Shown piece by piece: positions 1 to 46,038 of a DNA stretch of 46,038 nt (the first letter of the stretch is position 1; the number at the start of each line of letters is the position of its first letter). The notes beneath the pieces were generated by a model, which was not told the origin of the DNA, did not search any database, and saw only the letters and a list, made by a program, of their open reading frames with translations. Source of the stretch: a virus; IMG/VR virus record IMGVR_UViG_3300025890_000004, positions 1 through 46,038 of that record. One strand, written 5' to 3'. Made by a program: the position numbers and the translations under genes.

Positions 1-456
1 CGTATCTTTGAACACAAGACTGCTCACTATGAGCGCATGTTCATTGAAGTACAGCTGAATGATATGTTGGCTATGGCTGCACGTCTGCTTGATACTGAAG
101 ACATGATTGAGGTTGTCGATGAAGACAGCGGAGCACAGGTCTTCCAACGTATCACTAAAGAGGACATTATCGGCAAGGGTTCAATTGAGCCTATGGGTGC
201 ACGTCACTTCGCTGAGAGAGCTCGTAGGGTCCAGCAGCTGCAACAGTTGTGGCAGATCAAGGCTGGTGACCCAACAGTGTCTATTCACTTGTCAGGTAAA
301 GAGTTTGCCCGTCTAATGGCACATGAACTTGGAGAGGAAGATTTGTTCCAAGAGAATGTTGCTATCTCTGAACAGGCAGATGCACAGAAGTTCCAACAAG
401 AACTTGCTCTGGTTCAGGAAGAACAGCAAGCAATGGCAGTGGAGGAAGGCGTCTGA
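1..456 (+). CDS. portal (head-tail connector) protein, C-terminal segment; same gene as 44656..46038, split only by the window junction
   Basis: The frame is open from base 1 to TGA 454-456. Bases 1-99 duplicate 45940-46038 in the same frame as the stop-free ORF starting at ATG 44656. Synteny is terminase-portal-scaffold-capsid. Confidence 0.8.
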   Translation, partial: RIFEHKTAHYERMFIEVQLNDMLAMAARLLDTEDMIEVVDEDSGAQVFQRITKEDIIGKGSIEPMGARHFAERARRVQQLQQLWQIKAGDPTVSIHLSGKEFARLMAHELGEEDLFQENVAISEQADAQKFQQELALVQEEQQAMAVEEGV

Positions 457-704
457 TGAAGATGTACTGGCTCAAAGGCCACACCAAAACACAAGAACAA
501 AAGGAGAAGCGTAAGGCTCAGGTTTTGACCTACCGTAACGCTTTTGACGACCTCAGGGAAGTCATCCTAGACCAATTCGCCAAGCAGGAGGCTGTACGTG
601 AGTATGGTCCCGGCTGGGAATACAAGCAGATCGCTGCCAATGAGTACAACCGTGCTCTCAGCGACATCCTAGAAACTATAGACCTTAACCAAAAGGACAA
701 GTAA
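456..704 (+). CDS. hypothetical protein (82 aa, Lys/Glu-rich)
   Basis: The ATG overlaps the portal stop (TGATG) and the stop overlaps the next start (TAATG), so it is translationally coupled inside the head module. Confidence 0.6.
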   Translation: MKMYWLKGHTKTQEQKEKRKAQVLTYRNAFDDLREVILDQFAKQEAVREYGPGWEYKQIAANEYNRALSDILETIDLNQKDK

Positions 705-1483
705 TGTCAGTATTTGACGAACAAGCGGCAACCCCCGCAAACGAAGAGACTACAAACAACCCAGAGGCCGGTGCGACCACAGAAACCACGTCGTACATTG
801 AGCAGCTGGTAAAAGACCGTGGAGAGACTTGGAATGACCCAGAGGTTATTGCCAAGGGGAAGATTGAAGCCGATACCCATATTGCGTCCCTAGAGACACA
901 GTTGGCAGAGCTTCGTCAGGACCTAGCTAAGCAAGACTATGCTGCTAAGCTACTTGAAACTCTTGAGACCAAGGACCCTGTACCCGCGCAGGAAACACCT
1001 CAAGCAGCGTCACCCGATAATAGCGGCACTAATTCCGACGATACCAGTCAGGCCATTAGTGAGGACGACCTGAAAGCCCTTGTTGAAGACGCACTAACTA
1101 AGCGAGAGAAAGATGCTACCGTTAGTCAGAACATTGCATCAGTTGACAAGTCGTTGGCTGATAAATATGGAGCTGAAGCTAATAACATCGTGAAGCAAAA
1201 AGCCGCAGAACTTGGATTGCCGTTGACCCGAATGCAGGAGTTAGCCGCCGAAAGTCCTACCGCCTTCATGGCCCTTATTGGTGAAGCGCAGACTACCAAG
1301 GTTGATATGACCGCTGGAAGCATTCGTACCGAAGCAGCTGGTGCACAAACCACAGGTCAGAGGGACTGGAAATATTACCAAGACCTCCGACGCAAAGACC
1401 GTTCCTTATACTACAACCCCAAGACACAACAACAGATGGCTGAAGACCGTCAAAGACTTGGGTCAAGGTTCGGTATGTCATAA
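704..1483 (+). CDS. scaffolding protein (putative)
   Basis: 259 aa, acidic, Ala/Glu/Gln/Thr-rich and coiled-coil-like. It lies between the portal and major capsid genes, like T7 gp9. Confidence 0.6.
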   Translation: MSVFDEQAATPANEETTNNPEAGATTETTSYIEQLVKDRGETWNDPEVIAKGKIEADTHIASLETQLAELRQDLAKQDYAAKLLETLETKDPVPAQETPQAASPDNSGTNSDDTSQAISEDDLKALVEDALTKREKDATVSQNIASVDKSLADKYGAEANNIVKQKAAELGLPLTRMQELAAESPTAFMALIGEAQTTKVDMTAGSIRTEAAGAQTTGQRDWKYYQDLRRKDRSLYYNPKTQQQMAEDRQRLGSRFGMS

Positions 1484-1505
1484 CCTTTAACATGGAGTTA
1501 AAACA

Positions 1506-2471
1506 ATGTCTGGTATGAACACTACCAATAGTGCTCTCTTGATTCGCGACGAAATCTGGAGTGCCGAACTTAAAGAAATCCTGCGCGACGAAATGTTTGC
1601 ACAGAAATATGTACGTATGCTTGACGGCTTCCCTGATGGCGATACGTTCACCATTCCTTCGATTGGTCAGGCGCAAGTCGATGACTATGCCGAAGATACT
1701 GCTGTCCAGTACCGTCCTCTTGACACTGGTGAGTTCCAGTTCACGATCGATGAGTACCTGTCCAGCGCAACCTACATCACGAAGAAAGCTAAGCAGGACG
1801 CATTCTACATGAACCAGCTGGTCTCCCGTTTTGTCCCTGAGATGGAACGTGCGATCATGGCTCACTTCGAGACCACTACTCTGGCTACCCCTGAAGTTGG
1901 CGTATCTGCTAACTCCAATGAAGCAATCGACGGTATTGAACACCGTTGGGCTGCTGGTGGTACTGGCGCTGTTATCGAAGTAGACGACTTCGCCCGTGCA
2001 CGTTATGCTTTGAAGAAAGCTAATGTTCCAGATCGTAACTTGGTTGCTATCGTTGACCCATCTGTTGAGTTCACTCTGAACACCTTGACCAACTTGGTTA
2101 ATGTTTCTGACAACCCACGTTGGGAAGGCATCGTATCTGACGGTATTGCTTCTGGCATGACCTTCTTGAAGAACGTGTATGGGTTCGACGTATATTGCTC
2201 GAACTACCTGAAAGACATCACTGACTCTGCTCTGCCTACCGCTGCTGACGCAAACGTAGACTTCAGCTCTGTCAATGGTAAGGCCAACTTGTTCTTCTCT
2301 GCTGACATGACTGCTAACCCATTCGTGGGCGCATGGCGTCAGGAGCCTGATGTCGATTATGACTACAACAAGGACTTCCAGCGGGACGAATATGTCATGA
2401 CTGCACGTTACGGCGTGAAGTTGTACCGTCCTGAAAACATGGTTCGCGTTGTTTCTAAAACTAACGTATAA
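1506..2471 (+). CDS. major capsid protein
   Basis: 321 aa ORF with GGAG upstream (catGGAGttaaaacaATG). It follows the scaffold gene directly. Its size and position match a podovirus HK97-fold coat protein. Confidence 0.75.
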   Translation: MSGMNTTNSALLIRDEIWSAELKEILRDEMFAQKYVRMLDGFPDGDTFTIPSIGQAQVDDYAEDTAVQYRPLDTGEFQFTIDEYLSSATYITKKAKQDAFYMNQLVSRFVPEMERAIMAHFETTTLATPEVGVSANSNEAIDGIEHRWAAGGTGAVIEVDDFARARYALKKANVPDRNLVAIVDPSVEFTLNTLTNLVNVSDNPRWEGIVSDGIASGMTFLKNVYGFDVYCSNYLKDITDSALPTAADANVDFSSVNGKANLFFSADMTANPFVGAWRQEPDVDYDYNKDFQRDEYVMTARYGVKLYRPENMVRVVSKTNV

Positions 2472-2493
2472 TTTGACATAGAAGGAGAATATT

Positions 2494-2976
2494 ATGTCTT
2501 GGACTAACGCTGACGGCTTGACCGTCCTTATGCACGAAGAACAGGGTGAAGTACAGACCAACGGCTCAACTGCTGTTGGTGTCCGTAAGGCTCTGGTTGT
2601 AGACTTGGAAGACGCTACCACTCTTGGTGCATCTTACAGCACTGCTGCTGGACCTACTGACGCTTTCATCCCTGCTGATGCTCTGATTGTTTCAGCGCAC
2701 TTCATCGTGGACACTGCTTTCACCTCTGGTGGAGCGGCTACTTTGGGTATCGGTCTGTATAACTCAGCCGGTACTGCTATTGATGCAGACGGCATCGATG
2801 CTGCAATCGCCCTCGCAGCCCTTGCAGATGACTTTGCAGTCGTTTGTGATGGTGCTCTTGCTGACGGTACGCAGAACGTAGGAGCAGCTAACGCATATGT
2901 TGGTTTCAACTACGGTACTGCTGTTCATACCGCCGGCTCTGGTAAGTTGGTGATTGAATACATCGACTGGAGCTAA
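2494..2976 (+). CDS. hypothetical virion-associated protein (possible minor capsid/decoration protein)
   Basis: Strong RBS (GAAGGAGAATATTATG). 160 aa, Ala/Gly/Thr-rich. It lies between the capsid gene and a strong hairpin. Confidence 0.55.
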   Translation: MSWTNADGLTVLMHEEQGEVQTNGSTAVGVRKALVVDLEDATTLGASYSTAAGPTDAFIPADALIVSAHFIVDTAFTSGGAATLGIGLYNSAGTAIDADGIDAAIALAALADDFAVVCDGALADGTQNVGAANAYVGFNYGTAVHTAGSGKLVIEYIDWS

Positions 2977-2986
2977 TAAGCACACT

Positions 2987-3020
2987 GGGGCCACTGGAAT
3001 ACTGGTGGCCCCCTTTAATT
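2987..3020 (+). terminator. hairpin terminator/attenuator after the capsid genes
   Basis: GGGGCCAC(UGG)-AAUA-(CUG)GUGGCCCC forms 8 GC-rich pairs, extendable to 11 with G-U pairs. It is followed by CTTTAATT and sits 11 nt after the stop at 2976. Confidence 0.55.
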
Positions 3021-3039
3021 ACAACTCTTGGAGATTTCA

Positions 3040-3645
3040 ATGGCTAATATCAACCACTCAACCCTCACAGACCCGTATCTTCATGAGCCTAAGGGTGCAG
3101 CAGCAGCTGGTGTTGGTAAGGTTTACATAGCAGATGGTGCCGGTTCTGGTACATGGAGTTATGTCCCCGGCGGTTGGGGCTACTACTCAGACAACGCTTC
3201 AGAACAAACCTTTAACACTACTCCCGCAAAAGTTTCAATTGACGGCCTAGGCTCCACATCAGAAGAGTCATATCTGCCCCGTGAGATACGTGGTACAGGT
3301 AGCCTTTGGGATACAACTAACGATAAGGTCACACCAATCAACATTGGCGACTCATATGATCTTCGTCTGGACTTACCAATTACAACCAAGACAGGTTCAC
3401 CAACAGAGCTGACCTTGGAACTTGACATTGCTGGCAGCACTCATGCGGCTGGTACAATGATTGTCACAAAGTTTCTCGACACTGCTAAGACAGCACCGTG
3501 GACTTACACAATTGCATTCCCTATATTCTGCTTGTCAACCTTCGTAACCAATGGCGGTCAAATTTGGTTGACTACAGACACTGGTAGCGTAGGTATTACT
3601 GCTCCTGCTATTTATCTTGGGATGAACACGAACGGAGACCTCTGA
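3040..3645 (+). CDS. hypothetical structural protein (201 aa)
   Basis: ATG 3040 is preceded by GGAG (ttGGAGatttcaATG). The ORF-track start at 3028 is a TTG. The stop overlaps the next ATG (TGATG). Confidence 0.6.
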   Translation: MANINHSTLTDPYLHEPKGAAAAGVGKVYIADGAGSGTWSYVPGGWGYYSDNASEQTFNTTPAKVSIDGLGSTSEESYLPREIRGTGSLWDTTNDKVTPINIGDSYDLRLDLPITTKTGSPTELTLELDIAGSTHAAGTMIVTKFLDTAKTAPWTYTIAFPIFCLSTFVTNGGQIWLTTDTGSVGITAPAIYLGMNTNGDL

Positions 3646-4394
3646 TGACCGCAATGACAAAGACGTTGCTTGAGATTGTGCAGAACATCTTGTCATCTAT
3701 GGACAGCGAAGATGTCAACTCAATTTCTGACAGTGTAGAAGCTGAACAGGTCGCACAAGTGGTCGAAGACACCTTCTACAACATTATAGCAACCCGTAAT
3801 ATTCCAGAGCACGAAAGCCTTTTGAAGCTGACTGCTCTATCTGACACTGACTTTCCTACTCACTTCTCATACCCTGCCAACGTGAAGGCAGTCAAGAAAC
3901 TCTGGTATGACGTAAGCGACGACGCCTCTTTTGAGTACCGAGAGATACGCTGGTGCGAACCTGAGGACTTCTTGGACATGGTTGACACCAGAGCACTTGG
4001 CACAACAGTCACCAGTGTGGCAGACAAGTCTGGTGGCACTAACCTGCGCATCTGGAACGATCGTCACCCTACTACATATACATCCTTTGACGATGACTAC
4101 GTTGTCCTAGACTCACACAAGAGTACAGTGGACACCACACTGCAAGCAAGCAAGATCAGGGGCTTTGGTACAACCTACCCAATCTTCTCACTTACAGACG
4201 CACACGTACCAGACTTGGATGCAACGATGTTCCCATATCTGATCAACGAAAGTAAGTCTGTCTGCTTCTCTATCTTCAAAGGTGGTGCTGACCCTAAGAT
4301 TGAACAGGCAACTAAGCGTCAGAAGAACTACGTGCAGAATGATCAACACAAACAACTGAAGGCTACTAAGAGGAACCGATATGGACGAAGGTAA
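3645..4394 (+). CDS. tail tubular protein A / adaptor (T7 gp11-like), putative
   Basis: The N-terminal pattern LLEIVQNILSSMDSEDVNSISDSVEAEQVA resembles the T7 gp11 N-terminus ([20 protein letters not shown]..). It directly precedes a gp12-sized ORF. Confidence 0.5.
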   Translation: MTAMTKTLLEIVQNILSSMDSEDVNSISDSVEAEQVAQVVEDTFYNIIATRNIPEHESLLKLTALSDTDFPTHFSYPANVKAVKKLWYDVSDDASFEYREIRWCEPEDFLDMVDTRALGTTVTSVADKSGGTNLRIWNDRHPTTYTSFDDDYVVLDSHKSTVDTTLQASKIRGFGTTYPIFSLTDAHVPDLDATMFPYLINESKSVCFSIFKGGADPKIEQATKRQKNYVQNDQHKQLKATKRNRYGRR

Positions 4395-4728
4395 GTTTGA
4401 ACTAAGCGAAGATGGCCGTAGTGCCACATTTGAATGGCAAGAGAAGACCAATGGTAAGTTCACGATTAAGAAGGACGGCACAGGGTTTATCTTCTATGAG
4501 ATTATGATCGACGCTGGTAAGCTACCTGAGAGACTTAAGGGACGCTTCTCTAACATTGACAGTGCAGTCCGAAAGCTGCGTGAACACCTACGACAATCAA
4601 AGCCGACCCCAGCTGCACGGCGTGATGCTGTAGGCAGAGAAGTTCAAGCGAGAATGAAGGCAAAAGCAGATGGCGCAAAAGCAAGCACAAAAAGTAGTAA
4701 ACAGGTTCGTCAAGGGGCTGATAACTGA
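4381..4728 (+). CDS. hypothetical protein (115 aa, basic C-terminus)
   Basis: ORF with short overlaps to both neighbours (14 nt and 59 nt). No recognisable motif. Confidence 0.45.
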   Translation: MDEGKFELSEDGRSATFEWQEKTNGKFTIKKDGTGFIFYEIMIDAGKLPERLKGRFSNIDSAVRKLREHLRQSKPTPAARRDAVGREVQARMKAKADGAKASTKSSKQVRQGADN

Positions 4729-6877
4729 AGCAGGTGAGCTTACGTTTCCTGAGGATGCCTCAGTTGACGAACTCAACTGTGACCTTCGGCGTGATGGCTC
4801 CAGACGTAGACGCAGGGGTGTAGCTGCAGAGACTAACGCTGTCCTGTCAACCTTCACTATTGCTGACGGTGACATCGTTTCCACAGGTACGTGGGAGAAC
4901 GTAGGTGGCTCATCACAGCTTGAGTATCTTGTGATACAGGTGGGCGATACGCTCTACTTCTACAACAAGGCTACCACGCCTACATCAGGTAACTACGTAA
5001 CTGAAGGCACGATCGACCTGTCCACCTATGAAATCGTTGGTGGTGTGGGTGCTGCTAACGCTGCCTGTCAGTTCACATCAATCTCAGGTCAGTTGGTTGT
5101 TGCATCTCCTGCAATCGACACAATTACGGTTGCCCGTGAGTATGACTCTGGTACTCTAACTTACTCCAACACTGCGTCACAGATTGACTTCAAGGTGCGG
5201 GACTTCAAGTGGTTTACTGATAAAGAAGAGTTGACTACAGAAAGTGCTAGCGATACCGTCACCAACGGTCGCAGGTACGATACGTACAACGCCGGTTGGT
5301 TCGAAGGTACAGACCCCGGTTACCGTGATGGTGCTGCTGCGTTAAGTAAATACAGAGGTAATGAGACCGGGTGGCCGCCACTGACACACCCTTGGTTCTC
5401 AGGTAAGAACTCCGTTAACGAATATGACCACAGTGAGTTCAGGGAAGTCTGGGCTGGCCGTAGTTTGACAGCAAACGGACTGTTCATTCTGGACTTCTTC
5501 AATAAAGATAGAGGTTCTGCTGCGGACATGAGTTCGTCTCTTAATGAGACAGAAAGCTCACGTTTTGCTACAGTGGCTGCTTTTGGTGGTCGGGTGTTCT
5601 ATGCTGGTCTGGACAGTCAAACAAACTCCGGTACAGTGTTGTTCTCACCTTTAATCAAAGATGCCAATGACCTTGGTGACTGTTATCAGGTGAATGACCC
5701 TACCTCAGAACTTATCTCAGACCTTCTGGATACAGATGGCGGAGAACTGAAGATCACAGGTGCCTATGGTATCCGTAAGTTGTACGCCATTGGGCAGTCG
5801 CTCATGGTGTTCGCTGATAACGGTACATGGACAATCTCTGGTGTTGATGGCGTCTTTAAGGCGACAGAGTTCTCAATCAACAAAGTGTCTGACGTGGGTA
5901 TCCTTAATGCCAACACATTCGTAGAGGCTGCTGGTACACCCTTCTGGTGGTCAAGAGAGGGCATCCACACTGTGCAGTTCGACAAGGTGAATGGTTCTCC
6001 AAGTGAGGCCAACATATCACTGGCGACTATTCAGACATACTACGATGCTATTACTAACGCCCAGAAGGCCACAATCAAGTCAGGCTTTGACAGGGTGAAC
6101 AGACGTATCTATTGGGGCTATGCAGACTCAGGTGAGACTGTAGGCAACAAGATCAACAACATACTTATCTTGGACCTTGAGCTACGGGCGTTTATCCCTT
6201 GGCGTATTGAGGACCAAGCAAGCAGCACAAACTACGTCCTAGGCTTCATCTACCTGTCAGGCTTCGGTTCAGCCTTGTCCACACTGGACGTTGTTGACCA
6301 GTTAGGCAACGATGTTGTCACAAGTGCAGGGGATGACGTGGTAAGCCAACAGCTGGCAACAGTTGACGCCGGCTCACCATCGATCGCCTTGCTCATACGT
6401 GACGGTGCTACAAACAAGTTCACCATTGGTGGCTTCTCAGGTACAGACTTCCTTGACTGGGGTGAGACAGACTATAGCTCATACGCAGTTGCAGGTTATG
6501 ACTTCATGGGCGACCTTCAGTTGAAGAAAAGTGCTCCATACATAACCACGTACCTACGTCGCACAGAGACAGGCTGGGAGTCAGATGGTGGAGGTGGCTA
6601 TGATGCAATCAACCCCTCCAGCTGTAAGATAACTGCCTACTGGGACTTCAAGTCAGCTGGTTCAAGTACTGCACAGCAGGTGTACAGGCTCAAGCCTACC
6701 CCTGTAGTGGACGCAGGCGACCTTACTGACTTTGACTACCCAGAGAGTGTTGTCACCTCTAGGATTAAGGTCAGAGGACGTGGACGTTCAATACGTCTGA
6801 AGTATGAGAGTGAACAAGGTAAAGACTTCATCCTTCTGGGCTGGAGTATGATCGGAGGAATAAATGCAAGGTACTAA
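4670..6877 (+). CDS. tail tubular protein B / nozzle (T7 gp12-like), putative
   Basis: 735 aa, beta-rich (Gly/Thr/Ser/Asp). Its size and position after the gp11-like gene fit the nozzle protein. The N-terminus is NRFVKGLITEAGELTFPEDASVDELN. Confidence 0.5.
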   Translation: MAQKQAQKVVNRFVKGLITEAGELTFPEDASVDELNCDLRRDGSRRRRRGVAAETNAVLSTFTIADGDIVSTGTWENVGGSSQLEYLVIQVGDTLYFYNKATTPTSGNYVTEGTIDLSTYEIVGGVGAANAACQFTSISGQLVVASPAIDTITVAREYDSGTLTYSNTASQIDFKVRDFKWFTDKEELTTESASDTVTNGRRYDTYNAGWFEGTDPGYRDGAAALSKYRGNETGWPPLTHPWFSGKNSVNEYDHSEFREVWAGRSLTANGLFILDFFNKDRGSAADMSSSLNETESSRFATVAAFGGRVFYAGLDSQTNSGTVLFSPLIKDANDLGDCYQVNDPTSELISDLLDTDGGELKITGAYGIRKLYAIGQSLMVFADNGTWTISGVDGVFKATEFSINKVSDVGILNANTFVEAAGTPFWWSREGIHTVQFDKVNGSPSEANISLATIQTYYDAITNAQKATIKSGFDRVNRRIYWGYADSGETVGNKINNILILDLELRAFIPWRIEDQASSTNYVLGFIYLSGFGSALSTLDVVDQLGNDVVTSAGDDVVSQQLATVDAGSPSIALLIRDGATNKFTIGGFSGTDFLDWGETDYSSYAVAGYDFMGDLQLKKSAPYITTYLRRTETGWESDGGGGYDAINPSSCKITAYWDFKSAGSSTAQQVYRLKPTPVVDAGDLTDFDYPESVVTSRIKVRGRGRSIRLKYESEQGKDFILLGWSMIGGINARY

Positions 6878-7322
6878 GTTAGTCGCGGCAACCCCCGACG
6901 ACTTGCTTGAGGTAGCAATCATGTCGAAGATGTTCCACAGTGAAGCTAAGAAGAGCGGATACAAGTTGGGCTTCGACCTTGAGAAGTTTAATCAAGTGTA
7001 CTTGGAGGCAGTCAATTCCCCTGAGTACTTCTACCTATTAGCTAAGAACGGAGACGAGTATGTAGGGTTCTTCATTGGTATCCTACATCAGCCTCTCTTC
7101 TCAAATGACGTACTCGCATCAGAGATGTTCTGGTGGTGTAACAAAGAAGCCAGAGGCTCAGGGGTGGCAGTCGCCATGCTTGATGCCTTTGAGGCTTGGG
7201 CTAAGGTCTCAGGCGCAACACAAGTAAACGTATCTGATCTTCAGAACGTAAAGAGCCTACAGCTGCTATATAAGCGCCGTGGGTACGATTTATCTGAACA
7301 GACATACAATAAGGATATATGA
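6864..7322 (+). CDS. GNAT-family N-acetyltransferase
   Basis: Acetyl-CoA motif A-like RGSGVAVAMLDAFEAWAK (R-x-x-G-x-G/A), preceded by a YVGFFIG beta strand and followed by YKRRGY. 152 aa. Confidence 0.6.
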   Translation: MQGTKLVAATPDDLLEVAIMSKMFHSEAKKSGYKLGFDLEKFNQVYLEAVNSPEYFYLLAKNGDEYVGFFIGILHQPLFSNDVLASEMFWWCNKEARGSGVAVAMLDAFEAWAKVSGATQVNVSDLQNVKSLQLLYKRRGYDLSEQTYNKDI

Positions 7323-7783
7323 TCATGGCTATTGGTACAATCGCAGCAATTGCTACGGTAGTTGGGACCATTGGTTCTATGTACTACCAAGGTAAACAGA
7401 TGGACGCTCAGAAGAAGGCTATGAAGCTACAGCAGCGGGCTAATGATAATGTAGCTCGTCGTCAGCGCCGTCAGGCCATGCGTCAGGCTGCAATCAAACG
7501 TGCACAGGTCGAGATGCAAGGTCAGGCCCAAGGGGCTGGTCAATCTTCAGCAGTTGCTGGAGCAGTCAGTGGTATTGCAAGCCAAGCAGGTGAGATGATG
7601 GGCTTCAGTACAGGTCAACAGGCTATTGGTGCTAAGATTACAGGTGCACGTATCGACGGCTTGAATGCTGGAGGAATGTCTTCGCTCATGGGAGGCATAG
7701 CTGGTTTCGCAAGTAACTTCGCAAGCTGGGGAGGCCAGAAGAAGGACACAAGACAGGCTGCTAGTTTCCCAGTTGGGTTTTAA
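7319..7783 (+). CDS. internal virion protein (small, membrane-active), putative
   Basis: Hydrophobic N-terminus (IMAIGTIAAIATVVGTIGS), a Gln/Arg/Ala coiled segment and a Gly-rich hydrophobic C-terminus. It lies between the nozzle/GNAT genes and the giant internal proteins. Confidence 0.4.
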   Translation: MIMAIGTIAAIATVVGTIGSMYYQGKQMDAQKKAMKLQQRANDNVARRQRRQAMRQAAIKRAQVEMQGQAQGAGQSSAVAGAVSGIASQAGEMMGFSTGQQAIGAKITGARIDGLNAGGMSSLMGGIAGFASNFASWGGQKKDTRQAASFPVGF

Positions 7784-7819
7784 GGAAGGCCGGGGCGTCA
7801 TTTTAGGTAAGGAAATATC

Positions 7820-10800
7820 ATGGAACCAGAACTCACAGCAGAAGAATACGAAGAAGCAAATGCTCCCGCTATTGGTGAAGAGGATAATGAGAATGCTAAG
7901 GCAGACAGCTACACTGAGTTTGACCCTGCTGTAGGGGCTCTGTACCCAGATATTGAAGACCCAGCTGAAGCTAAGGCTGCCCTTAAGGGTAAGGTTGGTG
8001 GTCGTGTGCAAGAGGAGTTTGACCGTCGATATGATGAAGGCAACCCCCAGACTGCAGAAGAACTTCTGGCTAGTCAGCAAGCGTCCAACCAGATGGCTGA
8101 AGATGTGGACGGTGCAGAGAATATTGACTTCCAGACTGCCCTTGATGCAGAGGACCCTAAGGTTAACCCTAGCAGGTTCCGGTACAACCTGAACAACAGG
8201 ATTGCTCAAGACATTCTTGATACATACAAGGATGAAGAGCAGGGCTGGGGTGGTTGGTTGGCTGACCTAGGTGGCGTCATAGTCTATGACTCTACTGTTG
8301 GCATCAAAGGTAACCTCACAGGTGACGATGAGAAGCAGGGGATGCTAATCCAGTCTAAGATGATCACCATGTCAACAGAGAACTTCAAGACGTGGTTCAA
8401 AGGGTATGCTGATGAAATGGCCAGAGGTCCTAGCGGAGGTATCAACCAGATGTTCCTTAGTGACCTTCAGGGCTTCCTGAACAGCGGCGGTTACGTAGCC
8501 ATTGCTGATGACAACGTATCAAAGTTCTGGGGTGCTGTCGATCTCCTAGGTATTGGGCAGACTGTTACCAAGGCCGGTAAGGTTGTTGTCCAAGGCACCA
8601 AGGCTTCCAGACGTGCAAAGAAGCTACTCAAAAATATTGAGGACAGCCCTACGCCTACACCAGACTCCACTAAGCTGGCAATGTCCAAAGGTTCTGAGAC
8701 GGCAGAGGAAATCCTTGAGGCAAGTGACGACCTCAGTCCAACTAACTTCCAGATGATCTTGGAAGGCAGCTTCGAAGAAGGCAACAACCTGACAGCACGT
8801 CCAGTGGTTAGCATGGGCTCTTCTGAGAGAATAGTAACAGAGAAGACCTTGTTGGACAGGATTACCCGCATCGTTGACTCTGGTGCTGCTGGTCGTGTAG
8901 TTGACGACGCTGCGATCATAAAAGAGGCCGAAAGAGTTGGGAAGGCTGGTGTAAAACAGTTAGTCAAAAATAAGGTCTCAGAGAAGTCTTTTGCTCTGTT
9001 CAAAACTGGTGTACAACGTGTAGGTCCACGTGAGCACTATGTCATGAACCTTTTTGGGCAGTCCAACGGTGCACCGTTCAAAACAGAGAAAGAGGCTGCT
9101 AAAGTCTTTTCAAACGTACTGAAGTCCAACCAGTCTAACGTCAAGGTAATTCCTTTGGACAAGACAGATGCCTCCAAGGGATTTGTTCTTTCTAAGACGG
9201 ACAACCTAAACTTGACAGGTTTGGCTCCTGATCTTGAACGCGCTGCAATTGTTGAAGTTACCCACGGGTTCTGGAACAACCTGTTTCACAAGACAGGTAT
9301 TGCTAACTCAACAGCCCGTGATGTTGGCGGTTGGGCTACAGAGAACCAGTTGGGCGAGGCTTCCATCAATGCCATGAGCGTGCAGAAGAAAGTCTTTGAT
9401 GACGTAATAGGCAAGCTGACTGGTGATGAATTTAAGACCTTCAACACTTACAAGGTAATCGAGCGTGACAGCATTCTACGGGACTGGAAGTCAGCCAATG
9501 ATTTCATAACTGACTACACCAATAAGATGGGTAACCCTCCTACACAAGCACAGGTGGATGCCCATAAGGCAATGACCCAGATGGAGATGACCCAGTGGTA
9601 TCTGCGCTCTACGTCTATGATGCGTGACTTGGTTGCTCATGGATACCAAGGTATCGGTATGAACATGGGTAAGGAAGCTGGCCAATGGCGTACAGCTGGT
9701 AAGAAGGTCAGCGTAACACAGCTACCAGATGACACTCAGATATGGTACAAGAACCAAGAGTACCTGCTCAAAGACATCCCTGATGCTGACAAAGCTAAGA
9801 TGACAGTCTTCAAAACAAAGGACGGCTTCAAGCCACCAAATGATGCAGAAGGACTTTTCTTCCATGTTGCTAACCCAGATGATATTGGGCTGCTCACACC
9901 TAGTGACGCAATGGGCGTTGCTATCTCTGGTCGTGTTGACTATACACACGCTACACATTTTATCGTAGTCGATGGTGTACGTAAGAAGTCTCTGCTGTCT
10001 GCCTCATCAGGTAAGTCAGCTGAAGCGGCTGCCAAACAGTTGGAAGAAGTGCGTAGAGTTGCAGCGTCTGATATGCCTAAGGGTGAGAAGGACGCCTTCA
10101 TTCGTGCGAATAACGATTGGAACACTACCATTAATTCTCTGGATGACTTTGAAAAGTTCTCAGGGAAATACAACTGGAACTTCAAGAAGCACGGGGTTAT
10201 TGGCTCTAAGAAGCGTGATCAGGCTGTTATCGACAGCATAAGTGATGACCCTGTTGAAAACCTCACAGCTGGTCAGATGGCTTCCACAAGTCAGATACGC
10301 GGACAAGAGAGGCTCATGCACGTAGGTGGTCACAAGTCTGAACACCTTGCACCTAGTAACAGTGTATCCATAGGTCTGGACAATGAGATCATGCGTCTGG
10401 CCTTTGAGGCTGGTACAACTAGGTCGATCGAAGGGTGGGTTAAGACTGCCATTCGTGAAGGCTATGGTGAAGCATGGGGCCTAGGCACAGCTGGCGATAA
10501 TATCGTTGACTACAGACGGGCTTTCATGAACGCTAAGGTACGTCCTGAGGACATGGGGCACACAGGTGAAGCTGGTGCATTTGCTTCCCAGATGGAGCAC
10601 ATGCGTAGTGTCATCCATCGTCGCATAGGTACTAAAGGCCCACTGCAGTCTATGTTGGAGATCAATGCCAAACGTCTTCAAGAGACAGTCTTTGACACAA
10701 TGGGTAAACAGGTTAACCTGAGTGACCCTACTAACGTGCTGTTGAAGGTAGGCTTCCAGAGTGCCTTTGGTTTCTTTAACATCTTTCAGGCTCCACTACA

Positions 10801-12262
10801 GGCTGCCCATGCTATGGTTATCATAGCTGCGTCACCTAGAGCCGGCGCAAAGGGTGCTACAATGGCACTCATGTTCCGTAAGATGGTTAAGGAGACTGAC
10901 CCTGAGGTTCTCAAGCTGTTCAACAAACGTATGTCAAAGCACTTCAACATTCCTGAGAATGAAGTTGAAGACATGCTCGAGTACGTACGTGAGAGCGGCA
11001 GGGGCATCGTTGGTGCTGACATCATGGAACTTGGTGGACGGCAGATTGAGTCCAATGCTAAGCGTGGTATCAAGAAAGGTATCTCGAAAGCTAATGACGT
11101 AGGTTTGGCCCCATTCAACTGGGGTGAGCGACAGAACCAATTGTCTGGCCTGTTCACATCAATCCTTGAGTTCAAGCTGGACAACCCCGGCGTTATGCTC
11201 AGAGGCAACATGACTGCTCGTCGGAGTATCGCTAGACGTGATGCTGACCTGACGTTCAACATGACCAACATGGCACGCTCATGGGCACAGGACGATTGGC
11301 GTAAGGTTCCCACACAGTGGCTGTCATACACCATGCGTTCCTTTGAAGCACTCTTCGTTGGACGTGGACTGAAGTGGGATGAGAGGGCTCGTATGTTCGT
11401 TGCTATGGCACCTATGTACGGCATGGCTGGCTTCGGTGTCGATGCAATGATGCCGGGTACATCTGAACACATTGCTGAGAAGTTTGGTTGGGAACCTAAT
11501 GACCCCCGCTACACTTTTCTCAAGTGGGGTGTAATTGACACCATGTCTGACCTGCTGATGCCTGACGATGAGACTGGTAAGGTTGGTATCGGTATTGCTA
11601 ACCGTATGTCCGTCATGGGTGGTGTCATTGAGACATACCGTAAGATGGAAGAAGGTAACTTCTGGGAGATCGTTGGTGGTCCCTCAGGAAGCATTGCCAA
11701 GGGTCTATGGGATGCAACTATGGACTTTATGGCTGTTGCTTCTGGGGATAAAACAGTAACACTCACAGATGCTGCCATGAAGGTTCTTCGTCAGCCTAGT
11801 GCTCTCGACAACTATGCCAAGGCTTACGGTATCCTGATGTACGGAAACTACCTGACCAAGAACGGCAAACCTGCTCCGTTGAAGTTCAGTACAATCGAGG
11901 GGGTTGCCCAAGCTATGGGTGTATCACCTTTGAAGCTACAAAACTACTACGCCGCTCAAACAGCTGTCTATCGTAATGATAAAGAGCTGAGAGAGTTCAG
12001 AGGTGAAATCAACACACTCGCTGAGCGTCTGATGCTAAGAGATCGTTCAACTGATGAGGGCATGAAGATAGCCACTGAACAGTTAAACGCTCTTGTTATC
12101 AAGGTTCAGACGTCACCGTTCAGCATTGAACAGAAAGAGTCTCTAATGCGTTCCATTGCAACAAGGGCAGAGTTAGCTAACCTTAAGTTAATCAAATCCT
12201 TAATAAAGGCTGGATACACAAACTGGGCTAAAATTATAGCAGAACAAGGGAAAACAGACTAA
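7820..12262 (+). CDS. large internal virion / DNA-ejection protein (1480 aa)
   Basis: Giant ORF in the position of T7 gp15/gp16. RBS is TAAGGAAATATCATG. The stop overlaps the next ATG (TAATG). Confidence 0.6.
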   Translation: MEPELTAEEYEEANAPAIGEEDNENAKADSYTEFDPAVGALYPDIEDPAEAKAALKGKVGGRVQEEFDRRYDEGNPQTAEELLASQQASNQMAEDVDGAENIDFQTALDAEDPKVNPSRFRYNLNNRIAQDILDTYKDEEQGWGGWLADLGGVIVYDSTVGIKGNLTGDDEKQGMLIQSKMITMSTENFKTWFKGYADEMARGPSGGINQMFLSDLQGFLNSGGYVAIADDNVSKFWGAVDLLGIGQTVTKAGKVVVQGTKASRRAKKLLKNIEDSPTPTPDSTKLAMSKGSETAEEILEASDDLSPTNFQMILEGSFEEGNNLTARPVVSMGSSERIVTEKTLLDRITRIVDSGAAGRVVDDAAIIKEAERVGKAGVKQLVKNKVSEKSFALFKTGVQRVGPREHYVMNLFGQSNGAPFKTEKEAAKVFSNVLKSNQSNVKVIPLDKTDASKGFVLSKTDNLNLTGLAPDLERAAIVEVTHGFWNNLFHKTGIANSTARDVGGWATENQLGEASINAMSVQKKVFDDVIGKLTGDEFKTFNTYKVIERDSILRDWKSANDFITDYTNKMGNPPTQAQVDAHKAMTQMEMTQWYLRSTSMMRDLVAHGYQGIGMNMGKEAGQWRTAGKKVSVTQLPDDTQIWYKNQEYLLKDIPDADKAKMTVFKTKDGFKPPNDAEGLFFHVANPDDIGLLTPSDAMGVAISGRVDYTHATHFIVVDGVRKKSLLSASSGKSAEAAAKQLEEVRRVAASDMPKGEKDAFIRANNDWNTTINSLDDFEKFSGKYNWNFKKHGVIGSKKRDQAVIDSISDDPVENLTAGQMASTSQIRGQERLMHVGGHKSEHLAPSNSVSIGLDNEIMRLAFEAGTTRSIEGWVKTAIREGYGEAWGLGTAGDNIVDYRRAFMNAKVRPEDMGHTGEAGAFASQMEHMRSVIHRRIGTKGPLQSMLEINAKRLQETVFDTMGKQVNLSDPTNVLLKVGFQSAFGFFNIFQAPLQAAHAMVIIAASPRAGAKGATMALMFRKMVKETDPEVLKLFNKRMSKHFNIPENEVEDMLEYVRESGRGIVGADIMELGGRQIESNAKRGIKKGISKANDVGLAPFNWGERQNQLSGLFTSILEFKLDNPGVMLRGNMTARRSIARRDADLTFNMTNMARSWAQDDWRKVPTQWLSYTMRSFEALFVGRGLKWDERARMFVAMAPMYGMAGFGVDAMMPGTSEHIAEKFGWEPNDPRYTFLKWGVIDTMSDLLMPDDETGKVGIGIANRMSVMGGVIETYRKMEEGNFWEIVGGPSGSIAKGLWDATMDFMAVASGDKTVTLTDAAMKVLRQPSALDNYAKAYGILMYGNYLTKNGKPAPLKFSTIEGVAQAMGVSPLKLQNYYAAQTAVYRNDKELREFRGEINTLAERLMLRDRSTDEGMKIATEQLNALVIKVQTSPFSIEQKESLMRSIATRAELANLKLIKSLIKAGYTNWAKIIAEQGKTD

Positions 12263-14847
12263 TGGCCGCTTTTACAAGACAGTTAGACGACATAGGTGCG
12301 CCTCCTACCAAGGTTAACATCCCCACTACTACAGGGGCTGGTATCATAGGGGGTGCACTCCCCGGCCTAGGTAAGATGCTTGCTGCTGCTACAGGACATG
12401 GGAAGGGCGGCTCCGGTGGCCCTACCTATGCCCAACGTGGTGCAGAGATCGACAGAGAAAGTATGGCAAACCTTGGAGACAAGGCTCTACAGTACCAGTC
12501 GCTCTTGAATGCAGGTAAGATCACTCCAGCGGTAGCAGCTGCCAAGAACGCAGAGCTGGTACAGAGTGCGTTGGGTCAGGGCATGGCCTTTAATGACATT
12601 AGTGCTGTCATGAAGGGTATCACAGGGGAAGACCTTGGTGAGTCCATGCAGTCCCCTGCTCAAGAAGCACACATGAAGATGATTGAGAGCGAAGAGTTCC
12701 AGACTGGTTATCGTCTGGCCCGTAGTTCTGGCAAGAGTGAAGAAGAAGCTAACGCAGAGGCCATGAACTTTGTTCTAGGTATGCAGAATGCAGCACAGAC
12801 GCTTCAGATGGATAACGTCAATGCCGTCAGTAAGGCAGGGGCTGTTGATACGCTACTTGATGCCTACCAGCTGTCTTTCGTTGATGCGTGGACCCAGAAG
12901 GCTGAACAGATGGGTGGCATGTTGACACAGGCTGACTTTGACTATGCTCAGAATGCCCTTGTTGGTATTAAGGACCAAATCTTTAAGATCAATGGTAATG
13001 CTGAAGACAAGTACACCAAAGAGACCATGAAGAGACTTGAGGGCTTCGAAAAGTTCATAGGGATTATTAAAGAAGCCTCTGACCCGGGCAAGAACCTTGA
13101 GCGTATGAAAGGTAACATCCTACGTAGTCTTTCGCAGTCTACAAACAAGAAGGCAACCATTGAAGAGTATGCTAAAATTGTAACTCTGGTCAATGACCCT
13201 GCATCCCTACAGGGGCTGTTTGCCTCTGCCGATGTGCTAAAGGGCCTACCTGAGTTGTCTCAAGTGTCTAACCACCTTGAGAACAAACGTCAACTCTTCA
13301 TTGATGCTGCTAACAACCTACCTAACATCCTGAATAGTTCTGACGCTGCTGAGAAAGCTGGCAAGGACCTTATTACAACCTTGGCCGGTGGACGTAGTAT
13401 TCCTGAACTTGATGAAGCTGGTCCCCTTAATATGGGCGACGGTACACGTCAGAAGCACACTGCTAGACTTCTGGAGGCTGTCAACAACACTGAATCAATG
13501 AGCAAGGAAGAAGGTATTGAGAACTTTGCGTACCTGTCAGCCACCTACGCTGCTGACCTAGCTTCTGCTAAACACAGGACCTCAGGTGAGGCTTTGGCAT
13601 CACAGTTCAACGCTGGCAAGGTAGAGTTGGCTCTGCAGAAAGTGGGCAAACTTGACCCCAATAAGGAAGCAATGCTCCGTGAGGTCTACCGTCAAGGTTT
13701 CGACAACCAGACCGTACTGCATCAGAACTACATTAGAGGTTTCTCAGAACGCCACGGTGTTATCTATGATGAGAAGGCACAAAGGTTCAAACTGGACCCC
13801 ACTCGCCCAGATGCTGCTAACATTAGACGTACAGCTGAACAAGGGGTACTCCCGTACAGAGGCGCTCCTCAGAAGTTTGAAATGGAAGGTGGTCAGGTAT
13901 GGCTCAAGACAGTTGGGGCTGAGTACGATAAAGCTCAGTCGTCCATTGATGCTATGTCAGCTCTCAAGGCTAACATGGAAACCCTTGCCCCTAAGGACAA
14001 AGACGATTTAGAGGCTATGGAAAAGCTGAAGAAGGAGATGGCTGGAGGTTCAGCCCTTGCTCAAGAAACACCTGAGGAAGGTGCTGTCTACGGCGACAAT
14101 GCTAAATTCTTTGTTGACAATGCAAAGGAAGCAGCTGCTGATGTAGTCAAGGCTGAACAGCTGAAAAAGTTTGAAGAGCAAGAGCAGATACGTATTGAAC
14201 GAGAAACTGAAGCTGCTGACCCTATAGTACGTGAAGCCAATGCTGACATTGGTAGTATCTCTGCCAAGTATGAAAGCAGAGGTGACTTCACTGCCTTTGG
14301 TAGGGACCGTACAGGCGGACCAAGCTATGGTAAGTATCAGATTGCTACGAAGACAGGGACGTTCAACAACTACATGGGCTTCCTGAAGAAACGTCATCCT
14401 GATACATATAAGCAGCTACAGGAAGCTGGTGGTGCAGGTGGTGCCCGTACAGGCTCCAAGGCGTTCCAAAGTGCATTCAAGAAGATCATGAGTGACCCTA
14501 AGAACGCTGCTACACAGCATGAGTTCATCAAGGCAACTCACTATGATAAGGCAGTCAAGAAACTTGGCAGCTCATTCAATGAAGCGTCAGCCTCCAAGTC
14601 CATGAAGGACGTTGTGTGGTCCCTTGCGGTTCAGCACGGCTCTGGTGGGGCTGCTAAAATCTACAAACGTGCTGTACAGAAGGTTGGACCTATGGCCTCA
14701 GAGCGTGAGCTGATCATAGCTATCTACGAGGAACGTGGTGCTAACGGTGGCAAGAAGTACTTTGGTCGTAGTACCGCCCAAGTGCAAGCCGCTGTATCAC
14801 GTAGGTTCAAAAATGAACTTCAAGATGCACTGAAAGGAACATCATGA
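12262..14847 (+). CDS. internal virion protein with C-terminal lytic transglycosylase-like domain
   Basis: The C-terminal ~200 aa carry KYESRGD...GGPSYGKYQIATKTG. These match the E-S ... G-x-x-Q motifs of family-1 lytic transglycosylases, as in the N-terminus of T7 gp16. Confidence 0.6.
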   Translation: MAAFTRQLDDIGAPPTKVNIPTTTGAGIIGGALPGLGKMLAAATGHGKGGSGGPTYAQRGAEIDRESMANLGDKALQYQSLLNAGKITPAVAAAKNAELVQSALGQGMAFNDISAVMKGITGEDLGESMQSPAQEAHMKMIESEEFQTGYRLARSSGKSEEEANAEAMNFVLGMQNAAQTLQMDNVNAVSKAGAVDTLLDAYQLSFVDAWTQKAEQMGGMLTQADFDYAQNALVGIKDQIFKINGNAEDKYTKETMKRLEGFEKFIGIIKEASDPGKNLERMKGNILRSLSQSTNKKATIEEYAKIVTLVNDPASLQGLFASADVLKGLPELSQVSNHLENKRQLFIDAANNLPNILNSSDAAEKAGKDLITTLAGGRSIPELDEAGPLNMGDGTRQKHTARLLEAVNNTESMSKEEGIENFAYLSATYAADLASAKHRTSGEALASQFNAGKVELALQKVGKLDPNKEAMLREVYRQGFDNQTVLHQNYIRGFSERHGVIYDEKAQRFKLDPTRPDAANIRRTAEQGVLPYRGAPQKFEMEGGQVWLKTVGAEYDKAQSSIDAMSALKANMETLAPKDKDDLEAMEKLKKEMAGGSALAQETPEEGAVYGDNAKFFVDNAKEAAADVVKAEQLKKFEEQEQIRIERETEAADPIVREANADIGSISAKYESRGDFTAFGRDRTGGPSYGKYQIATKTGTFNNYMGFLKKRHPDTYKQLQEAGGAGGARTGSKAFQSAFKKIMSDPKNAATQHEFIKATHYDKAVKKLGSSFNEASASKSMKDVVWSLAVQHGSGGAAKIYKRAVQKVGPMASERELIIAIYEERGANGGKKYFGRSTAQVQAAVSRRFKNELQDALKGTS

Positions 14848-15560
14848 AAAACCTAACGCACGGTGATACCCCAGAGATCATTGCTGCTTGTAAGAAACAT
14901 GGGCTCCTGAGAAATCAGGCTGCCTATGTCCTTGCAACTGCATACTGGGAGACGGCAGCCACTATGAAGCCTGTCAGGGAGTACGGTGGCGAGAAGTACC
15001 TCAAGTCAAAGAAATACTACCCCTACGTAGGCATGGGCTATGTGCAGCTCACTTGGAAGGCAAACTATGAGAAGGCATCAAGGAAACTTGGTGTTGACTT
15101 CGTGGAGAAACCTAAGCGGCTTCTGGAGCCTGAGTATGCAGCTGAGATACTTGTGGTGGGCTCGAAGGAAGGTTGGTTCACAGGTAAGAAGCTGTCGGAC
15201 TATATGACCCTCAACCGCTCAAACTACGTAGGTGCCAGACGCATCATCAACGGTACAGACAAGGCACATTCGATCGCCAACCTAGCTAAGAAGTACGATA
15301 AGCTGTTGCTTACTGACGGCTACGGTGTAGTCAACAGTAAGCCACTGAAGAAGTCCCGTACTGTTGGTGGCGGTACAGCTGCTGGCGCTGGTGGAGCTGC
15401 TGTGATCGTCAAGGAAGTCTCTGATGCTGTTTCTGAGCAGCAGGAGGCCCTTACAAGCGATTCTATCGTTGCGGTGGTTATAGGTGCCATAATTCTCTTA
15501 GGGGCTCTGACGGCCCTCTATGCCCGCTGGGATGACGCAGGGAGGCCAAAGCCGTGGTAA
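14844..15560 (+). CDS. GH19 (chitinase-like) endolysin with C-terminal transmembrane anchor
   Basis: ATAYWETAAT...E...YVGMGYVQLTWKANYEKASRKLGVDFVEKP matches the GH19 phage lysin pattern (HET/E...GRGxiQLT..NY). A Gly/Ala linker follows, then the TM helix IVAVVIGAIILLGALTALYA. Confidence 0.7.
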   Translation: MKNLTHGDTPEIIAACKKHGLLRNQAAYVLATAYWETAATMKPVREYGGEKYLKSKKYYPYVGMGYVQLTWKANYEKASRKLGVDFVEKPKRLLEPEYAAEILVVGSKEGWFTGKKLSDYMTLNRSNYVGARRIINGTDKAHSIANLAKKYDKLLLTDGYGVVNSKPLKKSRTVGGGTAAGAGGAAVIVKEVSDAVSEQQEALTSDSIVAVVIGAIILLGALTALYARWDDAGRPKPW

Positions 15561-15907
15561 AGTGGTTAGTAAGTCTTCTCCTGTCACCTGCCCTCAAGTT
15601 GGGTGAGAAGTACCTTGACAACCAGAAGGACAAAAATAAGCTGGAACATGCGACAACACAGGCAGCCATTGAGGCTGACTCTGCTGTACGTAAGATTAAG
15701 TTCGGCACATGGATGGGGCGTCTGCCCTTGTTCATAGCGGAAGTGACATGCGCAATCTACATAGGGGCTATATTCGTAGACAGCACATTTCCCTCAGACT
15801 ACCTGACACCATTAGAATTGCCCGAATGGTTCAAATCACACTTCAGTACAATTGTAGCCTCTGTGTTTGGCATAGCTGTCACACAAAGATTCCTAAATAG
15901 AAAGTAA
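15554..15907 (+). CDS. holin candidate (GTA-type 3TM holin-like)
   Basis: GTG start with GGGAGG 8 nt upstream, overlapping the endolysin stop. It has hydrophobic segments (LVSLLLSPAL, LPLFIAEVTCAIYIGAIFV, FSTIVASVFGIAV). Its position after a GH19 lysin mirrors the RcGTA lysis pair. Confidence 0.5.
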   Translation: MVKWLVSLLLSPALKLGEKYLDNQKDKNKLEHATTQAAIEADSAVRKIKFGTWMGRLPLFIAEVTCAIYIGAIFVDSTFPSDYLTPLELPEWFKSHFSTIVASVFGIAVTQRFLNRK

Positions 15908-15914
15908 GAGGGCG

Positions 15915-16118
15915 ATGGAAGAACAATGGAAAACCACTATGGAAGCTCGAATAACAAAACTGGAAACCACCAGTGCAGTTGAAGAGGAGCGGCACAGGGG
16001 GTACACAAGACGCCTTGATGCTATCGACGGCCACCTGTCATGGATACTTAAGCTGTTGGTAGGGTCAATCCTTATGGCTCTAATTACCTTCATGCTCAAA
16101 GGAGGTATGGTGCTATGA
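15915..16118 (+). CDS. small tail-anchored membrane protein (lysis accessory?)
   Basis: 67 aa. A charged coiled N-terminus is followed by a C-terminal TM (ILKLLVGSILMALITFML). Stop and next start overlap as ATGA. Confidence 0.5.
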   Translation: MEEQWKTTMEARITKLETTSAVEEERHRGYTRRLDAIDGHLSWILKLLVGSILMALITFMLKGGMVL

Positions 16119-16534
16119 AACCATTTATCAAAGGAGCCTATGGCTCACTGTTGGTCATACTTGCAACTGTGTTCATCGTCACCAATGCACCAACTTTGGA
16201 GGGAAAGCTCTTTCCGGTAGCCACAGCATACGATGTTGAAGCTGTCAAAGACGGAACTCACGTCATCCTGAGTGGTCAGATGGAGAAGACACGAACCTGT
16301 GAGTTCAGGGGAATGAAAGCATACCTCAAAGACCCCATCACTGGCCTCAGGGTCATTGCACCAATTGATGTGCAAGAGAGCATTAAACTAAGGCCACCGG
16401 GCGACCACAGTTGGGGCCCTTGGAAAATATTTGTACCGTGGTGGACATTTGAGCCTCAGGGTACATTCGAAGTTATTACAACACACAGGTGTCACCCTGT
16501 CTGGCTGACGATAACCAAGTTCTACGTGAGATAG
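16115..16534 (+). CDS. membrane-anchored protein (N-terminal TM, beta-rich ectodomain)
   Basis: 139 aa. N-terminal TM is GSLLVILATVFIVTNA. There is no lipobox, so it is not an o-spanin. Confidence 0.5.
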   Translation: MKPFIKGAYGSLLVILATVFIVTNAPTLEGKLFPVATAYDVEAVKDGTHVILSGQMEKTRTCEFRGMKAYLKDPITGLRVIAPIDVQESIKLRPPGDHSWGPWKIFVPWWTFEPQGTFEVITTHRCHPVWLTITKFYVR

Positions 16535-16543
16535 GAGTAACCA

Positions 16544-16819
16544 ATGGCCGTTAAGAAGAAGAAGAAGGCTAAACGTAATTATCGTAAGGAATACGACAAC
16601 TATCATGCTTCTGCAAAACAGAAGAAGAACAGGGCCTCCCGTAATGCTGCTCGAGCCAATGCTAAGAAGGCTGGCAAGAAGGTAGCCGGTAAGGACGTTA
16701 CGCACAAGGATGGCAACCCTAGGAACAACAAGGCGTCGAACCTAGGTGTCGCAAGCAAGTCGAAGAACAGGTCATACGCCCGTACCAAGACTGCCCGTAA
16801 GAAGAACCCCAGATCATAA
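16544..16819 (+). CDS. Lys/Arg-rich small protein with isolated HNH-like motif
   Basis: RBS AGGAG (gatAGGAGtaaccaATG). 91 aa. KDVTHKDGNPRNNKASNL matches the HNH core (vdHkDgn..NN...NL). It is the last gene before the terminator. Confidence 0.6.
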   Translation: MAVKKKKKAKRNYRKEYDNYHASAKQKKNRASRNAARANAKKAGKKVAGKDVTHKDGNPRNNKASNLGVASKSKNRSYARTKTARKKNPRS

Positions 16820-16823
16820 ACAC

Positions 16824-16878
16824 AAAAAAGCCCCCGTGCCGCCAAGGTTAATACCAAGGTAGCACGGGGGCTTTTGTT
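16824..16878. terminator. bidirectional rho-independent terminator between the convergent gene blocks
   Basis: The stem is GCCCCCGTGC (16830-16839) paired with GCACGGGGGC (16862-16871). AAAAAA lies on the left and TTTTGTTT on the right. The loop is 22 nt. Confidence 0.7.
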
Positions 16879-16942
16879 TATTCAAACCTCTTTTGCGTCA
16901 GAACAAGTTGTCGCGTATCTACTTTACGACAGAAAACAGTTG

Positions 16943-17407
16943 TTATGACGCAAAGCCTTCATCAATCGGCCTTTTCACTGAATAATTTTTAGGACACTTT
17001 GGCAAATCAATACGCCACACGACCGGACCGCGCTTACTAATATCCACCTTGTAACAGATGCCCACTTGTCCTAATCGGTCGTCGTATGAATTTTCTTCAG
17101 ACCCACCTGAACCTCCAATTACACCTCCAATTACACCCACAAATCCACCTGAGCCTCCAGATCCACCTGAGCCTCCAGATCCACCTGAGCCTCCAGATCC
17201 ACCTGAGCCTCCAGAGCCGCCTCCATTGCCAGAGCCTCCACCACAGGAGTTGCCTTGGCAATTGTTGCCTTGCCCGTTGTCGCCATTTGCGTCTCCTTGT
17301 CCATTGTCGTCCCCTATTTGACCTGTGTCAGGCCCACTTGCTTGTGAGTACGCAGGTGACGCAATCAATGCGCCAGCCAGAAACAGTGCTGCAGTAAGTT
17401 TAGTCAT
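16943..17407 (-). CDS. secreted glycine-rich, 4-Cys protein
   Basis: Sec-type signal MTKLTAALFLAGALIASPAYS|Q. Then GDANGDNGQGNNCQGNSC, a (GGS)n run and a C-terminal Cys-containing globular part. It is the terminal gene of the leftward block. Confidence 0.6.
   Translation of the reverse strand: MTKLTAALFLAGALIASPAYSQASGPDTGQIGDDNGQGDANGDNGQGNNCQGNSCGGGSGNGGGSGGSGGSGGSGGSGGSGGSGGSGGFVGVIGGVIGGSGGSEENSYDDRLGQVGICYKVDISKRGPVVWRIDLPKCPKNYSVKRPIDEGFAS
17145..17216. repeat. 18-bp x4 perfect tandem repeat (CCACCTGAGCCTCCAGAT) inside the Gly-rich gene
   Basis: Units lie at 17145, 17163, 17181 and 17199, and only the last base of unit 4 differs. The repeat encodes the GSGGSG run on the minus strand. 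Confidence 0.95.
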
Positions 17408-17409
17408 AT

Positions 17410-17694
17410 TTAGTTCTCCTTAGTTTCAAGATATTGACCAAAGGAATATTGGTCATGGTTGACTAGCTCGACAGTTAAGAAATCAACTGTAGCCTCATAG
17501 CCTCCTATGTATTCGCCATTGATAAAGACGGCTGGTACAGTTCTGATATGTTGGCTGTCCAAGAAGCGTCTTAGTTCAGTTGAGCCCTGATGGTCTATTG
17601 AGCACACAGTGGCGATCAAGCCTTGTTCAGCTACAAACGCACGTACCTTAGTGCACGACTCACAGTGAGCCTGAGAGATGATTGTGATGTTCAT
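17410..17694 (-). CDS. glutaredoxin / NrdH-like redoxin
   Basis: CESC active site (CxxC) and TVPAVFINGEYIGGY (glutaredoxin TVP..fI.G..IGG). ATG 17694 has GGAGG 7 nt upstream and overlaps the upstream stop (ATGA). The ORF-track start 17730 is probably too long. Confidence 0.75.
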   Translation of the reverse strand: MNITIISQAHCESCTKVRAFVAEQGLIATVCSIDHQGSTELRRFLDSQHIRTVPAVFINGEYIGGYEATVDFLTVELVNHDQYSFGQYLETKEN

Positions 17695-18371
17695 AGTGCA
17701 CCTCCAGCTTTCAAATGATCTTTCATCCATTCAGCAGATACTCCTGTAGGCAACAGGAACTTTGTCACAGGTGTATCAGGTTTCATGCTGACGAACATCC
17801 TGTCCAAGTCCTCCTTATTTTTGAACACTAGGTAGGTATTCCTTGAAGTTTTGGCCTGTATGAAGTACGCCAGTTGAGTGTTGTACCCCATGCTCATAAT
17901 GTACCAAGTCATGTATCCTCCGATCTGCTGACCATCAGCAAACACTTGGTTCATCGACATCTCCCTGTCATCAGTCCAAGCCCTGTGGAAGGCAAGTACT
18001 CCTTCGACTATCTGACGTTCCCCTCCAAGGAAAGCGAAGGCACATGCACTGACGCACCTGTCGCCCTCCACTACAGCTGCACCCAACTTCAGTTCATTGA
18101 ACAGCTGTCCCAAGAGGATACCCTCAGAGAACAGCCCTCCATTGCTATTCAAGATAACCATAGTGGTCTGGGGGTTGCTGTCCATATACAGCCGCATCTG
18201 CTGGGTCAGACCAGACTTGAACTCCCCCTTGATCAGTACTGCATCGTTGTCGATCTTTGTTATCTCATGGGCCTTGGCTAGAGTAGTGAAGAAAGCAAAT
18301 GCCACAACAACAATCAGTACAACTAGGGCAGTTAGTTTCCACGGCGTTTTTACATCATTAAACATATTCAA
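17691..18371 (-). CDS. membrane-anchored ClpP/SppA-fold protein (COG3904-like), putative
   Basis: N-terminal TM (LTALVVLIVVVAFAFF). VILNSNGGLFSEGILLGQLF and RCVSACAFAFLGG parallel ClpP INSPGG..aG..iyd and G.AASMGa.LLaaG. Confidence 0.45.
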   Translation of the reverse strand: MNMFNDVKTPWKLTALVVLIVVVAFAFFTTLAKAHEITKIDNDAVLIKGEFKSGLTQQMRLYMDSNPQTTMVILNSNGGLFSEGILLGQLFNELKLGAAVVEGDRCVSACAFAFLGGERQIVEGVLAFHRAWTDDREMSMNQVFADGQQIGGYMTWYIMSMGYNTQLAYFIQAKTSRNTYLVFKNKEDLDRMFVSMKPDTPVTKFLLPTGVSAEWMKDHLKAGGAL

Positions 18372-18374
18372 TCC

Positions 18375-20291
18375 TTAGGTTAGGTCTACAATTTCACAGC
18401 TGTCACCAGAACACGCTAGTGTCTGACTTCCTGCTGTAGTGTCTTCGGTTTCGTAAGTGTTCAACAGCCACCAGTCGATTGCTTTGGGCGACAGTCTCTT
18501 CATCTCCACATATTCTTTCCAACTTACCTCTTGATAAGGAGCCTGTTGATATGTGTGTTCGTTGAGTGGCAGGAATGATACCCCTGACATTTCATCGAAG
18601 TGCTCATACACAAAAGCACCCACAGCCATCCATTCATCTTTCTTGACGTTGATGGTCACACTGGGCTTATGCTCACACCAGTGCCTCTGGTACACCAGCC
18701 ACGTCTCCAGCTGGTCGAGAGCAGATACGTCATCATTAGTGACAGCTGACTTAGGTGCTGCCACAGGGAAGCTGAACACTGTTGTCTTCTCTGGGTTGAA
18801 TGCCTCAGGCTCCCAAGGGATACCGGAGTCCTTCATGAACTTAGTCATAGGGTCCATATTGTCCCCACGAACAGTGCGTACATAATACCTAGAATAGCGA
18901 GTGTGGATACCGGATGCAGAGTCAACCAGTTGCGAGACCGTTCCACTAGGCTTAACACAAGTGATTGCAGCAGCCACAGGGATACCAAGACGGCCAGCCC
19001 AATCTTTGTTAGTACTAATAGCGATATCACGAAGATGCGCAAGAGTGCTCTCCAATCCTTTGTTCTTGGTTGTTGTCAGTTTGTTATCCATGATACCTGT
19101 CAGAGACACGCCCAGCAGACGCTCCTCTTCAGTGTTCTTCTGCCATACCTTACGCAAGTACGGGAAGTGTGTGTACGTGGACTGTATGGTCCCTAAGATG
19201 GTTGCCAGACGTACCTTGCGCTCCAAGTCTTCAATGGTATCGGTTGCACGTATGACGACCTCTGTGAGGTTGCAGAACTGGTAAGGACGTAGGATGATCT
19301 CTGAGCAAGGGTTAGTCCCAAAGCTATGGTTAGTATCACGACGACCGTTACGTCCAGCTTGTTTGACCGATGCTTCACGATTGAATATCCCCCTTTCACC
19401 AGAGCCACTCTCCATCAGGTTGAGCCACTCACGCATGAAAGCATTCATGTCAGGCTTGGCTGTATATGCCACACTGTTGTTAGCCAGTGCCCTCTGTGGA
19501 TTGTTGGTCCACCAGTCACCTGACTTAGCTGTTGCCATACGTGTGGAGCTCAAGTTACTCAGGCTGATCATAGCTGACCGGCGTACACCACCGACAACAA
19601 CAATCTCCCCGACCTTACACATGATATCATGACACTCAAGGTCAGTCAGCTTACGTCCAGCAGCACCTTTGAATATCTCAATGGTGAAGTTGAACAGGTC
19701 AACCAAAGGGGCAGGTCCACTAGCACGCCCACCAAAGGTCTTCAGGGGAGCGCCGGCAGGACGAACCTTACTGGTGTCCCACGAAGGGATGTATCCTTCC
19801 CACAGGTCCTGCAGCAGTTGCTTGTAAGCCCTAGCCCAACCTTCTTTGCTGTCTGCAACAACGATCGTACCTGTAGGCTTGAACTCAGCAGGTACAGGTG
19901 GCAGCTTTTCAATCTCATCACGTTCGACACTGAAGCCAACACCAGTCCCACACAACAAGATGAACATAGCCTCATCAAATGACCTTGGGTGGTCAACAGG
20001 AAGATAAGAGCAGTTGTACATGCAGGTGTTGTCACGATTGGCAGCCTTACCAGCAGTCATCAGTGCTCGCATACTGGGCATGATCTCTAGGTTAAGGATG
20101 GCATCGTAAATGGCATACTGAGTTTCGTCGTCCAGTATAGGGCATTTTTCTCCCAGAGGCTTAACTACGTTGTCCATGTAGCGGTCAACAGTCTCAGGTA
20201 AGTTCTCTCGTCGTCCTTTCTCAGGCAGCCATTTGGCATACCTGCTTTTGTGGATGAATGTTTGGTAGTCAGTCGGTAGATGGTTGTTCAT
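18375..20291 (-). CDS. nrdJ: class II (adenosylcobalamin-dependent) ribonucleotide reductase
   Basis: 638 aa single-chain RNR of the type common in marine podoviruses. The N-terminus reads YQTFIHKSRYAKWLPEKGRRE..ETVDRY. An active-site-like NPCSEI is present, and a C-terminal Cys pair lies in ..LACSGDSCEIV. Confidence 0.8.
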   Translation of the reverse strand: MNNHLPTDYQTFIHKSRYAKWLPEKGRRENLPETVDRYMDNVVKPLGEKCPILDDETQYAIYDAILNLEIMPSMRALMTAGKAANRDNTCMYNCSYLPVDHPRSFDEAMFILLCGTGVGFSVERDEIEKLPPVPAEFKPTGTIVVADSKEGWARAYKQLLQDLWEGYIPSWDTSKVRPAGAPLKTFGGRASGPAPLVDLFNFTIEIFKGAAGRKLTDLECHDIMCKVGEIVVVGGVRRSAMISLSNLSSTRMATAKSGDWWTNNPQRALANNSVAYTAKPDMNAFMREWLNLMESGSGERGIFNREASVKQAGRNGRRDTNHSFGTNPCSEIILRPYQFCNLTEVVIRATDTIEDLERKVRLATILGTIQSTYTHFPYLRKVWQKNTEEERLLGVSLTGIMDNKLTTTKNKGLESTLAHLRDIAISTNKDWAGRLGIPVAAAITCVKPSGTVSQLVDSASGIHTRYSRYYVRTVRGDNMDPMTKFMKDSGIPWEPEAFNPEKTTVFSFPVAAPKSAVTNDDVSALDQLETWLVYQRHWCEHKPSVTINVKKDEWMAVGAFVYEHFDEMSGVSFLPLNEHTYQQAPYQEVSWKEYVEMKRLSPKAIDWWLLNTYETEDTTAGSQTLACSGDSCEIVDLT

Positions 20292-20308
20292 TTGCTATCT
20301 TTCTTTGC

Positions 20309-20354
20309 TTATACGGGTTCGCGTATATAAGTGAATTATACGGGTTCGCGTATA
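20309..20354 (-). promoter_or_regulatory. two copies of a 19-bp dyad-symmetric element (TTATACG-GGTTCG-CGTATA) upstream of nrdJ
   Basis: Exact copies lie at 20309-20327 and 20336-20354 (27-bp period). Read on the minus strand, the copy distal to nrdJ runs into TATAAT and the proximal copy into TATAAG. Confidence 0.5.
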
Positions 20355-20374
20355 GTCACTATTGGGTACGTTGT

Positions 20375-20971
20375 TTACCTGTAGTCTCCACTTCCACCAA
20401 TCACACCACGCTCCATACGTGACTGCAATTTAGTTAAGTTGCCTCCAGCTGCATCTTCCAAGTCGATATCCAAGTCAGTTGCTAAGGCTGCCAGATACCA
20501 CAGGACATCCCCCAGCTCTTTGGTCAAGCCCTCTGTGTCCAGTTCTGTACCATCGCGGTAGTGCTTCTTGACCTTGTTCAGCACTTCGCCAACCTCGCCG
20601 GCCAGCCCCATTGCAGGGTACATTACCTTCAGGCTGTCAGAGTAGATAGCTGTCTCAGATGCAGCCAGTTGGTATTCCTCAAATGTAGTCATCTTCATAT
20701 CCTTTTTCTTACTTTCTCGTAGTTCACCTACGTGTTGGTTAAAATACTCTCTTTCCTTGGTTTCATCCCAGTGTCCTTCAGACGCTAGGTTTAGGCCATA
20801 TACGTAGTCGTCATAGTCACCAACATCCAAACCTACTGGGAGCAATATGTACAAAGTCCCCTCATCAGGCTTCACTACTTCAATCCACCAGTCTCGCGAG
20901 TCCTGTACTGAAATCTTCACTTCAGGTCTAGGTTCTGCGATCGTTTTTCCCTTATTAGGTCTCTCAGGCAT
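20375..20971 (-). CDS. mazG: MazG-like nucleoside triphosphate pyrophosphohydrolase with 91-aa N-terminal extension
   Basis: The C-terminal half reads FEEYQ..A..TA.Y...LGLAGEVGEV..K.KK..RDG....L..ELGDVLWYLA.LA..L, the MazG EExxE/D pattern. Internal Met92/Met94 lie at 20698/20692. Confidence 0.75.
   Translation of the reverse strand: MPERPNKGKTIAEPRPEVKISVQDSRDWWIEVVKPDEGTLYILLPVGLDVGDYDDYVYGLNLASEGHWDETKEREYFNQHVGELRESKKKDMKMTTFEEYQLAASETAIYSDSLKVMYPAMGLAGEVGEVLNKVKKHYRDGTELDTEGLTKELGDVLWYLAALATDLDIDLEDAAGGNLTKLQSRMERGVIGGSGDYR
20707..20740. repeat. 34-bp exact direct repeat, copy 1 (inside mazG ORF)
   Basis: TCTTACTTTCTCGTAGTTCACCTACGTGTTGGTT is identical to 20974-21007. The offset is 267 bp (89 codons). 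Confidence 0.95.
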
Positions 20972-20973
20972 AC

Positions 20974-21007
20974 TCTTACTTTCTCGTAGTTCACCTACGT
21001 GTTGGTT
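20974..21007. repeat. 34-bp exact direct repeat, copy 2 (dpdA 3' end + stop + mazG leader)
   Basis: Identical to 20707-20740. It contains the dpdA stop codon (TAG, 20995-20997) and the spacer before the mazG ATG at 20971. Confidence 0.95.
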
Positions 21008-21657
21008 GTATTCGTTAATTGTAGTGGTGTTTGAATTAAGTCAATCCTATTAACCATTTCAAGTGCTGTCATTGGGTGCCTAGAGTGGCTTAAGGCTACG
21101 TTGCAACTGTCGGCAGAAGCGAAAGGCCATCGTCTGCCTTTTACCTTGAGACCCCGCATCATGTGAACCCAGTTCCTATTGTTTGTGCGTTCAAGGGCCT
21201 CCCAAGCCTCATCTGCACGTTTTTGCCATTCCGGGGAGTTCACCTTCCAGTATTGGCCGGATGAACCAAAGGCAATCCTTGGATATTCATCCGACAACTC
21301 CAAAAGCCAGTCGATAGGTAAGTCCATGTGCCAAACGGCACAACTCAGGTGACGTGGGTAAGGCCACTGTCTAAGGTAGACAGACTGTTCATCAACATCA
21401 CCCCCGATTACATCAGGAATTACTGCCCAGTTGGCACCAAACAATTTGTCCTCAAGCCAATCGTAATAGCCGTTTGGGTCAAAGGCCTTTCCTTTTGTGT
21501 AAGCAGAGAAGGCTCCGTTGTCCCACATGATCGACTGAGCGTTACCAATTAGCCAATCTACATCCCTTGGGTGGGCATGTGAGACACAGAAGTTCTTTCC
21601 TGCCAGTGTCATTAACTCACTCTTAGGCGTCAGTGGTGTTCCGTGGTAGTGAAGCAT
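20995..21657 (-). CDS. dpdA: DpdA-family DNA-guanine transglycosylase (7-deazaguanine insertion), putative
   Basis: Motifs appear in the order seen in DpdA/TGT: WDNGAFS (cf. DSGGF), WAVIPDVIGG, IAFGSSG, VHMMRGLK and ASADSCNVALS (cf. SADSxAWS). GGAGG lies 7 nt upstream of ATG 21657. It is adjacent to yhhQ. Confidence 0.65.
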   Translation of the reverse strand: MLHYHGTPLTPKSELMTLAGKNFCVSHAHPRDVDWLIGNAQSIMWDNGAFSAYTKGKAFDPNGYYDWLEDKLFGANWAVIPDVIGGDVDEQSVYLRQWPYPRHLSCAVWHMDLPIDWLLELSDEYPRIAFGSSGQYWKVNSPEWQKRADEAWEALERTNNRNWVHMMRGLKVKGRRWPFASADSCNVALSHSRHPMTALEMVNRIDLIQTPLQLTNTTNT

Positions 21658-22168
21658 TTCTAGTCCTCCAAGTTAAGTACACGGCTACAGCCAGTGTTGC
21701 ATACAACTTCCCAAGCACATTACCAGCAGAGAAGTCTAGTGAACCAAATGCAATGTAGACGAATAACATGCTGTCAACGATTGCTCCAGCAACACCAGAC
21801 AACAGCACAGCAATGTTACGGCCACGCTCCCTCAGCCAAGTGTAGACCGTTGTGTCCAGAAGTTCAGACACAAGGAAAGCCACCGCACTTGCCACTGCAA
21901 TGAATGGGTCAGCAAGAAGGAACGACAGCAAACACCCTGCCACAACGGCAACAACAGACCACCGCCAGTTAGTCATCTCTTGTAGCCAATCGCGTAGGAC
22001 CAGCGCAACACCAATCATAAGCACCCCTGACGGAGCCATCAACCCAAAACCCATAGGGATTAGACAAGGGCCGTTGTCAATACAGACCGTACCTACGTTA
22101 CCTATTAACCAGTTGGCCGTAGGTACTGTTAACATAAATGCCACAAAGACGCATAATTTACTAAGCAT
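21623..22168 (-). CDS. yhhQ: YhhQ/VUT-family queuosine-precursor (preQ0) transporter
   Basis: 181 aa polytopic membrane protein. SGVAGAIVDSMLFVYIAFGS matches the YhhQ/DUF165 signature (..vDs.iF..iaF). It overlaps the dpdA start by 35 nt. Confidence 0.65.
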   Translation of the reverse strand: MLSKLCVFVAFMLTVPTANWLIGNVGTVCIDNGPCLIPMGFGLMAPSGVLMIGVALVLRDWLQEMTNWRWSVVAVVAGCLLSFLLADPFIAVASAVAFLVSELLDTTVYTWLRERGRNIAVLLSGVAGAIVDSMLFVYIAFGSLDFSAGNVLGKLYATLAVAVYLTWRTRNASLPRNTTDA

Positions 22169-22952
22169 ATTCTCTCTCCAATGTTTCCATGCTTACCCAC
22201 TGAGGCTCATACAATCCTGAGCCATCGATGTTACGTTTGACTACAACACCCTTCCACCATTCTCCGTTTGACTGGCCAGCCCAACTCTCATCACCGCCTT
22301 TGTAGCAGCCGACGACAGCACCAATAGCATTAGCTTCATCCTTGAAGTACATGCCCCGCTTGTGGCTGTGGCCTACCGTTGCTGATCTATATCGCTTCTG
22401 TACCAATCCGTAAGCATGGTGCACGCCAGATATAGCGCGACCAAAGTTACCAGCGCCAATATAGTGAGCGTAATCCACCCCATCAATATTGGCAATTGCA
22501 GGAGCCCCGTTATGATACCCGTGATACTCATCAAACCACCTATGAGTATTAAGGTGATCAAAGCTGATGCCATAACGAGTGCCGTGGACCCTAGGATCAT
22601 GAGAGATAGCAGTTTTAATTCGCGTCTCATGGTTCCCCTCGAAGCCGATGAACTTGGGTCTACGTTTCTTTGCCTTATTGAACTCATGTCTAAGTCGCTC
22701 CTGTGAGTCATTGTAGATGTTGATATCAGCCTCATAATTTTGGCTGACGATAGCCTCAGGTTTACGTCCATCGTAGGAGTTCAAGGATGCCATGTCAGCA
22801 CCGTCACCTAGGTCAACCACGTAGTCAGGCTTGATGTCGTATAGGAAGCGCCCCAGCCAACTAAATCGTTCGTTGGACACCTCTGGTTTAGCGTGTCCAC
22901 ATGAGAACACGACTGCTGTTTTATTAGTGGACACTGTTAGTACCCTCCTCAT
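22161..22952 (-). CDS. calcineurin-like metallophosphoesterase
   Basis: Motifs CGHA..., DLGDGAD (GDxxD), GNHE and GHSH occur in canonical order. The likely true start is GTG 22934, with GAGGAGG upstream formed by the ATGAGGAGG at 22952. Confidence 0.7.
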   Translation of the reverse strand: MRRVLTVSTNKTAVVFSCGHAKPEVSNERFSWLGRFLYDIKPDYVVDLGDGADMASLNSYDGRKPEAIVSQNYEADINIYNDSQERLRHEFNKAKKRRPKFIGFEGNHETRIKTAISHDPRVHGTRYGISFDHLNTHRWFDEYHGYHNGAPAIANIDGVDYAHYIGAGNFGRAISGVHHAYGLVQKRYRSATVGHSHKRGMYFKDEANAIGAVVGCYKGGDESWAGQSNGEWWKGVVVKRNIDGSGLYEPQWVSMETLEREYA

Positions 22953-23127
22953 CGCCTAAGATGGCAAGTTTGATTAGTGTTTCTACAATGACATTAGCTG
23001 TACTCTCTGACATTGGTTTAGATAGGTCAAGGTGGTTAACTGTTTGGCCGTTGATGGTCACACGGTAACCTTCCTCGTCTTTGATCATCTCAATCTCTAG
23101 GTCTTCTGCCTTAACAATCTGGGTCAT
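22924..23127 (-). CDS. hypothetical protein (67 aa)
   Basis: ATG 23127 has AGGAG ~10 nt upstream. The longer ORF-track start (23235) would overlap most of the upstream gene. Confidence 0.45.
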   Translation of the reverse strand: MTQIVKAEDLEIEMIKDEEGYRVTINGQTVNHLDLSKPMSESTANVIVETLIKLAILGDEEGTNSVH

Positions 23128-23365
23128 AGTCGTGCCACTCCTGTGCTTCATCAATATCAAACTCTTCATCGTAGTCAAACTCTCCAAACTCAAGGGCTCC
23201 CCAAGTTTTGAACTGTTTGATGTCCGCCAGTGCATCTTCGTAGTTGTCGTAGTACACTCGATCTTCGTAGTAACTACGGGGCTCGTCAGTCATGAGATAC
23301 TTGACCCACACTTCGTTGCCGTCAGAGCATGGGTCACTCATGATCATAAGAACTGTTGTATTCAT
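23111..23365 (-). CDS. highly acidic small protein (84 aa)
   Basis: 24 Asp/Glu against 5 Lys/Arg, and rich in Tyr/Trp/Phe. Its start overlaps the endonuclease stop (ATGA). Confidence 0.55.
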   Translation of the reverse strand: MNTTVLMIMSDPCSDGNEVWVKYLMTDEPRSYYEDRVYYDNYEDALADIKQFKTWGALEFGEFDYDEEFDIDEAQEWHDYDPDC

Positions 23366-23805
23366 TTCTTAGGCCTTTCTTTTATCCATCGCCAAGGGAT
23401 TGTCCCGTCAGCAAACTCAAAGTTATGTTTGTAACACCAGTCAGCATAGGTAGTCTTCGATTTCTTACTTAACTTCTGGCGACTGTTGCTGAACACAAAC
23501 CGTATGTCCAAATCAGGGTGCTGTTCTCGTACCAGTAGATGCTTGGCACGATCTGAAGGAAGGAAGCGTCCCTTAGTTTCTACATATATGCCGTTCGATA
23601 GTCGAAAGTCCGGCGTGTATGTCTTAGGCTTAGGAATGTATGGTATCTTGTGCTTCTCATACTCATACTCGACACCTGCCTTGTCCAACAGCTTGGCATT
23701 GTCCTGTTCGAGACCAGATCGGAAACCTGCCCTCACCGCCCGTTTTCTTACGTAACGTCTCACATCTTGTCTCCAACCGTACGGGGCTTGATAAACTTTT
23801 CCCAC
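23362..23805 (-). CDS. endonuclease I-type Holliday junction resolvase (T7 gp3-like)
   Basis: FRSGLE..NAKLL..AGV.YEYE......Y.P....YTPDF.L.NGIYVETKG.....DR.K..LV matches the T7 endonuclease I catalytic core (E..PDF..ExK). Confidence 0.75.
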   Translation of the reverse strand: MGKVYQAPYGWRQDVRRYVRKRAVRAGFRSGLEQDNAKLLDKAGVEYEYEKHKIPYIPKPKTYTPDFRLSNGIYVETKGRFLPSDRAKHLLVREQHPDLDIRFVFSNSRQKLSKKSKTTYADWCYKHNFEFADGTIPWRWIKERPKK

Positions 23806-23978
23806 TCATCGGGGGTCATATAGTCCCCTAAAACAAAGTACAGGGACGCAATCCGTTGAGCGTTGTTGCCACGGGTCTCATGAAGATCTAATTGGCGCTC
23901 TACGTGATCTAAGTAAGACACAAGTTCCTGCTTTACAAGCTCTGATACTTGGTCCTGATCGATAGTGATTTTAGGCAT
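23760..23978 (-). CDS. hypothetical protein (72 aa)
   Basis: ATG 23978 is preceded by AAGGAGAATGAGG. It overlaps the exonuclease stop. No motif recognised. Confidence 0.45.
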   Translation of the reverse strand: MPKITIDQDQVSELVKQELVSYLDHVERQLDLHETRGNNAQRIASLYFVLGDYMTPDEWEKFIKPRTVGDKM

Positions 23979-24672
23979 CCTCATTCTCCTTTGGAGGTTC
24001 CCACATCTGATCGTCGTAGCGCCGTAGCCACAACAGACGTGCATTCTCAATTAGACAGTCAACATTACCTTTGTAACCGCCTTCACCTAGGCACAACAAA
24101 TAGAGCTCTCGCTCATCAGTCACACCGTCTAACAGCTTCTCAGCCTTCTTGATACCAATGCCCTTAGCACCCTTAATGTTGTCGGCGGTGTCACCTGTCA
24201 ACAGCTGGGTGTAGAAGAACTTGGTGGCAGCCTCTTCAGACTGTTCAACAAGGGTATCATGGTTCCAGTTGTAGTGCGTACAAGGTAACTGCAAGAAGTC
24301 CTTATCAATTGAAGCAACCGTACAGAGGTAGTCAAGCGAGGCAGCCATGATAGATATGTCATCATCAGCCTCTTGATTGTCTGACAGGGCAGCGTTGTAG
24401 TCATTGAGCAGGTAGCGTCTTGCGTCACCCAGATACGTAGGTTTCTCCTTTGATCTATGGCCCTTGTACGGGGCGATGGTTGCAATGTCATTACGGAAGT
24501 TAGTCTTGCCAGTAAGGAACACCTTAGTTTCACCAAGGTTAATCAGGTTGGTGGTCCTTGACTTGATATGGTCGATCATGTCGTCAATCATATCGTGCAG
24601 GTCATCAGGCGTATCTTCACAGCTGTAAGCACACCTGTATGCGATAATGTCTCCATCGATCAGTGTTGTCAT
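23971..24672 (-). CDS. 5'-3' exonuclease / flap endonuclease (T7 gp6-like, PIN + H3TH)
   Basis: LIDGDIIAYRCAY, SIDKDFLQL and LLTGDTADNIKGAKGIGIKKAEKLL match FEN/5'-3' exo motifs. ATG 24672 has AAAGGAGAAAAGG upstream and abuts the previous stop. Confidence 0.8.
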   Translation of the reverse strand: MTTLIDGDIIAYRCAYSCEDTPDDLHDMIDDMIDHIKSRTTNLINLGETKVFLTGKTNFRNDIATIAPYKGHRSKEKPTYLGDARRYLLNDYNAALSDNQEADDDISIMAASLDYLCTVASIDKDFLQLPCTHYNWNHDTLVEQSEEAATKFFYTQLLTGDTADNIKGAKGIGIKKAEKLLDGVTDERELYLLCLGEGGYKGNVDCLIENARLLWLRRYDDQMWEPPKENEDA

Positions 24673-25265
24673 CGTACCTTTTCTCCTTTCATTGCCTTTA
24701 TCATCCACCCAAGGTACACCTGAGCTTTCTCAAGGTCCTGTACTGGCTTACCCTTATAAGCATGACGGTGCAGGTATTTCGTTACGTTGCCTTGGCAGTA
24801 GCCAACGAACTTCTCAGACCCAAGTGCGCTCTCAATGTAGGTGATGCACTCAATCTCTCCGTCCTTTGGCTGGTAGTGGTCAGGTGCGTTCACTGGGTCA
24901 TCTTTGGTTTCAACCTTAAACCAAGAGCGTTCACTCACATCGTCCAAGCCACTGCCCCAGATAGTGCCCTTGACATTACCCTTGACATCTCCTTCGACAC
25001 TGCCGTTGACATCGCCGCCTACATCGCCCCAGACACTGCCATGAACATTGCCATCGACATCGCCACAGACACTGCCCTCGACACTGCCCTCGACACTGCG
25101 CTTGACATCGCCATGGACATTGCCCTTGACATCGCCCCAGACATCGCCATGAACATTGCCATCGACATGGCCGATATTGATGCCCCCAACATCAAACTTA
25201 CCGTCCTCACGGAAGTCGATAATTTCCTCAAGCAATTTCTGCTGCTCTTTTGTAAACTTAGTCAT
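24669..25265 (-). CDS. DUF3310-like protein with N-terminal x-G-[DNS]-V tetrapeptide repeat array
   Basis: The C-terminus PDHYQP..GEIECITYIE......F..GNVTKYLHRHAYKG...QDLEKAQVYLGWMI matches the DUF3310 pattern. About 20 consecutive 4-aa units are encoded in 24951-25187. The start could be ATG 25265 or 25307. Confidence 0.6.
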   Translation of the reverse strand: MTKFTKEQQKLLEEIIDFREDGKFDVGGINIGHVDGNVHGDVWGDVKGNVHGDVKRSVEGSVEGSVCGDVDGNVHGSVWGDVGGDVNGSVEGDVKGNVKGTIWGSGLDDVSERSWFKVETKDDPVNAPDHYQPKDGEIECITYIESALGSEKFVGYCQGNVTKYLHRHAYKGKPVQDLEKAQVYLGWMIKAMKGEKVR

Positions 25266-25378
25266 GCTGCTTCTTCTTTCTGTTGTACTTCGTTTTGTCA
25301 ACAACAACCTTAGGCTGCAGGTGACTGCTCCTGAGAGCCTTAGCTATCGGGTTTGGCTTAACCGTACTCTTCCTTTTG

Positions 25379-25750
25379 TTATCGTGAAACCTTGTTCCCT
25401 TCATTGTAGTCTTCTCCTATCTCTAGCCAGAGATGCCCATACAGCTGGCTCATGTAGCTGTCAACATCACAAGCGAAGTCGTGTACAGGCAGTCCCTCAT
25501 ACTCATCTGATGCAAACACATTAACAAAATCATTCCACTCAGTCATATCAGCTGTTACGTACTCATCACACCAACGTATTCTAGTGATCATGAACTCATC
25601 ATAATATTCTGGATAACGCTTGATGCTGTTGAAGTCGTCACGGATAAATGTTGAGTAGATGAACTTACCTACCTGACGTATGTCATCCATGAACTCTGAA
25701 TGGTCAACAGCTGTTGTCCAATCGTACAGTTTGGTGTCAACCCCTTGCAT
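25379..25750 (-). CDS. hypothetical protein (123 aa)
   Basis: ATG 25750 is preceded by TAAGGAGAAAAAAG. Acidic and aromatic-rich, with no motif. Confidence 0.5.
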   Translation of the reverse strand: MQGVDTKLYDWTTAVDHSEFMDDIRQVGKFIYSTFIRDDFNSIKRYPEYYDEFMITRIRWCDEYVTADMTEWNDFVNVFASDEYEGLPVHDFACDVDSYMSQLYGHLWLEIGEDYNEGNKVSR

Positions 25751-25901
25751 CTTTTTTCTCCTTAGCGGCGTCAATTGCTTCGAAGAGTGCAATCAAGGCA
25801 TCCCCCACGATGTCAAGCGAATGACCTTGCTTCATGGTAATGTAAGACAGCACACAAGCCCAGACGGTCAATGCACCTACAGCGATTTCAATTGTATTCA
25901 T
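25737..25901 (-). CDS. small membrane protein (54 aa), absent from the ORF track
   Basis: ATG 25901 has AGGAG upstream (cAGGAGactgctATG). The product is MNTIEIAVGALTVWACVLSYITMKQGHSLDIVGDALIALFEAIDAAKEKKDARG. Its stop TGA overlaps the start region of the next gene. Confidence 0.45.
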   Translation of the reverse strand: MNTIEIAVGALTVWACVLSYITMKQGHSLDIVGDALIALFEAIDAAKEKKDARG

Positions 25902-25945
25902 AGCAGTCTCCTGAGGCAGTTTAATGACTTGCCTAGGTCAGTTGG

Positions 25946-26455
25946 TTAACCTACAAGGGATACGGGCTCAGGGTTTTCATACTCGACGTGCTCAAGAATA
26001 GCGATCTCAATCAACCGCAGACCCTTGGTGCCCCCCTTACCTCGCCAGAACTGGATGTTGGCGATAACCTTACTGCCGTTACCAATCTCACCTTGCTCTT
26101 CAAAGTCCCACAGTTTCTTCGAAGGACCATCAGTGAAGTCGTACACAGGTGGTGGACCACCGTAAACATCAACACCATCCTTATTCTTAAATGGTCCTTT
26201 GTTAGGACGTTTCAGCTTCATGTACTCCCCAAACTCATACTCTCCGTTACCTTCACGGAAGGTAGGGTGTCCAAGAACAGCGGCAGGGAAGCCGTCCTGT
26301 TCGATAAGTACATCCTTGAAACCTTCGTCCTCTGGGTAGAAGTTGCAGGTAAATGCTCCACCAGATTTCTCCATGTGTTTCTCGTACGTATCCATGCTCT
26401 CAGCAAAGATTTTTGCGTACTCAATAGTGCCTTTGATTTGATATGTCTTAGCCAT
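25946..26455 (-). CDS. ssDNA-binding protein candidate
   Basis: 169 aa ORF directly downstream of the DNA polymerase. The N-terminus YQIKGTIEYAKIFAES resembles phage OB-fold SSBs of the DUF2815 type. This rests on position and weak pattern only. Confidence 0.35.
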   Translation of the reverse strand: MAKTYQIKGTIEYAKIFAESMDTYEKHMEKSGGAFTCNFYPEDEGFKDVLIEQDGFPAAVLGHPTFREGNGEYEFGEYMKLKRPNKGPFKNKDGVDVYGGPPPVYDFTDGPSKKLWDFEEQGEIGNGSKVIANIQFWRGKGGTKGLRLIEIAILEHVEYENPEPVSLVG

Positions 26456-26469
26456 TGTTTATTATCCTT

Positions 26470-28353
26470 TCAATGGATTTCAGAATAGTCAGAGCCGTAC
26501 TGAATGTCACAGCCCAGTGTTACGTTAAGTTTAAGTTTGTGATTAGTCATGCTCATTGCATCAACCTGAATTGACGAAAGATGCTCCCTATCAAGAGGTG
26601 TATCTTTGCAAGTCAGGATTACTTCATCATGAAACTGACCTATAGGCCATACCCCATGTTTCGTCAGTTGCTGCACCCAAGTGTCGAAGCAGTACACCCC
26701 AGTGCTTTGATTGATTGTTGACCATACATCTTTCTCCTCTTTCAAGTAGGTCCAGAATTGAGACACAGGGTTCCATACCCAGTTGGTCTCACCAGTGAAG
26801 TGTTTGACTGACGCTGGCAACGTACGTCTCCGTATGCTGTCAGTAACGTCCTTGACTGCCCAATTACGCTTCCAGTAAGCGTCGATCAGGTCAGAAGCCT
26901 GTGCCTCAGACAGCCCAGTTGCTCGACTAAGTGTCCTACAGCCTACACCGTAAACACAGGCGTAGTTGGCGGCTTTGTAGTTCTTACGGATGGACTTTAC
27001 CTTATCTCCACCCAGCTGTATCTCCTGTTCAGTGATTGCACCTGCGAACTTGGCAAGGTCCAGATGTGGGTCCCAGCCCTCTTGCTCCATTGCAGCACAG
27101 TATTCTGGGTCCAGCGGTGTCATGTAGTGGCGTTTGGTAGTGTCCTCAAGGCTGACCATATCAGTCCCACTAAGCACATGACCATCAGGTGCTTTCAGTA
27201 GTGAGCGTATCTCCTTTCCGTATGGCTTGTCTACGCCCGGTAGGTTAACCAGCGGTGCAGCATGTTTGAACCGTAAGGTATTCGTGAGACCCTTCAGTAC
27301 AGCAGTTACACGGCCATCAGGCTGTACAGCTGACAGGAAGCCTTGAACGATTGTCAACCTGTGTGATACCACTGTGTAGCCATCCAGCAGCTTAACAGCA
27401 GGGTCACGATCGATCAGCTCCAGAACAGATGGGCACAACTCTTTAGACCCTGTACGAACCTGAGGGATTTCCTTAGTGTTGCCGTCCTTATCCTTTTTGT
27501 AGTCGAAGGTCTTAGGCTGCCAACCTAAGCTGAACAACCAATCTTTGATCTGTTGGTGACTGTTAGGATTAGCTGGCACGTGTTCCTTCACGACCTTGAT
27601 TGGCCCTTCAGTGCTTTCGTGCAAACCTTCATCCTTCAGAAGATCGAACCATCGTTGGCCGGCTACAGTTCTTGAACCACATGCCTTCAGGATTACCGTT
27701 GGCTTCTTACGTTCAACGTACCTAGGATTAAGTGGCATGGCATGTGATAGAAGATCAAACTTCTGTGCCTTCTCTTCCTCCAGTTGCTTAGCTAATGCTT
27801 CAGCACCCTCTACATCCAGATGCCACCCTTGCTGGGCTTGGTGATACGCCAGCTGACCTTTGAATGATGTGTACTCAATGAACCGCTGCTTGTTCACAGG
27901 GTCATCTTTGTACAGCAGTCCCAGCCGATCATCGATAAGATAGAACAGCTGCAAGTTGATCTTGACGTCTTCAATACAACGGTGGTCGTACTCTTCTGTA
28001 GTCAAGTTCTCCCAGTCGTCAACCTTTGGCTTAGGTACACCAAAGTCTTCACCCCAGTGTGCCAGCCCTTGGCGTGGACGGTCGTACCAGAGGTAACTGG
28101 CCAGCCAGTAGGTATCCACTAGCCTACAATCGATACGTGTTTTGTACACCTTCTCAAGTGCTGGTATGTCGAAGCCAATGATATGATGACCAATGACTAC
28201 TGTAGCCTTGTTGAAGACCTCCTTGATTTCCTCACGACCATGTGCAAGCCTGATAGTATCAGAAGGGTCATCAACATCCACCCATGCCATCGTATGGACC
28301 TTGGTAAGTCGATCTAGGAAACCGTCCGTCTCAATGTCGAACAATATTCGCAT
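26470..28353 (-). CDS. family A DNA polymerase with 3'-5' exonuclease domain
   Basis: Exo I is FDIETDG and Exo II is HHIIGFDIPAL. Pol motif B-like is RKNYKAANYACVYGVG and motif C is QFHDEVIL. Confidence 0.85.
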   Translation of the reverse strand: MRILFDIETDGFLDRLTKVHTMAWVDVDDPSDTIRLAHGREEIKEVFNKATVVIGHHIIGFDIPALEKVYKTRIDCRLVDTYWLASYLWYDRPRQGLAHWGEDFGVPKPKVDDWENLTTEEYDHRCIEDVKINLQLFYLIDDRLGLLYKDDPVNKQRFIEYTSFKGQLAYHQAQQGWHLDVEGAEALAKQLEEEKAQKFDLLSHAMPLNPRYVERKKPTVILKACGSRTVAGQRWFDLLKDEGLHESTEGPIKVVKEHVPANPNSHQQIKDWLFSLGWQPKTFDYKKDKDGNTKEIPQVRTGSKELCPSVLELIDRDPAVKLLDGYTVVSHRLTIVQGFLSAVQPDGRVTAVLKGLTNTLRFKHAAPLVNLPGVDKPYGKEIRSLLKAPDGHVLSGTDMVSLEDTTKRHYMTPLDPEYCAAMEQEGWDPHLDLAKFAGAITEQEIQLGGDKVKSIRKNYKAANYACVYGVGCRTLSRATGLSEAQASDLIDAYWKRNWAVKDVTDSIRRRTLPASVKHFTGETNWVWNPVSQFWTYLKEEKDVWSTINQSTGVYCFDTWVQQLTKHGVWPIGQFHDEVILTCKDTPLDREHLSSIQVDAMSMTNHKLKLNVTLGCDIQYGSDYSEIH

Positions 28354-29975
28354 TACATTTCCTCCATAGTAAAGGTTTTGAAGTCGAACATCATACTACC
28401 TGCAGGTCCCTCCAACGTGTTGGGACGGTTCTTCTCAACGAATAGCTTAGTAGTATTCCGAATAACCTCATCGTCATTGTGCTTGTCCCGCTGCAGACTG
28501 ATGACTACAGAGGCACGTTGGCCCAACATCTTACAATATTTGAAGTCCCCATCATCATTTGTGTGACCGATCGATATGATGCCTACACCCAATTCAGCTG
28601 CCAGCTTAGACAACCTGATTGCCAGTGTAGCAAGTGCACTCTCACGGCCTTCGTCTGATGCGATAGACAGCACATCTTGAATAGGTTCGAACATAATAAA
28701 CTTACAGCCGTAACCTTTGGCCAACAGTTTGATCTGGTCAACCAGCTCCTCAATGCCATCCTCTTCCTTCATGTAGTACTGGAAGAATGTCCCCTTCGAA
28801 CTGATGCGCTCGATGGAAGCCTCAACGTCATTCACACGGTCCTTCTCAAACACTAGGTCCTTACGGGTCAGATTATCCTGAAGATCGTATGACACAAGGC
28901 CCAACAGGGTGCGAACCTTAGTCTCTTCAAGATGCCATGCAGCAAATGGTACATCCCGTTGCAGGAAGTTCCACTCAAGGTAGCGCATGAGCTCAGTCTT
29001 ACCAATGCCTGTGGGTGCTTTGAACAGCGTGAAGTGACCGCTCATGATGCCCAGTATCTTCTCATCCAGAGCATGGATACCTGTAGGGACATATGAGAAG
29101 TCGTCCTTCTCACGGAACAGCTTCAGGAAGTCAGTTGGACTATTGTAAATGTTGTCCGGTGTAAACTTGCCGGCATTCCACCACAGCTGATTGAACCGCT
29201 TGGCATCTCCAGCATTGAGGAAGTCACAGGCATCTTTGAAGTCACCATGATCAACACGTTTGACCTTGCCACTGAAGACACTGTTGAGCCGGTCAGCAAT
29301 CTTGTTGCCAGCCTCATCATTATCAATTGACAGGATGATCTCATTGAAGCCGCTAAGATAGTTCTTAGCTAAGTCCCAGAACTTCTTCGATGGCGTCGAT
29401 GATGGTAGTGAGACCACAGGGTTCTCGAAGCGCCCATCTGTGTTAATCATCTGATAGGCAGCCATTGCGTCCTCTTCACCCTCAGTGATCGTGATCTTTT
29501 TTGAACAGCCTTTGGGGAACAGCTGTTGACCCCACAGCTCACCAGCCACAGAACCAACACTGTAGAAGTCCTTAGGGAAGGTTCGCACCTTCATTGCACC
29601 AGATGGGTAGGTGTACTCGACAGCCACCATATCCTTCGACACAGGGTCCTTAACTGTAACAGCATTGTATTTCTTACGTACGTCTGTCTTAATATTACGA
29701 TATTCGTCACTCGACCGTTCACCTTGTATTGGCTCACGTACATTCGAAACCAACGAGACCACATTGTCGGTGGCAGCCATAGGTTCAATCCCTTTCTCAA
29801 GATCAGAAGGATAGGGGTATCTTTCCCTTGAACCTTCATCTAATTTAACCGCTCTTTTAGGTGGATAATTGCCACCACATGAATGACATTTTCCTATGCC
29901 ACTTTCGTTGTTGTAACAGAATGCATCACTTGAAGAACAGTCCTCAAATGGGCACTCCTGTTTGTTCATCTCCAT
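28353..29975 (-). CDS. primase-helicase (T7 gp4-like)
   Basis: Zn ribbon CPFEDC...CHSCG. TOPRIM motifs TEGEEDAMA and SIDNDEAGN. Walker A is KAPTGIGKT and the Walker B-like motif is FIMFEPIQD. ATG 29975 has GGAG 7 nt upstream, and the track start 29987 is a GTG. Confidence 0.85.
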   Translation of the reverse strand: MEMNKQECPFEDCSSSDAFCYNNESGIGKCHSCGGNYPPKRAVKLDEGSRERYPYPSDLEKGIEPMAATDNVVSLVSNVREPIQGERSSDEYRNIKTDVRKKYNAVTVKDPVSKDMVAVEYTYPSGAMKVRTFPKDFYSVGSVAGELWGQQLFPKGCSKKITITEGEEDAMAAYQMINTDGRFENPVVSLPSSTPSKKFWDLAKNYLSGFNEIILSIDNDEAGNKIADRLNSVFSGKVKRVDHGDFKDACDFLNAGDAKRFNQLWWNAGKFTPDNIYNSPTDFLKLFREKDDFSYVPTGIHALDEKILGIMSGHFTLFKAPTGIGKTELMRYLEWNFLQRDVPFAAWHLEETKVRTLLGLVSYDLQDNLTRKDLVFEKDRVNDVEASIERISSKGTFFQYYMKEEDGIEELVDQIKLLAKGYGCKFIMFEPIQDVLSIASDEGRESALATLAIRLSKLAAELGVGIISIGHTNDDGDFKYCKMLGQRASVVISLQRDKHNDDEVIRNTTKLFVEKNRPNTLEGPAGSMMFDFKTFTMEEM

Positions 29976-30074
29976 CTTAATCTCCACTTATGTACACAGT
30001 TGTAAACAGTTGTTTTTTAACCTTAGTTTTCAAAAGTCGTTTAACAACTGCCTAACAATTGTGTACCTATGTAT

Positions 30075-30110
30075 CTATATAACCGCATTAAAAAGGGCAA
30101 TAGTAACCCC
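30075..30110 (-). promoter_or_regulatory. conserved 36-bp element, copy A (reads GGGGTTACTATTGCCCTTTTTAATGCGGTTATATAG on the minus strand)
   Basis: Exact reverse complement of 36801-36836. It starts 1 nt after the sigma-factor stop, 100 bp upstream of the primase-helicase ATG. Confidence 0.6.
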
Positions 30111-30791
30111 TTAGAGGAAAAAATCGTCGGAATTAAGCCCTCTTTTCTCCAACTGTTGCCGAAGTGCAACATATGATCTCTGTTGAATGTGGTGGACAGC
30201 CTCCCTAGTGATGCCTAACTTGTCTGCAATGTACTGCTGCGTTCGACCATTCTGAGTGCATTTGATAACATACCGCTGCTTCAAGGTAAGGGCTTCGACG
30301 GCCTCCCTGATAGTAGTCAAGTGTCGCTCAATATTGGCTGTCACTTCAGTTGCACGATGCTCTAGTCCATCAACGTCCCAGCCGTCCGATACAATGTCAT
30401 GCCTAGTCATGGGTTCCCCTTCTTCGCTCAAGGATTTCACTTCTTCATCAAGGGACACAAATTGCGTACCTTTGTGTATAGGTGCTTCCCTGCTGATAAA
30501 GTCTTTTGCTGCACCTTCAAGTCTCTGCTTAAGATATACGCTAATGTGCACCTTCTTAATACCGGCGTCCTCTTTTCTTCGAAGATGTTTTCCGCATGAA
30601 ATTGTAAGAGCTTCAAACAAGGCTGACTGCAACTCTGCGACAGTGTAGGTGGTATCGTTTGGGTCGTTCCTTTCATAGGCAATCTTGTTTACCAAGGGCA
30701 TGTACTTTTCAACGTCCCTGTTCCTACGCTTAATTTCAGCGTCAGTAAGATCAAGGTTCAAATCTTTGTCGTGGTAATGGTTCTTTTGCAT
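30111..30791 (-). CDS. sigma-70 family RNA polymerase sigma factor
   Basis: Region-2-like YMPLVNKIAYER....VAELQSALFEALTIS. Region-4 HTH is LTLKQRYVIKCTQNGRTQQYIADKLGITREAVHHIQQRSYVALRQQL. Confidence 0.7.
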   Translation of the reverse strand: MQKNHYHDKDLNLDLTDAEIKRRNRDVEKYMPLVNKIAYERNDPNDTTYTVAELQSALFEALTISCGKHLRRKEDAGIKKVHISVYLKQRLEGAAKDFISREAPIHKGTQFVSLDEEVKSLSEEGEPMTRHDIVSDGWDVDGLEHRATEVTANIERHLTTIREAVEALTLKQRYVIKCTQNGRTQQYIADKLGITREAVHHIQQRSYVALRQQLEKRGLNSDDFFL

Positions 30792-30794
30792 AAT

Positions 30795-31184
30795 TTATAT
30801 TCCCAAGTTTGTATATACGTGATTGCGGGGCTTTACAGCGTCCACAGGGGCCATCGTGGTGTCGGTAGGTGTACTGGACCATGTTTTTGTAAACGGCTGC
30901 ACACGCTGCTCTGCGTTGAAAGTAACAACATTGACTACGTGCATCAGGTCGTACGGCCGAACTTTCATCGACGCTTGCCTCCGTAGCTCATGTCTGGCCT
31001 CAAGATAGGTCAGCCCAGTCTTGGTGACCAGATAGCGTTTGATCGTCCTGACGTTGTCCTCTGTAGCTGGGCGGGACATATCCCGACGCCGGCGCTCTTC
31101 GTAAGCGATACCGTAGCACCGCTGTTGATTGGTGGACAGATCCTGCATCCACATTTCTGTTTGCTCTTCGTAATCAATAATCAT
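30795..31184 (-). CDS. hypothetical protein (129 aa, Arg-rich centre)
   Basis: ORF directly upstream of the sigma-factor gene, with ATGA overlap to the upstream gene. No motif. Confidence 0.5.
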   Translation of the reverse strand: MIIDYEEQTEMWMQDLSTNQQRCYGIAYEERRRRDMSRPATEDNVRTIKRYLVTKTGLTYLEARHELRRQASMKVRPYDLMHVVNVVTFNAEQRVQPFTKTWSSTPTDTTMAPVDAVKPRNHVYTNLGI

Positions 31185-31396
31185 TTCATTGCCTTTCTGT
31201 ATGCTTCTTCAGGGGTCAGTTTCTTGCTTTGGACAAGGCGGTGGTATTCATCCATGTCCGATTCATGACGTTGCTTCAGGTCCTTCATGTTATGATAGAA
31301 GTGGATGATTGCTGCCCCTATAGTCAGCAGGACAAACATCAGGCTGATGGCTCCCAATGTTGCCACCATTGTAAATTGCATATCACTCATTGTCAT
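31181..31396 (-). CDS. small membrane protein (71 aa)
   Basis: Single TM (FTMVATLGAISLMFVLLTIGAAIIHFY) followed by a charged C-terminus. Confidence 0.5.
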   Translation of the reverse strand: MTMSDMQFTMVATLGAISLMFVLLTIGAAIIHFYHNMKDLKQRHESDMDEYHRLVQSKKLTPEEAYRKAMK

Positions 31397-31673
31397 TGCC
31401 TTCCTCTGTGTGATTGTAACCAGCTGTGAACTCCTCCACAGCGCCGTGGATTGAAGGGTCGTATTCTACGATAGCCCATTGGTATTCATACATTGCATCA
31501 ATGTCATCTGAGATAGCTGCACGGTAAAGTCTGCCCCCATTAATCAGATACTCTTCGTATGTCCAGTCCCACAGGTCTGACTCTGCCGTTGCAAGATCAG
31601 GGAACAGGTGGCGCTCCCATTGGTCCCACCTGTCCTGTGCTACCACGTATTCTGTCCGGTCTACCATTACCAT
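31383..31673 (-). CDS. acidic Trp-rich hypothetical protein (96 aa)
   Basis: ORF within the chain of overlapping early genes. No motif. Confidence 0.5.
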   Translation of the reverse strand: MVMVDRTEYVVAQDRWDQWERHLFPDLATAESDLWDWTYEEYLINGGRLYRAAISDDIDAMYEYQWAIVEYDPSIHGAVEEFTAGYNHTEEGNDNE

Positions 31674-31987
31674 GCTCCCATTTTCTCTAGTGCTTCCCGG
31701 TCACGGTCCTGAATTGGCCGCCGGTCATTAGGGTGTTGCTTCATGTATTCAATTGCAGCTGCACATACTCTACCAAAGTGCTGCTGGTCTTCGTTACGGA
31801 AGATCATCTGAGCAATGCTAGCCTTGTAAGGGTTGATGATCAGCATAGCCTCTTGCCAAAAGATCGCTGCATCTGTTCCCATCGCTGGGCATTTGGCCTT
31901 CAGCATACCTTTGCGTTTGCCTCTTGATACCGTAGCTGCATCCATTGCTGCCACGAAGCGTTCTGCGATTTCCTGTTCTTCACTCAT
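31667..31987 (-). CDS. hypothetical protein (106 aa)
   Basis: ORF in the early-gene chain. No motif. Confidence 0.5.
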   Translation of the reverse strand: MSEEQEIAERFVAAMDAATVSRGKRKGMLKAKCPAMGTDAAIFWQEAMLIINPYKASIAQMIFRNEDQQHFGRVCAAAIEYMKQHPNDRRPIQDRDREALEKMGAW

Positions 31988-31989
31988 GT

Positions 31990-32364
31990 TTAATTTCCTT
32001 CTACGTATGGGCGACCGTCGCGGGATTGCAACATCGCATATTGTGAGTTGAATACGGGCTCGTAGGTGTCAGCCCGCACGAATGTTTTTACCTTGTAAGG
32101 GTTGTACGTTACAGGGAACATATCTTTCAATACGTCCCTGCCCAAACTGTGGTCGCCAATGTAGCCTCTGGCAAACGCATGGACGTTCTTACGGCCTTCC
32201 TGCAGCACACGTCTGCGTCCAGCTGGCTGCACTACCCATTCGACGTTGCAAAGATCGACGGTCTTCATGTGGCCAACAACACGCCCTTTGTGACGTACGC
32301 TCCAAATCTTTTTGTGCAGGTTCCAGTACACCTCTACTTTCTTACGTTTATTCAAACCGCTCAT
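31990..32364 (-). CDS. hypothetical protein (124 aa, basic)
   Basis: ATG 32364 is preceded by GGGAGA. Contains YWNLHKKIWSVRHKGRVVGH...NVHAFARG. Function unknown. Confidence 0.5.
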   Translation of the reverse strand: MSGLNKRKKVEVYWNLHKKIWSVRHKGRVVGHMKTVDLCNVEWVVQPAGRRRVLQEGRKNVHAFARGYIGDHSLGRDVLKDMFPVTYNPYKVKTFVRADTYEPVFNSQYAMLQSRDGRPYVEGN

Positions 32365-32665
32365 TCCATTTCTCCCAAATATCGTTACAAACTTCGTTAT
32401 CGGCATAGTCGCTCACTAATGTGCTTCCGTCCTCTTCATTGCCCCAGATCAGATAGAACCAGCCATGACCCGGCCCGACCTTACCTATTGTTAAGTGGTC
32501 TTCACCAGTGTTGCCAATGGCCTCGATGATAGAAGCAAAGTTGGCACAGCGCCTACAGGCCCACTCTTCACCATCGTTAACGGAAATATTGTACCCACGT
32601 TCAAGAATGATCTTGACCAGTGCCTTGGCAGCGCGTCGCTTACCTTGTGAAAATCCTTCGTACAT
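32348..32665 (-). CDS. hypothetical protein (105 aa)
   Basis: ATG 32665 is preceded by AAGAAAGGAAACACA. Confidence 0.5.
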   Translation of the reverse strand: MYEGFSQGKRRAAKALVKIILERGYNISVNDGEEWACRRCANFASIIEAIGNTGEDHLTIGKVGPGHGWFYLIWGNEEDGSTLVSDYADNEVCNDIWEKWNERFE

Positions 32666-32678
32666 TGTGTTTCCTTTC

Positions 32679-33146
32679 TTATTCACAAATCCACCAACCG
32701 CCATTATTGGGGTTGTGTGTCCATCCTTGTTTACGTTTGGCTACGCTGCCGCTTACCTGCTTGAACTTGCCAATGGGGACAACCTTGCCGTTCTGGTACA
32801 AGAGTGTCGCATCGCGCCATGCACGGGCCCGTTTCTCAGGCTTACTAATGTGTAGGACGCAATCCTGTTCACTACAGAAGAGAGCTCCAATGCTAGGGGT
32901 GCGATCACCTGTATCATTAACCGGACCTGTCCTGAAGAACTGGTCAGCAGGTAGGATAAAGGAAGGATTGACCTCACCTTCCCAAGAACCTTGCAGTTCG
33001 ACCAGTTCAAAACCGTTCAAATCGCATGATAGTTTAAGAATTTCATGGCTTTGTTCGTGGTCATCAATCTCAAAGATGATAAACTCCTGCCACATATTTG
33101 GGCTGCTGTGGCTGCATACGCCGCTGTTTAGATTATTCATTACCAT
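32679..33146 (-). CDS. hypothetical protein (155 aa)
   Basis: ATG 33146 is preceded by TAAGGAGAAATATT. Confidence 0.55.
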   Translation of the reverse strand: MVMNNLNSGVCSHSSPNMWQEFIIFEIDDHEQSHEILKLSCDLNGFELVELQGSWEGEVNPSFILPADQFFRTGPVNDTGDRTPSIGALFCSEQDCVLHISKPEKRARAWRDATLLYQNGKVVPIGKFKQVSGSVAKRKQGWTHNPNNGGWWICE

Positions 33147-33157
33147 AATATTTCTCC

Positions 33158-33319
33158 TTAGTACAAATCTTGTTCATCGTTTTCATATACAGCTGCGGCC
33201 TTGTCGTACGCCGCTTGTTTATATGCTTGTGGATTGACCCACTCTTCATATGAGATTACTTCGTAGCCGCAAGCAGCTTGCTCCGCTGCCCACTCCTGAT
33301 ATGTTTCATAGGGTGTCAT
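33158..33319 (-). CDS. small acidic protein (53 aa), absent from the ORF track
   Basis: ATG 33319 overlaps the upstream stop (ATGA). The product is MTPYETYQEWAAEQAACGYEVISYEEWVNPQAYKQAAYDKAAAVYENDEQDLY. Its stop lies within the RBS of the next gene. Confidence 0.45.
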   Translation of the reverse strand: MTPYETYQEWAAEQAACGYEVISYEEWVNPQAYKQAAYDKAAAVYENDEQDLY

Positions 33320-33546
33320 TTGAATATAACTCCATTAATTTCAGCCAACTGTTTGGCTATGTATAGCGCAGGTATGCCGTCAAACGTAGCGAACGCAAGA
33401 CCGCTTGAATAGTCAGGTCCATCATTACCATACCTAGCAAGGACTGTTGATATCCCGCAGTGGTACAGGTCAAACACTTTTTCAGACACTCTTACTGTAC
33501 CTAAAAAAGTGCAGTGCTCACAATCATGTGTGTAGTGTGGTCTCAT
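33316..33546 (-). CDS. hypothetical Cys/His-containing protein (76 aa)
   Basis: HDCEHC...HC pattern at the N-terminus. ORF in the coupled chain. Confidence 0.5.
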   Translation of the reverse strand: MRPHYTHDCEHCTFLGTVRVSEKVFDLYHCGISTVLARYGNDGPDYSSGLAFATFDGIPALYIAKQLAEINGVIFK

Positions 33547-33698
33547 CGCCCTTGTACCTCATCATACGCCATAGCCAGACGGTATATCTCGTTTCGGCTT
33601 TCCTCTTTTGCCTCATCTGAGGCATTAGGGTTCTCGATCACCATCAGATGAATTTGTGTGGCATAGAACCACGATGGAGCCATTGTTTTGTCAGTCAT
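33543..33698 (-). CDS. small protein (51 aa), absent from the ORF track
   Basis: ATG 33698 is preceded by AAGGATAAAAATC. The stop overlaps the next ATG (ATGA). The product is MTDKTMAPSWFYATQIHLMVIENPNASDEAKEESRNEIYRLAMAYDEVQGR. Confidence 0.45.
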   Translation of the reverse strand: MTDKTMAPSWFYATQIHLMVIENPNASDEAKEESRNEIYRLAMAYDEVQGR

Positions 33699-33710
33699 GA
33701 TTTTTATCCT

Positions 33711-34316
33711 TTAAGCTATGCAATCGACGTGCAGCTGTGACACTGCTTCTGCCGTTGCCAATGATTTGTTTGGGCCACGTCCTGCTACAAACGCGCACCA
33801 TGTGTCCCACCAATATTCACTGGTTCCACTAGCGTCGCACAGTTCGTTGTACAACGCAATCTTTTTGTAGACCGTTTCGTCCTTGGTCGCAGTACTAAAC
33901 TTGAACTGTTGTGGTCCAATGCCAAGGCGGGCCAGATTATGGGTATCAAGACAGCTGGTCTTGAAGCCTAACAGCTGCAACATGAAGGAAGCCTTCACGA
34001 TACCTAAGCCCGGGCATTCCCTAGCGATATACATCTGTGCTCCTGCCCTGTCCCCGGCATGATAGAAGGCAACCAACCTGTCCAACAAGCCCCATTGCCC
34101 TGTCAGCCAATCAATAGCCTGCTTCTTATGTCCCCATACGTGGACTGAGTCAGTGCCGTTGCGCTCCCAATCTTTCATCTGGGCAGGTACAGTAACCAAC
34201 CCTGATTGTATGGTCAGCACAGTGAACACTCCTGCCCTACATACCTGTTCATCTGGGTCACGTGTCCACGTGCCCACATGGGCAAGCGATAAATGCTCCA
34301 TTGCTTCTTTATACAT
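33711..34316 (-). CDS. HhH-GPD-like DNA glycosylase family protein, putative
   Basis: CPGLGIVKASFMLQLLGFKTSCLDTHNLARLG parallels endonuclease III LPGVGRKTANVVL....AVDTHIFRV, with the HhH Lys and downstream Asp conserved. ATG 34316 is preceded by AGGAAGGAAG. The alternative long form starts at GTG 34490. Confidence 0.45.
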   Translation of the reverse strand: MYKEAMEHLSLAHVGTWTRDPDEQVCRAGVFTVLTIQSGLVTVPAQMKDWERNGTDSVHVWGHKKQAIDWLTGQWGLLDRLVAFYHAGDRAGAQMYIARECPGLGIVKASFMLQLLGFKTSCLDTHNLARLGIGPQQFKFSTATKDETVYKKIALYNELCDASGTSEYWWDTWCAFVAGRGPNKSLATAEAVSQLHVDCIA

Positions 34317-34465
34317 CACTTTGCTTCCTTCCTGCGCACTGGCATTAGGATTGTGCCGGCTGGGCCGGACGTATATACGCGGGCACTTCCGTCGATTAGG
34401 CGGGACTGGGCGTCCCATTTGGTTATGGTGCGCAGCTTTCCCGCGCTGGTATAAATTCTGTACAT
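34316..34465 (-). CDS. small basic protein (49 aa), alternative to the 5' extension of the 33711..34490 ORF
   Basis: ATG 34465 is preceded by AAGGAAAATCAAA. The stop overlaps ATG 34316 (TGATG). Confidence 0.35.
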   Translation of the reverse strand: MYRIYTSAGKLRTITKWDAQSRLIDGSARVYTSGPAGTILMPVRRKEAK

Positions 34466-34480
34466 TTTGATTTTCCTTGT

Positions 34481-34569
34481 AATTGACCACTGCTCCGGCG
34501 GGCCGCGCCGTGATAGTACCACGTAGTGATAGTAGAGAGAGAGTGTTGGGGGCCGGAGCCCCCGCTGTT
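34481..34569 (-). repeat. early-region intergenic cassette, copy 1 (hairpin + extended -10-like box)
   Basis: 89 bp, aligning with 34860-34947. The hairpin is GGGGGC/cgga/GCCCCC at 34548-34563. On the minus strand, TGGTACTAT lies at 34521-34513. Confidence 0.85.
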
Positions 34570-34802
34570 TATTCATATGCTGCTCGTGTTGCAGCTTCGC
34601 GTTCGGCCATCAGCTGCTCTTGCTCTTCGAAGAGTGCGATGATGCGCCCCTGCGTTATCTTTACTTCTTCGCGCCACAAGGCGACATAGTCTTCCGTATA
34701 TTCGCCAGTCATTACACCTAGGTTGGCTTCAGCATATAGGCGGCTTTGAGCGGCATGGGATTTTAACAGGTTCGACAATACCATTTTGGGTGTTGGCTTC
34801 AT
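34569..34802 (-). CDS. hypothetical protein (77 aa)
   Basis: ATG 34802 is preceded by AAAGGAAAGTTAAAA. The gene is flanked on both sides by the 88-89-bp cassette. Confidence 0.5.
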   Translation of the reverse strand: MKPTPKMVLSNLLKSHAAQSRLYAEANLGVMTGEYTEDYVALWREEVKITQGRIIALFEEQEQLMAEREAATRAAYE

Positions 34803-34859
34803 TTTTAACTTTCCTTTTGCATAGGTCAAATGCACGTTATTGTGCACTTGTAACTAGGC

Positions 34860-34947
34860 AATTGACCACTGCTATGGCGGGCCGGACCGTGATAGTACCA
34901 CGTAGTGATAGTAGGAGAGTGTTGGGGGACCGTAGTCCCCCGCTGTT
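34860..34947 (-). repeat. early-region intergenic cassette, copy 2
   Basis: 88 bp. The hairpin is GGGGGAC/cgta/GTCCCCC at 34924-34941. On the minus strand, TGGTACTAT lies at 34900-34892. Confidence 0.85.
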
Positions 34948-34948
34948 G

Positions 34949-35431
34949 TTAGACGGTTATCTGTTGGAATTTTGCAATAACTGCGGCAATCTCAGCAGCC
35001 GCATCTTTCACGGCTTGGCTTGCGTCATCATCTACCTTTTTGAGTAGGTTAAGCTCCGCCTTAAAGAAGTCAAAAGCTTTGGCTTCCCGCTCTGGGAATA
35101 AAGCTTTGACTTTAGGACCGAAAAATGAGCATTCACCTAAAGCACATAAATCGGCGTGGAATTGTGTCGCTTTCCGATCGCCTTTAGGCAATGTGATGGT
35201 AATCGTGCCCGTTTCTTTATCCCGCTTCACTTTCATGGTGGTGGAAAGTTTGGCCACCTTTTCAAAGTATTTGCCGTGGTCACTTGCAGTCAACAGTTTG
35301 ACTAGAGGGGTGGTGTTTCCATGCTCAATAATGTTTTCGACGCAGCGTTCAAACGCTACCTTAGCAGCTGCGCCGTTGCCGGCTTCACGTTTCAGGTAAT
35401 TGTTAACTGTTTTCATAGCGGTATTTGTCAT
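34949..35431 (-). CDS. first early protein of the leftward block (160 aa), hypothetical
   Basis: ATG 35431 is preceded by AGGAAAAAATATC. The longer track start at 35503 lacks an RBS. Confidence 0.5.
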   Translation of the reverse strand: MTNTAMKTVNNYLKREAGNGAAAKVAFERCVENIIEHGNTTPLVKLLTASDHGKYFEKVAKLSTTMKVKRDKETGTITITLPKGDRKATQFHADLCALGECSFFGPKVKALFPEREAKAFDFFKAELNLLKKVDDDASQAVKDAAAEIAAVIAKFQQITV

Positions 35432-35922
35432 GATATTTTTTCCTAGTTTGGTTAAGTATTGCACAATGAAAAGCACCATTTGTTGGTACGTTTCACGCTG
35501 CAATAGCGCCCGGTTGCCCGGTTTTACCTGTCGTCTTAAGCCCCCCCGGTATCATCACTTCGCTAGCGCCGCTAGCTTTCCACGTAATCCGGTATTTCCT
35601 ACCCCTAGATCAAAAAGCTAGGGCGACGGGTGCGCATTCCACATATTTTGGTCAGCCCATATGTCAGGGGCATGGCTTGAACTGTTGTATTCGCGCGGCA
35701 ATGGGCCTTGTTAAATCCGCCTCAAAGTGCGGCTCCCAAATTTTTTCCTCAGCGCGGGCGGTATCAACATAGGTGCCCGGGGGCGGTATATGCTGAAAGT
35801 GCCTATTGGCGTGGGTTTGGCTGGCGTCTCCGTGTTTGTTTCGATTTACCTAATCTAGCGTTTTGATCAGGATAATCAACACCTAATTGATCACATAATG
35901 TTACAACATTGAAACAATTATC

Positions 35923-35936
35923 ACATGTTAACATGT
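35923..35936. repeat. perfect 14-bp palindrome ACATGTTAACATGT in the AT-rich block
   Basis: Read directly from the sequence. On the minus strand, an extended -10-like TGTGATAAT lies at 35925-35917, overlapping the palindrome's left end. Confidence 0.8.
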
Positions 35937-36029
35937 TAAGCAGTTTGCCTTTATTGTGTAATAGAACGCGACGCGCGCGTGGATGACAACCAACATAATG
36001 TCAAGGGGCAAATGATAGAAGTTCGTAGG

Positions 36030-36038
36030 TTATCCACA
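36030..36038 (+). promoter_or_regulatory. DnaA box (TTATCCACA), perfect consensus
   Basis: Exact 9-mer in non-coding DNA. Confidence 0.6.
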
Positions 36039-36142
36039 GATAGTTGAGGTATTGGAAAATTATTCCTGTTTGCAGCTGGATAGTAGAATAATATTGCTTG
36101 AACAACGTTCAGACATTTTATGGCCTAGGGTACCGGAAAAGT

Positions 36143-36178
36143 AAAAAACGTCTGAAAACGGCTTAAAATGGCCGTAAA
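36143..36178. other. four phased A-tracts (A6, A4, A4, A3; ~10.5-bp period), predicted bent DNA
   Basis: In gtAAAAAAcgtctgAAAAcggcttAAAAtggccgtAAAcg the tracts start at 36143, 36155, 36165 and 36176. Confidence 0.6.
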
Positions 36179-36201
36179 CGTGTCAATAGGTATAATGACT
36201 G

Positions 36202-36210
36202 TTATCCACA
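36202..36210 (+). promoter_or_regulatory. DnaA box (TTATCCACA), perfect consensus, second copy
   Basis: Exact 9-mer in the same orientation as the first. A perfect TATAAT lies just upstream at 36191-36196. Confidence 0.6.
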
Positions 36211-36320
36211 AGTTATTTGCAGGCTGCCAGCTGGACATATTCCAATGTATGAATATGTAACACATTCAAACGTTTGCATATAAAGGTATCTTTATGTTAC
36301 AAAATGCCACGCGAATGTAT

Positions 36321-36414
36321 CCAAACGGTAACATAAGCATATCGTTATATAACCAAACGGTAACATAAGCATCTCGTTATATAACCAAACGGTAACATAA
36401 GCATATCGTTATAT
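36321..36414. repeat. 32-bp x ~2.9 tandem iterons (CCAAACGGTAACATAAGCATATCGTTATATAA)
   Basis: Units start at 36321, 36353 (one mismatch) and 36385 (truncated). They are contiguous, with no spacers. Confidence 0.9.
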
Positions 36415-36800
36415 TCGAATATGTGCATGTGTCCCCTTAGAATAGTAGTGTTGCACATTGGCCACAGTGGTGTGGTAATAATGTCACAGGGGTCCCCCGG
36501 GGGGCACGGGCCTTTGCTGCGTAGTACAATGCACCTTAAGAAAATCTCAGAAAAGTTTGGCTCCCTAGGCTTCCCTATGTCCATGAGCCCTTGACTACCC
36601 ACGAAGCCCCATATGGTCATTTGAATACCCATGTCCTCTGTTCTAGGACCAAGGACACTTTCGAGCACCGATATCTGACCTGTGACCCCTGTATGGACAT
36701 CTAGTGAAGCTCTGCTGAGCGTCTGACCTGTGACAAATATATCACACCTGACAACAAAAGCGCCCTACAGATGAAAACAAATGTGTTTATTTTGTGACAG

Positions 36801-36836
36801 GGGGTTACTATTGCCCTTTTTAATGCGGTTATATAG
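36801..36836 (+). promoter_or_regulatory. conserved 36-bp element, copy B
   Basis: GGGGTTACTATTGCCCTTTTTAATGCGGTTATATAG is the exact reverse complement of 30075-30110. It lies ~225 bp upstream of the first rightward gene. Confidence 0.6.
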
Positions 36837-36870
36837 GTATACAGAGGTACTCTCAAGTTACCCAAGTTTC

Positions 36871-37032
36871 AACAGCTGTCTTACAGTTGTACCTTTCCTC
36901 ATTCATTAAAAATTAAACAGCTGTACCTTTTCTAAAATAATTGAAATTAAACAGCTGTCTTACAGTTGAAACTTTTCTAATATCATTAAAATCTAACAAC
37001 TGTCCTACGTATGTGCACCTATGTGTACATAG
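36871..37032 (+). promoter_or_regulatory. array of ACAG[C/T]TGT-containing modules in the rightward leader
   Basis: AACAGCTGTCTTACAGTTG occurs exactly at 36871-36889 and 36950-36968. AAACAGCTGTACC is at 36915-36927 and AACAACTGT at 36995-37003. TGTGTACATA at 37022-37031 is shared with the primase leader. Confidence 0.55.
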
Positions 37033-37060
37033 GGGGCTGTCCCTACAATAGGAGGCCATC

Positions 37061-37789
37061 ATGGCTAAGAGTATCTCAGACTTCATCAAACGTGCAAAGA
37101 AACACATCACATCCCCTAAAGCATCAGGGGCACAGATGCACAGACACAGCAACAGCTCCAACCCTCCCACAGGAGTTAACACTGTAAAAGGTGAATCCCG
37201 TGCACAGTCGGATTACCGTGCTGCTAAGATCAATGCTGCCCGTGAAGCCTACAAGGCACGTAAGGCCGGTAAGACTACTCAGTCTGCACCTGCACCCGGG
37301 GCATCAACTCAGCCACGATCGCCCTCCAGTAAGGCAACTGCAAAGTTCCCTGCACCTAAGAACTACCCACGTACTACTCCTGAAGAAGGTGGCGGCTTGG
37401 CTCCTCCAGTTAAACGGAAGCATTCACCTAAGCCAGATAATGTCTACGGTAAGAAGAGTGGTCCACAGGCCAAGAAGCCTGATAATGTTTATGGTAAGAA
37501 GAGTGCTGCACCTAGTCCTAAAAGTAGCAGCATGACTCTCCGTGAGTCCTTTGCTAAACAGAACAAAGGTAACAAACGCTACGGGCCAGCAGCTGGTCAG
37601 GCTGGGAACAGACCTGCAGCTCAGCAGGGGGGAGCACCTTCGCACGCAGAGAACGCTAAGCTAGCACGTAAGGTCAAGTCACGTAAGAACCCACGTAGCC
37701 GTATCACATCAGGTAAGGCATCCACAGCACAAGCTGCAGGGAAAGCTCTTTCCACACGCCGTAAAAACAAGAAACCGGGTCAACGCTAA
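37061..37789 (+). CDS. highly basic low-complexity (Lys/Pro/Ser/Ala-rich) protein
   Basis: RBS is taGGAGGccatcATG. 242 aa with an internal duplication KPDNVYGKKS x2 and no predicted globular core. It is the first gene of the rightward block. Confidence 0.6.
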   Translation: MAKSISDFIKRAKKHITSPKASGAQMHRHSNSSNPPTGVNTVKGESRAQSDYRAAKINAAREAYKARKAGKTTQSAPAPGASTQPRSPSSKATAKFPAPKNYPRTTPEEGGGLAPPVKRKHSPKPDNVYGKKSGPQAKKPDNVYGKKSAAPSPKSSSMTLRESFAKQNKGNKRYGPAAGQAGNRPAAQQGGAPSHAENAKLARKVKSRKNPRSRITSGKASTAQAAGKALSTRRKNKKPGQR

Positions 37790-38328
37790 TGTCTCTCTTT
37801 GAACAGTCACAACTACGCAGTGTTAACAACATCATCCGTACGAAGTCACTGTTCCTAGAGACCTCCTACGACGATGACTCTGAAGCAGTCATGACCCTCA
37901 AAGAGGCTGACTGGACAACTAAGGACGGCAGGAAACTGCTGTCCCTCCGCCGTCTCTTTGTAGAGTACACCCTAGACGACCCCAGTGAATATGAGTTCGC
38001 TATGGAGGTCTTTGGCTCATGGGAAGTATGGTTGAAGGTACGATCGGCTAATAAGCCCATCATTGCAGCTGTGCAGAAGGCTAGAGAAGAGGCTGACATC
38101 AAACGGAAGTCCCTAGCGTTCAAGACAGTCATCCATAGTGTCAAAGAGGGCAACGCAACATTCCAAGCCCAGAAGTGGCTTGTAGACGAACCTTGGAAGG
38201 CCAAACCTACCACTAAGGACGGACGCAAGGAGAGAGCTGAACAAGCCACCCGTGCTGAAGAGGCCTTTGTGAAAGAAGGGTTTGACTCCGACCTTGAGCG
38301 TCTGAAAGAAGAAGGTCTGATAAACTAA
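37789..38328 (+). CDS. hypothetical protein (179 aa)
   Basis: TAATG coupling on both sides. Charged and helical-looking. Function not recognised. Confidence 0.55.
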   Translation: MSLFEQSQLRSVNNIIRTKSLFLETSYDDDSEAVMTLKEADWTTKDGRKLLSLRRLFVEYTLDDPSEYEFAMEVFGSWEVWLKVRSANKPIIAAVQKAREEADIKRKSLAFKTVIHSVKEGNATFQAQKWLVDEPWKAKPTTKDGRKERAEQATRAEEAFVKEGFDSDLERLKEEGLIN

Positions 38329-41096
38329 TGGCTAAAACAGCAACGCTTACGACTATTGTAGCTGGCTTCGCGTCTGCTGCTGCCTACAATTCAAACTTCG
38401 CTAATCTTAACACTGCACTCGAGAACACTTTGTCTCTCGACGGGTCAACTCCAAATGCAATGGGAGCTGACTTCGATCTGAACAGCAACAACATCATTAA
38501 CGGTGGCACAGCTGCTTTCTCAAGCGTTACTGTTGGTGGCATTGATATGACCACACAGGCTGCCGCTGCCGCTGCTTCAGCTGCTGCTGCCCTTGTATCT
38601 GAAAACAACGCTGCTACCTCTGAGACTAATGCTTCTACCTCTGAGGCTAATGCTGCTACCTCTGAGACTAATGCTGGCACAAGTGAAACAAACGCAGGTA
38701 CTTCTGAGACCAATGCGGCTGCCAGTGCAGCTGCTGCTCTCGTATCTGAGAACAACGCCCTAGGTGCATCTACGTACCAAGGAGCATGGGTTACTGCTAC
38801 GGCATACTCCTTAAACGATATCGTTACCAACAACGGCACAAGCTACATTTGTGCTACCGCGCACACCTCTGGAGCGTTAGACGATGAACCCGGCACAGGT
38901 GCAGTTGAAGGCACATACTGGGACATCCTAGCCTCCAAAGGTGACACAGGCGCTACTGGAGCCACAGGTGCTCAAGGTGATGCAGGTGCTACTGGTGCAA
39001 CCGGAGCCACTGGTGCAACTGGCCCTGCTGGTGCTGACGGTGCTGATGGTTCAGCAGCTACGGTAGCTGTAGGTACAGTTAGTGCCGGGGCAGCTGCTGT
39101 TGTCAATTCTGGCACATCCTCTGCTGCAGTATTCGACTTCACTCTGCAGACGGGTGCAACTGGTGCAACTGGTGCTGCTGGTGCTGATGGTGCAGACGGT
39201 ATCTCATTGAACTGGCAAGGCGCTTATAGTGGCGTTACTACATACGCTGTACAGGATGCCGTGTCTGACCAGAGCAGTTCATGGATATGTGTAGCTGCAA
39301 CCACAGGCAACGCTCCTCCAACCCTGCCGACTGAGACTAACACTTGGTGGGAACTCGTTGCAAAGGTAGGCGCGGAAGGCCCGGCCGGCGCTGGCTCCGG
39401 TGATATGCTAAAGTCTGAGAACCTCTCTGGACTAGCTAACTACACCACAGCACGTTCGAATATGGGTTTGACTATTGGTACGGATGTACAGGCGCATTCT
39501 GGTATTCTTGATGGCACGACCGCTTCGTTCACCGTCGAAGGCGCTAGTTTGTTGGTCACAGCTTTTGGTTGGGGTAATCATGCGTCAGCGGGTTATCTTA
39601 CAGACATCACTGGTCAGGCCACAGGCTCACTGTCTGATGTTACGATTACCTCAATTGCTTCTGGTGAGATCCTTAAGTGGAACGGTACGGCGTTCATCAA
39701 CAACACCCTTGCTGAAGCTGGCATTGCTGCTGCCTCTCATACGCACACTGCTGCTGATGTCTCTGACTTTGATACAGAGGTAGCAAACAACTCTGCTGTC
39801 ACAGCTAACACAGCCAAGGTATCCAACGCCACTCACACGGGTGACGTAACGGGTTCCACAACGCTGACTATTGCTGATAATGCGGTTACTGCTGCAAAAC
39901 TGGCAGACACAGCCGTCACTCCCGGCTCATACACAGCCACAGACATTACTGTGGATGCACAAGGCAGGATCACTGCTGCGTCTAATGGTTCTGGTGGGGG
40001 AGGTGGTGGAGCTGGTGAATACACTCGCAAGACGACTACCTATACCGCCGTTGCTGGTGATCTACTGTCTGCTGACACTTCTGGTGCAGCCTTCACGATC
40101 ACGCTACCCATCACTCCGACTGAAGGTGACATTGTTACCATCCGGGATGCTGATGGCTCATGGGCAACCAAAAACCTGACCGTTGCACGTAATGGTGAAA
40201 CTATTGAAGGTGCGGCTGAAGACCTTGTGTGTGACATTGACAACGCACGGGTTGAACTCTCGTACCTTGATGGTAGCTGGCGTACAAGTATGTCTGCTTC
40301 TAACTCCGGTACATTCGAAGGTGCTACCGAGACGTCTGTTAAGGCGGCTCTGGATGGCGCAACCATCACCACGACAACTGTGGTTGGCACCGATAAAGTG
40401 CTGCTACAAGATGCCAGTGATGCTGACAACCTGCGGACTGACACTGTAACCAACCTTCTGGCACTTGCCGGTGGTGGTGGTGGCGGTTTCAAGAGCATCC
40501 AAGCGTTCACTTCAAGTGGCACTTGGACTAAACCTGCTGGCATAACCAAGGTACTCGTCTTCGTAACGGGTGGTGGTCACGAGGGTGGTGGTTCTAGTGG
40601 CGCTACTAATGGTGGCGGTGGCGGCGGTGGCGCTGGCGCTACGGCAATTCAGATGCTTGATGTAACTACCCCAACAACATCTACGATTACAGTTGGATCA
40701 CAGGGCCAGACATCTACATGGGCCGATGGCACCAACACCAATGTTACGGCAAGTGGTGGGAGTGCTGGTAGTAACAGTTCAGGCCTAGCTGGCGGTGCTG
40801 GTGGTTCTGGTTCATCGACTACAACTGGCGCTGCCCTAAGCATAAGTGGCGGTGACGGTACTGGCGGTAGTGTTGGTAACTCAGATAGCTCTATCCCCTC
40901 GTTTGGTGGCTCTGGTGGCATTGGCGGCGCATCCTTCTGGGGTGGCGGCGGTGCTGGTGGTTACGCTAGTACAGCAACTGATGTTACCGGTGGCGCTGGT
41001 AAAGCCTACGGCTCCGGTGGCGGCGGCGGTAAAGGTAACAATATCGACGGAGGTGCTGGTAAACCCGGCGTTGTATTCGTAATGGAGTTTGAATAA
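38328..41096 (+). CDS. tail fiber protein (TSETNAx repeats, collagen-like G-X-Y runs, Gly-rich C-terminal domain)
   Basis: The N-terminus ..YNSNFANLNTALENTLSLDGSTPNAMGADFDLNSNNIINGG is typical of podovirus fibers. G-X-Y x12 is encoded at 38940-39050. The C-terminus has GGGGGF..F.SSGTWTKPAG and poly-Gly. Confidence 0.75.
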   Translation: MAKTATLTTIVAGFASAAAYNSNFANLNTALENTLSLDGSTPNAMGADFDLNSNNIINGGTAAFSSVTVGGIDMTTQAAAAAASAAAALVSENNAATSETNASTSEANAATSETNAGTSETNAGTSETNAAASAAAALVSENNALGASTYQGAWVTATAYSLNDIVTNNGTSYICATAHTSGALDDEPGTGAVEGTYWDILASKGDTGATGATGAQGDAGATGATGATGATGPAGADGADGSAATVAVGTVSAGAAAVVNSGTSSAAVFDFTLQTGATGATGAAGADGADGISLNWQGAYSGVTTYAVQDAVSDQSSSWICVAATTGNAPPTLPTETNTWWELVAKVGAEGPAGAGSGDMLKSENLSGLANYTTARSNMGLTIGTDVQAHSGILDGTTASFTVEGASLLVTAFGWGNHASAGYLTDITGQATGSLSDVTITSIASGEILKWNGTAFINNTLAEAGIAAASHTHTAADVSDFDTEVANNSAVTANTAKVSNATHTGDVTGSTTLTIADNAVTAAKLADTAVTPGSYTATDITVDAQGRITAASNGSGGGGGGAGEYTRKTTTYTAVAGDLLSADTSGAAFTITLPITPTEGDIVTIRDADGSWATKNLTVARNGETIEGAAEDLVCDIDNARVELSYLDGSWRTSMSASNSGTFEGATETSVKAALDGATITTTTVVGTDKVLLQDASDADNLRTDTVTNLLALAGGGGGGFKSIQAFTSSGTWTKPAGITKVLVFVTGGGHEGGGSSGATNGGGGGGGAGATAIQMLDVTTPTTSTITVGSQGQTSTWADGTNTNVTASGGSAGSNSSGLAGGAGGSGSSTTTGAALSISGGDGTGGSVGNSDSSIPSFGGSGGIGGASFWGGGGAGGYASTATDVTGGAGKAYGSGGGGGKGNNIDGGAGKPGVVFVMEFE

Positions 41097-41479
41097 TGGC
41101 TACACTATCTAGTCTCCACGTCCCAGCGGCAACACTCGCTGGTACAGAGACACTCACAAACAAGACCCTCACCACGCCGGTTATCTCTGGTGCGGCCCAA
41201 GAGGATCAGGTGTCTTTGACAGGTACAACACCCGCCATCACTGGCGTGGTTCAATACTGGACGCTCACAGGTAACAGTACCCCAACAAGCAGTCTGGCTG
41301 ATGGTGAGACTGCAATCGTTCACATTGATGATGGCACTGCCTACACGATTACGTGGACGATGGTTAATCAATGGATTGGTGGCACTGCTCCAACCTTGGC
41401 AACCACTGGCTACACAGTCGTGATGATCTGGCGGGTCAACGGCACTGTCTATGGAACACACGTAGGAGACCTATCGTGA
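41096..41479 (+). CDS. hypothetical tail-associated protein (127 aa)
   Basis: TAATG coupling to the fiber gene. Thr/Gly-rich. Confidence 0.5.
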   Translation: MATLSSLHVPAATLAGTETLTNKTLTTPVISGAAQEDQVSLTGTTPAITGVVQYWTLTGNSTPTSSLADGETAIVHIDDGTAYTITWTMVNQWIGGTAPTLATTGYTVVMIWRVNGTVYGTHVGDLS

Positions 41480-42168
41480 TTGGTTTTTCCAAGTTGATTG
41501 GAGGGGGAGGCTCCCTCCCACCTCTTGGGGTCACTTACGTTGGCTCCAACGGGTCATCCTCTGACGCTGAAGACTATACATTCTCCAGTGCCAGCCTTGG
41601 TACGAATACAACCAGTGACTATTGGCTAATCACATGCGGAGGCAGAGCAGGTAACGCTGATCGTTATGTGGTGGATGTCACTATTGATGGACAGATACAC
41701 GATGTCCATTGGCGTCCTACTTACGACCCTACAGGTAAGAGTAGTGATGCCATACTTTCATATATGGCATTGGTCCCGTGTACTGGTTCCTCAACAGGCA
41801 CTATCCTTATTGATGGCGCTGGTGGAAATTGGCAGTCAGGTGGTTACAGTCTCTTTGTATTGACTGGTTTGCAAAGCACTACCGCTATCAACGAAGTCCA
41901 AACGATCGTTGATGTTGGTCAGTCAATAGGACAATCAGGTTCGACGGGGGCTATAACTTTTGCCTCACTTACAACAAACAGTTCTAGTCCTCCAGATGAG
42001 AAACCTGCAAGTGGTTGGACTATAGGTGCAAGTAGTCAAGTTCTTCAGGGCAGTGGTAACAGCTACCACTCTTCTGGGTACTACCCGAACACGGGAGACA
42101 CTAATGTCTCAATGAACCTTCTTCCGGGTGGTGATAGGGAAAGCCAGTTGTTTGTTACACTGAGATAA
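41476..42168 (+). CDS. hypothetical tail-associated protein (230 aa), GTG start
   Basis: GTG 41476 overlaps the upstream stop (GTGA) and has AGGAG 7 nt upstream. The track ATG at 41371 would overlap the upstream gene by 109 nt. Confidence 0.5.
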   Translation: MIGFSKLIGGGGSLPPLGVTYVGSNGSSSDAEDYTFSSASLGTNTTSDYWLITCGGRAGNADRYVVDVTIDGQIHDVHWRPTYDPTGKSSDAILSYMALVPCTGSSTGTILIDGAGGNWQSGGYSLFVLTGLQSTTAINEVQTIVDVGQSIGQSGSTGAITFASLTTNSSSPPDEKPASGWTIGASSQVLQGSGNSYHSSGYYPNTGDTNVSMNLLPGGDRESQLFVTLR

Positions 42169-42177
42169 GGAAAAACT

Positions 42178-42705
42178 ATGCAATATATTTACACCCCCGA
42201 AGAGGGGCAGTTTGAATACCCAGTGGGTCTGGCTGATCTTAGAGCCAAGAACCCAACCGTGTCCTTCCGTCGCAACATCCTCGATATTCCAGAGAGTGTC
42301 TTGAATGACTACGACTTCCATATCGTCCACGAAGTAGACAGACCGACAATCACTCACTCTGAGATGTTGGTTCGTGCTGACCCTGTTCAGATTGATGGTG
42401 TCTGGCACAGTGCTTGGGACGTGATTGCTGACCCTGATTACGTTGCCAGTGCCCGTCGCCTCAGTCGGTGGCAGATGATCGCAGCACTCAAGTACGCAGG
42501 TATCTACGACCTCGCCATAACAATCCTTGCGGATCTTCCTGAGACTACACCGGAGGAGACCAAGGCTAAGATTATACTTACCTCTGAGTTTGAACATGGA
42601 CAGGAGTTCTCGAGGAACTCACCACTCGTACAGTTCCTAGTAGAGCAGACCTCATACACACAGTTTGAGGTGGATGAGTTATGGATGGAGGCTTCTGAGT
42701 TATGA
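42178..42705 (+). CDS. hypothetical protein (175 aa)
   Basis: RBS is AAGGAAAAACTATG. No motif. Confidence 0.55.
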   Translation: MQYIYTPEEGQFEYPVGLADLRAKNPTVSFRRNILDIPESVLNDYDFHIVHEVDRPTITHSEMLVRADPVQIDGVWHSAWDVIADPDYVASARRLSRWQMIAALKYAGIYDLAITILADLPETTPEETKAKIILTSEFEHGQEFSRNSPLVQFLVEQTSYTQFEVDELWMEASEL

Positions 42706-42917
42706 TCATTATCGACCATGAAACAGACCCCAGTTTGAACGTGAAGTTTGAAGCGGGACGTCTAACCATTGGTTGTGCATCTGCTACACCTGAGCAATGG
42801 CTTGCCGCTACAGATCGTCAGATACTAGCGACAGGTGGTAAGGGCCGGCTCAAGTGGTGGAAAGAAACTAGAGGCCCATTGTTCGCGAGAGCGCGAGAGG
42901 AGGGGCTTCTTGACTGA
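42702..42917 (+). CDS. hypothetical protein (71 aa)
   Basis: ATGA overlap with the upstream gene. Confidence 0.5.
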   Translation: MIIIDHETDPSLNVKFEAGRLTIGCASATPEQWLAATDRQILATGGKGRLKWWKETRGPLFARAREEGLLD

Positions 42918-43152
42918 CTATTGCACCCTTTGGCCCGAAGGAGATTGGGCACATTGTTGTAAGGTACATGACCTAGCGTACGAATTAGCTACAGGACGTA
43001 TTGAAGCTGACATTGAGTTAGCTAAGTGCGTAGCGCAGTCAAACCCTCTCATGGGTGTTGTCATGGGCGCAGGTGTTATTGCCTTTGGTTGGTTCTTCTA
43101 CAAGAGAAAGAAATCAAATGGACTCAATAGAAGAGATAAGAATACGGGCTGA
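42910..43152 (+). CDS. small membrane protein with CCxxHDxxY motif (phospholipase A2-like signature?)
   Basis: A probable TTG start at 42910 has GAGGAGG 7 nt upstream. It contains HCCKVHDLAYE...D and a C-terminal TM (LMGVVMGAGVIAFGWFFY). Confidence 0.4.
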   Translation: MTDYCTLWPEGDWAHCCKVHDLAYELATGRIEADIELAKCVAQSNPLMGVVMGAGVIAFGWFFYKRKKSNGLNRRDKNTG

Positions 43153-44656
43153 AAACGATCTGGAGTTCTTTATCTCTCTAGTGGCCCCAACGCAGGTACT
43201 GGGCGACTGCCACAGGGAAGCACTTGAATGGTGGAGCCGTGAAGACGCTAAGGCCTTCCAGTTGCTCCTGTTCCCACGGGACCACGGTAAGTCACGTCTG
43301 GTAGCCTACAGGGTTGCACAGGCCCTAGCAAAGGACCCTACGCTCCGTGTGCTGTACATTTCAGCCACAGCCAACTTGGCAGAGAAGCAGCTAGGGTTCA
43401 TCAAGGGATTGATCGACAGCCCTATATTCAAACGCTACTGGCCTGAGCACCTTCATGTTGAAGAAGGCAAACGGACCAAGTGGACAAACACAGAGATCGG
43501 GCTTGACCACCCTCTGCGTAAGAAGGAGAACATTCGTGAACCTGCTGTTTTCACCGGAGGCCTTACAACTAGCCTCACTGGGCTTCATTGTGATATTGCT
43601 GTCCTCGATGATATTGTTGTAGCAGAGAACGCCCTGACACAAGAAGGTCGTAACAAGGTAGCCTCCCAGTATTCACTGTTGGCATCCATTGAAGGGGCTG
43701 ACGCACAAGAGTGGGTCGTTGGTACACGCTACCATTCGAAAGACCTGTACAACAGTCTCATGGAGATGCGTGAAATACTTTTTGATAAAGAAGGTAACCA
43801 GCTGGGCGAAGAGCCTATCTACGAAGTCTTTGAGCGTCCTGTTGAGGACATGGGGGATGGCACTGGTCAGTTCCTGTGGCCACGACAGCAACGTAAGGAT
43901 GGCAAGTGGTTTGGGTTTGATATCCCAACGCTGGCTAAGAAGAAAGGTAAGTATCTCGACAGAGCACAGTTCAGGGCCCAGTACTACAATGACCCGTCTG
44001 ACCCCGACAACGTACCTGTAAGCCGCGACAAAATCCAGTACTTCGATAGGAAGCATCTGGTTCTCGAAGGCTCCTACTGGTACTACAAGGGTAACAGGTT
44101 GAACGTATATGCTGCCATCGACTTTGCTTTCTCGCTGAGTACCAAGGCTGACTATACGGCTCTGGTGACGATCGGTGTAGATGCTGAGAACAATGTGTAC
44201 GTCATAGATATCGACAGGTTCCGTACGGACAGGATATCAGACTACTTTGAGCATATCTTCGATGCGCACACCAAGTGGTTCTTTCGTAAGATGAGGGCTG
44301 AGGTAACTGTAGCCCAGATGGCTATTGTGAAACAACTCAAAGAACAGGTTAAGACACATGGGCTATCTCTTGCTATTGAAGAGTATCGACCTAACAAACA
44401 ACAGGGCAACAAAGAAGAGCGCATCAGTTCGATCTTGGAGCCTAGGTATGACAATCTTCAGATGTGGCATTATCGCGGTGGCAATACTCAGTATCTGGAA
44501 GATGAGTTGAGTATGCGTAACCCGCCTCACGATGACGTGAAGGATGCACTGGCTTCAGCTGTTGATATGGCAGTCAGACCAACAAGGTCCTTAGGACGCG
44601 AACGGAAATCAAACATTGTGTGGGCTAACTCGAAATTCCGCGCAGGGAGCAGATAA
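43118..44656 (+). CDS. terL: terminase large subunit
   Basis: Walker A-like FPRDHGKSRLV and Walker B-like IAVLDDIV. The C-terminal RNase-H-like nuclease has AAIDFAFS and HDDVKDAL. ATG 43118 is preferred over the track start 43055. Confidence 0.85.
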   Translation: MDSIEEIRIRAENDLEFFISLVAPTQVLGDCHREALEWWSREDAKAFQLLLFPRDHGKSRLVAYRVAQALAKDPTLRVLYISATANLAEKQLGFIKGLIDSPIFKRYWPEHLHVEEGKRTKWTNTEIGLDHPLRKKENIREPAVFTGGLTTSLTGLHCDIAVLDDIVVAENALTQEGRNKVASQYSLLASIEGADAQEWVVGTRYHSKDLYNSLMEMREILFDKEGNQLGEEPIYEVFERPVEDMGDGTGQFLWPRQQRKDGKWFGFDIPTLAKKKGKYLDRAQFRAQYYNDPSDPDNVPVSRDKIQYFDRKHLVLEGSYWYYKGNRLNVYAAIDFAFSLSTKADYTALVTIGVDAENNVYVIDIDRFRTDRISDYFEHIFDAHTKWFFRKMRAEVTVAQMAIVKQLKEQVKTHGLSLAIEEYRPNKQQGNKEERISSILEPRYDNLQMWHYRGGNTQYLEDELSMRNPPHDDVKDALASAVDMAVRPTRSLGRERKSNIVWANSKFRAGSR

Positions 44657-46038
44657 TGACAACGACAATTGATGTAGAGCACCTTCTGTCCCCAGACCAG
44701 CTGGCGGTAGAGATTGGCAACCAGTGGACAGAGTGGCGTATGCTACGTCAGAACTGGACTGACCAGACTAAGGAAATCCGTAACTACGTATATGCTACGG
44801 ACACCACAAGCACAGCTAATGCTATCTTGCCTTGGTCTAACACAACCACTACACCTAAGCTGACACAGATTGCTGACAACTTACATGCAAACTATACAGC
44901 AACCCTGTTCCCTCAGGCTAACTGGGTACGTTGGTCAGCCTCCAGCATGGAAGATGCTAAGCAGTATAAGACCAAGCGTATCAAGGGATACATGAGTACC
45001 AAGATCAAGCAGTCCAAGTTCGTACAGACGCACCATGAACTGCTGAGAGACTACATCCTGTATGGCAATGCTTTCTCAATGATCAAGTGGGTAGACGACT
45101 ACAGCGTCATGGAGAATGGTGAAGTACACCAGCGGTACAAGGGCCCTATGCTCTGCCGTATCAGCCCTTATGACATCATGTTTAACCCTGCTGCCACAAC
45201 CTTCATTGACAGCCCAAAGATCGTCCGGTCACTTAAGACCCTTGGTGAACTGAAGAGGGAAGCTGACCACAACGGCAACCTCCTGTTCAAGGAAGCATTT
45301 GAGAGAACAATGTCTGCACGGGCGCACGTACGCTCTACAGACGCACACTATGAGAAGGGCGAAGGCTTCACAGCTGACGGCTTCTCTAACATCCAGCAGT
45401 ACTACAACAGCGACTACGTTGAGGTGCTGACGTTCTACGGTGATATGTACAACAAGGAAAACGGTGAGTTCATGACTGACCGTAAGATCACGATCATTGA
45501 CCGTGCGTATGTTGTAGGTAACGAAGAGAACCCATCGTGGCACGGTAGAGCTCCTATCCACCACGTAGGCTGGCGTGAACGTCCTGACAACCTTATTGCA
45601 ATGGGTCCACTGGATAACCTTATCGGCCTCCAGTACCGTATTGATCACCTTGAGAACCTTAAGGCTGACGTGTTCGACCAGATCGCGTATCCTGTCCTGA
45701 AGATCAAGGGTGACGTTGAGGACTTCGACTTTGAGCCGGGAGCACGTATCTACCTAGGTGAAGAGGGTGACATTGGTTACCTTCAGCCAGATGCTACTGC
45801 CCTACAGGCTGACATGCAGATCAATCAGCTACAGCAGCTAATGGAAGAGCTGGCAGGTGCACCTAAGCAAGCTATGGGTATTCGTACCCCCGGCGAGAAG
45901 ACAGCTTTTGAAGTGCAGTCCCTGCAGAACAGTGCTGGCCGTATCTTTGAACACAAGACTGCTCACTATGAGCGCATGTTCATTGAAGTACAGCTGAATG
46001 ATATGTTGGCTATGGCTGCACGTCTGCTTGATACTGAA
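44656..46038 (+). CDS. portal protein, N-terminal segment (runs off the window end; continues at 100..456)
   Basis: The ATG overlaps the terminase stop (TAATG). I translated the frame by hand and found no stop to base 46038. It is missing from the ORF track only because it has no stop inside the window. The joined length is 1740 nt (579 aa). Confidence 0.8.
   Translation, partial: MTTTIDVEHLLSPDQLAVEIGNQWTEWRMLRQNWTDQTKEIRNYVYATDTTSTANAILPWSNTTTTPKLTQIADNLHANYTATLFPQANWVRWSASSMEDAKQYKTKRIKGYMSTKIKQSKFVQTHHELLRDYILYGNAFSMIKWVDDYSVMENGEVHQRYKGPMLCRISPYDIMFNPAATTFIDSPKIVRSLKTLGELKREADHNGNLLFKEAFERTMSARAHVRSTDAHYEKGEGFTADGFSNIQQYYNSDYVEVLTFYGDMYNKENGEFMTDRKITIIDRAYVVGNEENPSWHGRAPIHHVGWRERPDNLIAMGPLDNLIGLQYRIDHLENLKADVFDQIAYPVLKIKGDVEDFDFEPGARIYLGEEGDIGYLQPDATALQADMQINQLQQLMEELAGAPKQAMGIRTPGEKTAFEVQSLQNSAGRIFEHKTAHYERMFIEVQLNDMLAMAARLLDTE
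45940..46038. repeat. 99-bp terminal duplication of bases 1-99 (circular-assembly overlap)
   Basis: Base-for-base identity, read directly. Confidence 0.95.

Follow-up and report, generated by a model that had tools for sequence, protein, structure and literature searches.

A DpdA–VUT gene pair in a cobavirus-like roseophage genome is a candidate two-gene, salvage-type 7-deazaguanine DNA-modification cassette

Gene layout and genomic backbone

The window analyzed here is the whole 46,038-nt genome IMGVR_UViG_3300025890_000004. Two overlapping genes on its minus strand encode a 220-aa DpdA-like protein (20995–21657; assigned by phrog_887, hhalign and conserved residues) and a 181-aa polytopic membrane protein of the VUT/QPTR type (YhhQ, COG1738; 21623–22168; assigned by PF02592 and phrog_4899). 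The overlap spans 35 nt, with the 3′ end of the VUT gene lying over the start of dpdA, and both ORFs are where an earlier sequence-only reading had placed them. The last 99 nt of the genome repeat the first 99 nt exactly, which bears out the description of the genome as closed in that reading; the end identity may stem from overlap in the assembly and not from a terminal repeat of the physical genome.

The start of the VUT gene overlaps by 8 nt a gene for a 263-aa calcineurin-like metallophosphoesterase (22161–22952, minus strand; phrog_221, 7.8e-24). On the other side of dpdA, on the same strand, lie genes for a MazG-type nucleotide pyrophosphohydrolase (20375–20971; PF03819, 6.5e-11), an adenosylcobalamin-dependent ribonucleotide reductase of the NrdJ/RTPR type (18375–20291; TIGR02505, 1.7e-92; phrog_367, 7.5e-182), a 226-aa ORF and a glutaredoxin (17410–17730; PF00462, 2.1e-8). 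All genes from the metallophosphoesterase to the glutaredoxin run in one direction, and no overlap or gap between neighbours exceeds 83 nt. A 34-nt exact repeat bounds the first ∼91 codons of the MazG gene. Within the block we found no preQ1 riboswitch, B12 riboswitch or other RNA element, and the promoter and terminator scans gave matches no better than chance; no tRNAs were found.

The sequence is the complete genome of a cobavirus-like marine roseophage, a lytic-type podovirus. Its TerL is 66–81% identical to those of the Cobavirinae roseophages (CRP-4, CRP-5, ICBM1-3, P12053L and SIO1), placing it in the same lineage, and it has the endonuclease-MazG-RTPR-glutaredoxin block in common with them. 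CRP-4 carries homologues of MazG, RTPR and glutaredoxin and, unlike the source phage, lacks DpdA, VUT and any homologue of the metallophosphoesterase. The phages named among the DpdA tblastn matches include none of Roseobacter, Lentibacter or Celeribacter.

The gene order metallophosphoesterase-yhhQ-dpdA-mazG-nrdJ, earlier read as a single nucleotide-metabolism operon, is correct, but mazG, nrdJ and the glutaredoxin gene are ordinary cobavirus backbone: they were dropped as module members because CRP-4 has all three in the absence of DpdA and VUT and because they occur nearby in only 12–18 of 85 DpdA loci. The metallophosphoesterase lies near DpdA in only 13 of the 85 loci, each belonging to the related podovirus lineage; its membership is uncertain, and we treat it as a neighbour that was possibly co-acquired. 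The functional unit is the dpdA and VUT pair.

A short member of the phage DpdA family

The five DpdA/TGT-like motifs reported from the sequence are all present and in order in the 220-aa protein: WDNGAFS (aa 45–51), WAVIPD (77–82), FGSSG (130–134), HMMRGLK (165–171) and ASADS (180–184). Among 35 homologues that are 52–85% identical to the protein, D46, D82, H110, S132, H165, R168, D183 and S184 are invariant, and they line up with positions that are also invariant in the CAjan DpdA family, which argues that the motifs are not chance strings. The predicted catalytic or substrate-contacting residues are encoded on the minus strand at 21520–21522 (D46), 21412–21414 (D82), 21328–21330 (H110), 21262–21264 (S132), 21163–21165 (H165) and 21106–21111 (D183/S184).

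Family membership was examined through profiles and intermediate sequences. The protein matches phrog_887 (E = 2.2e-38, profile positions 11–213), the same PHROG as the validated CAjan DpdA (8e-96, positions 10–283). A profile of its family aligns by hhalign with the CAjan family (90.6%, E = 1.3e-6, 137 columns), pairing D46 with D63, D82 with D105, H110 with H132, H165 with H187 and D183S184 with D206S207, all invariant on both sides, and with the DpdA of Salmonella phage 7-11 (99.7%, E = 9e-26). There are bridging sequences that the family profile and CAjan DpdA each match (for example P0366, at 8e-35 and 2e-15, respectively), and CAjan DpdA directly matches members of the family at 1e-15 to 1e-6. 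These results uphold the DpdA-like identity first proposed from motifs and support assignment of the protein, by sequence comparison, as a short phage DpdA-family member.

The protein is short at its C-terminus. Its alignment to CAjan DpdA stops at CAjan residue 209 and only 36 residues follow S184, so that the CAjan C-terminal region (∼215–306), ∼90 aa of a CAjan-type DpdA1, is absent. The 7-11 protein, which the literature classes as a DpdA, has the same short form.

A direct tie to tRNA-guanine transglycosylases was sought in several ways. The Pfam TGT family PF01702, named earlier as a check on the protein, gave no match to it or to any of the 35 members of its family with the threshold relaxed to E ≤ 10. 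The CAjan DpdA, although validated by experiment, has no Pfam match either, and the test is therefore non-discriminating. Likewise, hhalign against a single E. coli Tgt sequence gave <2% for the 220-aa family and for validated DpdA1 alike, a comparison without power, although the alignments placed the (W/L)D(N/S)GAFS segment of both on TDSGGFQ of Tgt. Sequence and profile searches of the PDB returned nothing for the family, as did a single-sequence search with CAjan DpdA. An AF2 model of the protein (pLDDT 84, pTM 0.81) has alternating beta and alpha elements; in Foldseek against the PDB it had no match at E ≤ 1e-3, the best being weak matches to generic TIM barrels (E ∼0.06–0.1), which do not establish a TGT fold, with TGT absent from the best 50, and its fold matches in BFVD were phage models labelled queuine tRNA-ribosyltransferase (E 1.6e-4 to 3e-3, TMq ∼0.4–0.5). 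The probable TGT-superfamily link thus runs as a chain through phage DpdA, with no direct match.

Bacterial DpdA and DpdA4 fit less well. The PADLOC model for bacterial DpdA did not match the protein (CAjan DpdA gave a weak 1.3e-3), and no DpdB- or DpdC-like Pfam families were found in the genome, so neither search points to a bacterial Dpd restriction-modification system. Pfam scans of the protein and its family found no match to PF20314 (DUF6610), which argues against a DpdA4 assignment.

A VUT-type transporter and the lack of preQ0 synthesis genes

The neighbouring protein matches Pfam PF02592 (Vut_1) at 43.6 bits, over the gathering score of 27.2, and falls in phrog_4899 (8.8e-36) together with E. 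coli YhhQ (2.4e-37) and CAjan YhhQ (1.1e-47), in agreement with its description as YhhQ/VUT-type in the sequence-only reading. It contains at least four hydrophobic 19-residue segments and a GAIVDSMLFVYIAFG motif at aa 128–142, and a tblastn search of the genome with CAjan YhhQ recovered it at E = 1e-11. It scores below the NCBIfam equivalog cut-offs (TIGR00697, 32.4 versus 50.95 bits; PRK11212, 27.6 versus 252) and aligns with E. coli YhhQ by BLASTP at 35% identity over 65 aa only. E. coli YhhQ transports preQ0 and preQ1 (PMC5372724, PMC11130926), and substrate preference varies within the QPTR family and is not predictable from sequence (PMC11130926). From its family we predict that the phage protein imports a 7-deazaguanine base, namely preQ0, preQ1 or possibly queuine.

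We found no genes for making such a base. Pfam scans of 63 selected ORFs of ∼50 aa or more gave no match at E ≤ 0.01 to QueC, PTPS, Radical_SAM, GTP_cyclohydroI or QueF, and six-frame tblastn searches of the closed genome with CAjan FolE, QueD, QueE and QueC were negative. The single marginal QueC match (37130–37300, E = 0.002) was ruled out, because stops interrupt its frame and the opposite strand carries a low-complexity basic ORF there. A complete preQ0/G+ cluster of the Queuovirinae type (FolE, QueD, QueE, QueC or Gat-QueC, QueF, ArcS) is not in the closed genome. The absence of synthesis genes noted from the ORFs is thus confirmed, and with no preQ0 pathway gene in the closed genome, the suggestion that the phage would need imported or host-made precursor is supported.

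Conservation of the DpdA-VUT pair

The two genes are tightly coupled across the clade. Of 85 viral loci, 78 have a VUT gene directly beside the dpdA-like gene on the same strand; counting only loci with both flanks visible, the figure is 78 of 81. The pair is a mobile unit, found with either gene first and on backbones unrelated to one another, among them those of cobavirus-like podoviruses, an Agrobacterium contig, Pam5 and RHph_N3_2, the last two being isolates. Of the 66 bacterial-genome loci of the family, only 33 have VUT next to dpdA; the family as a whole can therefore do without the transporter, which is also missing from the viral loci L039 and L077. An identical DpdA-like protein, in the same gene order, is present in many marine metagenomes. 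Among 149 representatives there is no DpdA-VUT fusion that could serve as Rosetta-stone evidence, and the long family members have no TM segments except for an N-terminal hydrophobic stretch in P0351.

Several relatives tie the clade to preQ0 chemistry. In the viral locus L083, queD-queE-queC lie directly upstream of dpdA where VUT would be; a QueF-L-like ORF (PDB 5jyx, E = 1.9e-5) sits between VUT and dpdA in 15 viral loci; 5 bacterial loci have a QueF-L-like ORF and 3 an adjacent QueD; and P0264 is a QueD-DpdA fusion. Because the two-reference phmmer screen of related loci overlooked the L083 QueD, which was found by Pfam, the absence of QueD or FolE from the other related loci is weakly supported; preQ0 screening of the source genome itself used Pfam.

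Relation to known phage systems

Hutinet et al. 2019 described 76 DpdA-only phages and listed, in Supplementary Data 1, three phages with only adjacent DpdA and YhhQ. The concept of DpdA with YhhQ and no synthesis genes is therefore already published and catalogued in other phages; what is new is that a cobavirus-like roseophage carries the cassette and that DpdA and VUT are tightly coupled across the clade. In phiLM21 (Sinorhizobium), CDKM15 (Clostridium) and eHP-6 (an environmental halophage), adjacent DpdA and YhhQ/VUT are the sole 7-deazaguanine genes, with no FolE or QueDEC, as here; QueC and QueE are absent genome-wide from phiLM21. In contrast to the source phage, a lytic-type cobavirus-like podovirus, the three are either temperate siphoviruses or of other, unrelated types. 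The phiLM21 VUT falls in the same phage VUT clade as that of the source phage (phmmer 8e-47), but its 274-aa DpdA is of a different subfamily, which hhalign from the 220-aa family cannot detect.

The closest isolate homologues are in Pam5 (Pseudanabaena, 45% identity) and RHph_N3_2 (Rhizobium, 44%), which belong to the short DpdA clade with VUT adjacent. There dpdA comes before VUT, separated from it by a spacer ORF in Pam5, and the backbones are of a temperate type unrelated to cobaviruses; QueC and QueE are absent from both complete genomes. The pair is annotated in these isolates only as 'transglycosylase'/'VUT family' or 'hypothetical'/'DUF165'.

The 7-11 DpdA (234 versus 220 aa, 31% identity) is of the same short 'singleton' class and retains DNGAFS, PDVIGG, VWH, the H-x-x-R motif and FASADS, as in the 220-aa protein. 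Phage 7-11 also lacks preQ0 genes, but it has no annotated phage transporter beside dpdA and differs in backbone and host. Type clusters such as those of CAjan and 9g combine DpdA1 with FolE-QueD-QueE-QueC, plus YhhQ in CAjan, and yield dPreQ0 or dG+ at ∼25% of G; Pseudomonas phage iggy also carries all four preQ0 genes (PMC10484667). CAjan has the DpdA PHROG, the catalytic motif set and the VUT PHROG in common with the source phage. Its 306-aa DpdA has a C-terminal region beyond the 220-aa protein, however, and CAjan makes its own preQ0, whereas the source phage is without synthesis genes.

Proposed mechanism and alternatives

A salvage-type cassette for 7-deazaguanine DNA modification, made up of these two genes, is the reading that we consider probable, at roughly 60%. 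In the mechanism that we infer, covering transport substrate, catalytic roles, DNA target, modification level and biological effect, the VUT/QPTR-type membrane protein would be made during infection and would supply the infected cell with a free 7-deazaguanine base from outside. The likeliest base is preQ0, with preQ1 or queuine as possibilities, and its uptake would add to or substitute for host-made preQ0. The short DpdA would then exchange guanines of the replicated phage DNA for the imported base by a TGT-type double displacement, with D183 (FASADS) as the proposed nucleophile on C1′ and D46 (WDNG) and D82 (IPD) as the proposed general acid/base and base-recognition residues. Part of the G in the DNA would thereby become dPreQ0 or a derivative of it, for example dADG, which may confer protection from restriction.

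The enzyme could instead act as proposed on preQ0 from the host queuosine pathway, with the phage VUT an accessory or redundant component that contributes little. In E. coli, 9g DpdA on its own modifies plasmid DNA with preQ0 that the host has made (PMC6884629), and a CAjan delta-yhhQ mutant, in a phage that makes its own preQ0, shows no reduction in modification relative to wild type, so that YhhQ is dispensable there (PMC7544227); half of the bacterial-genome members, like L039 and L077, also have no adjacent VUT. However, host-only supply in E. coli limits 9g DpdA to ≤0.3% of G (PMC6884629), 78 of the 81 informative viral loci keep the pairing, whichever gene comes first and however unrelated their backbones, and the sole clear replacement of VUT is the synthesis cassette of L083. 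This retention and replacement argue that precursor supply limits the short DpdA, and we regard a largely redundant transporter as unlikely. An activity too low to matter is less probable still: on this account the cassette gives trace or no modification, is weakly selected or has an unrelated role, and has no practical anti-restriction effect. The DNA of 7-11, the closest tested relative, has ∼0.02% of G as dADG and that of the DpdA-only phage Orion has none (PMC6884629), and the shortened C-terminus could weaken DNA binding. Phage 7-11 is not a fair proxy, however, because it lacks a transporter, and the strict conservation of active-site residues among the homologues, the persistence of an identical protein and gene order in marine metagenomes and the repeated spread of the pair between unrelated phages point to selection for function.

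That the pair salvages queuosine precursors to change tRNA modification and translation, with the DpdA-like protein acting on tRNA or other RNA, seems to us highly improbable. DpdA is a TGT paralogue, the established role of QPTR/YhhQ is Q-precursor salvage for tRNA (PMC5372724, PMC11130926), and Hutinet et al. 2019 proposed that phages with preQ0 genes and no DpdA may raise Q in tRNA. Nevertheless, all tested phage DpdA members act on DNA (9g and CAjan, by genetics; 7-11, by DNA analysis), and the 220-aa protein groups with these rather than with TGT, is a minimal domain with no extra RNA-binding module, and would be produced in hosts that already own a TGT. A stronger form of the salvage cassette would have the short (∼220 aa) DpdA clade and a dedicated phage VUT clade constitute a distinct 'import-or-make' hypermodification system, in which the importer is required and sets the chemistry and level of the modification; we offer this tentatively and think it somewhat unlikely.

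Significance

If the salvage cassette is active, a ∼46-kb phage would gain 7-deazaguanine protection with two genes (∼1.2 kb) rather than five or more, outsourcing precursor supply, and the compact system would provide a test case for a phage QPTR-type transporter feeding DpdA. Should the 'import-or-make' form hold, the epigenetic protection of an abundant marine roseophage lineage would hinge on preQ0, preQ1 or queuine dissolved in seawater, a salvage- and environment-dependent kind of DNA modification of which no phage example has yet been demonstrated. Among the sequences examined, the pair is the first sign that cobavirus-like roseophages, which are marine and globally distributed, may modify their DNA, and such modification would affect restriction-based and sequencing-based studies of these phages.

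Gene block surrounding the DpdA-like ORF

The window begins and ends with the same 99 nt and is therefore a complete, circularly closed phage genome, in agreement with the sequence-only reading; this overlap may have arisen in the assembler instead of being a physical terminal repeat. The large terminase shares 81% identity with that of Roseobacter phage CRP-4 and 66–74% identity with those of CRP-5, Lentibacter phages ICBM1-3, Celeribacter phage P12053L and SIO1. These identities place the phage among the cobavirus-like phages (Zobellviridae, Cobavirinae), and its host is thus likely to be a marine Rhodobacteraceae. An identical DpdA protein in an identical gene order was found again in several marine metagenomes.

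The 220-aa DpdA-like ORF (20995–21657, minus strand) overlaps the 181-aa VUT ORF (21623–22168, minus strand; Vut_1, phrog_4899) by 35 nt, and an upstream metallophosphoesterase gene (22161–22952, phrog_221) overlaps the VUT ORF by 8 nt. Located downstream are genes encoding MazG (20375–20971, 198 aa), an adenosylcobalamin-type ribonucleotide reductase (NrdJ, 18375–20291) and a glutaredoxin (17410–17730). Between the reductase and glutaredoxin genes lies a 226-aa ORF (17691–18371, minus strand) that has a transmembrane-like segment at its N-terminus and no Pfam match; identical-phage contigs keep it in this position, with a called length of 224 aa. The genes of the block all run in one direction, overlapping or lying no more than 83 nt apart; promoter-like and terminator-like matches within it occur at chance level only, and no Rfam families or tRNAs were found. 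The last gene of this leftward block is a 154-aa ORF (16943–17407, minus strand), whose product starts with a signal-like hydrophobic segment and contains long repeats rich in Gly/Ser/Asn (GGSG, many times). A terminator-like hairpin (16832–16847) lies beyond this ORF. CRP-4 shares the endonuclease-MazG-RTPR-glutaredoxin block but lacks the phosphoesterase, VUT and DpdA, all three of which are present in the window.

Two exact copies of a 34-nt direct repeat (20707–20740 and 20974–21007, 267 nt apart) flank the first ~91 codons of the mazG ORF. As the MazG proteins of relatives are only ~110–118 aa, compared to 198 aa in the window, this stretch resembles an in-frame insertion or duplication, and the true start may be Met92/94. 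One repeat copy takes in the dpdA stop codon together with the gap that separates it from the annotated mazG ATG (20971); the other is positioned just upstream of the internal Met92/Met94. The 83-nt mazG-nrdJ intergenic gap contains two copies of a 19-nt partly palindromic unit, TTATACGGGTTCGCGTATA (20309–20327 and 20336–20354, 27 nt apart), which has no Rfam match and may serve in regulation or processing ahead of the reductase gene.

The two proteins belong to the DpdA and VUT/YhhQ families

Both ORFs and every motif quoted in the sequence-only reading are present, with the motifs in the order described. The 220-aa protein has no match in Pfam or NCBIfam and no PDB sequence match, even using a 35-sequence profile. 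Taken alone, these empty searches would place it outside the TGT/DpdA superfamily, but the experimentally validated CAjan DpdA (DpdA1 type) likewise has no Pfam or PDB match, so these tests have no discriminating power. The positive evidence comes from other comparisons. The 220-aa protein and CAjan DpdA are both assigned to phrog_887 (2e-38 and 8e-96, respectively). Profile-profile comparison of the window and CAjan DpdA families yields a probability of 90.6% (E = 1.3e-6, 137 columns), with each window motif meeting an invariant DpdA1 residue (WD46NGAFS to LD63SGAFS, IPD82 to LD105, VWH110 to CFH132, FGS132 to IGG, VH165 to LH187, and FASAD183S to YSCD206S). An exhaustive representative search identified 1,267 members of the window family (194 at E ≤ 1e-30), many of which are matched directly by the single CAjan DpdA sequence (1e-15 to 1e-6), and the two thus form a sequence continuum. 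The DpdA of Salmonella phage 7-11 matches with an hhalign probability of 99.7% (E = 9e-26, 31% identity) and all motifs kept.

The AlphaFold model of the 220-aa protein is confident (pLDDT 84, pTM 0.81) and contains alternating beta/alpha elements. A Foldseek search of the PDB returned nothing beyond weak matches to generic TIM barrels (best E ~0.06), and TGT does not occur among the top 50. In BFVD, the best non-family matches come from phages and carry the annotation queuine tRNA-ribosyltransferase (E 1.6e-4 to 3e-3, TMq ~0.4–0.5). We conclude that the protein is a DpdA-family member of a short class, lacking the C-terminal ~90 residues present in DpdA1, and that its connection to TGT is indirect, by way of phage DpdA and the literature.

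The 181-aa protein matches Pfam Vut_1 at 43.6 bits (gathering score 27.2), shares phrog_4899 with the YhhQ proteins of E. coli and CAjan, contains at least four hydrophobic 19-residue segments, and is recovered by tblastn with CAjan YhhQ (1e-11). Since it falls below the NCBIfam equivalog cut-off and its BLASTP alignment to E. coli YhhQ covers just 65 aa, we assign it by sequence to the VUT/YhhQ family, a membership that does not by itself make it functionally identical. Substrates reported for this family are preQ0 and preQ1 for E. coli QPTR/YhhQ and queuine for the Chlamydia protein (PMC11130926).

Precursor synthesis genes are absent from the window

Among 63 window ORFs, comprising all selected ORFs of ~50 aa or longer, none has a Pfam match to QueC, PTPS/QueD, radical-SAM/QueE, GTP cyclohydrolase I or QueF at E ≤ 0.01. 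With CAjan FolE, QueD, QueE and QueC as queries, six-frame tblastn searches of the window were negative except for one marginal QueC match (E = 0.002), which we reject as noise: its frame is interrupted by stops and runs antisense to a low-complexity ORF. The sequence-only reading, in both observation and interpretation, is correct with respect to the two genes, their family placements and the missing preQ0 synthesis genes.

DpdA and VUT genes are paired across the short-DpdA clade

We compared 85 loci: the window, the loci of isolates Pam5 and RHph_N3_2, two metagenomic contigs, and the 80 best IMG/VR relatives (48–65% identity). A same-strand VUT homologue accompanies the DpdA-like gene in 78 of these, upstream in 51 and downstream in 27, either directly adjacent or overlapping (56) or separated by one small ORF (22). 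Four of the seven loci without VUT end at a contig edge beside dpdA, so the pair is present in 78 of 81 informative loci. Backbones differ among the carriers, which include cobavirus-like podoviruses with NrdJ, an Agrobacterium sipho-type contig, the temperate Rhizobium phage RHph_N3_2 and cyanophage Pam5. Genes for MazG, NrdJ and the phosphoesterase lie near DpdA in only 12–18 of the 85 loci, all from the window's lineage; the functional unit is the DpdA-VUT pair. In an independent, more divergent set of genomes from 66 bacterial species, mostly Rhizobiales and Solirubrobacterales, only 33 have an adjacent VUT, and the coupling, strong in the window's clade, is thus not a family-wide rule.

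Relatives carry genes of preQ0 chemistry

Sequence associations in relatives tie the window's DpdA clade to 7-deazaguanines. One relative (L083, 8331–10687) encodes an overlapping queD-queE-queC-dpdA operon (PTPS 3e-18, Radical_SAM 1.4e-8, QueC 1.7e-44), with the cassette directly upstream of a same-clade short DpdA and neither VUT nor FolE within 10 kb. Set against the window, this layout looks like a make-or-import alternative. A QueF-L-like ORF (~80–96 aa; invariant Cys-Pro, Glu and His) is located between VUT and dpdA in 15 viral loci (L004, L009, L013, L015, L017, L042, L045–L047, L057, L061, L064, L067, L069, L087) and also occurs in five bacterial loci (further loci L103, L141, L142, L164, L166). 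Its profile matches the archaeosine synthase QueF-Like (PDB 5jyx/5k0p, E = 1.9e-5) over nearly its full length, including the Cys-Pro motif, and preQ0 is probably processed on to preQ1 or G+ in these relatives. QueD lies beside dpdA in three bacterial loci and is naturally fused to it in one representative protein (P0264, 335 aa; QueD at residues 10–127, short DpdA domain at 136–331). Another (P0280, 181 aa), possibly a fragment or frameshift, has a QueF-L-like N-terminus followed by a partial DpdA domain. The window itself has none of queDEC, the QueF-L-like ORF or QueD.

Two further spacer families occupy the dpdA-VUT gap. The first (~126–142 aa, YLCGPINGC...GTSME; L040, L050, L051, L071) has near full-length likeness to DNPH1/Rcl (2′-deoxynucleoside 5′-phosphate N-hydrolase) and nucleoside 2-deoxyribosyltransferase that is weak and not significant alone (E ~0.03), and might free a base from a precursor nucleoside or nucleotide. 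The second, likewise conserved (~81–102 aa, ...EPRFIIERADG...AQHRYA) is found in L001 (8678–8938, Pam5_29), L007 (10689–10934) and L041.

Proposed role of the pair

The observations made here are that the two proteins belong to these families, that key residues are conserved, that the genes are paired and that synthesis genes are absent; substrate, DNA target, modification level and benefit we infer. The VUT protein would import a free 7-deazaguanine base, with host preQ0 possibly an additional supply. After replication, DpdA would exchange G in duplex phage DNA by double displacement in the manner of TGT. D183 is the likely nucleophile, and acid/base catalysis and recognition of the base would fall to D46 and D82. 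DNA modified in this way would be restriction-resistant.

DpdA with YhhQ and no synthesis genes is a published concept. Hutinet et al. (2019) described a 76-phage group with DpdA and without preQ0 or G+ genes, and their Supplementary Data 1 lists CDKM15, eHP-6 and phiLM21 as three phages with adjacent DpdA and YhhQ as their sole 7-deazaguanine genes (PMC6884629). A 2023 study that added DpdA3 and DpdA4 does not mention YhhQ. QueC and QueE were not found in phiLM21, whose VUT falls in the clade of the window's own transporter (8e-47), whereas its DpdA (274 aa; L092, 14209–15560) is of another subfamily with no detectable likeness to the window family (hhalign 1.6%); one transporter clade is therefore combined with different DpdA subfamilies. 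DpdA tblastn matches name no Roseobacter, Lentibacter or Celeribacter phage.

The 9g DpdA alone in E. coli inserts host preQ0 at ≤0.3% of G, modification is absent from the DpdA-only phage Orion, and phage 7-11 carries dADG at ~0.02% of G (PMC6884629). Deletion of yhhQ leaves CAjan, which makes its own preQ0, unaffected (PMC7544227). Judged from the nearest tested relative, modification could be very low unless the transporter alters the picture. If the phage imports preQ0, the simplest predicted product would be dPreQ0. To the published concept we add the occurrence of the DpdA-VUT pair in a cobavirus-like roseophage, its near-constant pairing in the short-DpdA clade, and QueDEC, QueF-L-like or QueD genes as substitutes in relatives.

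Follow-up and report, generated by a model that had tools for sequence, protein, structure and literature searches.

A bipartite 36-bp element as the putative cognate promoter of a phage-encoded σ factor in a cobavirus-like marine podovirus

A 36-bp sequence, GGGGTTACTATTGCCCTTTTTAATGCGGTTATATAG, heads both non-early gene units of an uncultivated marine podovirus, and one of its copies abuts the gene of a phage-encoded σ factor. Is this element the promoter that the σ factor reads, and could such a pair switch on the later genes of a phage that appears to have no RNA polymerase (RNAP) of its own? To our knowledge, the timing of gene expression in RNAP-less T7-like marine podoviruses (the SIO1, VpV262 and cobavirus groups) has not been described.

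Two copies of the element and their setting

The window (the whole stretch of 46,038 nucleotides analysed here) is a circularly assembled genome of ca. 45.9 kb, as bases 1–99 recur at positions 45940–46038. Genes of the plus strand run from 37061 across the circular junction to 16819 and encode a tail fibre, a T7-like terminase, capsid and tail proteins, a 1480-aa internal virion protein, a VgrG3-like hydrolase and an endolysin-like protein. Genes of the minus strand run from ca. 35500 down to 16943 and comprise some 15 small early ORFs, the σ gene, a primase-helicase, a family A DNA polymerase, an exonuclease, MazG and a class II ribonucleotide reductase. The features around the two copies of the element are as follows.

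30075..30110, minus strand: copy A (exact 36-mer), putative σ-dependent promoter of the replication/nucleotide-metabolism arm (primase-helicase to 16943)
29976..30074, minus strand: replication-arm leader, AT-rich, with one long predicted hairpin
28353..29975, minus strand: primase-helicase, the first gene downstream of copy A (PHROG 239, 3e-92; Pfam Toprim_2 and DnaB_C)
35504..36800, no strand: 1.3-kb non-coding region between the arms, bordering copy B
36801..36836, plus strand: copy B (exact 36-mer), putative σ-dependent promoter of the structural/lysis arm (37061 across the circular junction to 16819)
36837..37060, plus strand: structural-arm leader, fold z −4.3, 100% conserved in the related contig L011
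37061..37789, plus strand: first structural-arm gene, downstream of copy B, with no assigned function
16819..16882, no strand: bidirectional terminator-like hairpin at the convergence of both arms, a 30-nt inverted repeat around GCCCCCGTGC

An A-run borders the hairpin at 16819–16882 on one side and a T-run on the other. The likely start codon of the primase-helicase is the ATG at 29975, while the ORF listing starts instead at an in-frame GTG at 29987; the first structural-arm gene is followed by a PHROG 8035 protein and then by the tail-fibre protein. The closest cultured relatives are the roseobacter cobaviruses CRP-6, ICBM2, CRP-5 and CRP-4, with amino acid identities of 39–51% for the primase-helicase and 36–47% for the second structural-arm gene. 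Cobaviruses have two arms that converge on a bidirectional terminator and no RNAP, and the paper describing them mentions neither a σ factor nor promoters (PMC6775973). CRP-4 and the Lentibacter phage ICBM2 share with the window the T7-like primase-helicase and DNA polymerase, the class II (B12) ribonucleotide reductase and MazG.

No RNAP family was matched among the scanned ORFs, all large ones included, in agreement with the original prediction. The large ORFs are otherwise explained: the 1480-aa product as the internal virion protein and the 861-aa product by its VgrG3-like hydrolase C-terminus. The window thus appears to lack the phage single-subunit RNAP gene that goes with promoters of the T7 type. 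Neither an anti-σ gene nor tRNA genes were identified in it, and a scan against Rfam at gathering thresholds gave no match.

The 1.3-kb region between the arms is presumed to house the early promoters and possibly an origin. Two TGTGGATAAC DnaA-box-like sites and a 3 × 32-nt tandem repeat lie within it, as do, on the minus strand, two TTGACA hexamers near 36186 and 36004; no recognisable −10 accompanies either hexamer, and the early promoters were not located.

As originally predicted, the 36-mer is present at exactly two sites in the window, 36801–36836 (plus strand) and 30110–30075 (minus strand), with none expected by chance in 100 dinucleotide shuffles. No other site was found at up to 3 mismatches, and a third copy is absent even at up to 13 mismatches out of 36, or at up to 9 with the central six positions masked. 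In the output of a repeat finder, the pair is 44 nt long at 93%. The first base of copy A is the nucleotide that follows the stop codon of the σ gene, and its end lies 99–100 nt from the probable primase-helicase ATG; the end of copy B lies 225 nt from the ATG at 37061. Both distances are those first reported. The weaker similarity noticed downstream of the 36-mer is also genuine (ATACATAGGTAC versus ATACAGAGGTAC), with a 2-nt offset required to align it.

Two further assignments were considered and rejected. A 9-mer, GGTTATATA, within the tandem repeat (36315–36414, minus strand) might have been a weaker third site; it arises where the repeat units join, and L011, which has a single repeat unit, is without it. 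Nor does GGTTATATA co-vary with the element. An intrinsic terminator at the element was dismissed since neither copy was called as one, and the weak GGG...CCC pairing that the window allows is missing in contig L003 and in the late copy of L011.

The two leaders differ in length and predicted structure. In the replication-arm leader, the hairpin spans from just after the putative promoter to just before the ribosome-binding site (RBS), with a fold z of −5.4. The same one-hairpin layout, with other sequence, recurs in L003 (z −6.4) and L005 (z −4.8) and, more weakly, in L002 (z −1.4); significance is confined to these single-sequence folds, as an alignment of the σ-to-primase leaders from four lineages yielded no consensus pairs. 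The structural-arm leader contains three AACAGCTGT-type repeats, two CAGCTGTCTTACAGTTG hairpins (36873–36889 and 36952–36968), each followed by a T-rich tract, and a TGTGTACATA hairpin before the RBS; a terminator-like site was called at 36952–36968. Both leaders had been said to end in TGTGTACATA, and this sequence indeed occurs in the window only at 29989–29998 (minus strand), in the 3′ arm of the replication leader hairpin, and at 37022–37031 (plus strand), each time near the 3′ end of the leader, where 0.08 occurrences are expected in all.

The phage σ factor

The σ gene is the last gene of the early leftward operon. Its features are listed below.

30111..30791, minus strand: phage σ70-family factor of 226 aa with a σ4 and a putative σ2 domain (Pfam, PHROG, PDB profiles and Foldseek)
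30174..30209, minus strand: region 4.2 recognition helix, codons 195–206, TREAVHHIQQRS (alignment to RpoS region 4.2)
30468..30611, minus strand: σ2 patch, codons 61–108, covering the end of helix 51–75, a loop and helix 87–102

The identification of the 30111–30791 product as a σ factor holds. With a score of 25.3 bits it exceeds the Pfam Sigma70_r4 (PF04545) cutoff of 24.1, and it matches PHROG 351, “RNA polymerase sigma factor”, at 2e-10. With a profile built from four homologs, the C-terminal 65 residues align to region 4.2 and the C-terminal tail of RpoS (E 7e-4), and the σ4 chains of 3hug superpose on the σ model with a TM of 0.74–0.84. The product carries the region 4 helix-turn-helix, the −35 binding domain. 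In the AF2 model, which is of modest quality (mean pLDDT 64.6), three helices make up the N-terminal part, a disordered linker follows, and the C-terminal domain has four helices; the third N-terminal helix, 87–102, corresponds to region 2.3/2.4. When the model is compared with the PDB by Foldseek, every top match is a σ factor and the alignments are full-length (among them the ECF factors SigL, SigH and SigE, as well as FliA, SigB and σ32), with E-values of only 1e-3 to 1e-1. Pfam Sigma70_r2 was not matched directly by the product, and the match to the FliA region 2 profile is weak (E 0.08). Four distant profile matches (P0020, P0025, P0028 and P0031) align to residues ca. 20–104 and themselves carry PF04542 (Sigma70_r2) across that stretch. 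Thus, σ4 is shown directly, while σ2 is assigned only transitively via distant relatives, and on these two grounds we treat the ORF as a two-domain member of the σ70 family. Its predicted function is promoter-specific initiation with a bacterial RNAP core, and we infer that it is the reader of the element.

The family is rare. In an exhaustive profile search of 1.84 billion cluster representatives, only 8 reached E ≤ 1e-10. Comparison of the σ sequence with 50,697 phage records by tblastn gave no match at E ≤ 1e-3, megablast of positions 29000–38000 against the phage collection returned nothing, and the GTDB genomes contain no relative of the σ factor and therefore give no host or prophage lead. 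In IMG/VR, searches with the exact 36-mer, with a degenerate family pattern and with the single σ sequence were all without a match; the profile-based σ search found one contig, the same as L007, and a search with the element variant of lineage 3 re-found only that contig.

Conservation of the element and its joint change with the σ factor

Eight further metagenomic contigs carry a homolog of the σ factor, with 44–83% protein identity, and in all five σ lineages recovered the element adjoins the σ stop codon (contigs L002, L003, L005, L006, L007/L008 and L011), with a gap of 1 nt in L002, L007 and L008 and none in the others. The order in these contigs is the σ stop, the G-run and element, a leader of 100–150 nt and the primase-helicase. 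The structural-arm position was reached via homologs of the first structural-arm gene on five contigs (L011–L015), and a copy is present there in each of the three lineages where the region was recoverable. The element thus recurs at equivalent places in σ-bearing relatives, where the original prediction had proposed that it be sought. The variants are given below as upstream block (U), spacer, downstream block (D) and core.

Window, both copies: U (positions 1–11) GGGGTTACTAT; free spacer (12–17) TGCCCT; D (18–36) TTTTAATGCGG followed by the −10-like core TTATATAG
L011/L006, after σ: U GGGGTGATAAT; spacer CGTCCC; D TTTTCTGGTTC; core TTATATAG
L011/L012/L013, structural arm: U GGGGTGATAAT; spacer TAGACT; D TTTTCTGGTTC; core TTATATAG
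L002/L007/L008, after σ: U GGGGTTGTTAT; spacer TTCAA; D AAACAATGGGG; core TTATATAT
L014/L015, structural arm: U GGGGTTGTTAT; spacer TTTGA; D AAACAATGGGG; core (T/A)TATATA
L005, after σ: U GGGGTTGTAAT; spacer TGCCCT; D TTTTAATGTG; core TTATTATA
L003, after σ: U GGGGGTATAAT; spacer TGGCAA; D ATTTAATGTG; core TTATTATA

As can be seen, both copies of one lineage share blocks U and D, while the 5–6 nt between the blocks may differ. In full, the copies of L011 read GGGGTGATAAT-CGTCCC-TTTTCTGGTTCTTATATAG on the σ side and GGGGTGATAAT-TAGACT-TTTTCTGGTTCTTATATAG on the structural side. In lineage 3, where the two sides come from different contigs, GGGGTTGTTATTTTGAAAACAATGGGG(T/A)TATATA of L014/L015 stands against GGGGTTGTTATTTCAAAAACAATGGGGTTATATA behind the σ gene of L002/L007/L008. 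The family pattern is an upstream block GGGGT-NNN-W-AT (positions 1–11), a free spacer of ca. 6 nt and a downstream block that is T/A-rich and continues with AATGNG or a lineage variant and an invariant TTATATA. The putative promoter is shown by this comparison to be bipartite, with two blocks around an unconstrained spacer.

This anatomy does not agree with the hexamers first proposed, TTGCCC-15 nt-TATAG. The six positions in question read CGTCCC in one L011 copy and TAGACT in the other while the adjoining blocks are identical; TTGCCC therefore sits in the unconstrained spacer, 13 nt from TATATA and 15 nt from TATAG. A σ-dependent promoter heading both non-early units has strong comparative support as a prediction; the particular hexamers assigned to it do not. 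A σ70 consensus scan calls neither copy, and the element has no TTGACA-like hexamer at a spacing of 16–18 nt. It does not look like a promoter of host σ70 (group 1), for which both hexamers, constrained and 16–18 nt apart, would be expected.

In the remote σ relatives L017 and L018 (23–28% identity), the σ gene is followed by a long structured gap, and the element is not alignable. In CRP-4, no relative of the σ factor was found by tblastn and no σ domain among the early ORFs scanned. CRP-4 shares the two-arm layout of the window, but its primase gene directly adjoins the ORF before it, where the window has the element and a leader, and a textbook TTGACA-N18-TAATAT, not the G-run element, lies upstream of its structural arm. 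The presence of the element therefore tracks that of the σ factor, and the motif appears to be kept at equivalent positions where there is such a factor and to be absent where there is none.

The closest comparison is provided by L011, part of a 44-kb contig of the same architecture that is 88.5–99.8% identical to the window over aligned segments. The flanks of both element copies are ca. 100% identical between the two, and nine positions (6, 8, 9, 22–24 and 26–28) are changed to the same bases in both L011 copies, so that the changes form two blocks around the free 6-nt spacer. The σ genes are near-identical in nucleotide sequence outside three patches: a short N-terminal patch, the σ2 region and the region 4.2 recognition helix. 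Out of 41 amino acid differences, 25 fall in residues 61–109 and 7 in residues 195–206, with none in residues 110–194. The recognition helix reads TREAVHHIQQRS in the window and MQHAVHYMQKRA in L011, within surrounding gene sequence of ca. 100% nucleotide identity. Its changes T195M, R196Q, E197H and H201Y align, via RpoS, to T583, R584, E585 and Q589 of E. coli σ70. Genetics and structures show that R584, E585, R588 and Q589 of the E. coli protein contact −35 bases. In σ2, L011 departs at residues invariant in four other lineages (C66A and H69R), and L011 alone among the lineages is missing AATGNG from block D.

Two blocks that changed alike at sites 6.7 kb apart, together with both DNA-reading segments of the σ factor, are what a cognate pair would predict and would be hard to obtain otherwise. 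The co-variation is drawn from one close genome pair and three more distant lineages, and the pair differs by ca. 28 divergent patches, ca. 12% of the aligned 18.7 kb, so the promoter and σ patches may partly coincide by chance or through general mosaic recombination.

We consider it probable that the phage-encoded σ factor has the 36-bp element as its cognate promoter. This reading draws on the presence of only two copies, each facing a gene arm, with no weaker third; on their conservation at both positions and their concerted change with the DNA-reading patches of the σ factor; and on a σ70-family gene in a genome whose scanned ORFs, all large ones included, matched no phage RNAP family.

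A different reading, to which we give a small but real chance, is that the element is a promoter of the host housekeeping or another host σ factor, possibly with a phage early activator acting on the lineage-specific blocks, and that the σ-like protein acts otherwise. Its invariant part, TTATATA, is TATAAT-like and would make a good host-type −10, and other early ORFs are also patchy relative to L011 (e.g., 32870–33069 and 34843–35184), one of which could encode a specificity factor. Yet the consensus scan and the search for a −35 hexamer at the proper spacing speak against it, the sole TTG-hexamer is unconstrained between the L011 copies, and the perfect hexamers of the σ-less CRP-4 at the equivalent place are a different-looking solution. 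Moreover, no DNA-binding family was matched among the early ORFs scanned, while the changes in the 4.2 helix and in σ2 coincide with changes in both blocks.

It is improbable that the identity of the copies is a by-product of gene conversion or mosaicism and the element non-functional or a site for a replication or packaging protein. Mosaicism is plain in these genomes, as the count of divergent patches indicates, and the DnaA-box-like sites and tandem repeats in the non-coding neighbour of copy B are suggestive of an origin. Conversion should, however, leave a continuous tract. What L011 and lineage 3 show is identity confined to two separate blocks, with the spacer in between free to vary, which points to selection on a bipartite site. 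Position, orientation and adjacency to the σ stop are kept at only 44–51% σ identity, which argues for a function tied to gene expression. Finally, the copies are inverted relative to each other, separated by 6690 nt and without a single difference in the window, but their use as crossover sites (site-specific or homologous) that invert the 6.7-kb early segment, raised originally as an alternative, is hardly credible, for all 13 junction-bearing assembled contigs show one orientation and no inverted isomer (σ stop, element and primase leader in L002–L008 and L011; non-coding region, element and structural leader in L011–L015), no integrase, invertase or recombinase family was matched in the scanned ORFs or in the Pfam lists of L004 and L011, the L011 repeat is broken by 6 central mismatches where a crossover core needs identity, and flipping would detach the σ and early genes from their own promoters.

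Proposed transcription programme and comparison with known systems

With the element as the cognate promoter of the σ factor, the following programme can be proposed. Host RNAP with a host σ factor would transcribe the leftward early operon from the 35.5–36.8 kb region, with the σ gene transcribed last. The new σ factor would bind the host RNAP core and fire from the two identical promoters, copy A driving the replication/nucleotide-metabolism arm and copy B the virion and lysis arm, and both arms would converge on the bidirectional terminator at 16819–16882. If TATATA (positions 30–35) is the −10 element with a spacer of 17–18 nt, block U would lie at ca. −41 to −31, the zone of region 4.2, and the variable part of block D at ca. 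−20 to −13, the extended −10 zone of regions 2.4/3.0. Transcription would then start inside the conserved ATACA, at ca. 30070–30068 (minus strand) for copy A and ca. 36841–36843 (plus strand) for copy B. In an alternative register, GGGGTT would serve as the −35 and AATGNG as the −10.

Since the two promoters are identical, any difference between middle and late timing must arise elsewhere, and early read-through into the primase gene and the differing leaders are the candidates. No terminator-like site was called after the σ gene, so the replication arm is probably expressed earlier thanks to read-through. One may also speculate that the longer structural leader, with its two hairpins and T-rich tracts, could delay or attenuate late expression.

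Podovirus σ70-family factors that redirect the host RNAP core are known from phiEco32 (gp36) and Salmonella phage 7-11, whose middle and late promoters are highly conserved and of low copy number (PMC4331800). The window resembles these phages in function and layout, having a low-copy conserved motif ahead of its middle/late clusters and pointing into them (layout compared with PMC4331800), and there is a loose likeness between tgTGATGTTATA of 7-11 and AATG(N)G-TTATATA of the window. The systems differ in other respects: homology to gp36 was not found, tblastn of the window σ against the phage collection being without a match; the window has just two putative promoters, each made of two blocks of which the upstream one carries a G-run, and copy A abuts the σ stop; and its backbone is cobavirus-like (Zobellviridae), not phiEco32-like.

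In SPO1 (gp28 and gp33/34) and T4 (gp55), an early phage σ factor redirects host RNAP to establish a temporal programme. SPO1 uses a σ cascade, while the window has a single σ factor. T4 gp55 recognises a −10-only promoter, TATAAATA, and works with the sliding clamp; unlike it, the window σ retains the region 4 helix-turn-helix, and its putative promoter has two conserved blocks. The small ECF (group 4) σ factors consist of σ2 and σ4 and use bipartite promoters, with specificity that tracks σ sequence. The window σ factor is likewise small and probably two-domain, and ECF factors are among its top structural matches; the −10 part of its putative promoter, however, is AT-rich (TTATATA) and not of the CGT type, and its region 4.2 and tail align best to RpoS. 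In T7, T3 and SP6, promoter variants of closely related phages go with matching changes in the DNA-reading residues of each phage's polymerase, and each enzyme reads mainly its own promoters. The window and L011 show a similar co-variation of promoter variants with their own specificity protein, with the differences that this protein is a σ factor for the host enzyme and that there are only two promoters per genome; any orthogonality of the pairs is putative.

It is possible, if still short of an even chance by our reckoning, that near-identical co-resident phages carry mutually incompatible σ/promoter pairs obtained by short, cassette-like replacements of the σ2 and region 4.2 reading segments, matched by replacements in both promoters, which would re-target the whole post-early programme.

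A novel phage σ factor and its promoter thus very probably join the phage σ-driven switches already known, giving the RNAP-less cobavirus-like phages one testable transcription strategy in which a rare phage σ family would control ca. 39 kb from just two promoters. An apparent natural swap of σ/promoter specificity adds to the interest: the window and L011 offer a natural experiment on σ specificity, with a few residues in the reading segments and matching changes in the promoter blocks set in almost isogenic backgrounds. If true, incompatible pairs would be a σ-based analogue of T7/T3 promoter specificity, may isolate co-infecting relatives from each other at the level of transcription, and would provide ready-made orthogonal σ/promoter pairs.

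Leaders downstream of the two putative promoter copies

The sigma-factor gene and the primase-helicase gene are separated by a leader in the window and in three metagenomic contigs that carry sigma homologues and the sigma-adjacent promoter element (L002, L003 and L005).

Window, 29976-30074, minus strand: sigma-to-primase leader
L003, 5747-5862: sigma-to-primase leader
L005, 1889-1982: sigma-to-primase leader
L002, 1213-1316: sigma-to-primase leader

The leader sequence is not the same across these lineages. A single long hairpin, spanning the distance from the 3′ side of the promoter to the 5′ side of the RBS, is predicted in each, with fold z values of -5.4 (window), -6.4 (L003), -4.8 (L005) and, more weakly, -1.4 (L002). 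As can be seen at both the 5′ and the 3′ end of all four leaders, a near-palindrome of the TACATA(A/T/G)G type is present, TGTGTACATA being its 3′ copy in the window. The leader might serve for RNase III-type processing, stabilise the 5′ end, act as an array of operators, or combine a promoter with an AT-rich origin in the T7 manner.

The structural-arm leader of the window is organized differently from its lineage-3 counterparts.

Window, 36868-37003, plus strand: repeats and hairpins of the structural-arm leader

Three AACAGCTGT-type repeats are found in this leader, together with two hairpins, CAGCTGTCTTACAGTTG, each followed by a T-rich tract; one of the two was called terminator-like. The region is 100% conserved between the window and L011, its near-identical 44-kb relative. 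In contrast, the late leaders of lineage-3 contigs L014 and L015 contain tandem ATTATACATATGA repeats in place of the window-type repeats and hairpins. Late expression could be delayed by these late-leader elements, acting as attenuators or as sites bound by a protein.

Non-coding region between the arms

Window, ~36470-36600, plus strand: conserved non-coding block of ~100 nt
L016 (cultured phage CRP-4), ~40110-40225, minus strand: same block
L014, 1600-1690: same block
Window, ~36202-36211 and ~36027-36036, minus strand: pair of TGTGGATAAC sites, to be compared with TGTGGATAA, the consensus of the DnaA box
Window, 36315-36414: tandem repeat of three 32-nt units

The ~100-nt block, which may encode an ncRNA or act as a signal for packaging or replication, is recognisable across phages, CRP-4 among them, whose proteins are only 35-47% identical. 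The late promoter lies ~300 nt downstream of the block, which comprises the elements …TAATAATGTCACAGGGG…GTAGTACAATGCACC…AAGAAAATCTCAGAAAA…. Both TGTGGATAAC sites of the 1.3-kb non-coding region are also kept in L011, and near them are two TTGACA hexamers that lack a recognisable -10 element; an origin and/or early promoters may lie in this region. The 32-nt unit is present in three tandem copies in the window and in a single copy in L011; the copy number of TGTGCAACAC-type repeats nearby also differs between the two.

Repeats among early and replication genes, and variation among relatives

Window, 34481-34535 and 34860-34914, minus strand: 55-nt repeat between early genes, copies 93% identical
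Window, 20707-20740 and 20974-21007: exact 34-nt direct repeat, copies 267 nt apart

Each 55-nt copy comes after a GC-rich hairpin (34547-34564 and 34923-34942) that has no downstream T-run on the minus strand, and these pairs may serve for processing within the operon or as promoters inside the early unit. The 34-nt repeat lies around a MazG-like gene (20375-20971) and the beginning of the neighbouring ORF.

The primase-helicase of L017, a remote sigma relative, contains Hint and LAGLIDADG domains (3535-5931), a sign that an intein or homing endonuclease has been inserted. L004 (ERZ10646654) is nearly identical to the window and, at 53 kb, exceeds one genome length; its sigma gene is broken into two ORFs (5486-6393), probably through a frameshift error from long reads, the contig being concatemeric or over-assembled.

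Window and L011 diverge mostly in ~28 short patches of ~65% identity, being otherwise 94-99% identical.

Examples of divergent patches, window coordinates:
28048-28283
32870-33069
34843-34941
35529-35652
37395-37515
38988-39889

Some of the patches fall within the DNA polymerase gene, early ORFs and the tail fibre. This clustering of the divergence in short patches points to recombination, frequent and over short tracts, with relatives that are more distant.
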